A stretch of DNA of 45,057 nucleotides from Gammaproteobacteria bacterium. GTDB lineage: Bacteria; Pseudomonadota; Gammaproteobacteria; SZUA-152. The stretch lies in contig JAJDNG010000066.1 in the NCBI GenBank assembly GCA_022340845.1, positions 1 through 45,057 on the forward strand, read 5' to 3'. Position numbers and translations under genes: made by a program. A model generated the notes under the pieces. The model searched no databases. It was not told the origin of the DNA and was given only the letters and a program-made list of their open reading frames with translations. The stretch's first letter is position 1; each line of letters begins with the position of its first letter. Shown one piece after another: positions 1 to 45,057 of this stretch.

Positions 1-656
1 TTAGTTTCGAAATACTCAAGACTGAACGCTATATCGAATCCCCAATATTCATTCTCCTTGCTGCCATATAGAATCGAAGCTTGAGTTGTATCAAATGAGC
101 CCGCGAATGCGTTTATTTGAGTCCCAGCTTTTTCTTCTGCGGATTTTGTGTATATATTAATAACACCAGCGAATGCGTCAGCTCCATATACTGCAGAACC
201 TGGACCTCTTATGACTTCGATGCGGGAGATGTCGGAAATGGGCAAAGCTCCTACGCCACGGTCGCCTAACCACATCTGAGTGATGGGTATGCCATTCATT
301 AACATCAATACTTGCGGATTAAAAGTAGTATATATGCCGCGGATGGAATAATTTGGTGTAAATCTTAAAGGGGACAATGACACATGTAATCCTGGCACGG
401 ACTCCAATACCTGGTCGAGTTTCTGCGCCCCCATCGCCTCAATATCCTTGGCCGTGATTACCGTGGCCACCGCCGGTGCCCGCGCCAGGCTTTGTTCGCC
501 CCCGGTGGCGATACTGATCATCTCTTCATCAAACGCGAGGGCTAAATCCTCTTCGGTGGATTCGGCAGGACTAATCTGGGGAAATACAAAGAGGCACATT
601 GCTGCTATCCAGCAGCAATGGCGGCATGCGATTGAGTTGCACCGTGTTGAGAACAT
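1..656 (-). CDS. TonB-dependent outer-membrane receptor, N-terminal part (signal peptide + plug); runs off the left edge
   Basis: Absent from the ORF track because it has no stop in the window. Manual translation from ATG 656: MFSTRCNSIACRHCCWIAAMCLFVFPQISPAESTEEDLALAFDEEMISIATGGEQSLARAPAVATVITAKDIEAMGAQKLDQVLESVPGL...SIRG...QVLMLMNGIPI...ISRIEVIRGPGSAVYGADAFAGVINIYTK, the classic TBDR plug signature. Start codon uncertain. Confidence 0.93.
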   Translation of the reverse strand, partial: MFSTRCNSIACRHCCWIAAMCLFVFPQISPAESTEEDLALAFDEEMISIATGGEQSLARAPAVATVITAKDIEAMGAQKLDQVLESVPGLHVSLSPLRFTPNYSIRGIYTTFNPQVLMLMNGIPITQMWLGDRGVGALPISDISRIEVIRGPGSAVYGADAFAGVINIYTKSAEEKAGTQINAFAGSFDTTQASILYGSKENEYWGFDIAFSLEYFET

Positions 657-1077
657 GTTATTACCGCTACTTTTTTGTTCTGAAATCTCGCGTTGCTTTT
701 CTGTAAGTTATTGTAATTTCTTTCAAATATTTCTATTTCTGGCGTTTTATTGAGTTGACCGCGTTCGTGGTTGGTCCACTGTCGTATCAAGCGGCATCCT
801 ATGTTTTTTCTTTAAGGATTCTTTAACATCGAATCGTTTAAGCTACACTGATATTGTAATTTGTGAAGAAAGACAACCATTTAATCTTAATTTCTTATAA
901 GTGTAGACGATAACCTATAGAATGGAACTTTACTCCGTTGAAAAATATAAAAATTTTGTATCATTTCTCATATGGATCAAGTGTTCAGATTCTCTCCCAG
1001 GCATGACCCGGATTAATGGACCCCATAGCTAACCCGCAGGCCTAAGTTCCTAAACCATGACATTTGTTGCGTTCTGA

Positions 1078-2022
1078 ATGAAGCTATTTTTACAGCGATT
1101 TTTTTTGTTTGCTGCGGTTGTTTGTTGCCTGTGTTTGCCATCGGTGGGTTACTCTCGCGTGCGAATCGCGGTGATATATCCGCAAGTCGATCAACCCTAC
1201 GCAAAAGTGTTTGAGCAAATCATTGCCGATATTCGCCTGCAGAAAGGCTTTGAGGTGCAAACCTATACATTGAGCGACAACTACGACCCCGGCACGGTAA
1301 GTCAATGGATTCGCAAGCAAAACGCGCAAACCCTGGTGGCATTGGGGCAGCGGGGTGTGGATATAGTGGAGAGCCTGAATATGGATATCCCCATCATCGT
1401 CGGTGCGGTGTTATACGCGTCGGTTTCACAGAATAATCTGGTGTCGGGAATTAGTCTGACGCCGGATCCGGACCTGCTGTTCAAGCACCTTAAGCAATTA
1501 GCGCCGGGCATAAAGCGGGTGCACGTGGTTTATAATCCCGATCGTTACCAATGGCTTATCGATTATGCCAAAAAGGCCGCCTCAAGGCGCGGGGTAACCA
1601 TTGTCGCCAGGGAGGCTCGAGACTTGCCCAGCGCCGCGCCTATGTATCGGGAGTTGCTCGCCGATAGCCAGCAAGACAACGATGCGGTTTGGTTGTTGCA
1701 GGACTCCACGACGGTCGGTAATTCTTCCATTCTCCCGCTGGTGCTCAAAGAAGCGTGGGAGAAAAAACTGGTGGTGTTTTCCAGCAATCCCAGCCATGTG
1801 CGCCGCGGCGTGTTGTTTTCATTGTATGCCGATCAGGATGCTATCGGCAGGAGCATTACGCAATTGTTGTTGCATCAGACCTCCGGCACTTCCAAATCCA
1901 AAGGATTACTGCCTTTAAGTGATGTTCGCATCGCAGTGAACCTGCGCACGGCCGGTCATATTAAGCTGGATATTCCTTTTGAGCAGCGCCGCCAGTTCGA
2001 TACGGTGTACCCGAAGCGGTAG
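1078..2022 (+). CDS. Periplasmic solute-binding protein (ABC_sub_bind-like), probably a sensory partner of the downstream kinase
   Basis: Signal peptide; 'LKQLAPGIKRVHVVYNP', 'DAVWLLQD', 'RRGVLFSLY', 'IAVNLRTAGHIKLDIP' match the ABC_sub_bind pattern; no adjacent permease or ATPase; stop abuts the kinase start. Confidence 0.8.
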   Translation: MKLFLQRFFLFAAVVCCLCLPSVGYSRVRIAVIYPQVDQPYAKVFEQIIADIRLQKGFEVQTYTLSDNYDPGTVSQWIRKQNAQTLVALGQRGVDIVESLNMDIPIIVGAVLYASVSQNNLVSGISLTPDPDLLFKHLKQLAPGIKRVHVVYNPDRYQWLIDYAKKAASRRGVTIVAREARDLPSAAPMYRELLADSQQDNDAVWLLQDSTTVGNSSILPLVLKEAWEKKLVVFSSNPSHVRRGVLFSLYADQDAIGRSITQLLLHQTSGTSKSKGLLPLSDVRIAVNLRTAGHIKLDIPFEQRRQFDTVYPKR

Positions 2023-4377
2023 ATGATGATGAATCGGCTATTAAACAAAATCACAGCCAATTACAGTTTCCGGCGTCAATTGTCGGTAGCGTTTACCATT
2101 GGCATTTTGATTCTGGCGCTGGTGTCGTCACTGACAACGTCATGGTTAGGTAGTCAGCGCACCAAAGACAATATTATCGAGCACGGTAAACAAATTACTC
2201 AAAACCTTGCCCGGCAAAGCATCCTGGCGTTGTTGTACGCCGAAGGGGAAAATGCGCGGGAGGCTGCGCAAGGGGCGCTGGAATTCCCGGATGTGTTGTA
2301 TGTGGCGATCTTTGATTTGCAGAACAATATGTTGCTCAAACAAGGGGAACTCAATGTCAGCCGTAGCGATTATCTTTTGCCGGAAAACCACAACGCCAAT
2401 CTAGTGGAAGAGACCTCCGATTTTTGGCGCATTGCCAGTTATGTATACACTGATGCCGGGGGGGTGGATGATGACTTTCTATTTGTGGATGTGCCCAAAC
2501 AGCAGCGCTTGGGCGTAGTGGAAGTCATCATAGGCAAAGCTAATATGCGTAAAGCAGTCACCAGCGTCTTTTTGGTGAATATTGGTATATCCATCACATT
2601 GGCATTGATGTTGTTGATGGTGTTGCGCTACTTTACCCGGCGCCTGACCCATCCTCTCTACAATCTGTCAGGCATCATGGGTATGGCCAAACAAGGCCAG
2701 ACGAATGTACGTGCGTTGCATGATGGGCCGCAGGAAATCTCCACCATGGCGCATGCGTTTAATAATATGATGGCCGCGCTGGAGGAACGCGACCAGCAAT
2801 TGCGCGAACAAAATGAGCTACTGGAACAACGCGTGGCTGAACGCACGACCGAGCTGGCCATTGCCCGGGATGATGCTTTGCGGGCCAGTCAGGCGAAAAG
2901 CGCTTTTCTGGCTAACATGAGTCATGAGTTGCGAACACCGTTGAACGCCATCATCGGATACAGTGAATTGTTGGAAGAAGATGCCAAGGATGACGGACTG
3001 GTTCATTATTGTGCTGATCTGCAAAAAATTAAATCCGCCGGTAACCATTTGTTGACTCTGATTAATAATGTGCTGGATTTGTCCAAAATCGAAGCGGGTA
3101 AAATGGAATTGGACATTAGCGAGTTTTCCTTAAGCTCGCTTCTGGAGGATATCGAATCATTTTGTTTGCCCCTGGTCACCAAGAATCACAACCGGTTTGT
3201 GCTGGATTGCCCCGATGATATCGGTCTTATGAAAGCCGATGTGATGAAAATTCGCCAATCGGTGTTGAATCTCATCAGTAATGCCAGTAAATTCACCGAA
3301 AACGGCACCATAACGCTAAAAGTCAGGCGCGAGGTGATCGATGAGCGGGAATGGGTCGCTTATCACATTAGCGATACCGGTATCGGCATGACGCCGGAGC
3401 AAGTGGACAAAATCTTTAGAGAGTTTACTCAAGCCGATGCCAGCACCACCCGCAAATACGGCGGTACTGGCCTGGGATTGGCCATCAGCAAACGCTTCAG
3501 TGAAATGATGGGGGGAACCATTCAAGTCAGTAGCGAGCTAAACAAAGGTTCAATATTCTCAATGCGCATCCCCCGAGTGGTTACCGCGCCCCTGCCGGTC
3601 ACGCCGGTGCAAGCCCGCACATTTAGTGAGCGGCGCACCAGTGTCAGTAACATTCTGGTGATCGACGAGTCGCACAACACCCGCCAATTTATTCAAGACC
3701 AGTTGGCTCAAAATGGCTTTGCGGTGATGACCGCTCCCAGTAGTGGCACTGCCCTGAAAATCGCCGAAAAACTCAGGCCAAACGCCATTGTGATGAATGT
3801 GCAGACGGCCAATATTTGTTACATCGAGCTGATTCAAAAGATCAACCGGATTCCGGATTTGAAAGATGTGCCCTTATTTTTAGTCTCCATCGCGGACGAT
3901 TTGGCCGCCGGTTATGCATTACGGGTCTGCCGTGTGGTGGAAAATCCCGGTAACGGGGGCTTGGCCGGCTTATCCGATGAGTTCAAAGGCGATTCGGACC
4001 AGTCGATACTGGTGGTCGAAAATCAACAGCCTACTTTGGATCATATTGCCTCCGTGTTCAAAGACATTGCCCAGCACATCCAGGGCGTACGCGACGGCGA
4101 CAGTGCGTTTAGCAGCGTCCAAAAACAAAAACCGCATTTAATGATTGTGGATCCCTTTTCGCTGGATGCCGCTCACAATGAATTTTTAATGGGTATTCAT
4201 AAAGACCGAGATATGAATGCGACCCCGGTCGTGTTGATCAAGAGTGATGGGCTGGACTTGACTGCGTTTCGCGACCGGTTAAGGGCGATACTGAAAACCG
4301 CCGAATATCCCAGCGAGGAATTTATCGATAATTTTACCTACCAATTGGCTCACAGCCAGCGGTCGTCGGAAATGTGA
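2023..4377 (+). CDS. Membrane hybrid sensor histidine kinase (2 TM, HAMP, HisKA, HATPase, two degenerate receiver-like domains)
   Basis: H-box [19 protein letters not shown]-box [11 protein letters not shown]1 DTGIGM, F-box [10 protein letters not shown]2 [10 protein letters not shown]; HAMP '[12 protein letters not shown]'; C-terminal REC-like folds. Confidence 0.93.
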
Positions 4378-4451
4378 GCTTTAGACTTTAGTGACCTTTG
4401 TTAGAAATTAGCGCACATAGTCAGCCGCATGGCTGCATGATTCGCGGGGAT

Positions 4452-5378
4452 TTACGCGCGAATCGTCCAGTACTTTACCCCTTGTTGATCCAAAAACGCT
4501 TCGGCCTGGTCTCCGTGCAGCATGGCCAAAGTGGCCATTATGCCGGCTTCGGTGCAAGTACCGGCAATCACCGTCACGGAGCGCGGCGCGCCTTGTACCG
4601 GCCAACCGGTGCGCGGGTCGAGGATATGGCTATAACGCACTCCGTCTTTTAATAAATATCGCCGCGCATCGCCGCTGGTCGCTAATCCCCCATGTTGCAG
4701 TTCATACACTTTGGTGTTTGCGTTGAGCGTAGCGGGTGAGGCATCCGGGGTTTCTATACCGATGATCCAGCCGTTGCCGTTGCGCCTTGGTCCGGTGGTG
4801 GCGATATCGCCACCGAAGTTGACCAGGCAACTGATGGCCGCCGCTTCACGCAATAACAGCACGGTGTGGTCCACGGAATATTCCTTGCCGATGCCGCCCA
4901 AATCGATTTGCATGTCCTTGGGCATGCGAATTTTTGGGGGGCGCCAATGGACTTTGTGCCAGCCGATGCGTGAGAGGATTTTTTTTATGCGGGCGGGCGC
5001 CGGTATGCGGTCACTGCCGTCGAATGTCCACGCCTCCCGCAATACGCCGGAGGTAATGTCGAACCTGCCATCGCTCAGCGCATAGCATTGGGCGGCGTAG
5101 TCCAGCATTTGCGCGGTTTCTTCATCGACTTTAACCGCGGCGCCTTGCGCGTGGTTGATCTTATGAATGATATTGTCTTGCCGGTAGCGGCTGAGTTTAT
5201 GCTCTACTCTCAGCGCTTCGCGCTGTGCAATGCCTGCAAGCTGCCCGGCGAGCACTGGATCTTGCGTATCCATCAGTACTTCGCAGGGACTGGCCATGGC
5301 ATTGAAGCGGCCTATGCAGTAGTCTTCGCTAAACTGTAGTTGCGGTGTGAGTTGCGGTATGAGTTGCGGCGTATCCAT
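4452..5378 (-). CDS. apbE: FAD:protein FMN transferase (ApbE family)
   Basis: Motifs 'SDGRFDITSG', 'IDLGGIGKEY', 'VNFGGDI', 'LATSGDARRY', 'YSHILDPRTGWP', 'SVTVIA'. Confidence 0.95.
   Translation of the reverse strand: MDTPQLIPQLTPQLQFSEDYCIGRFNAMASPCEVLMDTQDPVLAGQLAGIAQREALRVEHKLSRYRQDNIIHKINHAQGAAVKVDEETAQMLDYAAQCYALSDGRFDITSGVLREAWTFDGSDRIPAPARIKKILSRIGWHKVHWRPPKIRMPKDMQIDLGGIGKEYSVDHTVLLLREAAAISCLVNFGGDIATTGPRRNGNGWIIGIETPDASPATLNANTKVYELQHGGLATSGDARRYLLKDGVRYSHILDPRTGWPVQGAPRSVTVIAGTCTEAGIMATLAMLHGDQAEAFLDQQGVKYWTIRA
5338..5373. repeat. 3 x 12-bp tandem repeat in apbE 5' end (encodes TPQL/IPQL/TPQL)
   Basis: agttgcggtgtg / agttgcggtatg / agttgcggcgta. Confidence 0.8.
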
Positions 5379-5464
5379 AACGGTGATTTAGACCGATGGC
5401 GCGCTTGCCGGTTTGGTAAGTCGAGCCATTGTGCGCTCCACTCACCGCGTCCGGACAACGCGCA

Positions 5465-6880
5465 TTAAAATTTAACGTTATAACTTGCCTGCAGGATAAT
5501 CGCTTTAACATCGGGAGACAAATTATAGTCGCGTAATTTGCCAATCGCATCCGCCGGATAGCCCTGGTTCGATTGCTTCATGTATTCCGCCCGGAAAGTG
5601 AACTCGCTGTTTTTGCCAAGTTCCGCGCCGTACAGTAACCCGAATGTGGTCGTCGTCATATCACCCAGGCGATAGTCGGCGCTGGCGTATTGCGGCAGTG
5701 GCTCACCGTCCACCAGGTAGTAGCGATAAAAATTGGCGGCGGTTTGCTGATAATAACGTGCGTGGGGCTGCAGGTAATGATGCCGGCCTAGCTCGTAGCG
5801 ATAGCGCAAATCCACGGTGTGGGACTTAACGTCCCAGTCGTCCCAATAGTAACGATAGGTCAGATATACCACATCGTCGGTAAACTGATGATTGGTTTTC
5901 CAGTACACGCTTTGCCGGGTCCGCGAATCAGGGCGCCTTTCGTGTAAATATCGGTAGGTATTGTTGGGATCTACTGCGGGTACCAAGTCACCGGTCACTG
6001 GATCCACTACGGTCAAAAGTTTGTAGGGATCGGTTAAGTAGCCGCTGGACTGGCCTATGCTGTAATTGAACTGAGTGAGGGTGTGACGGCTGAGAACCTG
6101 GGTAACACCGAATAACAAGTCGGTGACATTTTTGGTTTCGCCGCCTTCGCCTTCCCCGCCTTCGCCGTCGTCATCACCTTCATTCTCGCCACCACTGGTT
6201 GAACTGGTGGGGACTTCCGTGAAAGGATCCGGGGCGCCGCCAATGGGGGAGACTGTGTCGTGACTGAACGACGCCCCGGCGGACAATGTGGTGTTTTTGT
6301 TGTTGGCGTCGTAAGTGAAAGTGGCAGATACTCCCAGCGACGTGTAATCGGTTTCGGTGGAGAAGTTTGCGCCCAACAAGGCTTTCAAGTAGCGGCTGGT
6401 GGGCTTTTCCCATAACACATTCGCCGCAAAGCGGGTGTCTTCAAACGTGGGGTCCAAAGGCGTTTCATTGGGCGCGACGGAGTAGGATTTTTGTCCTGAC
6501 GGACCGGAAAACGTTTGGGTTTTATCCGCGGGCACCGCACCGTTCGCGGACGCGCCACTGAGTGCGTCAACCACAAACTTGAAATTCAGGAATTGATCAT
6601 TCCCCATGTCGTTGCGGGCGCTGATTACCGGTTCCACGGCGGTCACGCGGTCCTGTTCTGAGTAATACAACAGCGCCGAATCGTATTCCCAGTTTTTAAA
6701 TGGTTCACTGGCCGCCGCCGGATGTGGCAGGTGCGTGCCCAGTAATGCGCACGTCGCGGTGGCCAGGGCGCCACTGATGGACTTTGGTTTTTTTACATGT
6801 AGAGGTTTTTTTCCCTGTAGGGGCTTTTTTACAGGAGTGGTTTTTTTTGCATGAAGGGATTTTTTTAATTGCATCCGCAA
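5465..6880 (-). CDS. DUF3570-family outer-membrane beta-barrel protein, putative flavinylation substrate
   Basis: Signal peptide, 'LYYSEQDRVTAVEP', 'VDALSGAS', 'GYLTDPYK', 'ERRPDSR', 'YRYYWDDWDVKSHT', 'YASADYRL', C-terminal Phe; context apbE/DUF4266/TlpA. Confidence 0.88.
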   Translation of the reverse strand: MRMQLKKSLHAKKTTPVKKPLQGKKPLHVKKPKSISGALATATCALLGTHLPHPAAASEPFKNWEYDSALLYYSEQDRVTAVEPVISARNDMGNDQFLNFKFVVDALSGASANGAVPADKTQTFSGPSGQKSYSVAPNETPLDPTFEDTRFAANVLWEKPTSRYLKALLGANFSTETDYTSLGVSATFTYDANNKNTTLSAGASFSHDTVSPIGGAPDPFTEVPTSSTSGGENEGDDDGEGGEGEGGETKNVTDLLFGVTQVLSRHTLTQFNYSIGQSSGYLTDPYKLLTVVDPVTGDLVPAVDPNNTYRYLHERRPDSRTRQSVYWKTNHQFTDDVVYLTYRYYWDDWDVKSHTVDLRYRYELGRHHYLQPHARYYQQTAANFYRYYLVDGEPLPQYASADYRLGDMTTTTFGLLYGAELGKNSEFTFRAEYMKQSNQGYPADAIGKLRDYNLSPDVKAIILQASYNVKF

Positions 6881-7095
6881 CCTCCACCGCCGACACCGGC
6901 GCCGCCACTGGAGGCTTCTTTACTGAAATAAATATGCTCATCCAAACCAGACTCCAATGGGTGTGGGTCCAGTTGCATTTTTTTCTCCGCCAGCAAATCC
7001 CGTTCCCAGGGTTTGACTCGCTCCAATGAACACGCTTGGGTGAGCACGACAAGCGGCAACAACGCCAAAAATAACGCTAAATAGATTCGGGGCAT
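6865..7095 (-). CDS. DUF4266-family small lipoprotein
   Basis: Lipobox TQAC, 'VKPWERDLLA', 'HIYFSKEASSGG..GGGGCGCN' C-terminus typical of DUF4266. Confidence 0.9.
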   Translation of the reverse strand: MPRIYLALFLALLPLVVLTQACSLERVKPWERDLLAEKKMQLDPHPLESGLDEHIYFSKEASSGGAGVGGGGCGCN

Positions 7096-7117
7096 AATAG
7101 GATACTCGGCTACAGGG

Positions 7118-7639
7118 TTATTGTTTCAGTAATTCGCGGATCTTGCTTTCCAGCTTTTCGGTATCCGATTCCCTGAAACCGATGTGAGATAGATGCAGTT
7201 GTCCTTTGCGGTCAATTAAATAGGAACTGGGCATGCCCATGACCTTGTAGCTTTCCGCGGTTTTACCTTCCGGGTCGAAAGCTACAATGAAGTTGCGATC
7301 AAACTCTTTTAAGAAGTCGTCCGCCTTGGATTTGCTTTTATCCAGATTAACGGCCACAACCACTAAACCTTTGTCTTTGTATTTACTTTGGATCTTGTTC
7401 ATCCAGGGAAAGGATTTGCGGCACGGTGTACACCAAGACGCCCAGAAATCCAGATACACGACACTCCCCTGCAACTGATTCAGTGAGATAGTGTTTTCGT
7501 CGGCGGGCAATTCAAATGTCGGTGCGTCGGCGGCGAACAAGAGGGGGGAGAAAATCGTTGTTGCTAAAACCAGAGTTGTTACCAAAACCAGAGTGGGCAA
7601 AGCGGGGCTTTGCGTGTTGCGATAAAAACGATACGGCAT
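7118..7639 (-). CDS. TlpA/ResA-like thiol-disulfide oxidoreductase
   Basis: 'VVYLDFWASWCTPCRKSFP', 'VVAVNLD', 'GMPSSYLIDRKG'; N-terminal hydrophobic signal or anchor. Confidence 0.92.
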   Translation of the reverse strand: MPYRFYRNTQSPALPTLVLVTTLVLATTIFSPLLFAADAPTFELPADENTISLNQLQGSVVYLDFWASWCTPCRKSFPWMNKIQSKYKDKGLVVVAVNLDKSKSKADDFLKEFDRNFIVAFDPEGKTAESYKVMGMPSSYLIDRKGQLHLSHIGFRESDTEKLESKIRELLKQ

Positions 7640-7686
7640 GATTGATCATTCCTTCTTCAAAATAAACATCGGGCGCTATATTATGC

Positions 7687-7725
7687 GTTAAAACTTAGTG
7701 AAGGTTTCGTTAAAATTTCGTTAAG
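7687..7725 (-). promoter_or_regulatory. Four direct repeats (YTTAAC-like on - strand) at 11-bp period upstream of tlpA; OmpR/PmrA/QseB-type binding site candidate
   Basis: + strand gttaaa 7687, gtgaag 7698, gttaaa 7709, gttaag 7720; CATAAT (-10-like) on - strand at 7685-7680. Confidence 0.55.
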
Positions 7726-7897
7726 GCGCAATGAGTGCGGTATGAGTACGGTTAAGTAAATTCTTCTACGAGCGCATTGCTAATTCACAGTTGCTAACAA
7801 AATTGGTTTGGAAAACTAAACGCAAAAAAATCATATCCAGAAGATTATGTTAGGGCGGTTGCTGGTTAACATAATGGCATAACTGCTCAGCCACAGC

Positions 7898-7914
7898 CTT
7901 AATGTTCCCTTAAA
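7898..7914 (+). promoter_or_regulatory. PmrA/QseB-like box CTTAAT-N5-CTTAAA
   Basis: cttaatgttcccttaaa resembles the YTTAAK-N5-YTTAAK consensus; a third partial half-site cttata at 7919. Confidence 0.4.
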
Positions 7915-8422
7915 ATGCCTTATACATGTTGTTTTAACGGGTAAAAGTGTTTTTGTTTTTTGGAAGTATGTGGTGCAAATCTTTTTCAGCGCATCAAACA
8001 ATGCACTTAGCTTAAGAGCTGGGCATGATCAGGAAGTTCCCACGGTGATCGCTTTTTTTGCTGTGCGACTTAAGGTGATCGGTTTTGCAGTAAGATCTGG
8101 TGTGTACGTAGGGTATGCGCGGTTTCAGGTTATGTTGTTAGTGGTTCGTTTGTGTGTTTCGTTCAGTCGTCATTCAGCGATGTGATTGGCGATCTGGTTA
8201 AATGGTGATACGTAGTATTTATGCTGAGTAATTGGCTGAGTGTATAACTGGGAAATTAAACTCGCAATTGGAGGTTTGGTGACTTAGAACGCAGCGACCG
8301 CATCGCCGCGATATTACATGTTGTCATCGAAAAATTCGCGACACGATTTCATTCCGGTGATAAGGCGATTCTCTAATTGCTATCAATCAAACCGATCCAT
8401 TGTTATGGGCTTTTAAATGCAA

Positions 8423-8456
8423 CAGCCATTCACTTTGATTAATGGATGAATGGCTG
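8423..8456. other. Perfect 10-bp inverted repeat (hairpin) in a long intergenic region
   Basis: cagccattca-N14-tgaatggctg; no poly-U tail. Confidence 0.5.
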
Positions 8457-8608
8457 AATGGTCGCGAATGTATCGATGTAGAGCCTTGCAATGTCGATGG
8501 CAAGTACTGTGTTTGGGAGGGTTGGGGAGAACCACCACCGACGGCGTCTCTTGCGCCGCCGCCGTGGGTTATCTTCCGCGAGTATGCTGCTAAATATGAC
8601 CGGTTTGT

Positions 8609-9064
8609 TTATTGGTTTTTATGTTGAATGCGGATGATCACGCTGACGTCTTTGACTTCGGCCGCGTCCGGTGGTGTGGGTAAACTGCTGATATGCAGTT
8701 GGTCGGCTTCCACGTCATGCAATGTGCCGCTGTCAATGTTATAGAAGTGGTGATGTGGTCGAATATTGGAATCATAAAAGACTTTTGTGGAATCCACGAT
8801 CACTTCGCGAATCAGGCCTTTGCGGGCGAACAATCCTAAAGTGTTATACACCGTGGCTTTGGAGGCAAAATTGCCCTTGGTATTGACCATATCCAGCACT
8901 TGGTCGGCGGACAGATGCTGGTCTTCGGTAAACAACACCATGCCGATTTTCACCCGCTGTTGGGTGGGAGATATGGCGCGGTCGTTCAACATCTTAACGA
9001 CTTTATTTTTTAGTATTGTATCTTGCAGATTTTCTGCCGAGGTTTCCTGTCTGTCGTGCATCAT
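8609..9064 (-). CDS. Fur-family transcriptional regulator, Irr/PerR-like
   Basis: 'TQQRVKI', 'HLSADQV', 'SKATVYNTL', 'FYDSNIRPHHHFYN' (HHH motif); no CxxC zinc motifs. Confidence 0.88.
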   Translation of the reverse strand: MMHDRQETSAENLQDTILKNKVVKMLNDRAISPTQQRVKIGMVLFTEDQHLSADQVLDMVNTKGNFASKATVYNTLGLFARKGLIREVIVDSTKVFYDSNIRPHHHFYNIDSGTLHDVEADQLHISSLPTPPDAAEVKDVSVIIRIQHKNQ

Positions 9065-9079
9065 GGTGGTGTGAACCCC

Positions 9080-9094
9080 TTATAAACCTTATAA
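9080..9094. promoter_or_regulatory. Palindrome TTATAA-N3-TTATAA, PerR/Irr-type operator candidate (autoregulation)
   Basis: ttataaaccttataa lies ~15 bp upstream of the Fur-family start, beside its RBS (AGGGG on - strand). Confidence 0.55.
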
Positions 9095-9154
9095 AAAATG
9101 TATCGCCCAAATTAACTTATAGTAAACCCAATCATAATAACTTTAGTATTTTTA

Positions 9155-10228
9155 TCAACTATATGGTTTCGGGTCCAGTATTGGTTGCTCATTCAGCATT
9201 AAGTTTACCAATAGTTTAGCCGATGCCGGCGCGGTTACCACACCATTGCGAAAATGTCCGGCGTTTATAAATAATCCCTTAATATCAGTATGCTGCATAA
9301 TGCGGGGGATGTTGTCCGGAGTACCGGGCCGCAGTCCCGCCCATTGGCGCTCCACTTTAAAGTCTTGCAATATGGGCATGAGATCGTAAGCAAATTTCAG
9401 CAATAGATCGTGGGCGTATTGGGTCGTGGTTTTGTCAAATCCCACATCTTCCATGGTGCTGCCCACCAATATTCGGCCGTCGTTGCGGGGGATTACATAG
9501 TGATTATCCCTAAGCACAATGCGTTTAATGAGTCCCGGGCGGCTATTGATCATCAGCATCTGCCCGCGAATGGGTTTCACCGGCAGGGGTTTCTCTGCAG
9601 AAGGCCACAGGCCTGGGCTCCACGCGCCGCAGGTTACTGCCACCTGGGCACTTTTAAACTCAGTTTGTTCTGTTTTGACACCGGTCACCTGGCCGTGTTC
9701 TCTTAGAATGGCTGTGACTTCGGTGTTTTCTTGTATCAAGACACCGTTTTTGAGTAGATACTCCCGCAACGCTTTCACCAGACGGGGATTTCGGACCTGG
9801 TAGATGTCGGGCATCCACAGAGTGTGCTCCGGGTGTTCCTGTAAGGCAGGTTCCAAGCTCGCCACTTGAGCGGCACCGATAACACTGATTGCAGAGTGTG
9901 TGTCGGCCCCCCATTGCAGGGCGGCTTTCTCATCGGGTTCGTCCAGAATCAGCATGCCGCTTTGGAGTAATTCGCTATCCAGGCGGGTCGCGGCATCCAG
10001 TACTTCAGTGAGTTGAGGAAATTCCTGTTGGCTCCATTGCACCAGTTGGGTGACTGCCTGGGGATATCGCCAGGGATACAAGGGCGAGATGATTCCGCCG
10101 CCGGCCCAGGAGGATTCACGCCCCACCAAACCGCGCTCCAACAGGCAAACCCGTTTGCCAGCCTGGTTCAAATAATACGCAGTGAGCAAGCCACTGATTC
10201 CACCGCCGATGACGAGGTGATCTATCAT
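9155..10228 (-). CDS. thiO: Glycine oxidase ThiO / D-amino-acid oxidase family
   Basis: GGGISG FAD motif, 'ESSWAGGGIISPLYPW', 'PIRGQM', 'WAGLRPG', 'GHFRNGVVTAPASA'; start set at ATG 10228, a 4-bp overlap with the pfkB stop. Confidence 0.85.
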   Translation of the reverse strand: MIDHLVIGGGISGLLTAYYLNQAGKRVCLLERGLVGRESSWAGGGIISPLYPWRYPQAVTQLVQWSQQEFPQLTEVLDAATRLDSELLQSGMLILDEPDEKAALQWGADTHSAISVIGAAQVASLEPALQEHPEHTLWMPDIYQVRNPRLVKALREYLLKNGVLIQENTEVTAILREHGQVTGVKTEQTEFKSAQVAVTCGAWSPGLWPSAEKPLPVKPIRGQMLMINSRPGLIKRIVLRDNHYVIPRNDGRILVGSTMEDVGFDKTTTQYAHDLLLKFAYDLMPILQDFKVERQWAGLRPGTPDNIPRIMQHTDIKGLFINAGHFRNGVVTAPASAKLLVNLMLNEQPILDPKPYS

Positions 10229-11124
10229 GGTTCCAGCGCCATATTGTCTGTAATGGTTAGTTGATCGAATCCCGTTTGGCTGCACTTTTTGCCGGCCAAG
10301 GTGTTGGCAAAACGCAGGCTGTCGGGTAAAGATAATTGGTTTAACGCCGCGTGAATCATTGCAGCGTTAAACGTGTCCCCCGCGCCTATTGTATCTACCA
10401 CGTGGGAAATTTGCACGGCAGGCGCGAAATGTAATAACCCTTGTTTATCTATGGCATAAGCGCCTTGTGCTCCCCAAGGGCACACCAACCACGGTGAGGC
10501 GCATTTTGACCGCCAGGCGCGTAAAAAAGCAGCGCCCTCCGGGTATTGCATGGTATTGGCAAAATGGCGGGAAAATAACAGCATATCGCCAAAACGGTAC
10601 AATGCCTCAAGGTGTTCACGGGGTTTTTCAATTTCCAGGGAGATTTTTATCCCGGGATACTGGCGGTGCACAAATTCGAGGATCTTGACGGTGTCGGGCA
10701 CATTTCTACCTTCCAGGTGTAACCAGTCCACGTTGGATAACGGGGGGAGGTTTGCCACAAAATGCTCGAAACTGAATTCCGGCAATTCACGATGGTGCAC
10801 AATGGTGCGCGAGCCATTGTGTTGATTCAGGGTGATGTAAGAGGTCGGTGCATGGCCGCCCGCAATCAAGGCGCAATGGCTCAAGTCGATGCCACGGTGT
10901 TGCAAATCAGCCTTAATCCGCTCACTGTCGGCATCGTCCGCCAAGGTGCCGGCCCATTCACACTGATGGCCCAGTTGGCGTAACACTGTTAACGTATTGG
11001 CGACGTTGCCACCGGGGCGTACCGTCTGGCTCAGGGCGCGGACTTCGGCGTCCTCCCCGGGAAAGCCGTCGGTTGTATTGATTATGTCCAACGTCGCGAT
11101 ACCAATGCCTAGGATGCGGGCCAT
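10225..11124 (-). CDS. PfkB-family carbohydrate kinase, ketohexokinase-like
   Basis: 'GGNVAN', 'NGSRTIVH', 'WLHLEGRN', 'ISLEIEKPR', 'VDTIGAGDTFNA'. Confidence 0.88.
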   Translation of the reverse strand: MARILGIGIATLDIINTTDGFPGEDAEVRALSQTVRPGGNVANTLTVLRQLGHQCEWAGTLADDADSERIKADLQHRGIDLSHCALIAGGHAPTSYITLNQHNGSRTIVHHRELPEFSFEHFVANLPPLSNVDWLHLEGRNVPDTVKILEFVHRQYPGIKISLEIEKPREHLEALYRFGDMLLFSRHFANTMQYPEGAAFLRAWRSKCASPWLVCPWGAQGAYAIDKQGLLHFAPAVQISHVVDTIGAGDTFNAAMIHAALNQLSLPDSLRFANTLAGKKCSQTGFDQLTITDNMALEP

Positions 11125-11132
11125 GCGAATCC

Positions 11133-11435
11133 TCAGGGGGTTTTGGATTTACTTTTCATGGGTGACAAGGGCAGGTACACGCTAAAAATGTCCAAAATTA
11201 CCCAGAACACCACCATGACCAATATATACCAGGCATTTTGGTCCAGATACGCCAAGGCGCCAAACAGCATTAAGTCCCAAACATACAACATGGTATAGGC
11301 CACGAGTACATAGGGATAAGAGCAGGATTTACCGTGACATTCACGGCAATAGATCAAAGCCCATTTGGCGGCTTTATATTTTTGCCACCAACTGATAGTG
11401 GGCTTTTTACAATGAGGGCAAGGTAGCGCAGACAT
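11133..11435 (-). CDS. Small membrane protein with CxxC-x20-CxxC followed by two TM helices (cxxc_20_cxxc-like)
   Basis: CPHC and CREC are exactly 20 residues apart, followed by ~45 hydrophobic residues; ends 8 bp before pfkB. Confidence 0.7.
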   Translation of the reverse strand: MSALPCPHCKKPTISWWQKYKAAKWALIYCRECHGKSCSYPYVLVAYTMLYVWDLMLFGALAYLDQNAWYILVMVVFWVILDIFSVYLPLSPMKSKSKTP

Positions 11436-11784
11436 GTGCAGGCATGGATTCTATTGTATGGGTCTCGTTAGCGGCTCAATCATATCAAAAATAGACAATG
11501 CCCGGTGCTCTAAATACGCCAGGGGGCATTTTAGGGCGGAAGAGAAGTGCAAATAAATACCTTCCTCCTGGCTGAAAAATGTTTGTATTGCCGTTACAAT
11601 GGCTCTGGATGCGGGGGGCGCAGCCCGCTGGAACTACCCGCTAGCACTAAATAATACTCTTGTTGTAATAAAAGCCGCACAAAAAAGCGCTTTGCAATAG
11701 CACAATTAAACAACACGAATAAACGACACCATTTTCATAAAGAAGCTAACCGTAAGGGTGAAGCCCGTAGATATCCCTAAGCAT

Positions 11785-12330
11785 ATGAGTCATCCGATTT
11801 TACGTTTTGTTTTTCTAATGGCGTTGCTCCTGACACAAGCGGCGTGTGACAACAATACCAAGTTGATGCAGAGCGCCATGTCCGGCGACTTGCCTGCTGT
11901 CAAATCCCAAATAGACGCCGGCGCGCCAATCAACGCCCGCAATAACTATGCTTGGACTGCGTTACACCATGCGGCCCGCAAAGGCGAAACCGAAATTGTG
12001 GCGTTGTTGTTAGATCATGGCGCCGAAATCGATGCGCAAGACCAACGAGGCTGGACACCGCTGATGCGCGCTGCTGCCAAAGGCCACCAAGACACGGTTG
12101 CACTTCTGCTCAAGCGCGGCGCTAATCCGGACTTGCGTGACAAAGACGGCTGGACGGCGTTAATGTGGGCGGTGAAGCAGGATTATTTATCGGTGGTGGA
12201 ACAACTGACCGCCGGCGGCGCCGATGTTAACATTAAAGCCGACGATGGCCGCAGCGCACTGTTACTGGCCCATGGTGAGGGCAATGCGCAAATAGGCGAA
12301 GTGTTGCGTAAAGCGGGGGCGAAGTTCTAA
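11785..12330 (+). CDS. Ankyrin-repeat lipoprotein
   Basis: Lipobox QAAC; repeats 'WTALHHAA', 'GWTPLMRAA', 'GWTALMWAV', 'GRSALLLA'; ATG 11785 preferred over GTG 11758. Confidence 0.9.
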   Translation: MSHPILRFVFLMALLLTQAACDNNTKLMQSAMSGDLPAVKSQIDAGAPINARNNYAWTALHHAARKGETEIVALLLDHGAEIDAQDQRGWTPLMRAAAKGHQDTVALLLKRGANPDLRDKDGWTALMWAVKQDYLSVVEQLTAGGADVNIKADDGRSALLLAHGEGNAQIGEVLRKAGAKF

Positions 12331-12334
12331 GGGC

Positions 12335-13000
12335 ATGATCATTTCAGGCGTGGCATTGATTAAACGATTAACCATCATTGCGTGTGTTACGGCGGCGATA
12401 TTTGCCGGTTGCAAAGCCGAGTATATAACCGATAGTCGCAGCGCCCCTTACGTGGTGGATAGCGGTGTCGGTATAGGGAAACGCTGGGAGGATAAATCCG
12501 GCCCGGCCCCGCAACTGAACGCGGAGGGTCTTGCCGAAGACGGGATTCATGATCCCGACAACGAAGCTATGGCCGTGCTGCAAGAGCCGCGCGATGCCAT
12601 GGCGGCATTTCCACTGGATCGCAGCGGTGCAGTGGACTGGGTCAAGGCGCTGGACTTAGGGGTCATTACACCCAGGGCCGATATTGATGGCAACGCCGAC
12701 ATGGTGGTGATGGACATGGATGTAACGTTTAAAGACACCGGTGAGATGCCGTGGGTCACGTTCACCCATACGGCGCACACCGAATGGTTGGGTTGCGATA
12801 CCTGTCATGCGGATATTTTTGTTCCCAAAATTGGCGCCAATGAGGTGTCCATGGACAGTCTTTTTGCCGGAGAATACTGTGGCCGATGCCATGGCGCCGT
12901 GGCGTTTGGACTGGCCGTTTGTGAGCGTTGCCACAATACCCAGCAAAATTCCGCGAAGGAAAAATCATCGGCGGTCGGGCCAGCGCCGTCATCCCGTTAA
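12335..13000 (+). CDS. Triheme c7-type cytochrome c lipoprotein
   Basis: Lipobox FAGC; FTHTAH, then CDTCH, M..GEYCGRCH, CERCH. Confidence 0.9.
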   Translation: MIISGVALIKRLTIIACVTAAIFAGCKAEYITDSRSAPYVVDSGVGIGKRWEDKSGPAPQLNAEGLAEDGIHDPDNEAMAVLQEPRDAMAAFPLDRSGAVDWVKALDLGVITPRADIDGNADMVVMDMDVTFKDTGEMPWVTFTHTAHTEWLGCDTCHADIFVPKIGANEVSMDSLFAGEYCGRCHGAVAFGLAVCERCHNTQQNSAKEKSSAVGPAPSSR

Positions 13001-13027
13001 CAATAATAATGATAGTGAATAAAGTCA

Positions 13028-13777
13028 GTGGCAAAAACGACTCGATTTGCACTTAATACCATCGGCGCCGTAGCAATATCGCTAGGTTTGGGTATGGGGG
13101 TTTTAAACAGTTGCGCAACCGGCGACGCTCAGTCAAGCGCGCCCGCCGGGCAAAACGAGGCCAATGAGGTGAAAGCCGCGGCATCCGGGGATGAGGGTCA
13201 TCCGCTTGATCGCCAGCAAGCCCTGGAATTGCTGGCGAAATCAGACCAATATTTAAATCCCATTGCAGGCGATGCAAATCAAGACTCGGGGCTAAAGCCG
13301 CTAAGCATTCCCCAGGAAGGGGCCAGCGAATCACCGCGCAACGACGGCATTCACGACACCCAAACCAATTCCATTGCGGTGTTGCAGGATCCCTCCAAAG
13401 CGATGGCGGCGTTTCCCCGTGATCGCCGTAATCAAGTGGACTGGGTGGCAGCACTGGACCAGGGCCTGATTCAACCGCGGGCGGACTTGTTGGGCGAGAC
13501 CCAAATGCAAACCATGGACATGGATATTCTCATGAAAAATACCCAATTCATGCCATGGGTGAAGTTTCCCCATTTACAGCACACCAAGTGGCTGGCCTGC
13601 TCCAATTGTCACCCGGACATATTTATCCCCCAACAAGACGCCAATCCCATTAGCATGAATAAAGTGTTGCGTGGCGAATACTGCGGTGTGTGCCACGACA
13701 AAGTGGCGTTTGCACTGTTTATTTGCGAGCGTTGTCACAGCGTGCCGCACGAAGGTTCGGGGGAGAAGTGGTGGTGA
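13028..13777 (+). CDS. Triheme c7-type cytochrome c lipoprotein (paralog of the upstream gene)
   Basis: Lipobox LNSC; FPHLQH, then CSNCH, M..GEYCGVCH, CERCH; shares the DGIHD..AVLQ.P..AMAAFP.DR...VDWV.AL..G.I.PRAD block. Confidence 0.9.
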   Translation: MAKTTRFALNTIGAVAISLGLGMGVLNSCATGDAQSSAPAGQNEANEVKAAASGDEGHPLDRQQALELLAKSDQYLNPIAGDANQDSGLKPLSIPQEGASESPRNDGIHDTQTNSIAVLQDPSKAMAAFPRDRRNQVDWVAALDQGLIQPRADLLGETQMQTMDMDILMKNTQFMPWVKFPHLQHTKWLACSNCHPDIFIPQQDANPISMNKVLRGEYCGVCHDKVAFALFICERCHSVPHEGSGEKWW

Positions 13778-13924
13778 ACAGAAGTTAAACCGTTACGACG
13801 CTAATAACTCCGATCAAACCTGGATTCCAGGCGGAGTATGTGTACCTCGTCTGGCAAAATCATGGGTCACTGTATTCTCTGGGGGCTTATCGCAATGGTA
13901 AACAACTTGGCGTCTTGGAGGCTG

Positions 13925-14683
13925 TCATTGGGGTTTCTTGTCATAAAACTCGCTTAACAATTTCAGCACGTCTGCACTGTCGTTTTCGCTGGCGATGTCA
14001 AAGGCGTTAAAACCGTCATCGTCTTGAAGGGACGCGTTCGCGCCCTTTTCCAATAGCAGCTTGGCCACTTTAGGTTTGTTGAAGGCAGCGGCTGCCATAA
14101 TGGCGGTGCGTTGCTTGATGCCTCTGGCGTTCGGACTCACGCCGTGATCCAGGAGCACTTTGGCCACTTCAATGTGCCCCAGGCCCGCGGCGATCATCAT
14201 CAGTTCTTCCGCGTCATTTTGTGGCAGGCCAGAGGCGTGTTTTAGCAATGCTTTGACGGTATCGGCATGGCCAAAAAACGTGGCATTGCTTAATGCTGAT
14301 CCGCCGCTACTGTCTTTATGAGTGGGGTCGGCGCCATGTTCGGCCAGGAATCGTGCCGTTTCGGTTTTGTTTCCGGTTGCCGCGACGATGAGGGCTGTGG
14401 TGCCAAAATTATCTTGCCGATCAATCTGGGCGCCATAGTCTATGAGTAACTTGACGACCTCAACATGACCATTGGAGGCAGCCAGCATTAATGCGGTTTT
14501 GCCTTTCTCGGTGCTGTAATCCACTTCCGCGCCGCCATTGATGGCACGTTTGACGGCTTCGAGGTTGCCGTCGCGGGAGGCTTTCATGAGTTCAGACAGG
14601 CGCTCACCGCCACAGGCGTTCAAACCCAGCAACGTGGCAAGGAGTATTATGAGGCGCCAATTGATCCTGCTGGGGGATAACAT
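13925..14683 (-). CDS. Ankyrin-repeat lipoprotein
   Basis: Lipobox LNAC; about 7 ankyrin repeats (GKTALMLAA, GTTALIVAA, RTAIMAAA). Confidence 0.9.
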   Translation of the reverse strand: MLSPSRINWRLIILLATLLGLNACGGERLSELMKASRDGNLEAVKRAINGGAEVDYSTEKGKTALMLAASNGHVEVVKLLIDYGAQIDRQDNFGTTALIVAATGNKTETARFLAEHGADPTHKDSSGGSALSNATFFGHADTVKALLKHASGLPQNDAEELMMIAAGLGHIEVAKVLLDHGVSPNARGIKQRTAIMAAAAFNKPKVAKLLLEKGANASLQDDDGFNAFDIASENDSADVLKLLSEFYDKKPQ

Positions 14684-14750
14684 AAAAAGCTGAATGCTTT
14701 TTCGAGTCCGGTTGTATTAGGGGTGCGTGATACCGCCTGGCATGACAGAC

Positions 14751-16007
14751 TTATTTCTTCATGGAGTTGAAAAAATCGTCATTGGTTTTGGTTTCTTTCA
14801 ATTTATCCAGCAGGAACTCTATGGCCGCCACCTCTTCCATGGGGTGAATGATTTTGCGCAGTATCCACATCATTTGCAACTCTTCCGGATCGGTAATGAG
14901 TTCTTCGCGGCGGGTACCGGAGCGATTGATGTTGATGGCGGGATAAATGCGTTTTTCGGAAATTTTGCGGTCCAAATGCACTTCCATGTTACCGGTGCCT
15001 TTGAATTCTTCAAAGATAACATCGTCCATGCGTGAGCCGGTGTCTACCAGGGCGGTGGCGATAATGGTCAGGCTGCCGCCTTCTTCGATGTTGCGGGCCG
15101 CGCCGAAAAAGCGTTTCGGTCGTTGCAAAGCATTGGCATCCACACCACCGGTGAGTACTTTGCCGGAGGAGGGCACCACCGTATTGTAAGTCCGCGCCAG
15201 ACGAGTAATGGAGTCGAGTAAAATGACCACATCTTTTTTGTGTTCCACCAGACGCTTGGCTTTTTCAATGACCATTTCCGCCACTTGCACATGGCGGCTG
15301 GCGGGTTCGTCGAAGGTACTGGAGACCACTTCGCCGCGCACTGAGCGGGCCATTTCGGTCACTTCCTCGGGACGTTCGTCGATGAGTAGGACGATTAAAT
15401 AACATTCGGGATGGTTGGAGGTTATAGACTGCGCAATGTGCTGCAACATCATGGTCTTGCCCGATTTTGGCGGCGAGACAATCAGTCCGCGTTGACCTTT
15501 ACCGATTGGTGAGCACAAATCAATGACTCGCGCGGTCAAATCCTCAGCGCTGCCGTTGCCGCGTTCCATGTGCAGTCGCTCGTTGGCGAATAACGGCGTG
15601 AGGCTTTCGAACGGCAATTTGGTCTTGGCGTGTTCTGGCTGTTCAAAATTAATTTCATTGACCTTCAATAACGCAAAATACCGCTCACCGTCTTTTGGGG
15701 GGCGAATTTTTCCCGCCACAGTATCGCCCGTACGCAAACTGAAACGGCGTATTTGGCTGGGTGATACGTAGATATCGTCGGGGCCGGCCAAATAAGAGCT
15801 GTCGGCGGAGCGTAAAAAGCCGAAACCGTCCTGGAGGATTTCCAATACACCGCCACCATAAATATCTTCCCCGCTTTTTGCGTGGGCTTTTAATAATGCG
15901 AAGATGATATCTTGTTTGCGGGAACGGGAGGCGCCTTCAATGCCGTTTTCACGGGCCAAGTCATTAAGCTCGGTGGCGGTTTTTTGCTTAAGTTCATTAA
16001 GGTTCAT
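14751..16007 (-). CDS. rho: Transcription termination factor Rho
   Basis: [56 protein letters not shown]. Confidence 0.99.
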
Positions 16008-16252
16008 GTTGTTGTTACACTTTCTGGTGGGTTGATAATATTTAAGATTTACTAATAGGGCGGCGCAGATGGGGCGCAGCCTAAAGAGCTGAGTTTTAGT
16101 TGTTAATTATTCAGTGTTCAGGAGGATTGCCGGATATCGGCGAGTACCGATTTTTTTAACTCAAAATACCCGGATACGCTAACACGTTATTGTGATGACG
16201 TAAACCCTGTGCCGGAAATTTTACGCCACCACGATGATTTCGCTTGATGCAG

Positions 16253-16579
16253 CTAAATATTACTATCTAAAAAGGCGGTGAGCTGGGATTTAGAAACTGC
16301 ACCCACTTTCGTAGCTTCCACATTGCCTCCTTTAAATAACATCAACGTGGGAATGCCGCGAATTCCGTATTTGGGTGGCGTCGCCGGATTTTCATCGATA
16401 TTCAGTTTGGCGATTTTAACGCGGTCTGCGTATTCGTCAGCGATTTCATCCAAAATCGGCGCAATCATCTTGCAAGGACCACACCAATCGGCCCAATAGT
16501 CTACAAGCACCGGCCCATCCGAGTTGATGACTTCCGTTTCAAAAGTATCGTCAGTGAGGTGAAAGATCTTATCACTCAC
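16253..16579 (-). CDS. trxA: Thioredoxin 1
   Basis: WCGPC; GTG start at 16579 with GGAGG RBS; trxA-rho synteny. Confidence 0.98.
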
Positions 16580-16990
16580 GTGGTTTACCTCCAATTAGAA
16601 TTGATAATTTTTGACCCTAACACATTTCAGCCCAATCAGGCTGCGATTTCAAGTTATACGATAAGGTTTCGCTACGGTTTTTCTGTCTAAGGCCGAAAAA
16701 AGCGGGCTGTCGGTCAAAAAATAGCCGGATCATTGATGGCCGATTCATTGGCAGCGCGCGGGTTGTACATTTGATTCCAGTTTGGGCCCAGTGTATGCGG
16801 ATTCGCAAAAGTGAGCGGTTTCGCAATAAGTTGTCTTATTTGTTGTTTTATTTATCCGGTCTGCATCACGAAAAATATGGCAGGTCATTGTGTTCAATAT
16901 AAGGGGTTGGTAATAAATTTCAACAAAATTTTGCGTTTTTGTTGAAATTGTTGATCCGGGAGCGGATTGTCGACCCCAACCGGCCATCAG

Positions 16991-18148
16991 TTAATGTGGC
17001 TCATCGGTGAGGACCACGCAATTGCGGCCGGAGTTTTTCGCGTCATACAAAGCGGTATCGGCTTGTTTGATCAGGCTTGTCATTAAGGGTTCAACTTCCG
17101 TGGGGATCGTGTTCTCTCCCATGATTGCGATGCCAATGGATATGGTTACCGACAGGGGAAGTGTGTGGTTGTACTCCGTGACGGTAAATTGGTAGCAGGC
17201 AATGGCCTCGCGAATCCGTTCTGCGATTTCAAACGCGCTTCTGGCGTTGGTGCCGGGTAAAACGGCGGCAAACTCTTCTCCCCCGTATCGGGCCAGCACA
17301 TCGCTGTTGCGTAATTGTTCGCTAATCAATGCAGCGATTTGCCGCAGGATTTGATCTCCGGCCTGGTGGCCATGGAGGTCGTTGATTTGTTTGAAATGGT
17401 CGATGTCCATAATTGCGCAGGCCAGCGGTTCGTGAGTGCGTAATGCGCGGGCGACTTCTTCACCCACTCGCTGATCGAAAAAACGACGGTTATTCACGCC
17501 GGTCAGGCCATCGGTTAATCCAACGCGTTTCAGCCGTTCATGATTGGTGGTGTTTTCAATGCATATCGCTACGATTGTGGATAACCTTTCCAAAAAATCG
17601 GTGGCCGACGCGGGGGTGAAGCGTTGCTCGTTAATGCTGCCCAGATTAAAACTGCCGATCAGCTCACCATAGCGTAGCAGCGGTAATAGCGCCACGCTGC
17701 GCAAACGCGGTATGGATTCGGCAAACAAGGCGCTGTGTTGCGAGGGATTAAATACCCCCAATTGTGGTGATATCGGCCCGCCGTACGATTCACCGCCGAA
17801 CGATTCGCCGCCGTACAATTGACCGTTGTATATGTCACTCATCAGGCGGCGGTCGGTGATAAATATTAAATTGGAAAGTTCGTCAAGACGGGTCCCTTCT
17901 TCTTCGAGTATGCGCTGGATTTCATATTGGGGGTCGTACAACACCAGAGACACTGCATCTAACGCAAACGCAGAGCGGTAATTGTATAGAATATTTTGCA
18001 CCAATGCGGCCAGGGAACGTGTGCCGATCAAACGCAATTCCTGCGCTTGAAAACGTTGCATCTTCAATTCGTTTTCCCGGGCCTGACTAAGCACAGTATC
18101 GAGTTGCTGCTTTAGTTTTTGATGCTCTTCAGTGAGTATTTCGTTCAT
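16991..18148 (-). CDS. Diguanylate cyclase with N-terminal DUF484/GAF-like domain
   Basis: 'TDGLTGVNNRRFF', 'DIDHFKQIND', I-site RNSD, 'ARYGGEEF', 'ADTALYDAKNSGRN'; N-terminal coiled coil and GAF-like 'SVALLPL...RFTPASATDFL'. Confidence 0.92.
   Translation of the reverse strand: MNEILTEEHQKLKQQLDTVLSQARENELKMQRFQAQELRLIGTRSLAALVQNILYNYRSAFALDAVSLVLYDPQYEIQRILEEEGTRLDELSNLIFITDRRLMSDIYNGQLYGGESFGGESYGGPISPQLGVFNPSQHSALFAESIPRLRSVALLPLLRYGELIGSFNLGSINEQRFTPASATDFLERLSTIVAICIENTTNHERLKRVGLTDGLTGVNNRRFFDQRVGEEVARALRTHEPLACAIMDIDHFKQINDLHGHQAGDQILRQIAALISEQLRNSDVLARYGGEEFAAVLPGTNARSAFEIAERIREAIACYQFTVTEYNHTLPLSVTISIGIAIMGENTIPTEVEPLMTSLIKQADTALYDAKNSGRNCVVLTDEPH
17778..17822. repeat. 3 x 15-bp in-frame tandem repeat (QLYGG/ESFGG/ESYGG)
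   Basis: ccgccgtacgattca / ccgccgaacgattcg / ccgccgtacaattga. Confidence 0.8.
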
Positions 18149-18384
18149 TTGCCTGGTTAACTAACTAGGATTTTATCGCTGTGAATCGTGGGAACATAAA
18201 CTATTTACAGGCAATTTGTAGGCCAGTATTGTTCAGAAAATCGTATTCTGGCGGCCGATCAGCACGCGCGCCGGGTTTCAAGCCGGGCGAGTGTAGGACG
18301 GTGGAGGGCTATGCGCGTTGGCGTTGGTGTTGACGTTGACGGGTACTATCAGTAACAAGACATGCATCAAGACATCAGGCTGGG

Positions 18385-19779
18385 TCACGCGGCTAATTGC
18401 CGCGCCATGGTTTCCAGTTCCTCTCGCCCTTCAACGATCTTCTCCAAGATGGCTATGGCCTGCGCATCGGATAATCCCACTTTCTCCATTAACTCTGCCG
18501 GCAATTCGTCACTGATGGCGTCGCCGATATCATGGCGTTTTAGCAATTGATTGGCAATATTCACCAGCCGGACATACTCCGCATGCGGTCCCGAATAATT
18601 CCCGTTGTGGTGTTCGGAAATGGTAACGTGCACCTCTTCGGGCATGTTCCACGCTTCCATTAACCAACTGCCTAGCTCGGCGTGGTTGGTTCCCAGTAAT
18701 CGTTCTTCATGTTCGATCACCGGGGTGTTGGGGTCCTCGGTGATGGCGTTATTGAGTTTGATAAATTCATTGGGAAACAGATATCCCAGTACCAGGAAAC
18801 CGAAATTATGCAGCAAGCCGCACAAATATGCCGTACCAGGTCGCGGTCTTTGCTTGCTCGCGATAGCGTTGCACAATCCTTGCGATAACGTGGCGTTGTA
18901 GGTCGCATGCCTCCAATGGGCTTGTAAGCCGAACGGCCCTTGCGGGGCGGACTTGAACGGCCGGGTGGCGGCGATCCCTAACGCGATATTCATGACCAGG
19001 TCGTAACCCAATACGCGGGATATGGCCTGGCGTACCGATGCGATGGCTCCCTCGTAACCATAAAATGATGACTGGGCATAACGGATAATTTGAGCCGACA
19101 GGCTGGGATCTTTTTCGATCAGCTTGGCCAGGTCTTCAGCGTGCGCGTATGGATTGGAGTTAAGTTGTATGATTTTTTGCGCCATGCTTGGCATGGGTGG
19201 CATATTGGTGATTTTCTGAATGCGTTGTTTGACATTTGCCTTGGATGCGATCGGTGGTTTTTGCGCAGTCGCTGCATCGGTTGCTTCACCAGTATCGTGA
19301 TTCGCTTCACTGGTGATGTGGGAGAAAGTATTCCCATACCAGGCGTTACTGTGTAGTAATTGAAAATCATGGCCGGAGATGCGGATCAGTTCGTTGGTGT
19401 TGCCGGAGACAAAATACACCAGATCTTTATCCAGTAAACTATCATCGATGATGGTTTCAAAACCGTAAGCCTCACCCAGCGGAGGCAGCATGTCAGGGGT
19501 GCAGTCGGCGAAAATACCGTGATAGTCCTGGGGTTCGGCCGGGCGCAAATTACGGTGTAATTGACGATTTAAGGCTTCCAGGTCCAGATGATGCGGGCCG
19601 GGAACGACCGCCATTACCATGCCGCGCAAGTCTTTCAAAATGAGGGCTTTGGCGATATTGCCGGCGGGTACGTCATCGCTACCTTGTTGTATGACCGTGT
19701 GCACGTCGTCGCAAGGAATGGTCGCATAGCGCACATCTTGTCTGTCCAGATAGCGTCTGATTGTAATCGAAGTAGACAT
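18385..19779 (-). CDS. YbaK/aminoacyl-tRNA-editing-like domain fused to HDOD domain
   Basis: N-terminal 'IAKALILKD..GMVMAVVP..HLDL','FADC..PPLG.AYG' (YbaK); C-terminal 'MPPMPS','IEKDPSLSAQII','AYLCGLLHNFG','NHAELGSWLMEAWNMP' (HDOD); start ATG 19779 with GAGGG RBS. Confidence 0.88.
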   Translation of the reverse strand: MSTSITIRRYLDRQDVRYATIPCDDVHTVIQQGSDDVPAGNIAKALILKDLRGMVMAVVPGPHHLDLEALNRQLHRNLRPAEPQDYHGIFADCTPDMLPPLGEAYGFETIIDDSLLDKDLVYFVSGNTNELIRISGHDFQLLHSNAWYGNTFSHITSEANHDTGEATDAATAQKPPIASKANVKQRIQKITNMPPMPSMAQKIIQLNSNPYAHAEDLAKLIEKDPSLSAQIIRYAQSSFYGYEGAIASVRQAISRVLGYDLVMNIALGIAATRPFKSAPQGPFGLQAHWRHATYNATLSQGLCNAIASKQRPRPGTAYLCGLLHNFGFLVLGYLFPNEFIKLNNAITEDPNTPVIEHEERLLGTNHAELGSWLMEAWNMPEEVHVTISEHHNGNYSGPHAEYVRLVNIANQLLKRHDIGDAISDELPAELMEKVGLSDAQAIAILEKIVEGREELETMARQLAA

Positions 19780-20090
19780 TGGTACCCTCGCAGCTTGCCC
19801 TGTATAAGCCGACATCATAGTGTCAAATGAGAATTTCGAATGTTGATGTTCGGACTTTCGTGTCCAGCTCACGTGTTACTGAAAGCGCCAATCAACCGGA
19901 AATGTTTAGTATTATTGGGTTTATCGGACAAAAGATTCAGCTATTTAGCCCTAAAAACTTCCTGAGCGAACAACCTGTGCAAACAAACAGTACAATCAAG
20001 TATAGACAATAGTAAATAATTTAACCAATACGATGGGCGAGCGTTAGCCACTCATTTTTTGCGTGATTGACGGCCGGGCGTGTTTCGCAA

Positions 20091-23000
20091 TTACTTGGCG
20101 GGCGTTGACGACGAGTTAAGCTTCTGTTGTTCCATAATTTTTTTGAAATCTTCCATGGTGAATTTGGGCTTCTTGCTTCTCGCCGGTTTGACCGACAAGG
20201 ATTTTTGCAGGACGTATTTGCTGCCGTCCGGTCTCATCAGGCTCAGTTGATAGCTGCCCATGGGCAAATTTGCCGGAACCTGCAGTTGAAAATCGTCGTC
20301 CCTGGTCCTGCGCAGGGAGACATCCGCAATCCGGGTTACCGAATTGACGGTTTTGTCCCCGCCGACGAAGATGGCGTGCTCGTTTACGGCCAAAGAATCC
20401 AGGGTGGCAGTCGGCGGATAGACCACGCTTAGCCTGGGGGAGCTGCGGTCGCTAATATCGATGTCTAATACGCCGACAGGCCCGCTCGCCACATACAAAT
20501 GCTGGCCGTACACCTGGATATCGTCAACGACCCCACTGTATTCAAAAAACCCCGTCGGGCGAATTTGATTATCGTGCTGCTGCAACAAGTATATCCCACG
20601 GCCGGTTTCGCTAAGGACGATAGTGTCCTGTGTGACGCGTACCAGGTGTGCCGGTTGCTCGGTAGGGAAATGGGCCAGTGGGACGAGCTGAAAATGTTCG
20701 TTGATGCGGTAAACGGTCAAGCCTTTTTCCGCAGAACTGAGAAATAACTGTCGCTGGTGGAGCTGAAAATCGAAACAGTCATTGCTGTTGTCTCTACAGG
20801 TCATGGGGAGTTGGGTAGCGATGCGCGGATTGCCGGGCTGGCTTACATCCACGAGCAACAGGCCGACACGCTCATCTCTGGCAACCAGCAGGGAATCATC
20901 ACCGCTCACGCGTTGTATTCTACCGGGGGTTTGTAATCGGCCCAGCCAATGCACATAGAATGGATCGGCGATGTCGGCAATGACAATACCTTCGTCGTCC
21001 GCGGCCAGGTAGGCTTTGTCACCCGCCAGGGCGATATCGCGCACCGCGCCGCTGATATCCAAGCCGGTCGCCCAGATAGGATTGAGCGGGTTCTGAATGT
21101 CATACACTTGCATGCCGCCGGCACCGTTGGCGGTATACAAAAAATTATCCTGTATCGCCAACCGTCGTATCAATCCCTTGCCATGATACCGGCCTGCGGC
21201 TTGCGGCTGTAATGGATTACTAATGTCGATGACTTTGATACCGCCCCACCAGTCCCACACATAAGCGTGATTTCTGTAAATGTCCACACCCCAAGCCGAA
21301 CCGTCAGTATCGTAATAAGACACAATTCGCGGGGCGGAGAGTTTGCGTATGTCCACCACCTGCAAGCCCGATTCCCAGCCGGCGATATACGCATAAGGGC
21401 CATCCAAGGCAACACTGCGGGCATTACCTGGAATGGGCGTGTGGCCGGTCAACTGCGGTTGGCGGGGATTGGTGATATCCAGGATGTAAAATCCCTTATC
21501 GAAAAAAGCGACGTAGGCATGATTGCCGGCTATGACAACATCCTCAGCATACCCCTGGGGATCGAACTGGCCGATCAGCTCAATGGCGCCGGGATCGTGC
21601 ACGTCAAATACCAGCAGCCCGGAAGTATCATCCGCCACGTAGGCGAAGCCGTCGGCCACATCAATGGCCCAGGATTTCCCGGGTGTGTCATAACTGCCGA
21701 TGATTTTAGGCTGTTGAATGTCGCTGACATCAATGATGTGAAAACCGCCGCGATGATCGGCGAGATAAATCAGATCGCCCACCAGCTTCATGGTATAGGC
21801 CAGGCCGGATGTTAATATCTCGGAGATTTTGCGCGGCTGTTGCGGGTCACTGATATCGATGATTTGCAGGCCATGGTCGTCGTCGCCCACAAAAGCAATA
21901 TTGTCGCGGACCACCACGCCTTTGGAGGATCCGGGCGTGTGGAAGTTGCCCAGGTGACGCGGGGCGTGGGGAATGCTGATATCGTAAAGATGCAGGCCCG
22001 AAAACCAATCGGCTACGTAGGCGATATTGTCACGAATGAAAGCCCGACGGCTGCCGCCCTGGTTGATGCCTTCATTGGAGATTTGGATGGCTGCACTGGC
22101 CGCAAAGTCAATTCGCTCTACACCCTCGTTAGTGGCTGCAATCACATACGGCCAATCCACCAGCAAGTCGTTTATGTGTCCTTGGGGTTTATAGATACTG
22201 TCCGTAATAGGCAGCTGTGGGTTACTTACATCCAGACTGAGCAACCGCTCGGCGGCGTTATTCACTATGGCGATAATGCCTTGGTAAACGGCGACATCGT
22301 AGACAGGGCCCATTTTATGATGGCTTCCCATCCAATGAATATGTTGGGGATCGCTGACATCAAACACACTCATGCCCGATGCACCACCGGCTACAAATGC
22401 CAGATGGCCCTCCACGGTGATGTCCTGGCCTTGCCCGAATGGGAGGCGAAAACCGGGATTGATGCGGGGGCTGGAGGGATCGCTGGCGTCGATCACTTGC
22501 ACTGCGAATTCATCACCGCTGAGATAAACCTGAGTTCCGGCGACGAAAATCGCGTTAAACCGGCCTTGCAAAGGGACTTCGGCTTGCGGCTGAGTATGGC
22601 GTAGGTTATCAGAACCTGCCAGGGGAAAAATCAGCACTTTTCGCTGTCCGGCCAGTACGTAGGCTTTATCAGAGGCCACCGCCATGGCAGTGACCGGAGC
22701 GTTCAGCGAAAGCGTGCCCTGTAACGCCAACACGCTGTCCGCACCGATGTCATACATCAACACCTTACCGTTGTCGGTACCCGCATATAATTTGTCATTC
22801 TCAACACACAAGGCGGTAATCGGGTGTTTTAGCAACGTCAATCCAAGAGTCTGTGCGTATGGCTTGGAGAAGTCGATGCTGTAAATGGTGTCACCGGCGG
22901 CGGCAAATACGATGTCCTGGTGTTTGGCCAGCACATTGGCGGGCTGGGGAAGTTTGAGAACATGAGTGGCATAAGGCCCCGCCGGCTGCAATGCGGGCAT

Positions 23001-23198
23001 GGCATCGTCTGGCAGGTTCTGCAACGACAGGGAGACAGTAGCCTGCTGGCCAAAATCAACCTGTTCCGGAGCCATAGTGCTGATGCGAACCGTTGACAGT
23101 GTGTCCTCAAAGGTTGCGGCATTCAGCCCCATCCGGGGAGCGCTGAGCAATGTAATACTAAGTAGTATGCAGGTAACGGGTAAAATTTGAATTTTCAT
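20091..23198 (-). CDS. Secreted LVIVD-repeat multi-beta-propeller protein
   Basis: Signal peptide from ATG 23198; about 20 repeats of ~42 aa such as 'AYVADWFSGLHLYDISIP', 'AFVGDDDHGLQIIDISDP', 'AYVADDTSGLLVFDVHDP'. Start could be 23249. Confidence 0.9.
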   Translation of the reverse strand: MKIQILPVTCILLSITLLSAPRMGLNAATFEDTLSTVRISTMAPEQVDFGQQATVSLSLQNLPDDAMPALQPAGPYATHVLKLPQPANVLAKHQDIVFAAAGDTIYSIDFSKPYAQTLGLTLLKHPITALCVENDKLYAGTDNGKVLMYDIGADSVLALQGTLSLNAPVTAMAVASDKAYVLAGQRKVLIFPLAGSDNLRHTQPQAEVPLQGRFNAIFVAGTQVYLSGDEFAVQVIDASDPSSPRINPGFRLPFGQGQDITVEGHLAFVAGGASGMSVFDVSDPQHIHWMGSHHKMGPVYDVAVYQGIIAIVNNAAERLLSLDVSNPQLPITDSIYKPQGHINDLLVDWPYVIAATNEGVERIDFAASAAIQISNEGINQGGSRRAFIRDNIAYVADWFSGLHLYDISIPHAPRHLGNFHTPGSSKGVVVRDNIAFVGDDDHGLQIIDISDPQQPRKISEILTSGLAYTMKLVGDLIYLADHRGGFHIIDVSDIQQPKIIGSYDTPGKSWAIDVADGFAYVADDTSGLLVFDVHDPGAIELIGQFDPQGYAEDVVIAGNHAYVAFFDKGFYILDITNPRQPQLTGHTPIPGNARSVALDGPYAYIAGWESGLQVVDIRKLSAPRIVSYYDTDGSAWGVDIYRNHAYVWDWWGGIKVIDISNPLQPQAAGRYHGKGLIRRLAIQDNFLYTANGAGGMQVYDIQNPLNPIWATGLDISGAVRDIALAGDKAYLAADDEGIVIADIADPFYVHWLGRLQTPGRIQRVSGDDSLLVARDERVGLLLVDVSQPGNPRIATQLPMTCRDNSNDCFDFQLHQRQLFLSSAEKGLTVYRINEHFQLVPLAHFPTEQPAHLVRVTQDTIVLSETGRGIYLLQQHDNQIRPTGFFEYSGVVDDIQVYGQHLYVASGPVGVLDIDISDRSSPRLSVVYPPTATLDSLAVNEHAIFVGGDKTVNSVTRIADVSLRRTRDDDFQLQVPANLPMGSYQLSLMRPDGSKYVLQKSLSVKPARSKKPKFTMEDFKKIMEQQKLNSSSTPAK

Positions 23199-23372
23199 AG
23201 TGCTACGGATTAAATGACGATGAAGCATGTTACGGAGAATTAAAGGCATGGTGTGCAGGTAATTTGAATGATTGCTAACACTGTACAGCGAAGTTTGTTT
23301 ACGAAGTTATTATGGCGGTTGTTGATCGATTGTAAAACCGAACCTTTTCCCCCAAGTCTCAACATTACCCGC

Positions 23373-23996
23373 TTACTGTTTTTCCGGCTTGTCCAATATG
23401 TACGGTGAATGGGGGTAGACCTCCTCAGGATACAGCGGTTCCAATGGGCTGGCCTTGGGAATAGGAGGTACTTGCTCAATCTTCGCAATGGGTTGTTGAC
23501 TGGCCGCTCCCCATTTGCGCAGATTTTCGCTCAATGTTTTGGCGGTTTGCAGGTTTACCGGCTCCGGATCATAAGTGATGCCGCGGAATTCATCATTGAC
23601 CCTTTTTAAATGTATGAAATAGGTTCTTCCGGCTAGAAAATCATATTTCCGGCTGCGGGATACCTCGATAGGCTGCCGTTTGTTGGTGAACCAGGTTTTT
23701 GAATGGGTGGTAATTTCGCCTTTGCCGGGTTGAATCTTAACCATAGTGTAAGAGCCCTCGGAAATTTTCAGCAAGGCATCGCCTTTATAGTCCACGGTGA
23801 GTGGGCTGTCGGCAATGCCTTTGTATTTGACCGGTGCGGGGCGGATAAAATACACATTGGCCGGTTCGACATCAGATGCGGCTTGCAGCGCAGGATTGTC
23901 GCGGTATACCTTGGTCCCGCAGCCGCTGAGTAAAATCGTTGCGCTCAACAGGGAGGCCGCAATATAATAAAAACCGGTTGTTGCATATGGTTTCAT
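23373..23996 (-). CDS. DUF2846-like lipoprotein
   Basis: Lipobox LSGC; 'ANVYFIRP', 'GSYTMVKIQPGKGEI', 'AGRTYFI'. Confidence 0.72.
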   Translation of the reverse strand: MKPYATTGFYYIAASLLSATILLSGCGTKVYRDNPALQAASDVEPANVYFIRPAPVKYKGIADSPLTVDYKGDALLKISEGSYTMVKIQPGKGEITTHSKTWFTNKRQPIEVSRSRKYDFLAGRTYFIHLKRVNDEFRGITYDPEPVNLQTAKTLSENLRKWGAASQQPIAKIEQVPPIPKASPLEPLYPEEVYPHSPYILDKPEKQ

Positions 23997-24013
23997 ATGA
24001 GAGAATTTTTATC

Positions 24014-24047
24014 GTTGTTTTTTATTAAAAGTTGTTTTTTATTAAAA
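24014..24047. repeat. Perfect 17-bp tandem duplication upstream of the DUF2846-like gene
   Basis: gttgttttttattaaaa twice. Confidence 0.8.
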
Positions 24048-24064
24048 AAGTCAGTTTACACCAA

Positions 24065-25105
24065 TCATGGACTGGGGTTAGGGATTTCGGTGTGAATTTG
24101 CTCGATACCCAGCAACACGTCCTGGCTGAGGCTGATATTGATGCTATCCAAATTACTGCGCAGTTGTGCCAGATCGGTGGCCCCAATGATGGTGCTGGTG
24201 ACAAACGGGCGGGAATTGACATACGCCAATGCCATTTGTGCGGGCTCCAGACCATGTTCGCGAGCCAGATTCACATAGGCTTCGGTGGCTTTCAACGCGC
24301 GCGGATTACTGTATCGGTCAAAGCGTTCGAACAAGCTCAAGCGGGCACCGTCGGGACGGGCGCCGTTTAAGTATTTGCCACTCAACATGCCGAAGGCCAT
24401 CGGTGAATACGCCAGTAGACCGCAGCCTTCGCGGTGAGAAATTTCCGATAAACCCACTTCGTAGCTGCGATTCAGAAGATTGTAGGGATTCTGTATGCTG
24501 ACAATACGGGGCAAGTCCTCAGTTTGCGCCAGCTGTAAAAATTGCATCACGCCCCATGGGGTTTCGTTGGAAATACCGATAGTCCGGACTTTTCCGGTTT
24601 TAACAATGTCCGCCAGTGCCTGCAGTGTTTCTTCTATGGCTACCGGCTGATCGTCGGGGTCGAATTCAAAGCCCAGATGGCCGAAAAAATTGGTTTTCCG
24701 GTCGGGCCAATGCAACTGATATAAATCGATATAGTCGGTCTGCAGGCGTTGTAAGCTGTAGTTGAGCGCGGTTTCGATATTCTTGCGATCGAAACAATTG
24801 TTGCCGTCTCTAATATACGCCACCCAGTCACCACGACCGGCGATTTTACTGGCGAGAATGACTTGCTCGCGATTTTGTCGCTGTTTGAGCCAGCTGCCGA
24901 TATAGCGTTCGGTCAACGCATAGGTTTCCGCTTTGGGGGGCACGGGATACAATTCGGCGGTGTCGATGAAATTCACACCCGCTTCCATAGCCAAATCCAA
25001 TTGTTCATGGGCTTCGGCCTCGGTGTTTTGTTCGCCCCACGTCATAGTGCCCAGGCAAATCTGGCTGACTTGGATGTCGGTATGGCCTAACTTTCTGTAT
25101 TGCAT
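24065..25105 (-). CDS. tas: NADP(H)-dependent aldo-keto reductase Tas
   Basis: 'ICLGTMTWGEQN', 'NFIDTAELYPVPP', 'DYIDLYQLHWPDR', 'SIQNPYNLLNR', 'LLAYSPMAFG'. Confidence 0.93.
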   Translation of the reverse strand: MQYRKLGHTDIQVSQICLGTMTWGEQNTEAEAHEQLDLAMEAGVNFIDTAELYPVPPKAETYALTERYIGSWLKQRQNREQVILASKIAGRGDWVAYIRDGNNCFDRKNIETALNYSLQRLQTDYIDLYQLHWPDRKTNFFGHLGFEFDPDDQPVAIEETLQALADIVKTGKVRTIGISNETPWGVMQFLQLAQTEDLPRIVSIQNPYNLLNRSYEVGLSEISHREGCGLLAYSPMAFGMLSGKYLNGARPDGARLSLFERFDRYSNPRALKATEAYVNLAREHGLEPAQMALAYVNSRPFVTSTIIGATDLAQLRSNLDSINISLSQDVLLGIEQIHTEIPNPSP

Positions 25106-25179
25106 GGAATTACCCGCGGTTTAATGATTTTTCGACTATTCTTTGGGAGCTCTGATGCTGCATGGCAGACCGGCGCTCC

Positions 25180-25227
25180 ATTATAGACTCGCGGCCCATT
25201 ATAGGGAGTTCCGTACAAGTGTGACAA
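25180..25227 (-). promoter_or_regulatory. Sigma70-type promoter candidate for tas (TTGTCA-N18-TATAAT, plus a second TATAAT)
   Basis: - strand TTGTCA at 25227-25222; TATAAT at 25203-25198 and at 25185-25180. Confidence 0.5.
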
Positions 25228-25238
25228 CCGCAAGCGAT

Positions 25239-25640
25239 TTATTGAGTGGGTTGAATGACCGGCCGGGGTTTGCCCGCGGCGTCCACCGCAACATAGGTGA
25301 CCGTGGCCTCGGTGACTTTGATGCGCTCCGGATTGGCGGGATTGCGCTCGGCATACACCTCCACCAATACCGTGATGGAGGTAGTGCCGATGCGGGTGAT
25401 GCTCACGTAGCAACTGACCAGATCGCCCACGTAAATAGGTTTGTGGAATTGGAATTCCTTCACCGCCACGGTGACGACGCGGCCTTTGGCTTTGCGGCTG
25501 GCCTCGATACTGCCCGCCAGGTCCACTTGGGCCATAATCCAACCGCCGAATATGTCCCCGGCGAAGTTGGTATCCTGCGGACGGGCCAGCAAGCGTATGG
25601 TCGGTTCGGCCTCAGGCGGTTTGTTGTTTTCGGTGCTCAT
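25239..25640 (-). CDS. yciA: Hotdog-fold acyl-CoA thioesterase (YciA family)
   Basis: 'PQDTNFAGDIFGGWIMAQVDLAG', 'RVVTVAV', 'YVAVD..GKPR'. Confidence 0.9.
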   Translation of the reverse strand: MSTENNKPPEAEPTIRLLARPQDTNFAGDIFGGWIMAQVDLAGSIEASRKAKGRVVTVAVKEFQFHKPIYVGDLVSCYVSITRIGTTSITVLVEVYAERNPANPERIKVTEATVTYVAVDAAGKPRPVIQPTQ

Positions 25641-27474
25641 GGCTAGGCACATCAAAATCGTCGGGTGAATCGTGGCCGGCGTACAAGTTGGCTATGGTAT
25701 CGGCGTAGTGTTCCATGATGCGCTCGCGCTTGAGTTTCAGTGTGGGGGTGATCAAGTCGTTTTCCACGGTCCACGGCTCCAGGGTCAACGCAACCGTTTG
25801 AATCTGCGCATAGCCCGGAAATTCCTTGATTTGCTCGCACACCCGTTGCAATACGGCGCTTACGCTTGCGTCGCTACGCAGTGAATGCGGGTTGTTACAG
25901 TCCTCGCCAAGCTGGGTGCATAGGTTTTGCCACTGGGCCGGATTCAATACCAGCAATGCGGACAAATACGGCCGGCCTTCGCCCACCACCATCACCTGGT
26001 CAAACAGTGGGTCCATGGCAATGGACAGTTCCATATCACTGGGCGGGACTTTTTCGCCGTTGGATAAGACGATGATTTCCTTGAGCCGGCCGGTGATGTA
26101 AATACGGCCTTGTTCGTCGAGCCGGCCTTTGTCCCCGGTGTGCAGCCAGCCTTCGTTATCGATTATGGCTTCAGTGGCTTGTTTGTTGTGCCAATATCCC
26201 AGCATCACCAGGGGGCCGCGCACCAGCAATTCATCATTGTCGCCGATACGCACTTCAGCGCCATTGAGCGGTGGGCCGACACTGGCGGGCTCGTTGTTGC
26301 TCGGTGTGTTGACAGCGATAATGGGGCTGGTTTCCGTCAGCCCATAGCCCTGCAATAACTGTATGCCCAGGCCAATAAAGGTTTTTGCCACCGAAGTGGA
26401 CAAGGGCGCGCCACCGCAAATGGCGACTCGCAGGCGGCCGCCCAGTTTGGCGGCGATTTTACTGGCCACCAGGGCTTTGAGGATGGGCCAGGCCAAATGG
26501 GATTTGTCGGGATGTTCAAACCGGTCCCAGCCCACCGCTACGGCTTTGTGGAACAGGTTCCGGGCAAAAGCCGGTTTTTCCTCCAACTGGGCGGCAATTT
26601 TGTTGTACACCCGTTCGTAGATTCGCGGCACGGATATCAACACCGTGGGACGAATGCTCAGCAGGTCTTCCGCCAGGTCTTGCACGGAACGGGCAAACGC
26701 CGTCTGGGCGCCGGTTAACATGGGAACATAATAACCGGCGGTGCGTTCCAGCATGTGGGATAAGGGCAGAAAAGATAAAAACACATCTTCGCGATAACAT
26801 GGCACTGACTGTACGCCGGCATGTACGTCGCTGAGTATATTGGTATGGCTTAACATGACGCCTTTGGGCCTGCCGGTGGTGCCCGAGGTGTATACAATCG
26901 TGGCCAATTCCCCAGGCTGGCTTTCGTTGGCTTGCAAGTCGTTTTCGTCCAGCGTCTGCGGAATATTTTCCAGCCATTCATCCAGTGTCAGCAAACGACT
27001 GAAGCGGTTGTATTCATGGCACGGTTGCAGGCTTAACAGTCGAACCAGTCCCTCCATTTGCGAAGCAATGGCCTCCAACTCCCGTAACTGTTCGACGCCT
27101 TCAATGAGTAGCAGTTTGATGCCGGCGTTTTGTAATACGTAGGAAATGTTTTCGGTGCGGTCATTAGTGTACATCGGCACAACCACCAGGCCCATGCCTA
27201 AAGCGGCTTGTTCGAACTGGACCCATTGCGGACAATTACGCAACATAATGGCTACCCGGTCGCCGGGGCGCAGGGATTCGTTGGCCAATGCCGCTTGCAT
27301 GCGCGCGACTGTCACCGCGCTCTGGCGCCATGAAAGCTCCTGCCACTTCTGGCTTTGTGGGTGGTAATAACGATACGCCGTTAAATCGGGGCTGCGTTTG
27401 ACGCGCTCTCTAAACAGGCCTGCTAAGGTGCTCGTTTGCTCCGGCGTTATAATGTCCAGTGTCTTAGGATGCAT
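25612..27474 (-). CDS. fadD: Long-chain fatty acid-CoA ligase (AMP-dependent)
   Basis: 'IVYTSGTTGRPKGVMLSH', 'FLPLSH', 'QGYGLTE', 'GWLHTGDKG', 'TPTLKLKR'. Confidence 0.92.
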   Translation of the reverse strand: MHPKTLDIITPEQTSTLAGLFRERVKRSPDLTAYRYYHPQSQKWQELSWRQSAVTVARMQAALANESLRPGDRVAIMLRNCPQWVQFEQAALGMGLVVVPMYTNDRTENISYVLQNAGIKLLLIEGVEQLRELEAIASQMEGLVRLLSLQPCHEYNRFSRLLTLDEWLENIPQTLDENDLQANESQPGELATIVYTSGTTGRPKGVMLSHTNILSDVHAGVQSVPCYREDVFLSFLPLSHMLERTAGYYVPMLTGAQTAFARSVQDLAEDLLSIRPTVLISVPRIYERVYNKIAAQLEEKPAFARNLFHKAVAVGWDRFEHPDKSHLAWPILKALVASKIAAKLGGRLRVAICGGAPLSTSVAKTFIGLGIQLLQGYGLTETSPIIAVNTPSNNEPASVGPPLNGAEVRIGDNDELLVRGPLVMLGYWHNKQATEAIIDNEGWLHTGDKGRLDEQGRIYITGRLKEIIVLSNGEKVPPSDMELSIAMDPLFDQVMVVGEGRPYLSALLVLNPAQWQNLCTQLGEDCNNPHSLRSDASVSAVLQRVCEQIKEFPGYAQIQTVALTLEPWTVENDLITPTLKLKRERIMEHYADTIANLYAGHDSPDDFDVPSHEHRKQQTA

Positions 27475-29605
27475 TGACTTTTATCACTTTTGCTTCATCG
27501 TGGGTTGTGGTTTTATTGTTATCCGCTTGGGCGGTTTTGGTGGTATCGTGTTTATCTGCACGGTTAGCGTCGGACTGCCAACCTGCATCGGGGGTAAAGC
27601 GCTCGCCGTGCTTTTTCTCCAATTCCAACAATTGGTTGTACAGCGAGTTAACTCCACGGCTTTGAAGATAATGCAACGGCCCGCCACGAAACGGTGCAAA
27701 TCCGGTGCCGAAGATAATACCGGCGTCGATCAAGTCGGCATCACCCACAATACCTTCGCGTTGGCAGGCCACCACTTCATTGAGCATGCGCAACATGAGT
27801 CGGTCCTGAATGTCTTCTGGGCGGTAGTCGGATTTACCGGGTTTATGATGCAGCGGTTTGCCGTTTTTGTATTGATAAAAACCACGACCGCTTTTTATGC
27901 CCAGGCGGCCGGCTTCCACCAGTGATTTCAAACGATGCGGTACTTCCAGGTTGAGTTGCTCGGAGAGGATTTCCGCCACCGATAAACAAATATCCAGTCC
28001 CACCGTATCGGCCAGCTCTATGGGTCCCATGGGCATGCCGAAGTCCAGCGCTGCCTGGTCTATGACTTGCGGGGCGATGCCTTCGGATTCCAATACCACC
28101 GCTTCCACCAGATAAGGCATCAATACGCGATTGACCAGAAATCCCGGCGAACTTTTTACCGGCAGGGGCAAACGGTTGATATGACGGGTGAACGCTGCCG
28201 CGTGGGCAGTGGCTTCGGCGCCGGTGGTGCTGCCGCTGACTATTTCCACTAACTGCATCTTGGATACAGGATTGAAAAAGTGTATGCCCACCAGCCGTGA
28301 TGGCTCAGCCAATGCCTCGCTCAAGGTTTCAATGGGAATGCTGGAGGTGTTGGTGGCCAGCAGCGCGCCGGGTTTGAGCTGAGGTTCAATGGATTTGAAT
28401 AATGTCTGTTTGGCCTCCAGGTTTTCGAAGATGGCTTCGATGACCACATCGGCATGTTTCAGGCCCAGCCCGTCCATGTCCGGGGTGATTCGGTCCAACG
28501 CCGCTTGTATCAAAACCGGTGCTTTCAAGGTCTTTTTGAAGAGTTTACTGGCACTCTTAATGACTCTGGCCAACGCCGCTTCCTGGCGGTCTTGCACCGT
28601 CACTTGCATGCCTTGTGAGGCGCACCAGGCCGCGATATCCCCGCCCATAACGCCGGCGCCGATGACATGCACATGCTTGGGTTTAAACAGGGATTTGTCA
28701 CCGGCGGATTTGAGTTGTTCCTGGAGGAAGAATACCCGGATGAGATTTTGCGAGGTTTTACCGACGATTAAACGCGAGACCTGGCTTTGTTCGCCGTCCA
28801 GCATTTGATATTTATCGTTAGCGTGCTTGGCCCACAAATCAATGAGTGCATAGGGGGCCGGGTAGTGGTTTTTGGGCGCTTTTTTCGCTACTGTGCTGCG
28901 CATTTTATTGGCCAGTAATGGCCGGAGTAAGGCGTGATTGGTGTAACGTTTCCAACCCTTGAGCCGCTGCGGTGCTGGTTGACTGTTGATGAGGTTGACC
29001 GCGCCTTGGTGTAAATGGCGCTTGGGGACCGCATAATCCACCAAACCGATTTTTTTCGCCGCCCGGGCGCTCAAGCCGCGCCCGGTTAACATCATGTCCA
29101 TGGCCGCGGGGGCACCGATCAAAGGTGGCAAGCGGGTGGCACCGCCAAAGGCGGGGAATATGCCGATGCGGATTTCGGGCAAACCCAGGCGGGTCCTGGC
29201 ATCATCGTCGGCGATACGGTAGCGGCAAGCCAGTGCCAGCTCCAGGCCGCCACCCATGCAAAAACCGTGGATCAAGCAGACGGTGGGAAAGCGCAGCCTT
29301 TCGAGCCGATTGAAGGTATCCTGGCCCAAGCGGATAAACTCCCGGGCCAATTGCACGTCATTGGCTTTAGCCAGTTCCTTGATGTCAGCGCCGGCAAAAA
29401 AACCGTTTTGTTTGGCCGATAAAATCACCAGGCCTTTAGGAGGGCTGCTGTCCAGCTCGCGCACAATAGCATCCAGTTCCTGGATGACTTCCTGCGAAAA
29501 AGTGTTGGTGCTGGCGTCCTTTCGGTCGGCATACAGCCAGGCGATGGATTGGGCATCGGTTTCCAAACGCCAGTGTTGGTATGGGGTTGTAGGCATTTCG
29601 CTCAC
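27464..29605 (-). CDS. fadJ: Fatty-acid oxidation complex alpha subunit (enoyl-CoA hydratase + 3-hydroxyacyl-CoA dehydrogenase), FadJ/FadB-like
   Basis: 'FFAGADI', 'GGGLELALAC', 'GLPEI', 'IGAGVMGG', 'LATNTSSI', 'GIHFFNPV', 'PMGPIELAD'. Confidence 0.9.
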   Translation of the reverse strand: MSEMPTTPYQHWRLETDAQSIAWLYADRKDASTNTFSQEVIQELDAIVRELDSSPPKGLVILSAKQNGFFAGADIKELAKANDVQLAREFIRLGQDTFNRLERLRFPTVCLIHGFCMGGGLELALACRYRIADDDARTRLGLPEIRIGIFPAFGGATRLPPLIGAPAAMDMMLTGRGLSARAAKKIGLVDYAVPKRHLHQGAVNLINSQPAPQRLKGWKRYTNHALLRPLLANKMRSTVAKKAPKNHYPAPYALIDLWAKHANDKYQMLDGEQSQVSRLIVGKTSQNLIRVFFLQEQLKSAGDKSLFKPKHVHVIGAGVMGGDIAAWCASQGMQVTVQDRQEAALARVIKSASKLFKKTLKAPVLIQAALDRITPDMDGLGLKHADVVIEAIFENLEAKQTLFKSIEPQLKPGALLATNTSSIPIETLSEALAEPSRLVGIHFFNPVSKMQLVEIVSGSTTGAEATAHAAAFTRHINRLPLPVKSSPGFLVNRVLMPYLVEAVVLESEGIAPQVIDQAALDFGMPMGPIELADTVGLDICLSVAEILSEQLNLEVPHRLKSLVEAGRLGIKSGRGFYQYKNGKPLHHKPGKSDYRPEDIQDRLMLRMLNEVVACQREGIVGDADLIDAGIIFGTGFAPFRGGPLHYLQSRGVNSLYNQLLELEKKHGERFTPDAGWQSDANRADKHDTTKTAQADNNKTTTHDEAKVIKVNAS

Positions 29606-29628
29606 TCCGTTTCGCTCTGAGTCAGGGA

Positions 29629-31002
29629 TTAAGTATTGTCCGGTACATCGTTTTCGACCGCATGGTTATCGGCTGAATTGTTATCCGCTGCATTGTTATT
29701 AAAAGAATAGTTCTCCACTAACATGGCGCCACCTTGGCCGCCGCCTATGCACAGACTGGCCATGCCGCGTTTGGCGTTATTGCGTTTTAGCACATGGAGT
29801 AAATGTAACACGATGCGGGCGCCACTGGCGCCTACCGGGTGGCCCAAACTGACGCCGCCGCCATCGACATTCAGGCGTTCCTGGTCAAGTTCGCCGAAGG
29901 CTTTGGCGGTATGCAGTTGTTCGCGGCAATAGCGGGCGTCTTTCCAGGCTTCGATGTTGGCCAGGACCTGGCAAGCGAACGCTTCATTGATCTCCCAGTA
30001 GTCCACATCTTTTAATTGCAGTTTGTGGCGTTTTAACACGGGGGTCATGGCGTGCACCGGGCCTAATCCCATTTGCGCCGGATCCAATGCCGCCCAGTGA
30101 GAGTCGATAATCTTGCCCAACACCGGTAGGTCGAATTTTTTCACCGTGGCTTCGTTGGCCAACACCAGCCACGCCGCGCCATCGGTGACCTGGGCGCTGT
30201 TGCCCGCGGTGACTTTACCGAAGGGGCGATCGAATACGGGTTTGAGTTTGGCCAAGGCTTGCATATCGGAATCCCGTCGCAGGCCATCGTCTTCCTTGTA
30301 GTAGTGGCCGTTGGTGTCGTAAATGGTTTCCACTTCTGGCAGCCAGCCTTGATCGATGGCATTGGCCAATCGATGGTGACTGCGAACGGCGTAGTCGTCC
30401 ATGGCTTCGCGGCTGATGTTAAAGCGGTCGGCCAGGATTTCCGCGGTTTGTCCCATGGATAAGCCTACCACCGGATCGGTCAGGCCTTTTAGCAAGCCGA
30501 TGACAGGCTTGAGATAAGCCGGGCGCAACTGCGCCAGTGTCTTAACCCGCTGCCCCAGGGTTTTGGCTCTCATCCACGCCCCCAGCCATTGCACCATGGA
30601 TTGCGCCAGTAACACCGGCGCATGGCTCATCGCCTCTATGCCTCCGGCCAACACCAGGTTGGAGCGGCCTGAGGCGATGTTCATGGCGGCGCTGTCTATG
30701 GCTTGTAAACCTGAGGCGCAGTTGCGCTGCACCGTCCACGCCGGTACGTGTTGGTCACATCCCAGGCGCAAGGCTACCACCCGGGCGATGTTGACTTCCT
30801 CGGGGCCGGGCATCACGCAGCCGGCAATGACTTCGTCGATGTCGGTGGCCTCGAACGGCATGCGCGCCAGCAGGGGTTTGGCGGCGGCGATGGCGATATT
30901 GGCCGCCGTGAATGGCCCCGGTTTGCCTTTGGCTTTTAAAAATGGCGAACGGCTGCCGTCTACGATATAAACGTCGTGTACCAGTTTGCGTTTTTGGGTC
31001 AT
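29629..31002 (-). CDS. fadI: Acetyl-CoA C-acyltransferase (thiolase), FadI/FadA-like
   Basis: 'TVQRNCASG', 'EINEAFA', 'GHPVGASG', 'CIGGGQG'. Confidence 0.92.
   Translation of the reverse strand: MTQKRKLVHDVYIVDGSRSPFLKAKGKPGPFTAANIAIAAAKPLLARMPFEATDIDEVIAGCVMPGPEEVNIARVVALRLGCDQHVPAWTVQRNCASGLQAIDSAAMNIASGRSNLVLAGGIEAMSHAPVLLAQSMVQWLGAWMRAKTLGQRVKTLAQLRPAYLKPVIGLLKGLTDPVVGLSMGQTAEILADRFNISREAMDDYAVRSHHRLANAIDQGWLPEVETIYDTNGHYYKEDDGLRRDSDMQALAKLKPVFDRPFGKVTAGNSAQVTDGAAWLVLANEATVKKFDLPVLGKIIDSHWAALDPAQMGLGPVHAMTPVLKRHKLQLKDVDYWEINEAFACQVLANIEAWKDARYCREQLHTAKAFGELDQERLNVDGGGVSLGHPVGASGARIVLHLLHVLKRNNAKRGMASLCIGGGQGGAMLVENYSFNNNAADNNSADNHAVENDVPDNT
29635..29700. repeat. Degenerate 15-bp tandem repeats forming the thiolase C-terminal tail (NNNAA/DNNSA/DNHAV/ENDVP/DN)
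   Basis: attgtccggtacatc / gttttcgaccgcatg / gttatcggctgaatt / gttatccgctgcatt. Confidence 0.65.
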
Positions 31003-31071
31003 CTAAGCACGCTCCTATTGTCAGGTATCACATTTAAGCGTTATGTCTAACACATTGTCATTTGCTTGCTA

Positions 31072-33576
31072 TCACGCACATTCTTTTGCCGATGGTTTCG
31101 AGGGCTGTTCGTCTTCGAATTGACTGGATTGGTGTGGCACCAATTCCTCGGCGGTGAAATCATCCACCATAATGGCTTCCCGTCGGGCGGCGTCGGCCGT
31201 ACTTAGCAACTGAGCTTGTTCGTTGTCAATGAGGTTTAGCTCCAGGGCTTGGCGGATTTGTTGTTCACGGGTCAGCGGGGCGACTTTGCCTTCCCGGATG
31301 GCGTTGCGCAGGATTTTTTCCGCCGCCTCGGCATCAATGACGCGTTCCAATGCGTATTCCAAGCGGCTCATGGGTTCGCTCAGACGATATTGTTCGGTAT
31401 CGGGCAGATACAAACCCGCCGTGAGACGGTCACGAGCCGTGGATGGGTTGAGCAGTAAGTCGGCTGCTTTATGGCCGGAGTTGTCCGTAGGCCCGGAATA
31501 GGTTTTACCCAAGGGAAACACGATACGACGTAACAACCACGCGACGGGCCGGTTGGGGAAATTGATTATGAATTTATCCAGGCTTTGCTGCATGATGCGT
31601 AAGGCATTTTCACAACTCCATTGCAGCAGTGGCAGATCCGAAAACGGTTGCCCGTCGTCTTCAAAGCGTTTTAAAGTGGCCGAGGCCAGGTATAACTGAC
31701 TCAATACATCCGCTAGCCGGCCGGACAGCTTTTCTTTGCGTTTCAAGCTGCCGCCCAGCACCAGCATGGCCACATCGCTGACAAAGGCCAGGGCACTGCT
31801 CATGCGGGTGAGTTGCTGATAGTAATATCGACTCGGCCCGCTCACCGGCGGGCGTACCCAGCGGGCTTTAGTCAGACCTAGAAACAAACTGCGCGCGGTA
31901 TTGCTGAGGGTGAATCCTAAGTGGGCGATTAACGCCGCATCGAAGTCGCGCAAGGCCTGGTTCTGGTCCTCTTCCTGGGTGGCGAGCATCTCCTTTAACA
32001 CGTAAGGATGGCAGCGAATGGCCCCTTGGCCGAATATGATCATGCTGCGGGTGAGAATATTGGCCCCTTCCACGGTAATGCTGATGGGGATGGACTGATA
32101 CACCCTGGCCAACAAGTTGCGCGGCCCCATGCATATCCCGCTGCCGCCTTGGATATCCATGGCGTGATTGATCACGGTGCGCATGTTTTCGGTCAAATTG
32201 AATTTGACGATGGCCGAGATCACCGATGGGCTTTGCCCCATATCGATGGCCGAGGTGGTCAAGGTGCGTGCGGCATCCATCATATAGGTGCTGGCGGCGA
32301 TATGAGCCAGTTTTTCTTCCACGCCTTCGAAGCGGCCTATGGGTGTTTTGAATTGCTGGCGTACCCGCGAATACGCGCCGGTGGCGCGGCTGGCGAGCTT
32401 GCCAGCGCCGACGCTCAGCGCCGGTAGGGAGATGGAGCGCCCGGCGGCCAGACATTCCATTAACATGCGCCAGCCGTTGCCGGCTTGCGCCACTCCGCCG
32501 ATAATCCAATCGATGGGAATAAATACGTCTTTGCCGCAATTAGGCCCGTTTTGGAAGGCGCTGTTTAGCGGAAAATGACGGTTGCCGATTTCCACGCCAG
32601 GGGTGTCAGTGGGAATCAAGGCGCAGGTAATGCCTACGTCTTCCTGCTCGCCAATGAGGTGATCCGGGTCATACAGCTTGAAAGCGAGTCCCAACACGCT
32701 GGCGACAGGGCCCAGGGTGATATAACGCTTTTCCCAATTCAGGCGGATACCCAATACATCTTTTTCGCCGCCAAACTCGCCGCGGCACACTATACCGCTG
32801 TCCACCATGGATGCGGCGTCTGAGCCGGCTTCCGGGGAGGTCAGCGCAAAACAAGGAATTTCCTGTCCCTTGGCCAGACGCGGCAGATAATGGTCGCGCT
32901 GGGCATCAGTACCGTAGCGTAATAACAGCTCCGCCGGTCCCAGCGAGTTGGGGACCATCACCGTGACCGCTGCCGTAATGGAGCGGGAAGCAACTTTCAT
33001 AACCACGCAGGAATGCGCGTAGGCGGAAAACTCCAGACCACCGTATTTTTTCGGAATAATCATGCCGAAAAAACCATGCTCTTTTAAAAACTGCCAGACT
33101 TCATCGGGCAGATCGTAATGCTCATGGGTTATTTTCCAATCATCGACCAGGCGGCACAGTGCTTCGGCCGGACCGTCGACGAACGCCTGCTCTTCGGCGG
33201 TTAACTGCGGCCGGGGGGTGTCCAGCATTTTGCGCCAGTCAGGCCGGCCGCTGAACAGTTCACCATCCCACCATACGCTGCCGGCTTCCAGTGCTTCGCG
33301 TTCGGTCTGTGACATGCCGGGCATGACTTGGCGAAACGCGTTTAACGCCGGTTTGCTCAACCATTGCCGGCGCAAGCCGGGAATATTCAGTGCGAGGGCC
33401 GCGCCTGCGAATACCAGCCACAGCGACGCGGCGATGAAGGTCGATGGCGATGCCAGTTGCCCCCAGGCAACCAGTGCCGCAGCAACAACGCCTGTGCTCA
33501 GCAACAGCGAAATGCGGAAATACAACAGTGTCCAGATCAGGGTAATGAAAAAACCTATCCACAGCAGTGTTTGCAT
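31072..33576 (-). CDS. fadE: Acyl-CoA dehydrogenase FadE
   Basis: N-terminal TM region, 'MSQTEREALEAGSVWWDGELFSG', 'IPCFALTSPEAGSDA', 'WEKRYITL', 'ISITVEGANILTR'. Confidence 0.96.
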   Translation of the reverse strand: MQTLLWIGFFITLIWTLLYFRISLLLSTGVVAAALVAWGQLASPSTFIAASLWLVFAGAALALNIPGLRRQWLSKPALNAFRQVMPGMSQTEREALEAGSVWWDGELFSGRPDWRKMLDTPRPQLTAEEQAFVDGPAEALCRLVDDWKITHEHYDLPDEVWQFLKEHGFFGMIIPKKYGGLEFSAYAHSCVVMKVASRSITAAVTVMVPNSLGPAELLLRYGTDAQRDHYLPRLAKGQEIPCFALTSPEAGSDAASMVDSGIVCRGEFGGEKDVLGIRLNWEKRYITLGPVASVLGLAFKLYDPDHLIGEQEDVGITCALIPTDTPGVEIGNRHFPLNSAFQNGPNCGKDVFIPIDWIIGGVAQAGNGWRMLMECLAAGRSISLPALSVGAGKLASRATGAYSRVRQQFKTPIGRFEGVEEKLAHIAASTYMMDAARTLTTSAIDMGQSPSVISAIVKFNLTENMRTVINHAMDIQGGSGICMGPRNLLARVYQSIPISITVEGANILTRSMIIFGQGAIRCHPYVLKEMLATQEEDQNQALRDFDAALIAHLGFTLSNTARSLFLGLTKARWVRPPVSGPSRYYYQQLTRMSSALAFVSDVAMLVLGGSLKRKEKLSGRLADVLSQLYLASATLKRFEDDGQPFSDLPLLQWSCENALRIMQQSLDKFIINFPNRPVAWLLRRIVFPLGKTYSGPTDNSGHKAADLLLNPSTARDRLTAGLYLPDTEQYRLSEPMSRLEYALERVIDAEAAEKILRNAIREGKVAPLTREQQIRQALELNLIDNEQAQLLSTADAARREAIMVDDFTAEELVPHQSSQFEDEQPSKPSAKECA

Positions 33577-33580
33577 GTTG

Positions 33581-34621
33581 TTAACTCGCCTTAGTTGGGT
33601 TGTCCGAAATCAAACTTTTATCATCTTTGCCCGGCGGTTCGCCAGGGGGAGGTGAATATTCACTTTTTAGGACTGGGTTCGCCGAATCATGATCGACTGT
33701 AGGCGGAGGTTTGTTACGGGATTTTTTGCCCAATTGCAGCACAGGACCAAGGCCGCGAACCAGCTGGGGTTTACCCGGTTTACTGGGTTGGCGCACAGTG
33801 TTGGGGATGAAGCAGTCGTTATCATCGTTACACACCACACCTTCCTGGTCCCACGGTAACTGGCGGTACACCGCCAGATCGTTTAATCCCAGCAAGGGGT
33901 ATTTGATGATTTGAAAGTACGGCGAATAGTCGAAATCCCGGGGCGTGTATAAGCGAGTATTGCGCTTGTATAGGCGGAAATCCGCGCCTTCGCGGTGAAT
34001 GACAGGCAAGATGGGGAATTGCACGGTAGTAAACGCGGCGGCTATCAGTGTGGAACAGACGGTTTTGGTGGACACGCCGGCGTGACGTTCGAACAGGCTG
34101 GAACGCCAGCGGCGCGGTATGATGCCATAGGGTAATAGGAATCTGGCTAAGTCCAACAGCTGGCGGACGTCGTATTCGTAGCCAATGTGTTTAGCCGCGT
34201 AGTGAATGACTTGTTGCACGTCTTTGCGGGACAAACCCTGGGGCCGGCAAATGCGCAAATGATCGTTAGAGTATTTGTTAAGCGGCGTGACAACAGTACC
34301 TTCGCCCAGCAGCGGTTCGATCAATAGTTGATCATCCGGGTGTCCGTCGTACATCCAACTGATATGTTCGCGGACGGCGGGATCGTCGATGTCCGCCAAA
34401 CGACCAATATATAACGCGGAATGCGTCCAGGGACTTTGGGTGATATTTTTTATGACTTCGCTGACACGGGAACGGCCTTCCACCAAAATCACATCGCAGG
34501 GACGGATTTCGAAACTCAGACGGTCAAAATCGCAGGGTGGCGCACCTTCGAGGGGATTTTCATAGGTGAGCCAATGGATGATTTTGTTGCCTAACCATTT
34601 GATGGGGTTGGATAAAGCCAT
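33581..34621 (-). CDS. Permuted papain-like NlpC/P60 enzyme (YiiX/YebB family)
   Basis: 'IRPCDVILVEG', 'SPWTHSALYIG' (His) precedes 'IGYEYD' and 'VCSTLIAAAF' (Cys), the circularly permuted order. Confidence 0.82.
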   Translation of the reverse strand: MALSNPIKWLGNKIIHWLTYENPLEGAPPCDFDRLSFEIRPCDVILVEGRSRVSEVIKNITQSPWTHSALYIGRLADIDDPAVREHISWMYDGHPDDQLLIEPLLGEGTVVTPLNKYSNDHLRICRPQGLSRKDVQQVIHYAAKHIGYEYDVRQLLDLARFLLPYGIIPRRWRSSLFERHAGVSTKTVCSTLIAAAFTTVQFPILPVIHREGADFRLYKRNTRLYTPRDFDYSPYFQIIKYPLLGLNDLAVYRQLPWDQEGVVCNDDNDCFIPNTVRQPSKPGKPQLVRGLGPVLQLGKKSRNKPPPTVDHDSANPVLKSEYSPPPGEPPGKDDKSLISDNPTKAS

Positions 34622-34923
34622 AATGTTTTGGTTAACCAGCTATGTGGGGTGCAAAATCGGCACCTCCACTACTAACTATAGTTAGAGACAGGGTAATTTG
34701 CATAAAGTTACAGTGTGCATACCGCACATTTTTGTGGTGAAGATTTCGGGAACTATTCGCTCCAGCTTATGCGCTACAACGGATTCACAATAGTTAAGCA
34801 TGGTTTGTGCCGGGTATGGGAACGACAGCGATATCCAGTAATTAGCAGGCCGGTGGTGAGGTAAGTCGGATTTTAGTCGACAAACCTTAATAGCCAGGCG
34901 GTTAGGCGGTTTTTATTTTTGTC

Positions 34924-35652
34924 TTATTTTTCAACGCGGACCACTCGGTATTCACCCAAATCCTGTTTCAGGAAAACGGTTTGGCCGGGCGATCCGTTGT
35001 CGCTGATTTCGATTTTACAGACGGTGCAGTCTGTCTGGCAGTACATCGGGAATTGTAAAGGGGTGCTGTCGCAATAATAATGAGCCGACACTGACTGCTC
35101 AACAAGTATGCGGTTGACCTGATGCATGGACATGCCCTGAATAATTTCATTGCGGTACAAGGCTTCCGCAATTCGGATCTTAACGGGCGGCGTCGCCGTG
35201 AAAATGGATTGCTGCCTTGAATGGTCCAGATGAACCACGGTGGGCGCTTGGAAATTACCGCTAAACCAAACCACCTGATCCTGTAAAAAAATCAATCCTT
35301 CGCAGGCTTGGCAATTGGCGTCACAGTGAGACACCGCTTGGTTATTACACCAGAATTTGCCTTTGTACGGTTTTGGTCCATACGGAGTGGTGTCTGCAGC
35401 AATGAGGACTTCGTCTACTGTCATGCCCAAGCGCACTTGGCCGGCAATGATGTCATCGCGGAAGTTATTGTTGTGAACAGAGGCGGGTGAGCTGGCGTGG
35501 TCTGCTGGTAATCGGTCAAAATGGGCGGCCCGGTCGGGATAATTCCTGGCCAGCCATTGATTTTGGCGGGAATAGTCACTCACAGGGGTACAACTGATCA
35601 ACCCAAGGGTGAGTGTGAGTATGCAAACTGCCTTGATACCACTGAACTGCAT
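34924..35652 (-). CDS. Hypothetical lipoprotein with two internal repeats, each with four Cys
   Basis: Lipobox LISC after ATG 35652; repeats 'GQVRLGMTVDEV..FWC-x7-C-x3-C-x2-C' and 'NEIIQGMSMHQV..YYC-x10-C-x3-C-x2-C'. Confidence 0.7.
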   Translation of the reverse strand: MQFSGIKAVCILTLTLGLISCTPVSDYSRQNQWLARNYPDRAAHFDRLPADHASSPASVHNNNFRDDIIAGQVRLGMTVDEVLIAADTTPYGPKPYKGKFWCNNQAVSHCDANCQACEGLIFLQDQVVWFSGNFQAPTVVHLDHSRQQSIFTATPPVKIRIAEALYRNEIIQGMSMHQVNRILVEQSVSAHYYCDSTPLQFPMYCQTDCTVCKIEISDNGSPGQTVFLKQDLGEYRVVRVEK

Positions 35653-35784
35653 TGCGTGTGCCTGATAGCGTATTAAAATACTCAACTTTTATACAGTACA
35701 CTACATTACGCCAGCTTGTTATCAGATGCAGTTAAAAATTATTTATGGCGCATGGCAACGGGCGCTTTTGGAGAAGCCAAGCAT

Positions 35785-36177
35785 ATGTTTGCAGAAACGG
35801 TTATAGCAAGTATCCTGACATATATACTGATGTTGTCAGCGTTTTACCTACATCGCATCAGAACGTTTCATGTACCGGTGATGGTGTTTATTGTTTTATT
35901 TGATTTGCTCATGCCGGTGTACTTGTATTCCACCCGCGACTGGAAAACCCGCTTGATCGATGACGGCGATTTATTTTCCTTTGCCGTGTGGATGCATTTT
36001 GGTTTGCTGATTACACTGTTTGTGTTGTATGCCATTCAAATACTGGCTGGGCGTAAATTGCTGTTAGGTGATCAAAGTGGCCGAGCGGAGCATAAAAATG
36101 TGGCAAAGGGGATTTTGGCTGTGCGGGCGCTGGTCATTCTCACCGGGGCGTTGTTAGCGCAGCCACAGCAGGGTTGA
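35785..36177 (+). CDS. Four-TM membrane protein (DUF420-like)
   Basis: Four hydrophobic segments with His residues ('FHVPVM', 'MHFGL', 'EHKNVA'); ATG 35785 with upstream GGAG. Confidence 0.6.
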   Translation: MFAETVIASILTYILMLSAFYLHRIRTFHVPVMVFIVLFDLLMPVYLYSTRDWKTRLIDDGDLFSFAVWMHFGLLITLFVLYAIQILAGRKLLLGDQSGRAEHKNVAKGILAVRALVILTGALLAQPQQG

Positions 36178-36205
36178 GCAAAGCATTGAGTAAAACGAGG
36201 TGAAC

Positions 36206-36236
36206 AAAAAAAGGGGGCTTTGTGCCCCCTTTTTTT
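36206..36236. terminator. Bidirectional intrinsic terminator
   Basis: aaaaaaa-gggggc-tttgt-gccccc-ttttttt between convergent genes. Confidence 0.9.
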
Positions 36237-36256
36237 ACGCATGCGGCTTAAAGCGT

Positions 36257-37132
36257 TTATTTCTTCTTATTTTCAATCAGTTCCTGGATGATCGGCGTCA
36301 ACACCACTTCCATCGCGAATCCCATTTTGCCACCGGGAACAACAATGGAATTGGGGCGCGACATAAATGAGTCATGGATCATGCTCAGGAAATAAGGGAA
36401 GTCCACGTTCTTGGGATTCTTGAAACGGATCACCACAAAACTTTCGTCGGGCGTAGGAATATCGCGTGCAATAAACGGGTTGGAAGTGTCCACGGTGGGT
36501 ACCCGCTGGAAGTTGATGTGCGAGCGCGAGAACTGCGGTGTGATGTAGTTAATATAGTCTTCCATACGGCGTAAAATGGTGTCTACAATCGCTTCCGCCG
36601 AATAACCGCGTTCCAGATTATCGCGGTGGATTTTCTGGATCCATTCCAGGTTGACAATAGGTACGACCCCTACCAATAAGTCCACCACTTCCGCGACATT
36701 TACCGTATCGGTTTTCACGCCGCCGTGTAAGCCCTCATAAAATAATAAATCGGTATTCTCCGGAGTATCTTCCCATGGGGTGAACTGACCGGGTTGCAGT
36801 TTGAGGTCCTTATACGGCTCGGCTTCTTCTTCGCTGTGCAGGTAATAACGGCGCTTGCACATGCCGGTTTCACCGTACTCTTTGAATGTCTCGTATAATT
36901 TGTCGAATAAATTGGCGTCTGGACCAAAGTGGCTGATATTTTTCCCCTGCTCGGAATATTCGGCGATTTTTTGTTTCATCGCGGCACGGTCATATGCGTG
37001 GTAGCTGTCGCCTTCGATCACGGCAGGGGTGATTTCTTCCCGGCGGAATATGTGTTCAAACGCGCGTTTAACCGTAGTGGTTCCTGCTCCAGAAGAACCG
37101 GTAATTGCAATAATGGGATGTTTGGCCGACAT
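36257..37132 (-). CDS. prkB: Phosphoribulokinase (proteobacterial type)
   Basis: 'MSAKHPIIAITGSSGAGTTT', 'LFYEGLHG', 'VPIVNLEWIQKIHRD', 'INFQRVPTVDTSNPF', 'VVPGGKM'. Confidence 0.96.
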   Translation of the reverse strand: MSAKHPIIAITGSSGAGTTTVKRAFEHIFRREEITPAVIEGDSYHAYDRAAMKQKIAEYSEQGKNISHFGPDANLFDKLYETFKEYGETGMCKRRYYLHSEEEAEPYKDLKLQPGQFTPWEDTPENTDLLFYEGLHGGVKTDTVNVAEVVDLLVGVVPIVNLEWIQKIHRDNLERGYSAEAIVDTILRRMEDYINYITPQFSRSHINFQRVPTVDTSNPFIARDIPTPDESFVVIRFKNPKNVDFPYFLSMIHDSFMSRPNSIVVPGGKMGFAMEVVLTPIIQELIENKKK

Positions 37133-37446
37133 AGTTACTCTCCTAACTCATTAAAAAATATTAAAATATTCTTCTGGCCGCCTGGACTTGATCACGTGGC
37201 GTGCATAACCCGCGAGTCGTATGACCCATGGCTGGCCAATTTACCTGCCATAATCAGCCACATTAACTGTCGCGCGGAAAATGTTTTGAATTGAATTCGG
37301 GTCCTCGGCTTTGTTGTAAGTTTTTACCGGGAGGGCGAATGATAGCGTTTTATCTCCAATGAGGAAAGCGTTTGGCGTCGGTCATCGCTCAAGGTGGGAG
37401 TGCAACAAAAACGCTTTGGGGAAATTAACCTGAATCTAATCAGTCA

Positions 37447-37926
37447 TTAATGAATATTCGCGGGCATTTCATCCAGGACCAGGCTTTCAACCCAGGTGTA
37501 TGCGGCTTCAAAGCCGGGTTGATTAAACATCACCATCAAAACCACCCACTTGAGCTGGTCCAAATCCATTTCATCGGCTTCCAATGCCATCACGCGATCA
37601 ATGATTAATTCGCGTACAGCGGGGTCCACGACTTTCATTTGCTCTAAATTAAGCAAGAAACCGCGGCACTCGGCATTGAGTTTTTTCAGCTCACTGCTGC
37701 TGTAAAGGCGGACTGAATTGATATGGTTGGTGATAGGCTCGGCGCACTCATCCTGGCCTTGTGCCAGGTCTTCCAGCCAGTTGAACGCCTTATTAATTTG
37801 GGTGCTGCGAAATCCTGCATCATTAAGCTGCGCCTTGAGTTTTTCTGGGTCACTGTACAAGGGCGAATCGTCGTCCATATAGTTTTCGAACAAGTACATT
37901 AGGACTTCAAACAAACTCTCTTTCAT
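37447..37926 (-). CDS. smg: Smg (DUF494) protein
   Basis: 'MKESLFEVLMYLFENY', 'AGF..QINKAFNWL', 'RELIIDRVMAL', 'LKWVVLMVMFNQPG'; downstream of dprA. Confidence 0.95.
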   Translation of the reverse strand: MKESLFEVLMYLFENYMDDDSPLYSDPEKLKAQLNDAGFRSTQINKAFNWLEDLAQGQDECAEPITNHINSVRLYSSSELKKLNAECRGFLLNLEQMKVVDPAVRELIIDRVMALEADEMDLDQLKWVVLMVMFNQPGFEAAYTWVESLVLDEMPANIH

Positions 37927-37939
37927 GTTTTTTCCTTCG

Positions 37940-39229
37940 TCAATGGGAGCGCGTATACATTCCCGCGTTTGATGTGACGCACCCTTTCAATTCGAGTTCC
38001 ACCAGCATGGCGGAAACCGCCTCGCTAGTCAATTGGCTTCGCTCCACCAGGGTATCGATGGAAGCGGGTTCATAGCCTAATTGGGCATATAAGCGCTGAT
38101 GTTCCAGGGTCGGTAACCAATCATTAAGCTTTTGATTATGTACGTCATTGCCGTCTCCGTCGGGTGCGGCTGCAAGGCAACTCCGGTGGTGTGACGATCG
38201 GTTTGGTGGTTGCGCATTGTATTCGGTGTTGGCTTGGGTGTCGTGGTGAATGTGTTGTGGGTTATCTACTAAACGCATTAGAGCGCCTAATTCTTCCATT
38301 ATATCATTAGCGGTTTCAACTAATTTAGCGCCTTGGCGGATCAAAGCGTGGCAACCGCGGGCTAATGGATTATGAATGGACCCGGGAATGGCAAATACCT
38401 CCCGGCTCTGTTCCATGGCGGTTCTTGCCGTAATCAACGAGCCGCTTTGGCGGGCGGCTTCCACCACCAGGGTGCCCACGCTCAAACCGCTGATGATACG
38501 GTTACGGCGTGGAAAATTCGCCGCCAACGGCGGAGTGCCCGGTGGAAATTCGGATATTAAGACACCGTGATCGGCGATGTCGTGGGCCAACGGCCGGTTG
38601 CGCGCCGGATACACCCGGTCCAGCCCGGTTCCCGCCACCGCAATAGTCAATTTGCGAGCCGCCAGGGCTCCCAGGTGGGCGGCTGTGTCAATACCCAGTG
38701 CCAATCCGCTGGTGATAACAAATCCAGCGTGGCTTAAATGCTTGGCAAACTCCCGCGCGGTTTCTTCGCCGTTATGACTGGGATTGCGGCTGCCCACAAT
38801 GGCCAATTGGGGATGGTTTAATAACTGTGGTTCACCGCGGTAAAACAACAATGGCGGGGGATCATGGATTTCCCGCAGCAGTTTTGGGTATCCGGGATCG
38901 GCTATGGTGAGTACACCGTTGTTTTGCTCGGACAACCATTGCAAATCTTTATCGACTGCAGACCAATCCGGATTGAGGAGATAGCGGCGGGTATTTTCCC
39001 TGATGATGGATTTGTTGACCAAATCACTGAAAAACCGGCCTTGCACTGCGGCGAATACTTCTTCGGGAGAGCCGAAATGTTCGAGTAGCGCGGAAAAAGT
39101 TGTACAACCGACGCCGGGGGCATGGAGCAAACCCAGCCAATATTTTAAGTCGCTGTTATGCACTTGGTTTTGCAAATGCTTGTGGTCGTTATTATGTACT
39201 TCGTTTAGCGCGCTTAGTGGCGTGCTCAT
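37940..39229 (-). CDS. dprA: DNA-protecting protein DprA (Smf)
   Basis: 'AIVGSRN', 'ITSGLALGIDTAAH', 'NFPRRNRIISGLS', 'VVEAARQSGSLITA', 'VFAIPGSIHNP'; ATG 39229 with GGAGG RBS. Confidence 0.96.
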   Translation of the reverse strand: MSTPLSALNEVHNNDHKHLQNQVHNSDLKYWLGLLHAPGVGCTTFSALLEHFGSPEEVFAAVQGRFFSDLVNKSIIRENTRRYLLNPDWSAVDKDLQWLSEQNNGVLTIADPGYPKLLREIHDPPPLLFYRGEPQLLNHPQLAIVGSRNPSHNGEETAREFAKHLSHAGFVITSGLALGIDTAAHLGALAARKLTIAVAGTGLDRVYPARNRPLAHDIADHGVLISEFPPGTPPLAANFPRRNRIISGLSVGTLVVEAARQSGSLITARTAMEQSREVFAIPGSIHNPLARGCHALIRQGAKLVETANDIMEELGALMRLVDNPQHIHHDTQANTEYNAQPPNRSSHHRSCLAAAPDGDGNDVHNQKLNDWLPTLEHQRLYAQLGYEPASIDTLVERSQLTSEAVSAMLVELELKGCVTSNAGMYTRSH

Positions 39230-39532
39230 GGTTCCTCCCGGGTAACACCCAGCTTGCGGAGGGTTCACGTAATTCAGGCTGCGAGCATTGCGATATCAAT
39301 CGGCGGCTTGGGTGTTTGTCACCGGATGGCAGGACAATCACAGGAAATATAGTCGCGGTTTAGATTGGTGGCACAATGAACAGAAACAACCTGAATTAGG
39401 TGGTTTCCGTAGCGCGGATAATATCAGGTATGGGGGGGAATTGCTTGTGCGATGTGAATATTCACTTTTTGGTCGTTACTACTTTCTTTGGCTCGTTACT
39501 ACTGCGCAGCGGCGTTTTCATCACATTTTTTA

Positions 39533-39609
39533 CCACGAAGACCATGAAGGGACAAGATATTCATTTCATGGCCTTCGCTAGGACAATTACCTCTTCGTAG
39601 TCTTCGTGG
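39533..39609. repeat. Inverted-repeat element (CCACGAAGAC.A.GAAG arms), REP/MITE-like
   Basis: Left ccacgaagaccatgaag (39533-39549); right cttcgtagtcttcgtgg (39593-39609); 15/17 complementary. Confidence 0.6.
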
Positions 39610-39629
39610 CGCAATTTACGACCGCTATT

Positions 39630-40718
39630 TCAAGAAGGATTACGGACGTAGTCGTTTATACGCATATCCCGGTCGGCTTCCATCACCAAGGCGTAACTGA
39701 CCCGGTCAAAAGTGCGTATGACCATCAAAATACCAGCGCGAGTGTCGGGCAGCGTCACTGTGCCGGAGGATTTTAAATCACGGACGTCTCGTACGGTTTT
39801 GCCGGTTTGGTAGACGGCAAGCACATGACCGGTTTCAATGCCATCTTGTTCGCCTCGATTAATGACCACGGTTTGATATTGACCAATGACCGAAACGCCG
39901 TCCACCACAGAAATGATCTGGCCTTCCACGGAAGATTGGGGTGCATGAGGAATAAAGGTTTCATCCAGGCCATAATCCCGTTTGGGTACCAGGCGGTCTC
40001 CCAGCAACACTTCCCGGTTTGCCTGGGTAATGCGCACTGTCGCCGGATCTCCGAAAGCGATGACTTTGGCGTCAGCCACGTGCAGGGCTTCATAACCGAG
40101 AATATCCCCCCGGCGGGCGCCGGGATTGCGGTAGGGATCGCCAATGCGCAACACGGAGAATTCACTGTCACCGCCTGAGACGATGCCACGGACATAGACG
40201 ATATCGCCTTCGCCCGCAATAATGCGGTTTTCGGTGCCGGCAAGCACATAAGCGGCGTTGTTAATTTCCCGTTTTGTGACAATACGTGGTTTGCCTAAAA
40301 ATTGACTAATGGCGTCCAGTGGGATGCTGGAAATGGGTTTGTCCACTCGGGTGGAGCGCACTTTGGGCGAGAATTTTACGGTGGCCTGACCCCGTTCCAC
40401 TTTCAGCATGGGTTTGCCGGACTCATCGTACACCAAGGCCACGACATCACCGGGGTAAATTAAGTGGGGGTTTTCGATTTGTGGATTAAAACTCCATACT
40501 TCCGGCCAAAGCCAGGGTGATGCCAAAAACCGGGCGGAAATGTCCCATAAAGTGTCACCTTTCACCACAACGTAGCGATCGGGGTGATCGGGTCGCAGAG
40601 CAATTTCATCGGCAAAAACCGATGTGGAAATGATAGCGCTTAACAATACGCCCAATAATGCGCCCAACAATCCGCTTAATGACGCGATTCGACCAAAGCT
40701 GTAGATTTTGTTTACCAT
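39630..40718 (-). CDS. LysM peptidoglycan-binding protein (conserved beside def/dprA; TsaP-like)
   Basis: 'YVVVKGDTLWDISARFL.SPWLWPEVW..NPQIENPHLIYPGD'; synteny LysM-dprA-smg. Confidence 0.93.
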   Translation of the reverse strand: MVNKIYSFGRIASLSGLLGALLGVLLSAIISTSVFADEIALRPDHPDRYVVVKGDTLWDISARFLASPWLWPEVWSFNPQIENPHLIYPGDVVALVYDESGKPMLKVERGQATVKFSPKVRSTRVDKPISSIPLDAISQFLGKPRIVTKREINNAAYVLAGTENRIIAGEGDIVYVRGIVSGGDSEFSVLRIGDPYRNPGARRGDILGYEALHVADAKVIAFGDPATVRITQANREVLLGDRLVPKRDYGLDETFIPHAPQSSVEGQIISVVDGVSVIGQYQTVVINRGEQDGIETGHVLAVYQTGKTVRDVRDLKSSGTVTLPDTRAGILMVIRTFDRVSYALVMEADRDMRINDYVRNPS

Positions 40719-41288
40719 ATTTGTTTCTCGTATTCCCTAATTGATCCAAAACGGAAGTTTATTTACATCGTTCGCTAATCTTTATAAATTAACAGGATAG
40801 CGCAAATAGTTCAGCAAGATTTATTCATTTTGTGACAGGTGTTTGTTCCCAGGGCCGTAAAATCTTTAAATTCATATCCCGTGCCACTATGTTACGAACT
40901 GGTTTCGGCCTTGCGTTAACCGTTGAGCAACTGTTTTATGCTGCTGATACTCCGGCGACAGATTAATGGTAGCCGTAAATTGCTACTATGGCGATAGGGT
41001 AACTAGCGGTTAAAATAACCAACTCTTTAAGATTTTGTGCGTCGTGCCGCGTTTGCCACAGAGAACTAAAAACCGGAACTTACCACTAGGGGCGTGCAGA
41101 CTTGCAGGGACAGTGTATTGAACAAAACTTGGTCATTTCATCCGGCCAGCCAATGCATGGAATTTGGGAATTCTTTTCAGGTCAAACAGTTAGTGGATAC
41201 CGGCAAAGTCAGTGTTAATGCGATTTATCGGTGTTAGCCATGATTTATTTACTATTGATGTGATCTATATTGCTGGGAGTTTTTCATT

Positions 41289-41792
41289 ATGGCAATTCTG
41301 ACAGTGTTACATTATCCCGATCCAAGGCTGCGTAAGGTCGCCCAGCCGGTGGAGCAGGTTGATGATCGTATACGCCAATTGGTCGACGATATGTTTGAGA
41401 CCATGTATCAGGCGCCGGGCATTGGATTGGCGGCCACTCAAGTAGACCAGCATAAACGCATTATTACCATCGACATCAGCGAAGATAAAAGTCAGCCGTT
41501 GTGCATAATCAATCCTGAAATTACTGAGTCGGGGGGCGTGGAGCGCATGGAAGAGGGGTGTTTGTCCGTACCGGGAATTTACGAGCCCGTGGAACGCGCC
41601 GAACATATCACTTTGAAAGCGCTGAACCGTGACGGTGAGCTCTACGAAATGCAGGCCGACGGTTTGTTGTCTGTGTGTATCCAGCACGAAATGGATCACT
41701 TGCAAGGCAAATTATTTGTGGATTATTTATCGGAATTAAAGCGCAAACGGATCCGCAAGAAACTGGAAAAACTGCGCCAGAAAACCATGTAA
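41289..41792 (+). CDS. def: Peptide deformylase
   Basis: [20 protein letters not shown] motifs. Confidence 0.98.
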
Positions 41793-41824
41793 CCGAGTCT
41801 GCACTGCAAGGCCAAAGGAAGAAG

Positions 41825-41914
41825 GTTAAAAACGACTGCACCAAAAATAACTACGACAAAAACAACTACGTTAAATACAACTACGTTAAATACAACTGCG
41901 TCAAAAACACCAGC
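41825..41914. repeat. 6 x 15-bp degenerate tandem repeat between def and fmt
   Basis: gttaaaaacgactgc/accaaaaataactac/gacaaaaacaactac/gttaaatacaactac/gttaaatacaactgc/gtcaaaaacaccagc. Confidence 0.88.
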
Positions 41915-42021
41915 AACTGCGTATAGCCAAAATGGATTGGCCTGGCTGAGCACAACAATTCCACGACTTACCGCCTGGGATTAGGATACACTAACGCTTT
42001 TTTCCATCCCGCATCGATCTT

Positions 42022-42972
42022 ATGTCCACATTAAAATTGATTTTTGCCGGCACCCCGGAATTCGCGGCCCAAGTGCTTGAGGGATTGATAGACTCGCCAC
42101 ATGAGATTTGTGCCGTTTACACCCAGCCCGACCGACCGGCGGGACGTGGCCGCAAGCTTAAGGCCAGCGCGGTCAAAGCATTGGCCTTACAACATCAGTT
42201 AGCCGTTCACCAGCCTGACAGCTTAAAAAACGTCCAGGAGCAACAAATATTGCGGGAATACCATGCCGATCTAATGGTCGTGGTGGCTTATGGATTGTTA
42301 TTACCCCAAGCGGTGATCGACGCGCCTCGACTGGGGTGTGTGAATGTCCATGCCTCGCTGTTGCCCCGATGGCGTGGCGCAGCGCCCATCCAGCGCGCCA
42401 TTGCCAGTGGTGACGACCGCACCGGCGTCACCATCATGCAGATGGACGCCGGACTGGACACCGGCCCCATGCTGCTCAAACGAGAAATTCCCATATTGTC
42501 CGAAGATACCGCCCAGAGTGTGCACGACCGGCTGGCCCGATTGGGAAGAGACGCCTTGCTGGAGGCGTTGCAACAAATCGACAGTGGTAGGGCGCACGCC
42601 GAACCCCAGGACGACAATCAGTCCACTTATGCACGCAAAATCGACAAAACCGAAGCGCTGATCGATTGGCATCAACCCGCCCGGCAGATTCACAATCACA
42701 TACGTGCGTTCAATCCCTGGCCGGTGGCATATACCCACGTCGATGGCCAAACCCTGCGCATATGGCAAACTCAAGTGGCGGAAAACCACCGTGGTGACGC
42801 TACAGAGGATGCGCCTCCCGGTCAGGTCGTGCAAGAAAGCAAACAAGGCATTGATGTGGCTACGGCCAGCGGCGTATTGCGGTTATTGATGGTGCAATTG
42901 CCCGGCGGAAAACCACTGCCGGTGAGTGATTTTCTCAATGCTCACAGCTTGGCCGGGAAAATCCTGTCTTGA
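42022..42972 (+). CDS. fmt: Methionyl-tRNA formyltransferase
   Basis: 'IFAGTPEFA', '[12 protein letters not shown]', '[19 protein letters not shown]', 'MDAGLDTG'. Confidence 0.98.
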
Positions 42973-43048
42973 TACCGGTTCATAAATTTTCAGCCAGTTG
43001 GTGGGCCCTCTATCAAGCCATTGGTTGTCCACCGCGTCTACCATATCC

Positions 43049-44368
43049 ATGAACGCCCGTGCGGTAGCCGCTAAAGTCGTTCGAGATGTGGTAGGTTCCG
43101 CCATGCCGTTGGACGCTGCGCTGCAACAAAATGCCGGCTTATTGGGTAATGCGATGGATCAACCGTTGGTGCAGGAATTCAGTTATGGCGTGTTGCGTTG
43201 GTGGTTTCGCTTGCAGGAACAGGCCCACGGTCGGCTGCAAAAACCCATGAAACCCAAAGATCTGGACGTATTTTGTTTGCTGTTGGTGGGGCTGTACCAG
43301 TTACAATTCACCCGCATACCACCCCATGCGGCGGTGTCAGAAACAGTCACCGCGGTGCGGCAGTTGAAAAAAAATTGGGCGGACAAATTGCTCAATGCAA
43401 TATTGCGTGGCCAGTTGCGTGAAACAGAACGCAAAACAGAGTCTAACGTAACGGCGGACGACAACAGTTATTCTCCGCAAGCGAGGTTCGCTCATCCGGC
43501 CTGGTTGTTAGACCAACTGCAAACGGCCTGGCCGCAACACTGGCAGGAGATCGTCGAGGCCAACAATCAGCGACCGCCCATGACGCTTAGGGTTAACCGT
43601 CAAAAATCTCAGCGTGATGCTTACTTGGATCTATTACAGGAAAACGGCCTGGGCGCGCATGCCACGCAATTTGCGCCGCAAGGCATTGTGCTTGAACAAG
43701 CCGTCAACGTGGAAAAATTACCCGGTTTTGCGCAAGGCATGGTATCGGTACAGGACAGCGCAGCGCAATTGGCCGCGCAGCTATTACAACTGCAAGCCGG
43801 TCAGCGGGTGTTGGATGTGTGCGCTGCCCCGGGGGGCAAAACCGCGCACATATTGGAAACCACCGCGGATCTTGCTGAGGTGGTGGCTTTGGATATTGAC
43901 TCGCAGCGCCTGGTGCGCGTGGAGCAGAATCTGCTACGCCTGGGTCTTACGGCCCGGTTGATCTGCGGGGACGCGGCCAAGCCCCCATCGTGGTGGGACG
44001 GCGTGCTCTTCGACCGGATTTTGCTGGACGCTCCATGCAGCGCCACCGGGGTGATCCGCAGGCATCCCGATATAAAAGTGTTGCGCCAACCTGAGGATGT
44101 CCAGCGGGTGCGCACTCTGCAGCAACATATTCTCGACGCCGTGTGGCCGCTGTTGAAGCCCGGAGGAATGTTGTTATACGCCACCTGTTCCGTGCTGCCC
44201 GAGGAGAATGAATTCCAAGTGACCCGGTTTATTGAACGCAATCAAAATGCATGTTATCAAAGGTTTGATGCGCCCTGGGGGCATCAACGCCCGTTCGGGC
44301 GGCAGATTTTTCCCGGCGAACAGGAAATGGACGGATTTTATTACGCCTGTATAACAAAAAGTGATTAA
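43049..44368 (+). CDS. rsmB: 16S rRNA m5C967 methyltransferase RsmB
   Basis: NusB-like N-terminus, 'LDVCAAPGGKT', 'DRILLDAPCSATG', 'YATCS'; start set at ATG 43049. Confidence 0.96.
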   Translation: MNARAVAAKVVRDVVGSAMPLDAALQQNAGLLGNAMDQPLVQEFSYGVLRWWFRLQEQAHGRLQKPMKPKDLDVFCLLLVGLYQLQFTRIPPHAAVSETVTAVRQLKKNWADKLLNAILRGQLRETERKTESNVTADDNSYSPQARFAHPAWLLDQLQTAWPQHWQEIVEANNQRPPMTLRVNRQKSQRDAYLDLLQENGLGAHATQFAPQGIVLEQAVNVEKLPGFAQGMVSVQDSAAQLAAQLLQLQAGQRVLDVCAAPGGKTAHILETTADLAEVVALDIDSQRLVRVEQNLLRLGLTARLICGDAAKPPSWWDGVLFDRILLDAPCSATGVIRRHPDIKVLRQPEDVQRVRTLQQHILDAVWPLLKPGGMLLYATCSVLPEENEFQVTRFIERNQNACYQRFDAPWGHQRPFGRQIFPGEQEMDGFYYACITKSD

Positions 44369-45050
44369 ACCTAATATCAGACAAATGCTGGACACGCTTT
44401 GCAATTGGCGTCCATCTATAGCGGCTGGTGATGCGCCGTGTCCGGGACGATTGACCCGGGAAAAGTTGTCCAGGATAAAAGGATGCATTGCAACGGTATC
44501 GGGAGCGGTGTCGGTGGGGACATTATTGTTCGGGGTCGTGCATAGCGCGCCACTGCTGGCGGATGAACCGGGATTTACCATAACACGCGCCGAAGCCAAG
44601 CTGGTTAACCAGGTGTATCATTTGTCGGTTGAGATCAACTACGAATTTTCCAATAAAGTACTGGAAGCTATTCAAAGTGGTGTGCCTGTTGTTATCGCGC
44701 TGGATATTGAAGTGCGTCGGCCTCGCAGTTATCTTTGGGACGAGCAAATCGCCCAGCTTAAGCAGCGTTTCCAGCTTCAATATCATGCGCTTGCCGAACA
44801 ATATATCGTGGTCAATCTCAACAGTGGCGCGCAAAATACCGCACCCACATTGAATTCCGCGCTTTATTATCTGAAAGAGATCGATAATCTGCCTTTAATT
44901 GATCAGCAATTGCTGGAGCCAAACGAGAACTATAAAGTGAGAGTGAGGGTCGCTTTAGAGTTTGATTCACTGCCGGTACCGTTAAAGCTCAGCGCGTATA
45001 CTTCCAGGAGTTGGTGGTTAGGCAGCGGTTGGTTTGTGTGGGATTTATAA
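44361..45050 (+). CDS. DUF4390-family exported protein
   Basis: Follows rsmB as is usual; 'EAIQSGVP', 'LQYHALAEQY', 'LPVPLK'; start uncertain. Confidence 0.78.
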   Translation: MIKPNIRQMLDTLCNWRPSIAAGDAPCPGRLTREKLSRIKGCIATVSGAVSVGTLLFGVVHSAPLLADEPGFTITRAEAKLVNQVYHLSVEINYEFSNKVLEAIQSGVPVVIALDIEVRRPRSYLWDEQIAQLKQRFQLQYHALAEQYIVVNLNSGAQNTAPTLNSALYYLKEIDNLPLIDQQLLEPNENYKVRVRVALEFDSLPVPLKLSAYTSRSWWLGSGWFVWDL

Positions 45051-45057
45051 AGGTCTA

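Follow-up and report, generated by a model that had tools for sequence, protein, structure and literature searches.

Within the 45,057-nucleotide stretch of DNA analysed here (hereafter the window), four adjacent genes encode two triheme cytochromes, cytA and cytB, flanked by the ankyrin-repeat proteins ANK1 and ANK2, all predicted to be lipoproteins, and the block recurs in at least four families. We regard the cytochromes as lipid-anchored periplasmic electron carriers, which very probably describes cytA and cytB themselves, and the ankyrin lipoproteins as their dispensable accessory partners; taken as a whole, this reading has in our estimate about an even chance of being right. The triheme unit is known from Uet and from GSU1996, and it is the lipid-anchored form paired with ankyrin lipoproteins that is new to the literature searched. 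A sequence-only reading had proposed the genes as an undescribed system, and literature searches likewise yielded no account of one, although orthogroup tables for Tenderia may list orthologues.

On the forward strand, ank1 (11785-12330), assigned from the ORF list and Pfam, encodes an ankyrin-repeat lipoprotein of 181 amino acids from an ATG, or of 190 from an alternative GTG at 11758. After 4 nt it is followed by cytA (12335-13000; 221 amino acids), a lipoprotein whose conserved N-terminal module is followed by a c7-type triheme domain at the C-terminus, and after a further 27 nt by its paralogue cytB (13028-13777; 249 amino acids, GTG start), also a triheme lipoprotein. The cytB stop is separated by 147 nt from the convergent ank2 (13925-14683, reverse strand), which encodes a six-repeat ankyrin lipoprotein of 252 amino acids and lies 67 nt downstream of rho. 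Both the spacing and the convergent orientation read from the letters alone are borne out by the ORFs and sequence, and the lipoboxes QAAC, FAGC, LNSC and LNAC are present in the four adjacent genes at 11785-14683 as claimed. Pfam and a scan of the window agree that the block holds no porin or catalytic gene, and the suggestion of a likely autotroph gains from a phosphoribulokinase gene, a Calvin-cycle marker, elsewhere in the window.

The neighbours of the block in the window encode Fur, ThiO, PfkB, Rho, TrxA and a GGDEF protein, and a peroxiredoxin-like redoxin is also close by. The locus is set among housekeeping genes and there is no electron-transfer island there; a mobile island was likewise rejected, the flanks being conserved housekeeping genes. 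A sigma-70-like match (9/12) upstream of ank1, at 11572..11600 on the forward strand, coincides with the sole stretch that is well conserved when the region ahead of ank1 is aligned between the window and three relatives, and may mark the start of an ank1-cytA-cytB transcript. A promoter and terminator scan of 11100-16700 returned counts no greater than in shuffled sequence, and no FNR-type box was found in the ank1 upstream region; over the whole window such boxes number 46, against 22.9 expected. RNA-library contigs from four studies include portions of cytA, cytB and ank2, which is no proof of transcription, and leave ank1 nearly uncovered in four runs, an absence that is uninformative.

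Orthologue alignments (22 rows for ANK1, 25 for cytA, 21 for ANK2 and 23 for cytB) show the Cys to be invariant in ANK1, cytA (Cys26) and ANK2 (Cys23), and at least 90% conserved in cytB. A crude scan of the genome flagged only 89 of 3352 non-overlapping ORFs as carrying a lipobox, so that four in a row are not expected by chance; together with the conserved Cys, the lipoboxes point to a lipoprotein nature for all four products, as had been proposed. The residue that follows the Cys distinguishes ANK1 from its neighbours. Cys21-Asp22 is invariant in its 22 orthologues, and Cys-Asp occurs in all 27 ANK1 genes of the window's order (27/27), whereas genome-wide Asp follows the lipobox Cys in 5/89 crude candidates; in ANK2 the next residue is Gly, Ser or Thr (21/21) and never Asp, nor does Asp occur there in the alignments of cytA and cytB. 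In Escherichia coli, Asp at +2 retains a lipoprotein at the inner membrane by Lol avoidance, and lipoproteins otherwise proceed to the outer membrane. By this rule, which may not be that of the host, the predicted site of ANK1 is the inner membrane and that of ANK2 the outer.

Both cytochromes exceed the cut-offs of the c7 and triheme profiles against which the sequence-only reading had proposed to check them: Pfam PF14522 (Cytochrome_C7) at 39.1 bits for cytA and 41.2 for cytB (cut-off 24.8), and NCBIfam TIGR04257 (nanowire_3heme) at 61.3 and 59.1 bits, respectively (cut-off 40). The FxHxxH motif, the three CxxCH motifs and the Met ahead of the second of these, which it had pointed out, prove invariant among 25 cytA orthologues (F143, H145, H148, C154/C157/H158, M173, C182/C185/H186, C196/C199/H200) and 23 cytB orthologues (F180, H182, H185, C191/C194/H195, M210, C219/C222/H223, C233/C236/H237). 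In a profile search of the PDB, the dodecahaem cytochrome GSU1996 of Geobacter sulfurreducens was matched at E 2.8e-25, and this protein (3OV0, 3OUE, 1RWJ) provides the best match in both sequence and fold to residues ~125-203. M173 of cytA and M210 of cytB align to residues 209 and 287 of the 3OV0 chain, which the structural account gives as the axial Met of GSU1996 domains C and D (PMC10138318). Since GSU1996 has one His/Met haem per domain, homology supports the proposed c7-type triheme with a His/Met haem, and one haem in each of cytA and cytB is predicted to be His/Met-ligated and the other two bis-His. GSU1996 differs in having four such domains in tandem, as against one lipid-anchored domain here, and in having no counterpart of the N-terminal module with His72/Asp73.

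A first AlphaFold2 model of cytA, built from 25 sequences, had a mean pLDDT of 55.5 (below 50 in the c7 part) and no Foldseek match; a usable model from 134 sequences reached 77.9. Residues 125-203 of the latter superimpose on GSU1996 domain C (3OUE/3OV0) with Z 5.6 and an rmsd of 2.8-2.9 Å over 76-77 residues, values of Z that are modest yet above every unrelated structure, and 1RWJ is matched by Foldseek with prob 1.00 and TMt 0.67. The N-terminal module of cytA (about 60-124), which carries the invariant His72/Asp73, had no fold match in structure searches that barely probed it. In cytB the core is invariant and a C-terminal His...Trp-Trp tail is conserved, while positions ~30-95 show no consensus and form an unconserved tether of ~65 residues between lipid anchor and haem module. 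The window's cytA lies on a long branch and is missing the C-terminal tail of the family. The triheme unit of this family also occurs fused to class-I/cbb3-type monohaem domains (P0186, P0187; Atlas clusters of 157, 59 and 104 members) and in a tandem form of five units (P0122). No fused ankyrin-cytochrome protein was found in a search of longer proteins, in which none of the 1196 candidates scored; this constitutes weak evidence.

Closest in kinship are the trihemes of the undecahaem electron transfer (uet) cluster, described from 'Ca. Tenderia electrophaga' and neighbouring orders (10.1101/2022.05.06.490989), with Gallionella homologues reported in PMC10734462. The resemblance to Uet-type trihemes, earlier offered from recall, is real: the two groups share both the c7-type triheme unit and the N-terminal module in alignment, the window cytochromes are 42-51% identical to a UetG-like protein at a Tenderia sp. 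locus, and the two groups form neighbouring clades. In a quick maximum-likelihood tree of 126 triheme rows, cytA (28 rows, support 86) and cytB (17 rows, SH-aLRT 96) occupy clades of their own beside those of UetG-like (30 rows, support 88) and UetE-like (28 rows, support 99) proteins, and we therefore do not assign them as orthologues of UetD, UetE or UetG. Membership of a uet cluster was also rejected, as no UetC barrel, UetJ undecahaem, UetF or NHL genes are found nearby. Uet-type genes are nevertheless part of the same genomes, in which their trihemes are proposed periplasmic electron carriers: the host genome, in which multihaem ORFs are numerous, has UetD/E-like and UetJ-like genes on contigs other than that of the window, UetD-like genes occur in 29/32 genomes of the order, and UetD/E/G-like triplets were present in 5/5 carriers checked outside it. 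The Uet clades mostly bear plain signal peptides, whereas cytA and cytB are lipoproteins; by a crude regular expression, a lipobox appeared in 2/32 UetD-like, 3/28 UetE-like and 7/54 UetG-like or singleton ORFs, and the lipidated clades are exactly the ankyrin-linked ones. The cytA and cytB clades also have a C-terminal tail of their own, unlike the Uet clades, and ankyrin lipoproteins at their flanks, whereas neither of the Tenderia papers nor the Gallionellaceae paper contains the word 'ankyrin'.

Other systems share some features with the block. PpcA-E of Geobacter have the c7 fold with three haems and serve as periplasmic shuttles, but they are soluble proteins of ~70 amino acids in contrast to the lipid-anchored cytochromes, and assignment to the PpcA family (NF043011) was rejected, cytA reaching 22.2 bits where the cut-off is 120 and cytB giving no match. 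All three haems of PpcA are given as bis-His in PMC10138318. Flexible tethers that lengthen reach, as the tether of cytB may do, are described in work on PgcA, with its 'hemes on a string' (PMC10570954), and on tethered haem domains (PMC11520253); PgcA is, however, extracellular, and its repeats are described as joining haem domains to each other, whereas the cytB tether joins a triheme head to its anchor. For the ankyrin proteins, the nearest parallels are Cj1386 of Campylobacter jejuni and AnkB of Pseudomonas aeruginosa, each encoded beside a haem protein that needs it to be fully functional. Their partner is a catalase (haem b) served by one ankyrin gene, as opposed to a c-type cytochrome with two, and no member of the catalase family that would place ANK1 and ANK2 in this class was found among the 28 larger ORFs of the window. 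Legionella-type Ank effectors were rejected as well, the NCBIfam matches being to generic repeats and far under cut-offs.

The association of ankyrins with cytochromes may reflect function or location. The sequence-only reading would have been undermined by homologous cytochromes with no ankyrin neighbours; among the best 26 cytA loci, ANK1 was found in 25/26 and ANK2 in 23/26, ANK1 immediately precedes the orthologue of cytA in 27/31 other genomes from the order to which the window belongs, and also in three or more additional families, and no ankyrin neighbour was seen at paralogue loci (0/54). In metagenome contigs, a search begun at ANK1 finds a c7 gene as the next one downstream in 53/74 assessable loci. 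Of 400 genomes sampled evenly across the class, nine carry ANK2, and among the eight other than the host's own, c7 genes adjoin it or lie within 1.6 kb in 5/5 assessable cases, four of these five in families f44, f69 and f140. The block belongs to uncultured bacteria of wetlands and sediments. Pfam Ank families are detected in both flanking genes (Ank_2 at E 2.5e-33 and 1.8e-43). Mirror-tree partial correlations given Rho (0.57 for ANK1-cytA and 0.68 for ANK1-ANK2 in 23 genomes) lend weak support to coupling, and a complex prediction of cytA (27-221, with three haems) with ANK1 (22-181) and ANK2 (24-250) scored 0.00 with an uncertain partner fold and says nothing either way.

Two elements of the earlier proposal fare less well. 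An obligate cytochrome heterodimer is not supported, as cytB is missing from 10/26 of the best cytA loci and 12/31 genomes of the order have only one cytochrome gene. Organisation by ankyrin scaffolds is weakened by three genomes of one genus in which both ankyrin genes have been deleted with gene precision and lipobox-bearing cytA and cytB are intact, and by ANK1-like proteins that head another operon. Retention of the cytochromes after this loss indicates that the ankyrins are dispensable, yet the joint loss of two genes on opposite sides of the cytochromes also argues for a joint function of both ankyrins. On balance, a functional coupling of ANK2 to the cytochromes is fairly probable, while direct binding of an ankyrin protein to a cytochrome is rather doubtful.

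The ankyrins could instead be mere old neighbours, with ANK1 a resident of the PfkB-adjacent locus that has its own job, for instance to bind a widespread component of the envelope, and the cytochromes inserted behind it, so that the link is one of location and perhaps transcription. In 21/74 assessable metagenome loci an ANK1-like Cys-Asp lipoprotein precedes non-c7 genes, followed in 18/21 by an unrelated lipoprotein gene of ~150 amino acids, with an FGE-sulfatase-domain gene further along in 13/21. Genomes of Tenderia sp. and a Chromatiaceae member likewise have an ANK1-like Cys-Asp lipoprotein followed by non-cytochrome genes, and the Tenderia gene keeps the divergent PfkB with a different lipoprotein gene behind it. 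Moreover, the conserved Trp after Gly in ANK1 repeats 1-3 occupies positions common to both types and the conserved residues are identical in the two; alignment of both revealed no position conserved at 70% or more in each with differing residues, which makes these residues seem not to be partner-specific. Survival of the cytochromes in the three ankyrin-less genomes, a second cytA-clade lipoprotein without an ankyrin neighbour on contig C162 of the host genome, and the close relationship of many carriers, among which the linkage may in part be inherited synteny, all fit the same view. It sits poorly, however, with an ANK2 that adjoins c7 genes only, in every assessable contig, with the concerted loss of both ankyrins, with a separation of 0-110 nt or an overlap between ank1 and the next gene in the loci compared, with the exact match of ankyrin-linked and lipidated clades, and with a block that occurs in at least four families and persists when both flanks change (Fur-ThiO-PfkB ... 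Rho-TrxA versus PutA/sugar kinase). We consider it unlikely that the ankyrins are neighbours only.

Nor need accessory partners be adaptors. Cj1386 serves KatA in Campylobacter and AnkB serves KatB in Pseudomonas, and after the example of Cj1386, ANK1 and ANK2 might act in maturation or stability, as periplasmic chaperones or haem helpers of the lipidated cytochromes; the tight ank1-cytA spacing and the dispensability of the ankyrins in some genomes would suit a helper, and the aromatics of ANK1 repeats 1-3 could, speculatively, stack on a porphyrin. Ccm and Ccs systems, however, attach c-type haem. Cj1386 is described as binding haem and delivering it to the catalase KatA in Campylobacter (PMC11442138), but the same source classes it among cytoplasmic haem-trafficking proteins and the haem of catalase is b. 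No catalase gene was found among the larger ORFs of the window, and ANK1-like proteins stand ahead of a lipoprotein gene unrelated to haem as well; a maturation role is in our view quite improbable. Very improbable is a service of the trihemes to periplasmic peroxide or redox-stress enzymes in place of an energy-conserving chain, with the ankyrins parallel to the catalase-linked ones. It would draw on three CCP/MauG-family genes in the host genome and on the Fur-family regulator, redoxin and thioredoxin that adjoin the block, but the peroxidase genes lie outside both window and conserved block and TrxA-Rho is a common housekeeping pair. The consistent presence of Uet-type clusters in carriers and the natural fusions of the triheme to class-I/cbb3-type cytochrome domains also speak against it, even if in Geobacter PpcA is reported as an electron donor of MacA, a dihaem peroxidase (PMC10582990).

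In the reading we prefer, that of lipid-anchored electron carriers with accessory ankyrin partners, cytA and cytB would have arisen as lipidated offshoots of mostly non-lipidated periplasmic trihemes of the UetE/UetG type. Each would be exported by Sec and lipid-anchored, with its three haems in a c7 domain of the GSU1996 type that follows the family-specific module. The cytochromes would then, most probably, pass electrons through the periplasm, with the multihaem outer-membrane machinery of these genomes (Uet and others) at one end and class-I c-type cytochromes or oxidases of the inner membrane at the other, the long tether of cytB allowing its haem head to sweep the periplasm; for a tie to extracellular electron transfer as such, the balance of probabilities is about level. 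From their predicted membranes, ANK1 (inner) and ANK2 (outer) may dock, orient or stabilise the tethered cytochromes. A more ambitious version, in which the two ankyrins are docking stations at both membranes of a trans-periplasmic relay from Uet-type conduits to the respiratory chain, appears distinctly unlikely.

Models of extracellular electron uptake, among them those for iron oxidation and cathodic growth, leave open how the periplasm is crossed. Freely diffusing trihemes are assumed in the Uet model, and the same lineages also hold membrane-tethered versions, accompanied by two ankyrin lipoproteins with different residues at the sorting position of their lipoboxes. The four small proteins therefore offer a testable set for asking whether periplasmic electron transfer in uncultured bacteria is organised or diffusive, with sister genomes that bear a clean deletion of both ankyrin genes as natural controls. 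Bacterial ankyrin repeats are usually discussed as host-targeting effectors; here they may have a housekeeping role in the envelope. Should the docking-station relay prove true, ANK1 and ANK2 would be, to our knowledge, the first ankyrin adaptors in bacterial respiratory electron transfer, and the way in which lithoautotrophs that take up electrons move them across the periplasm would have a new explanation.

Four consecutive open reading frames (ORFs) make up the block, namely ank1 (11785-12330, + strand, with a possible alternative GTG start upstream at 11758), cytA (12335-13000, +), cytB (13028-13777, +) and ank2 (13925-14683, - strand), which is convergent on cytB. Gaps of only 4 nt and 27 nt separate ank1 from cytA and cytA from cytB, respectively. 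The outer genes encode ankyrin repeats and the inner pair match Cytochrome_C7 (Pfam), scoring 61.3 bits (cytA) and 59.1 bits (cytB) against a cut-off of 40 with the NCBIfam model TIGR04257 'nanowire_3heme'. An N-terminal signal peptide closing with a lipobox is found in all four products; the lipobox Cys is invariant or nearly so in alignments of orthologues, and the same kind of alignment shows FxHxxH, three CxxCH motifs and a Met preceding the second of these to be invariant in both cytochrome families. The ORFs, lipoboxes and motifs described in the sequence-only reading are thereby confirmed. A promoter-like site at 11572-11600 coincides with the one stretch that is conserved when the sequences upstream of ank1 are aligned for four relatives. 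FNR-type palindromes (up to two mismatches) number 46 across the whole window, against 22.9 in shuffles, none of 100 shuffles reaching 46; none lies in the ank1 upstream region. Divergent from ank1, at 11133-11435 (-), is a gene kept at the same place in 13 of 27 loci compared. Its 100-aa product combines a CxxC...CxxC ribbon at the N-terminus with two helices predicted to lie in the membrane; it has no Pfam family, and its match to TIGR04104 is weak.

The domain present in cytA is of the kind found in the Geobacter dodecahaem 'nanowire' cytochrome GSU1996. A profile built from 25 cytA orthologues matches GSU1996 (3OV0) at E 2.8e-25, exclusively through positions 139-198, and yields weak scores with PpcA-type c7 proteins. 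The Met of the cytA family aligns in this profile to 3OV0 chain residues 209 and 287, which a study of GSU1996 identifies as the axial Met ligands in domains C and D; the same study gives one His/Met haem for each GSU1996 domain and solely bis-His haems for PpcA-type proteins (PMC10138318). An earlier AF2 model of cytA was poor; one based on an alignment of 134 sequences reached a mean pLDDT of 77.9, with values of 80-96 across residues 60-170. Residues 125-203 of this model fit the structure of GSU1996 domain C with Z 5.6 and an rmsd of 2.8-2.9 A across 76-77 residues, and match 1RWJ, a further GSU1996 structure, at prob 1.00. Preceding the c7 domain in cytA is a conserved module of about 70 residues, including a five-residue motif (residues 69-73) in which His72 and Asp73 are invariant across 134 diverse relatives. 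The c7 domain already provides all six axial haem ligands; His72 and Asp73 could form a metal site, act as a seventh ligand or contact a partner. The tether of cytA has a conserved segment at residues 33-66. In cytB, some 65 unconserved residues separate the anchor from the haem module in the orthologue alignment, a predicted linker long enough to act as a flexible leash. An 805-aa relative, P0122, contains five tandem units with 15 haem sites, the repeated unit comprising the later half of the cytA-type N-terminal module plus the triheme domain; it is polymerised, as is GSU1996, in a form distinct from the latter.

A scan of one genome per species recovered at least 569 relatives of cytA, from which the best 80 loci were retained. 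Many of those ranked below the top 26 show a short c7 gene and a long one and then, about 1.7 kb further on, another c7 gene. This is the UetD-UetE-UetF-UetG order reported in a preprint (10.1101/2022.05.06.490989) for the undecahaem electron transfer (Uet) cluster of 'Ca. Tenderia electrophaga', and one such locus belongs to Candidatus Tenderia sp. A quick ML tree of 126 rows, comprising every family hit that scored 150 bits or more in the 80 loci and four proteins from the window's source assembly, and omitting shorter UetD-like hits and fragments, resolved clades of cytA (28 rows, support 86) and cytB (17 rows, support 96) beside UetE-like (28 rows, support 99), UetG-like (30 rows, support 88) and singleton (16 rows, support 94) clades. 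Unlike the Uet clades, those of cytA and cytB have a C-terminal tail of their own; they are also lipoproteins, whereas a crude regular expression found lipoboxes in only 2/32, 3/28 and 7/54 ORFs of the other groups. The source assembly itself encodes six TIGR04257 proteins and numerous multihaem ORFs, among them one that has 80 CxxCH motifs; other contigs hold UetE-like genes, split UetJ-like genes and a UetD-like gene (65% identity). Across the window's order, 29 of the 32 genomes have UetD-like genes, the three without them being 73-86% complete. The proposed kinship to Uet-type trihemes holds, and cytA and cytB are members of that family, predicted to be lipid-anchored, in clades of their own. 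A second lipoprotein of the cytA clade stands alone, with no ankyrin neighbour, elsewhere in the source assembly (contig C162, 7584-8213, +). Its branch in the tree is short compared with the long one of the window's cytA, and it retains the family C-terminal tail that the window's cytA has lost; these features suggest that the gene was duplicated and that the ankyrin-linked copy then diverged in the window's genus.

The association with ankyrin genes was approached from three sides. Among the 26 loci most like cytA, an ANK1-type gene lies directly upstream in 25 and an ANK2-type gene is present in 23, two of the remaining three ending at contig ends; neither type was found in any of the other 54 of the best 80 loci. 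The window's order (32 species genomes in one family and seven genera) has a cytA-like gene in every genome, and in the 31 other than our own ANK1 is directly upstream of it in 27 and ANK2 present in 24, with three more cut by contig ends. Both ankyrin genes are missing from four of the 31, one of these being known from a short contig only, in an assembly that is 75% complete, where the paralogue of C162 type may be represented instead. Scanning metagenome contigs with an ANK1 alignment gave 307 relatives; in the best 80 loci, a c7 gene is directly downstream in 53 (51 by a strict rule; the other two, L134 and L192, have a longest-ORF call that runs into ank1), the contig leaves no room in 6, and something else follows in 21. 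ANK2-like genes (E <= 1e-30) occur in only 9 of 400 scored genomes evenly sampled from the class: our own, two more members of the same family, and six genomes spread over four other families. Four of the eight other carriers have adjacent c7 genes, one has an ANK1-c7 pair 1.6 kb away, and three are cut by contig ends. Most loci are flanked by Fur-ThiO-PfkB and Rho-TrxA; one group instead lies beside PutA and a sugar kinase, and the block thus persists despite changed flanks. Five genomes of that group were checked, all outside the order's 32 and all with UetD/E/G-like triplets. The neighbourhood survey called for beforehand thus finds that orthologous cytochromes do have ankyrin neighbours.

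This linkage has limits. A single cytochrome gene is present in 10 of the top 26 loci and in 12 of the 31 other genomes of the order, so that cytB is optional, and the cytochrome heterodimer postulated earlier is not supported as an obligate one. In three species of one genus (G001, G003 and G006), ank1 and ank2 are gone and cytA-cytB is retained intact; flanks and cytochrome genes align with those of a sister genome (G008), with 86-92% of nucleotides identical, and what is missing corresponds precisely to the ankyrin genes on either side of cytA-cytB. These genomes represent natural ankyrin knock-outs, and the ankyrins are therefore dispensable. Since two separate deletions struck the same genomes, ANK1 and ANK2 probably depend on each other. 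ANK1, moreover, has other company: in 18 of the 21 loci with something else downstream, the next gene encodes an unrelated lipoprotein of about 150 aa, which has no Pfam family, and in 13 a gene with an FGE-sulfatase domain lies further along. This second conserved operon (for example L122, 1-1905, -; L163, 3447-7124) runs from an ANK1-like Cys-Asp lipoprotein through the ~150-aa lipoprotein and variable genes, often UPF0047, to a secreted FGE-sulfatase-domain protein. An ANK1-like gene heads the same non-cytochrome operon in a Tenderia sp. and a Chromatiaceae genome, and its divergent neighbour in the former is still PfkB. When 65 distinct ANK1 sequences linked to cytochromes were compared with 20 from the other operon, no position proved to be conserved in both with differing residues, and both share a Trp after the Gly of repeats 1-3, a target-contact site in designed ankyrin binders; the conserved surface of ANK1, judged from these alignments, does not appear to be specialised for the protein encoded downstream. 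Overall, gene order and co-loss show a genuine link to the ankyrins, with ANK2 giving the strongest case; the link is not obligatory, and ANK1 is not exclusive to it.

Asp directly follows the lipidated Cys of ANK1 in 22/22 aligned orthologues and 27/27 genes of the order, as against only 5 of 89 crude lipoprotein candidates in our genome. The corresponding residue of ANK2 is Gly, Ser or Thr in 21/21, and Asp occurs there in no cytA or cytB among the N-termini compared. In E. coli, Asp at this position confers Lol avoidance and inner-membrane retention; by that rule, ANK1 would be retained in the inner membrane, and ANK2, cytA and cytB would go to the outer membrane. With regard to redox partners, the same triheme unit is fused to class-I/cbb3-type monohaem cytochrome domains in two proteins (P0186 and P0187) and three Atlas clusters, which points to class-I c-type cytochromes as candidate partners. 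Mirror-tree correlations across 23 genomes are 0.83 for ANK1-cytA (0.57 given Rho) and 0.90 for ANK1-ANK2 (0.68 given Rho), weak evidence because fast-evolving envelope proteins correlate anyway. The block's stretch was found in 20 public runs (wetland, rhizosphere, marsh and soil), six of them RNA libraries. Contigs from four RNA libraries, which give neither strand nor level, cover parts of cytA and cytB and all of ank2 and rho. They span the ank2-rho junction in each of the four runs and the cytB-ank2 junction in two of them; DNA carry-over is possible.

Other redox genes accompany the block in this genome. One contig (C130, 11083-17247, +) encodes the 2054-aa ORF with 80 CxxCH motifs; others carry clusters of 17-, 31- and 21-haem ORFs (C276, 12950-18572) and of 9- and 21-haem ORFs (C96, 336-2785). 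A 565-aa ankyrin-repeat protein (C276, 8195-9892) is separated from the former cluster by two opposite-strand ORFs, and one of 965 aa (C96, 7066-9963) lies about 4 kb from the latter, proximities that may be due to chance. Within the window, genes for an ApbE flavin transferase, a DUF3570 protein (E 5e-133) and a redoxin/AhpC-like protein lie together at 4452-7639 (-) and may form a small redox cluster of the envelope. The product of 20091-23249 (-), 1052 aa long, has LVIVD repeats and matches beta-propellers. As to the view of the organism as a likely autotroph, a phosphoribulokinase gene lies next to a complete fatty-acid beta-oxidation set (acyl-CoA synthetase, FadB-like protein, thiolase and a large acyl-CoA dehydrogenase) in the window regions 25612-33576 (-) and 36257-37132 (-), and strict autotrophy is improbable.

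Our literature search found no paper joining ankyrin with cytochrome c7, nor did wider searches; ankyrin repeats, c-type cytochromes and extracellular electrons were co-mentioned only in a CsrA paper on Geobacter. The word 'ankyrin' is absent from the main text of two Tenderia papers and a Gallionellaceae pangenome paper. The pairing was thus aptly called undescribed, as far as the literature searched extends. Among ankyrin proteins that serve a haemoprotein, the closest precedent is that of Cj1386, whose partner is catalase (reviewed in PMC11442138). The block is best viewed as encoding c7-type electron carriers, very probably periplasmic and lipid-anchored, that are tethered and paired with ankyrin lipoproteins.
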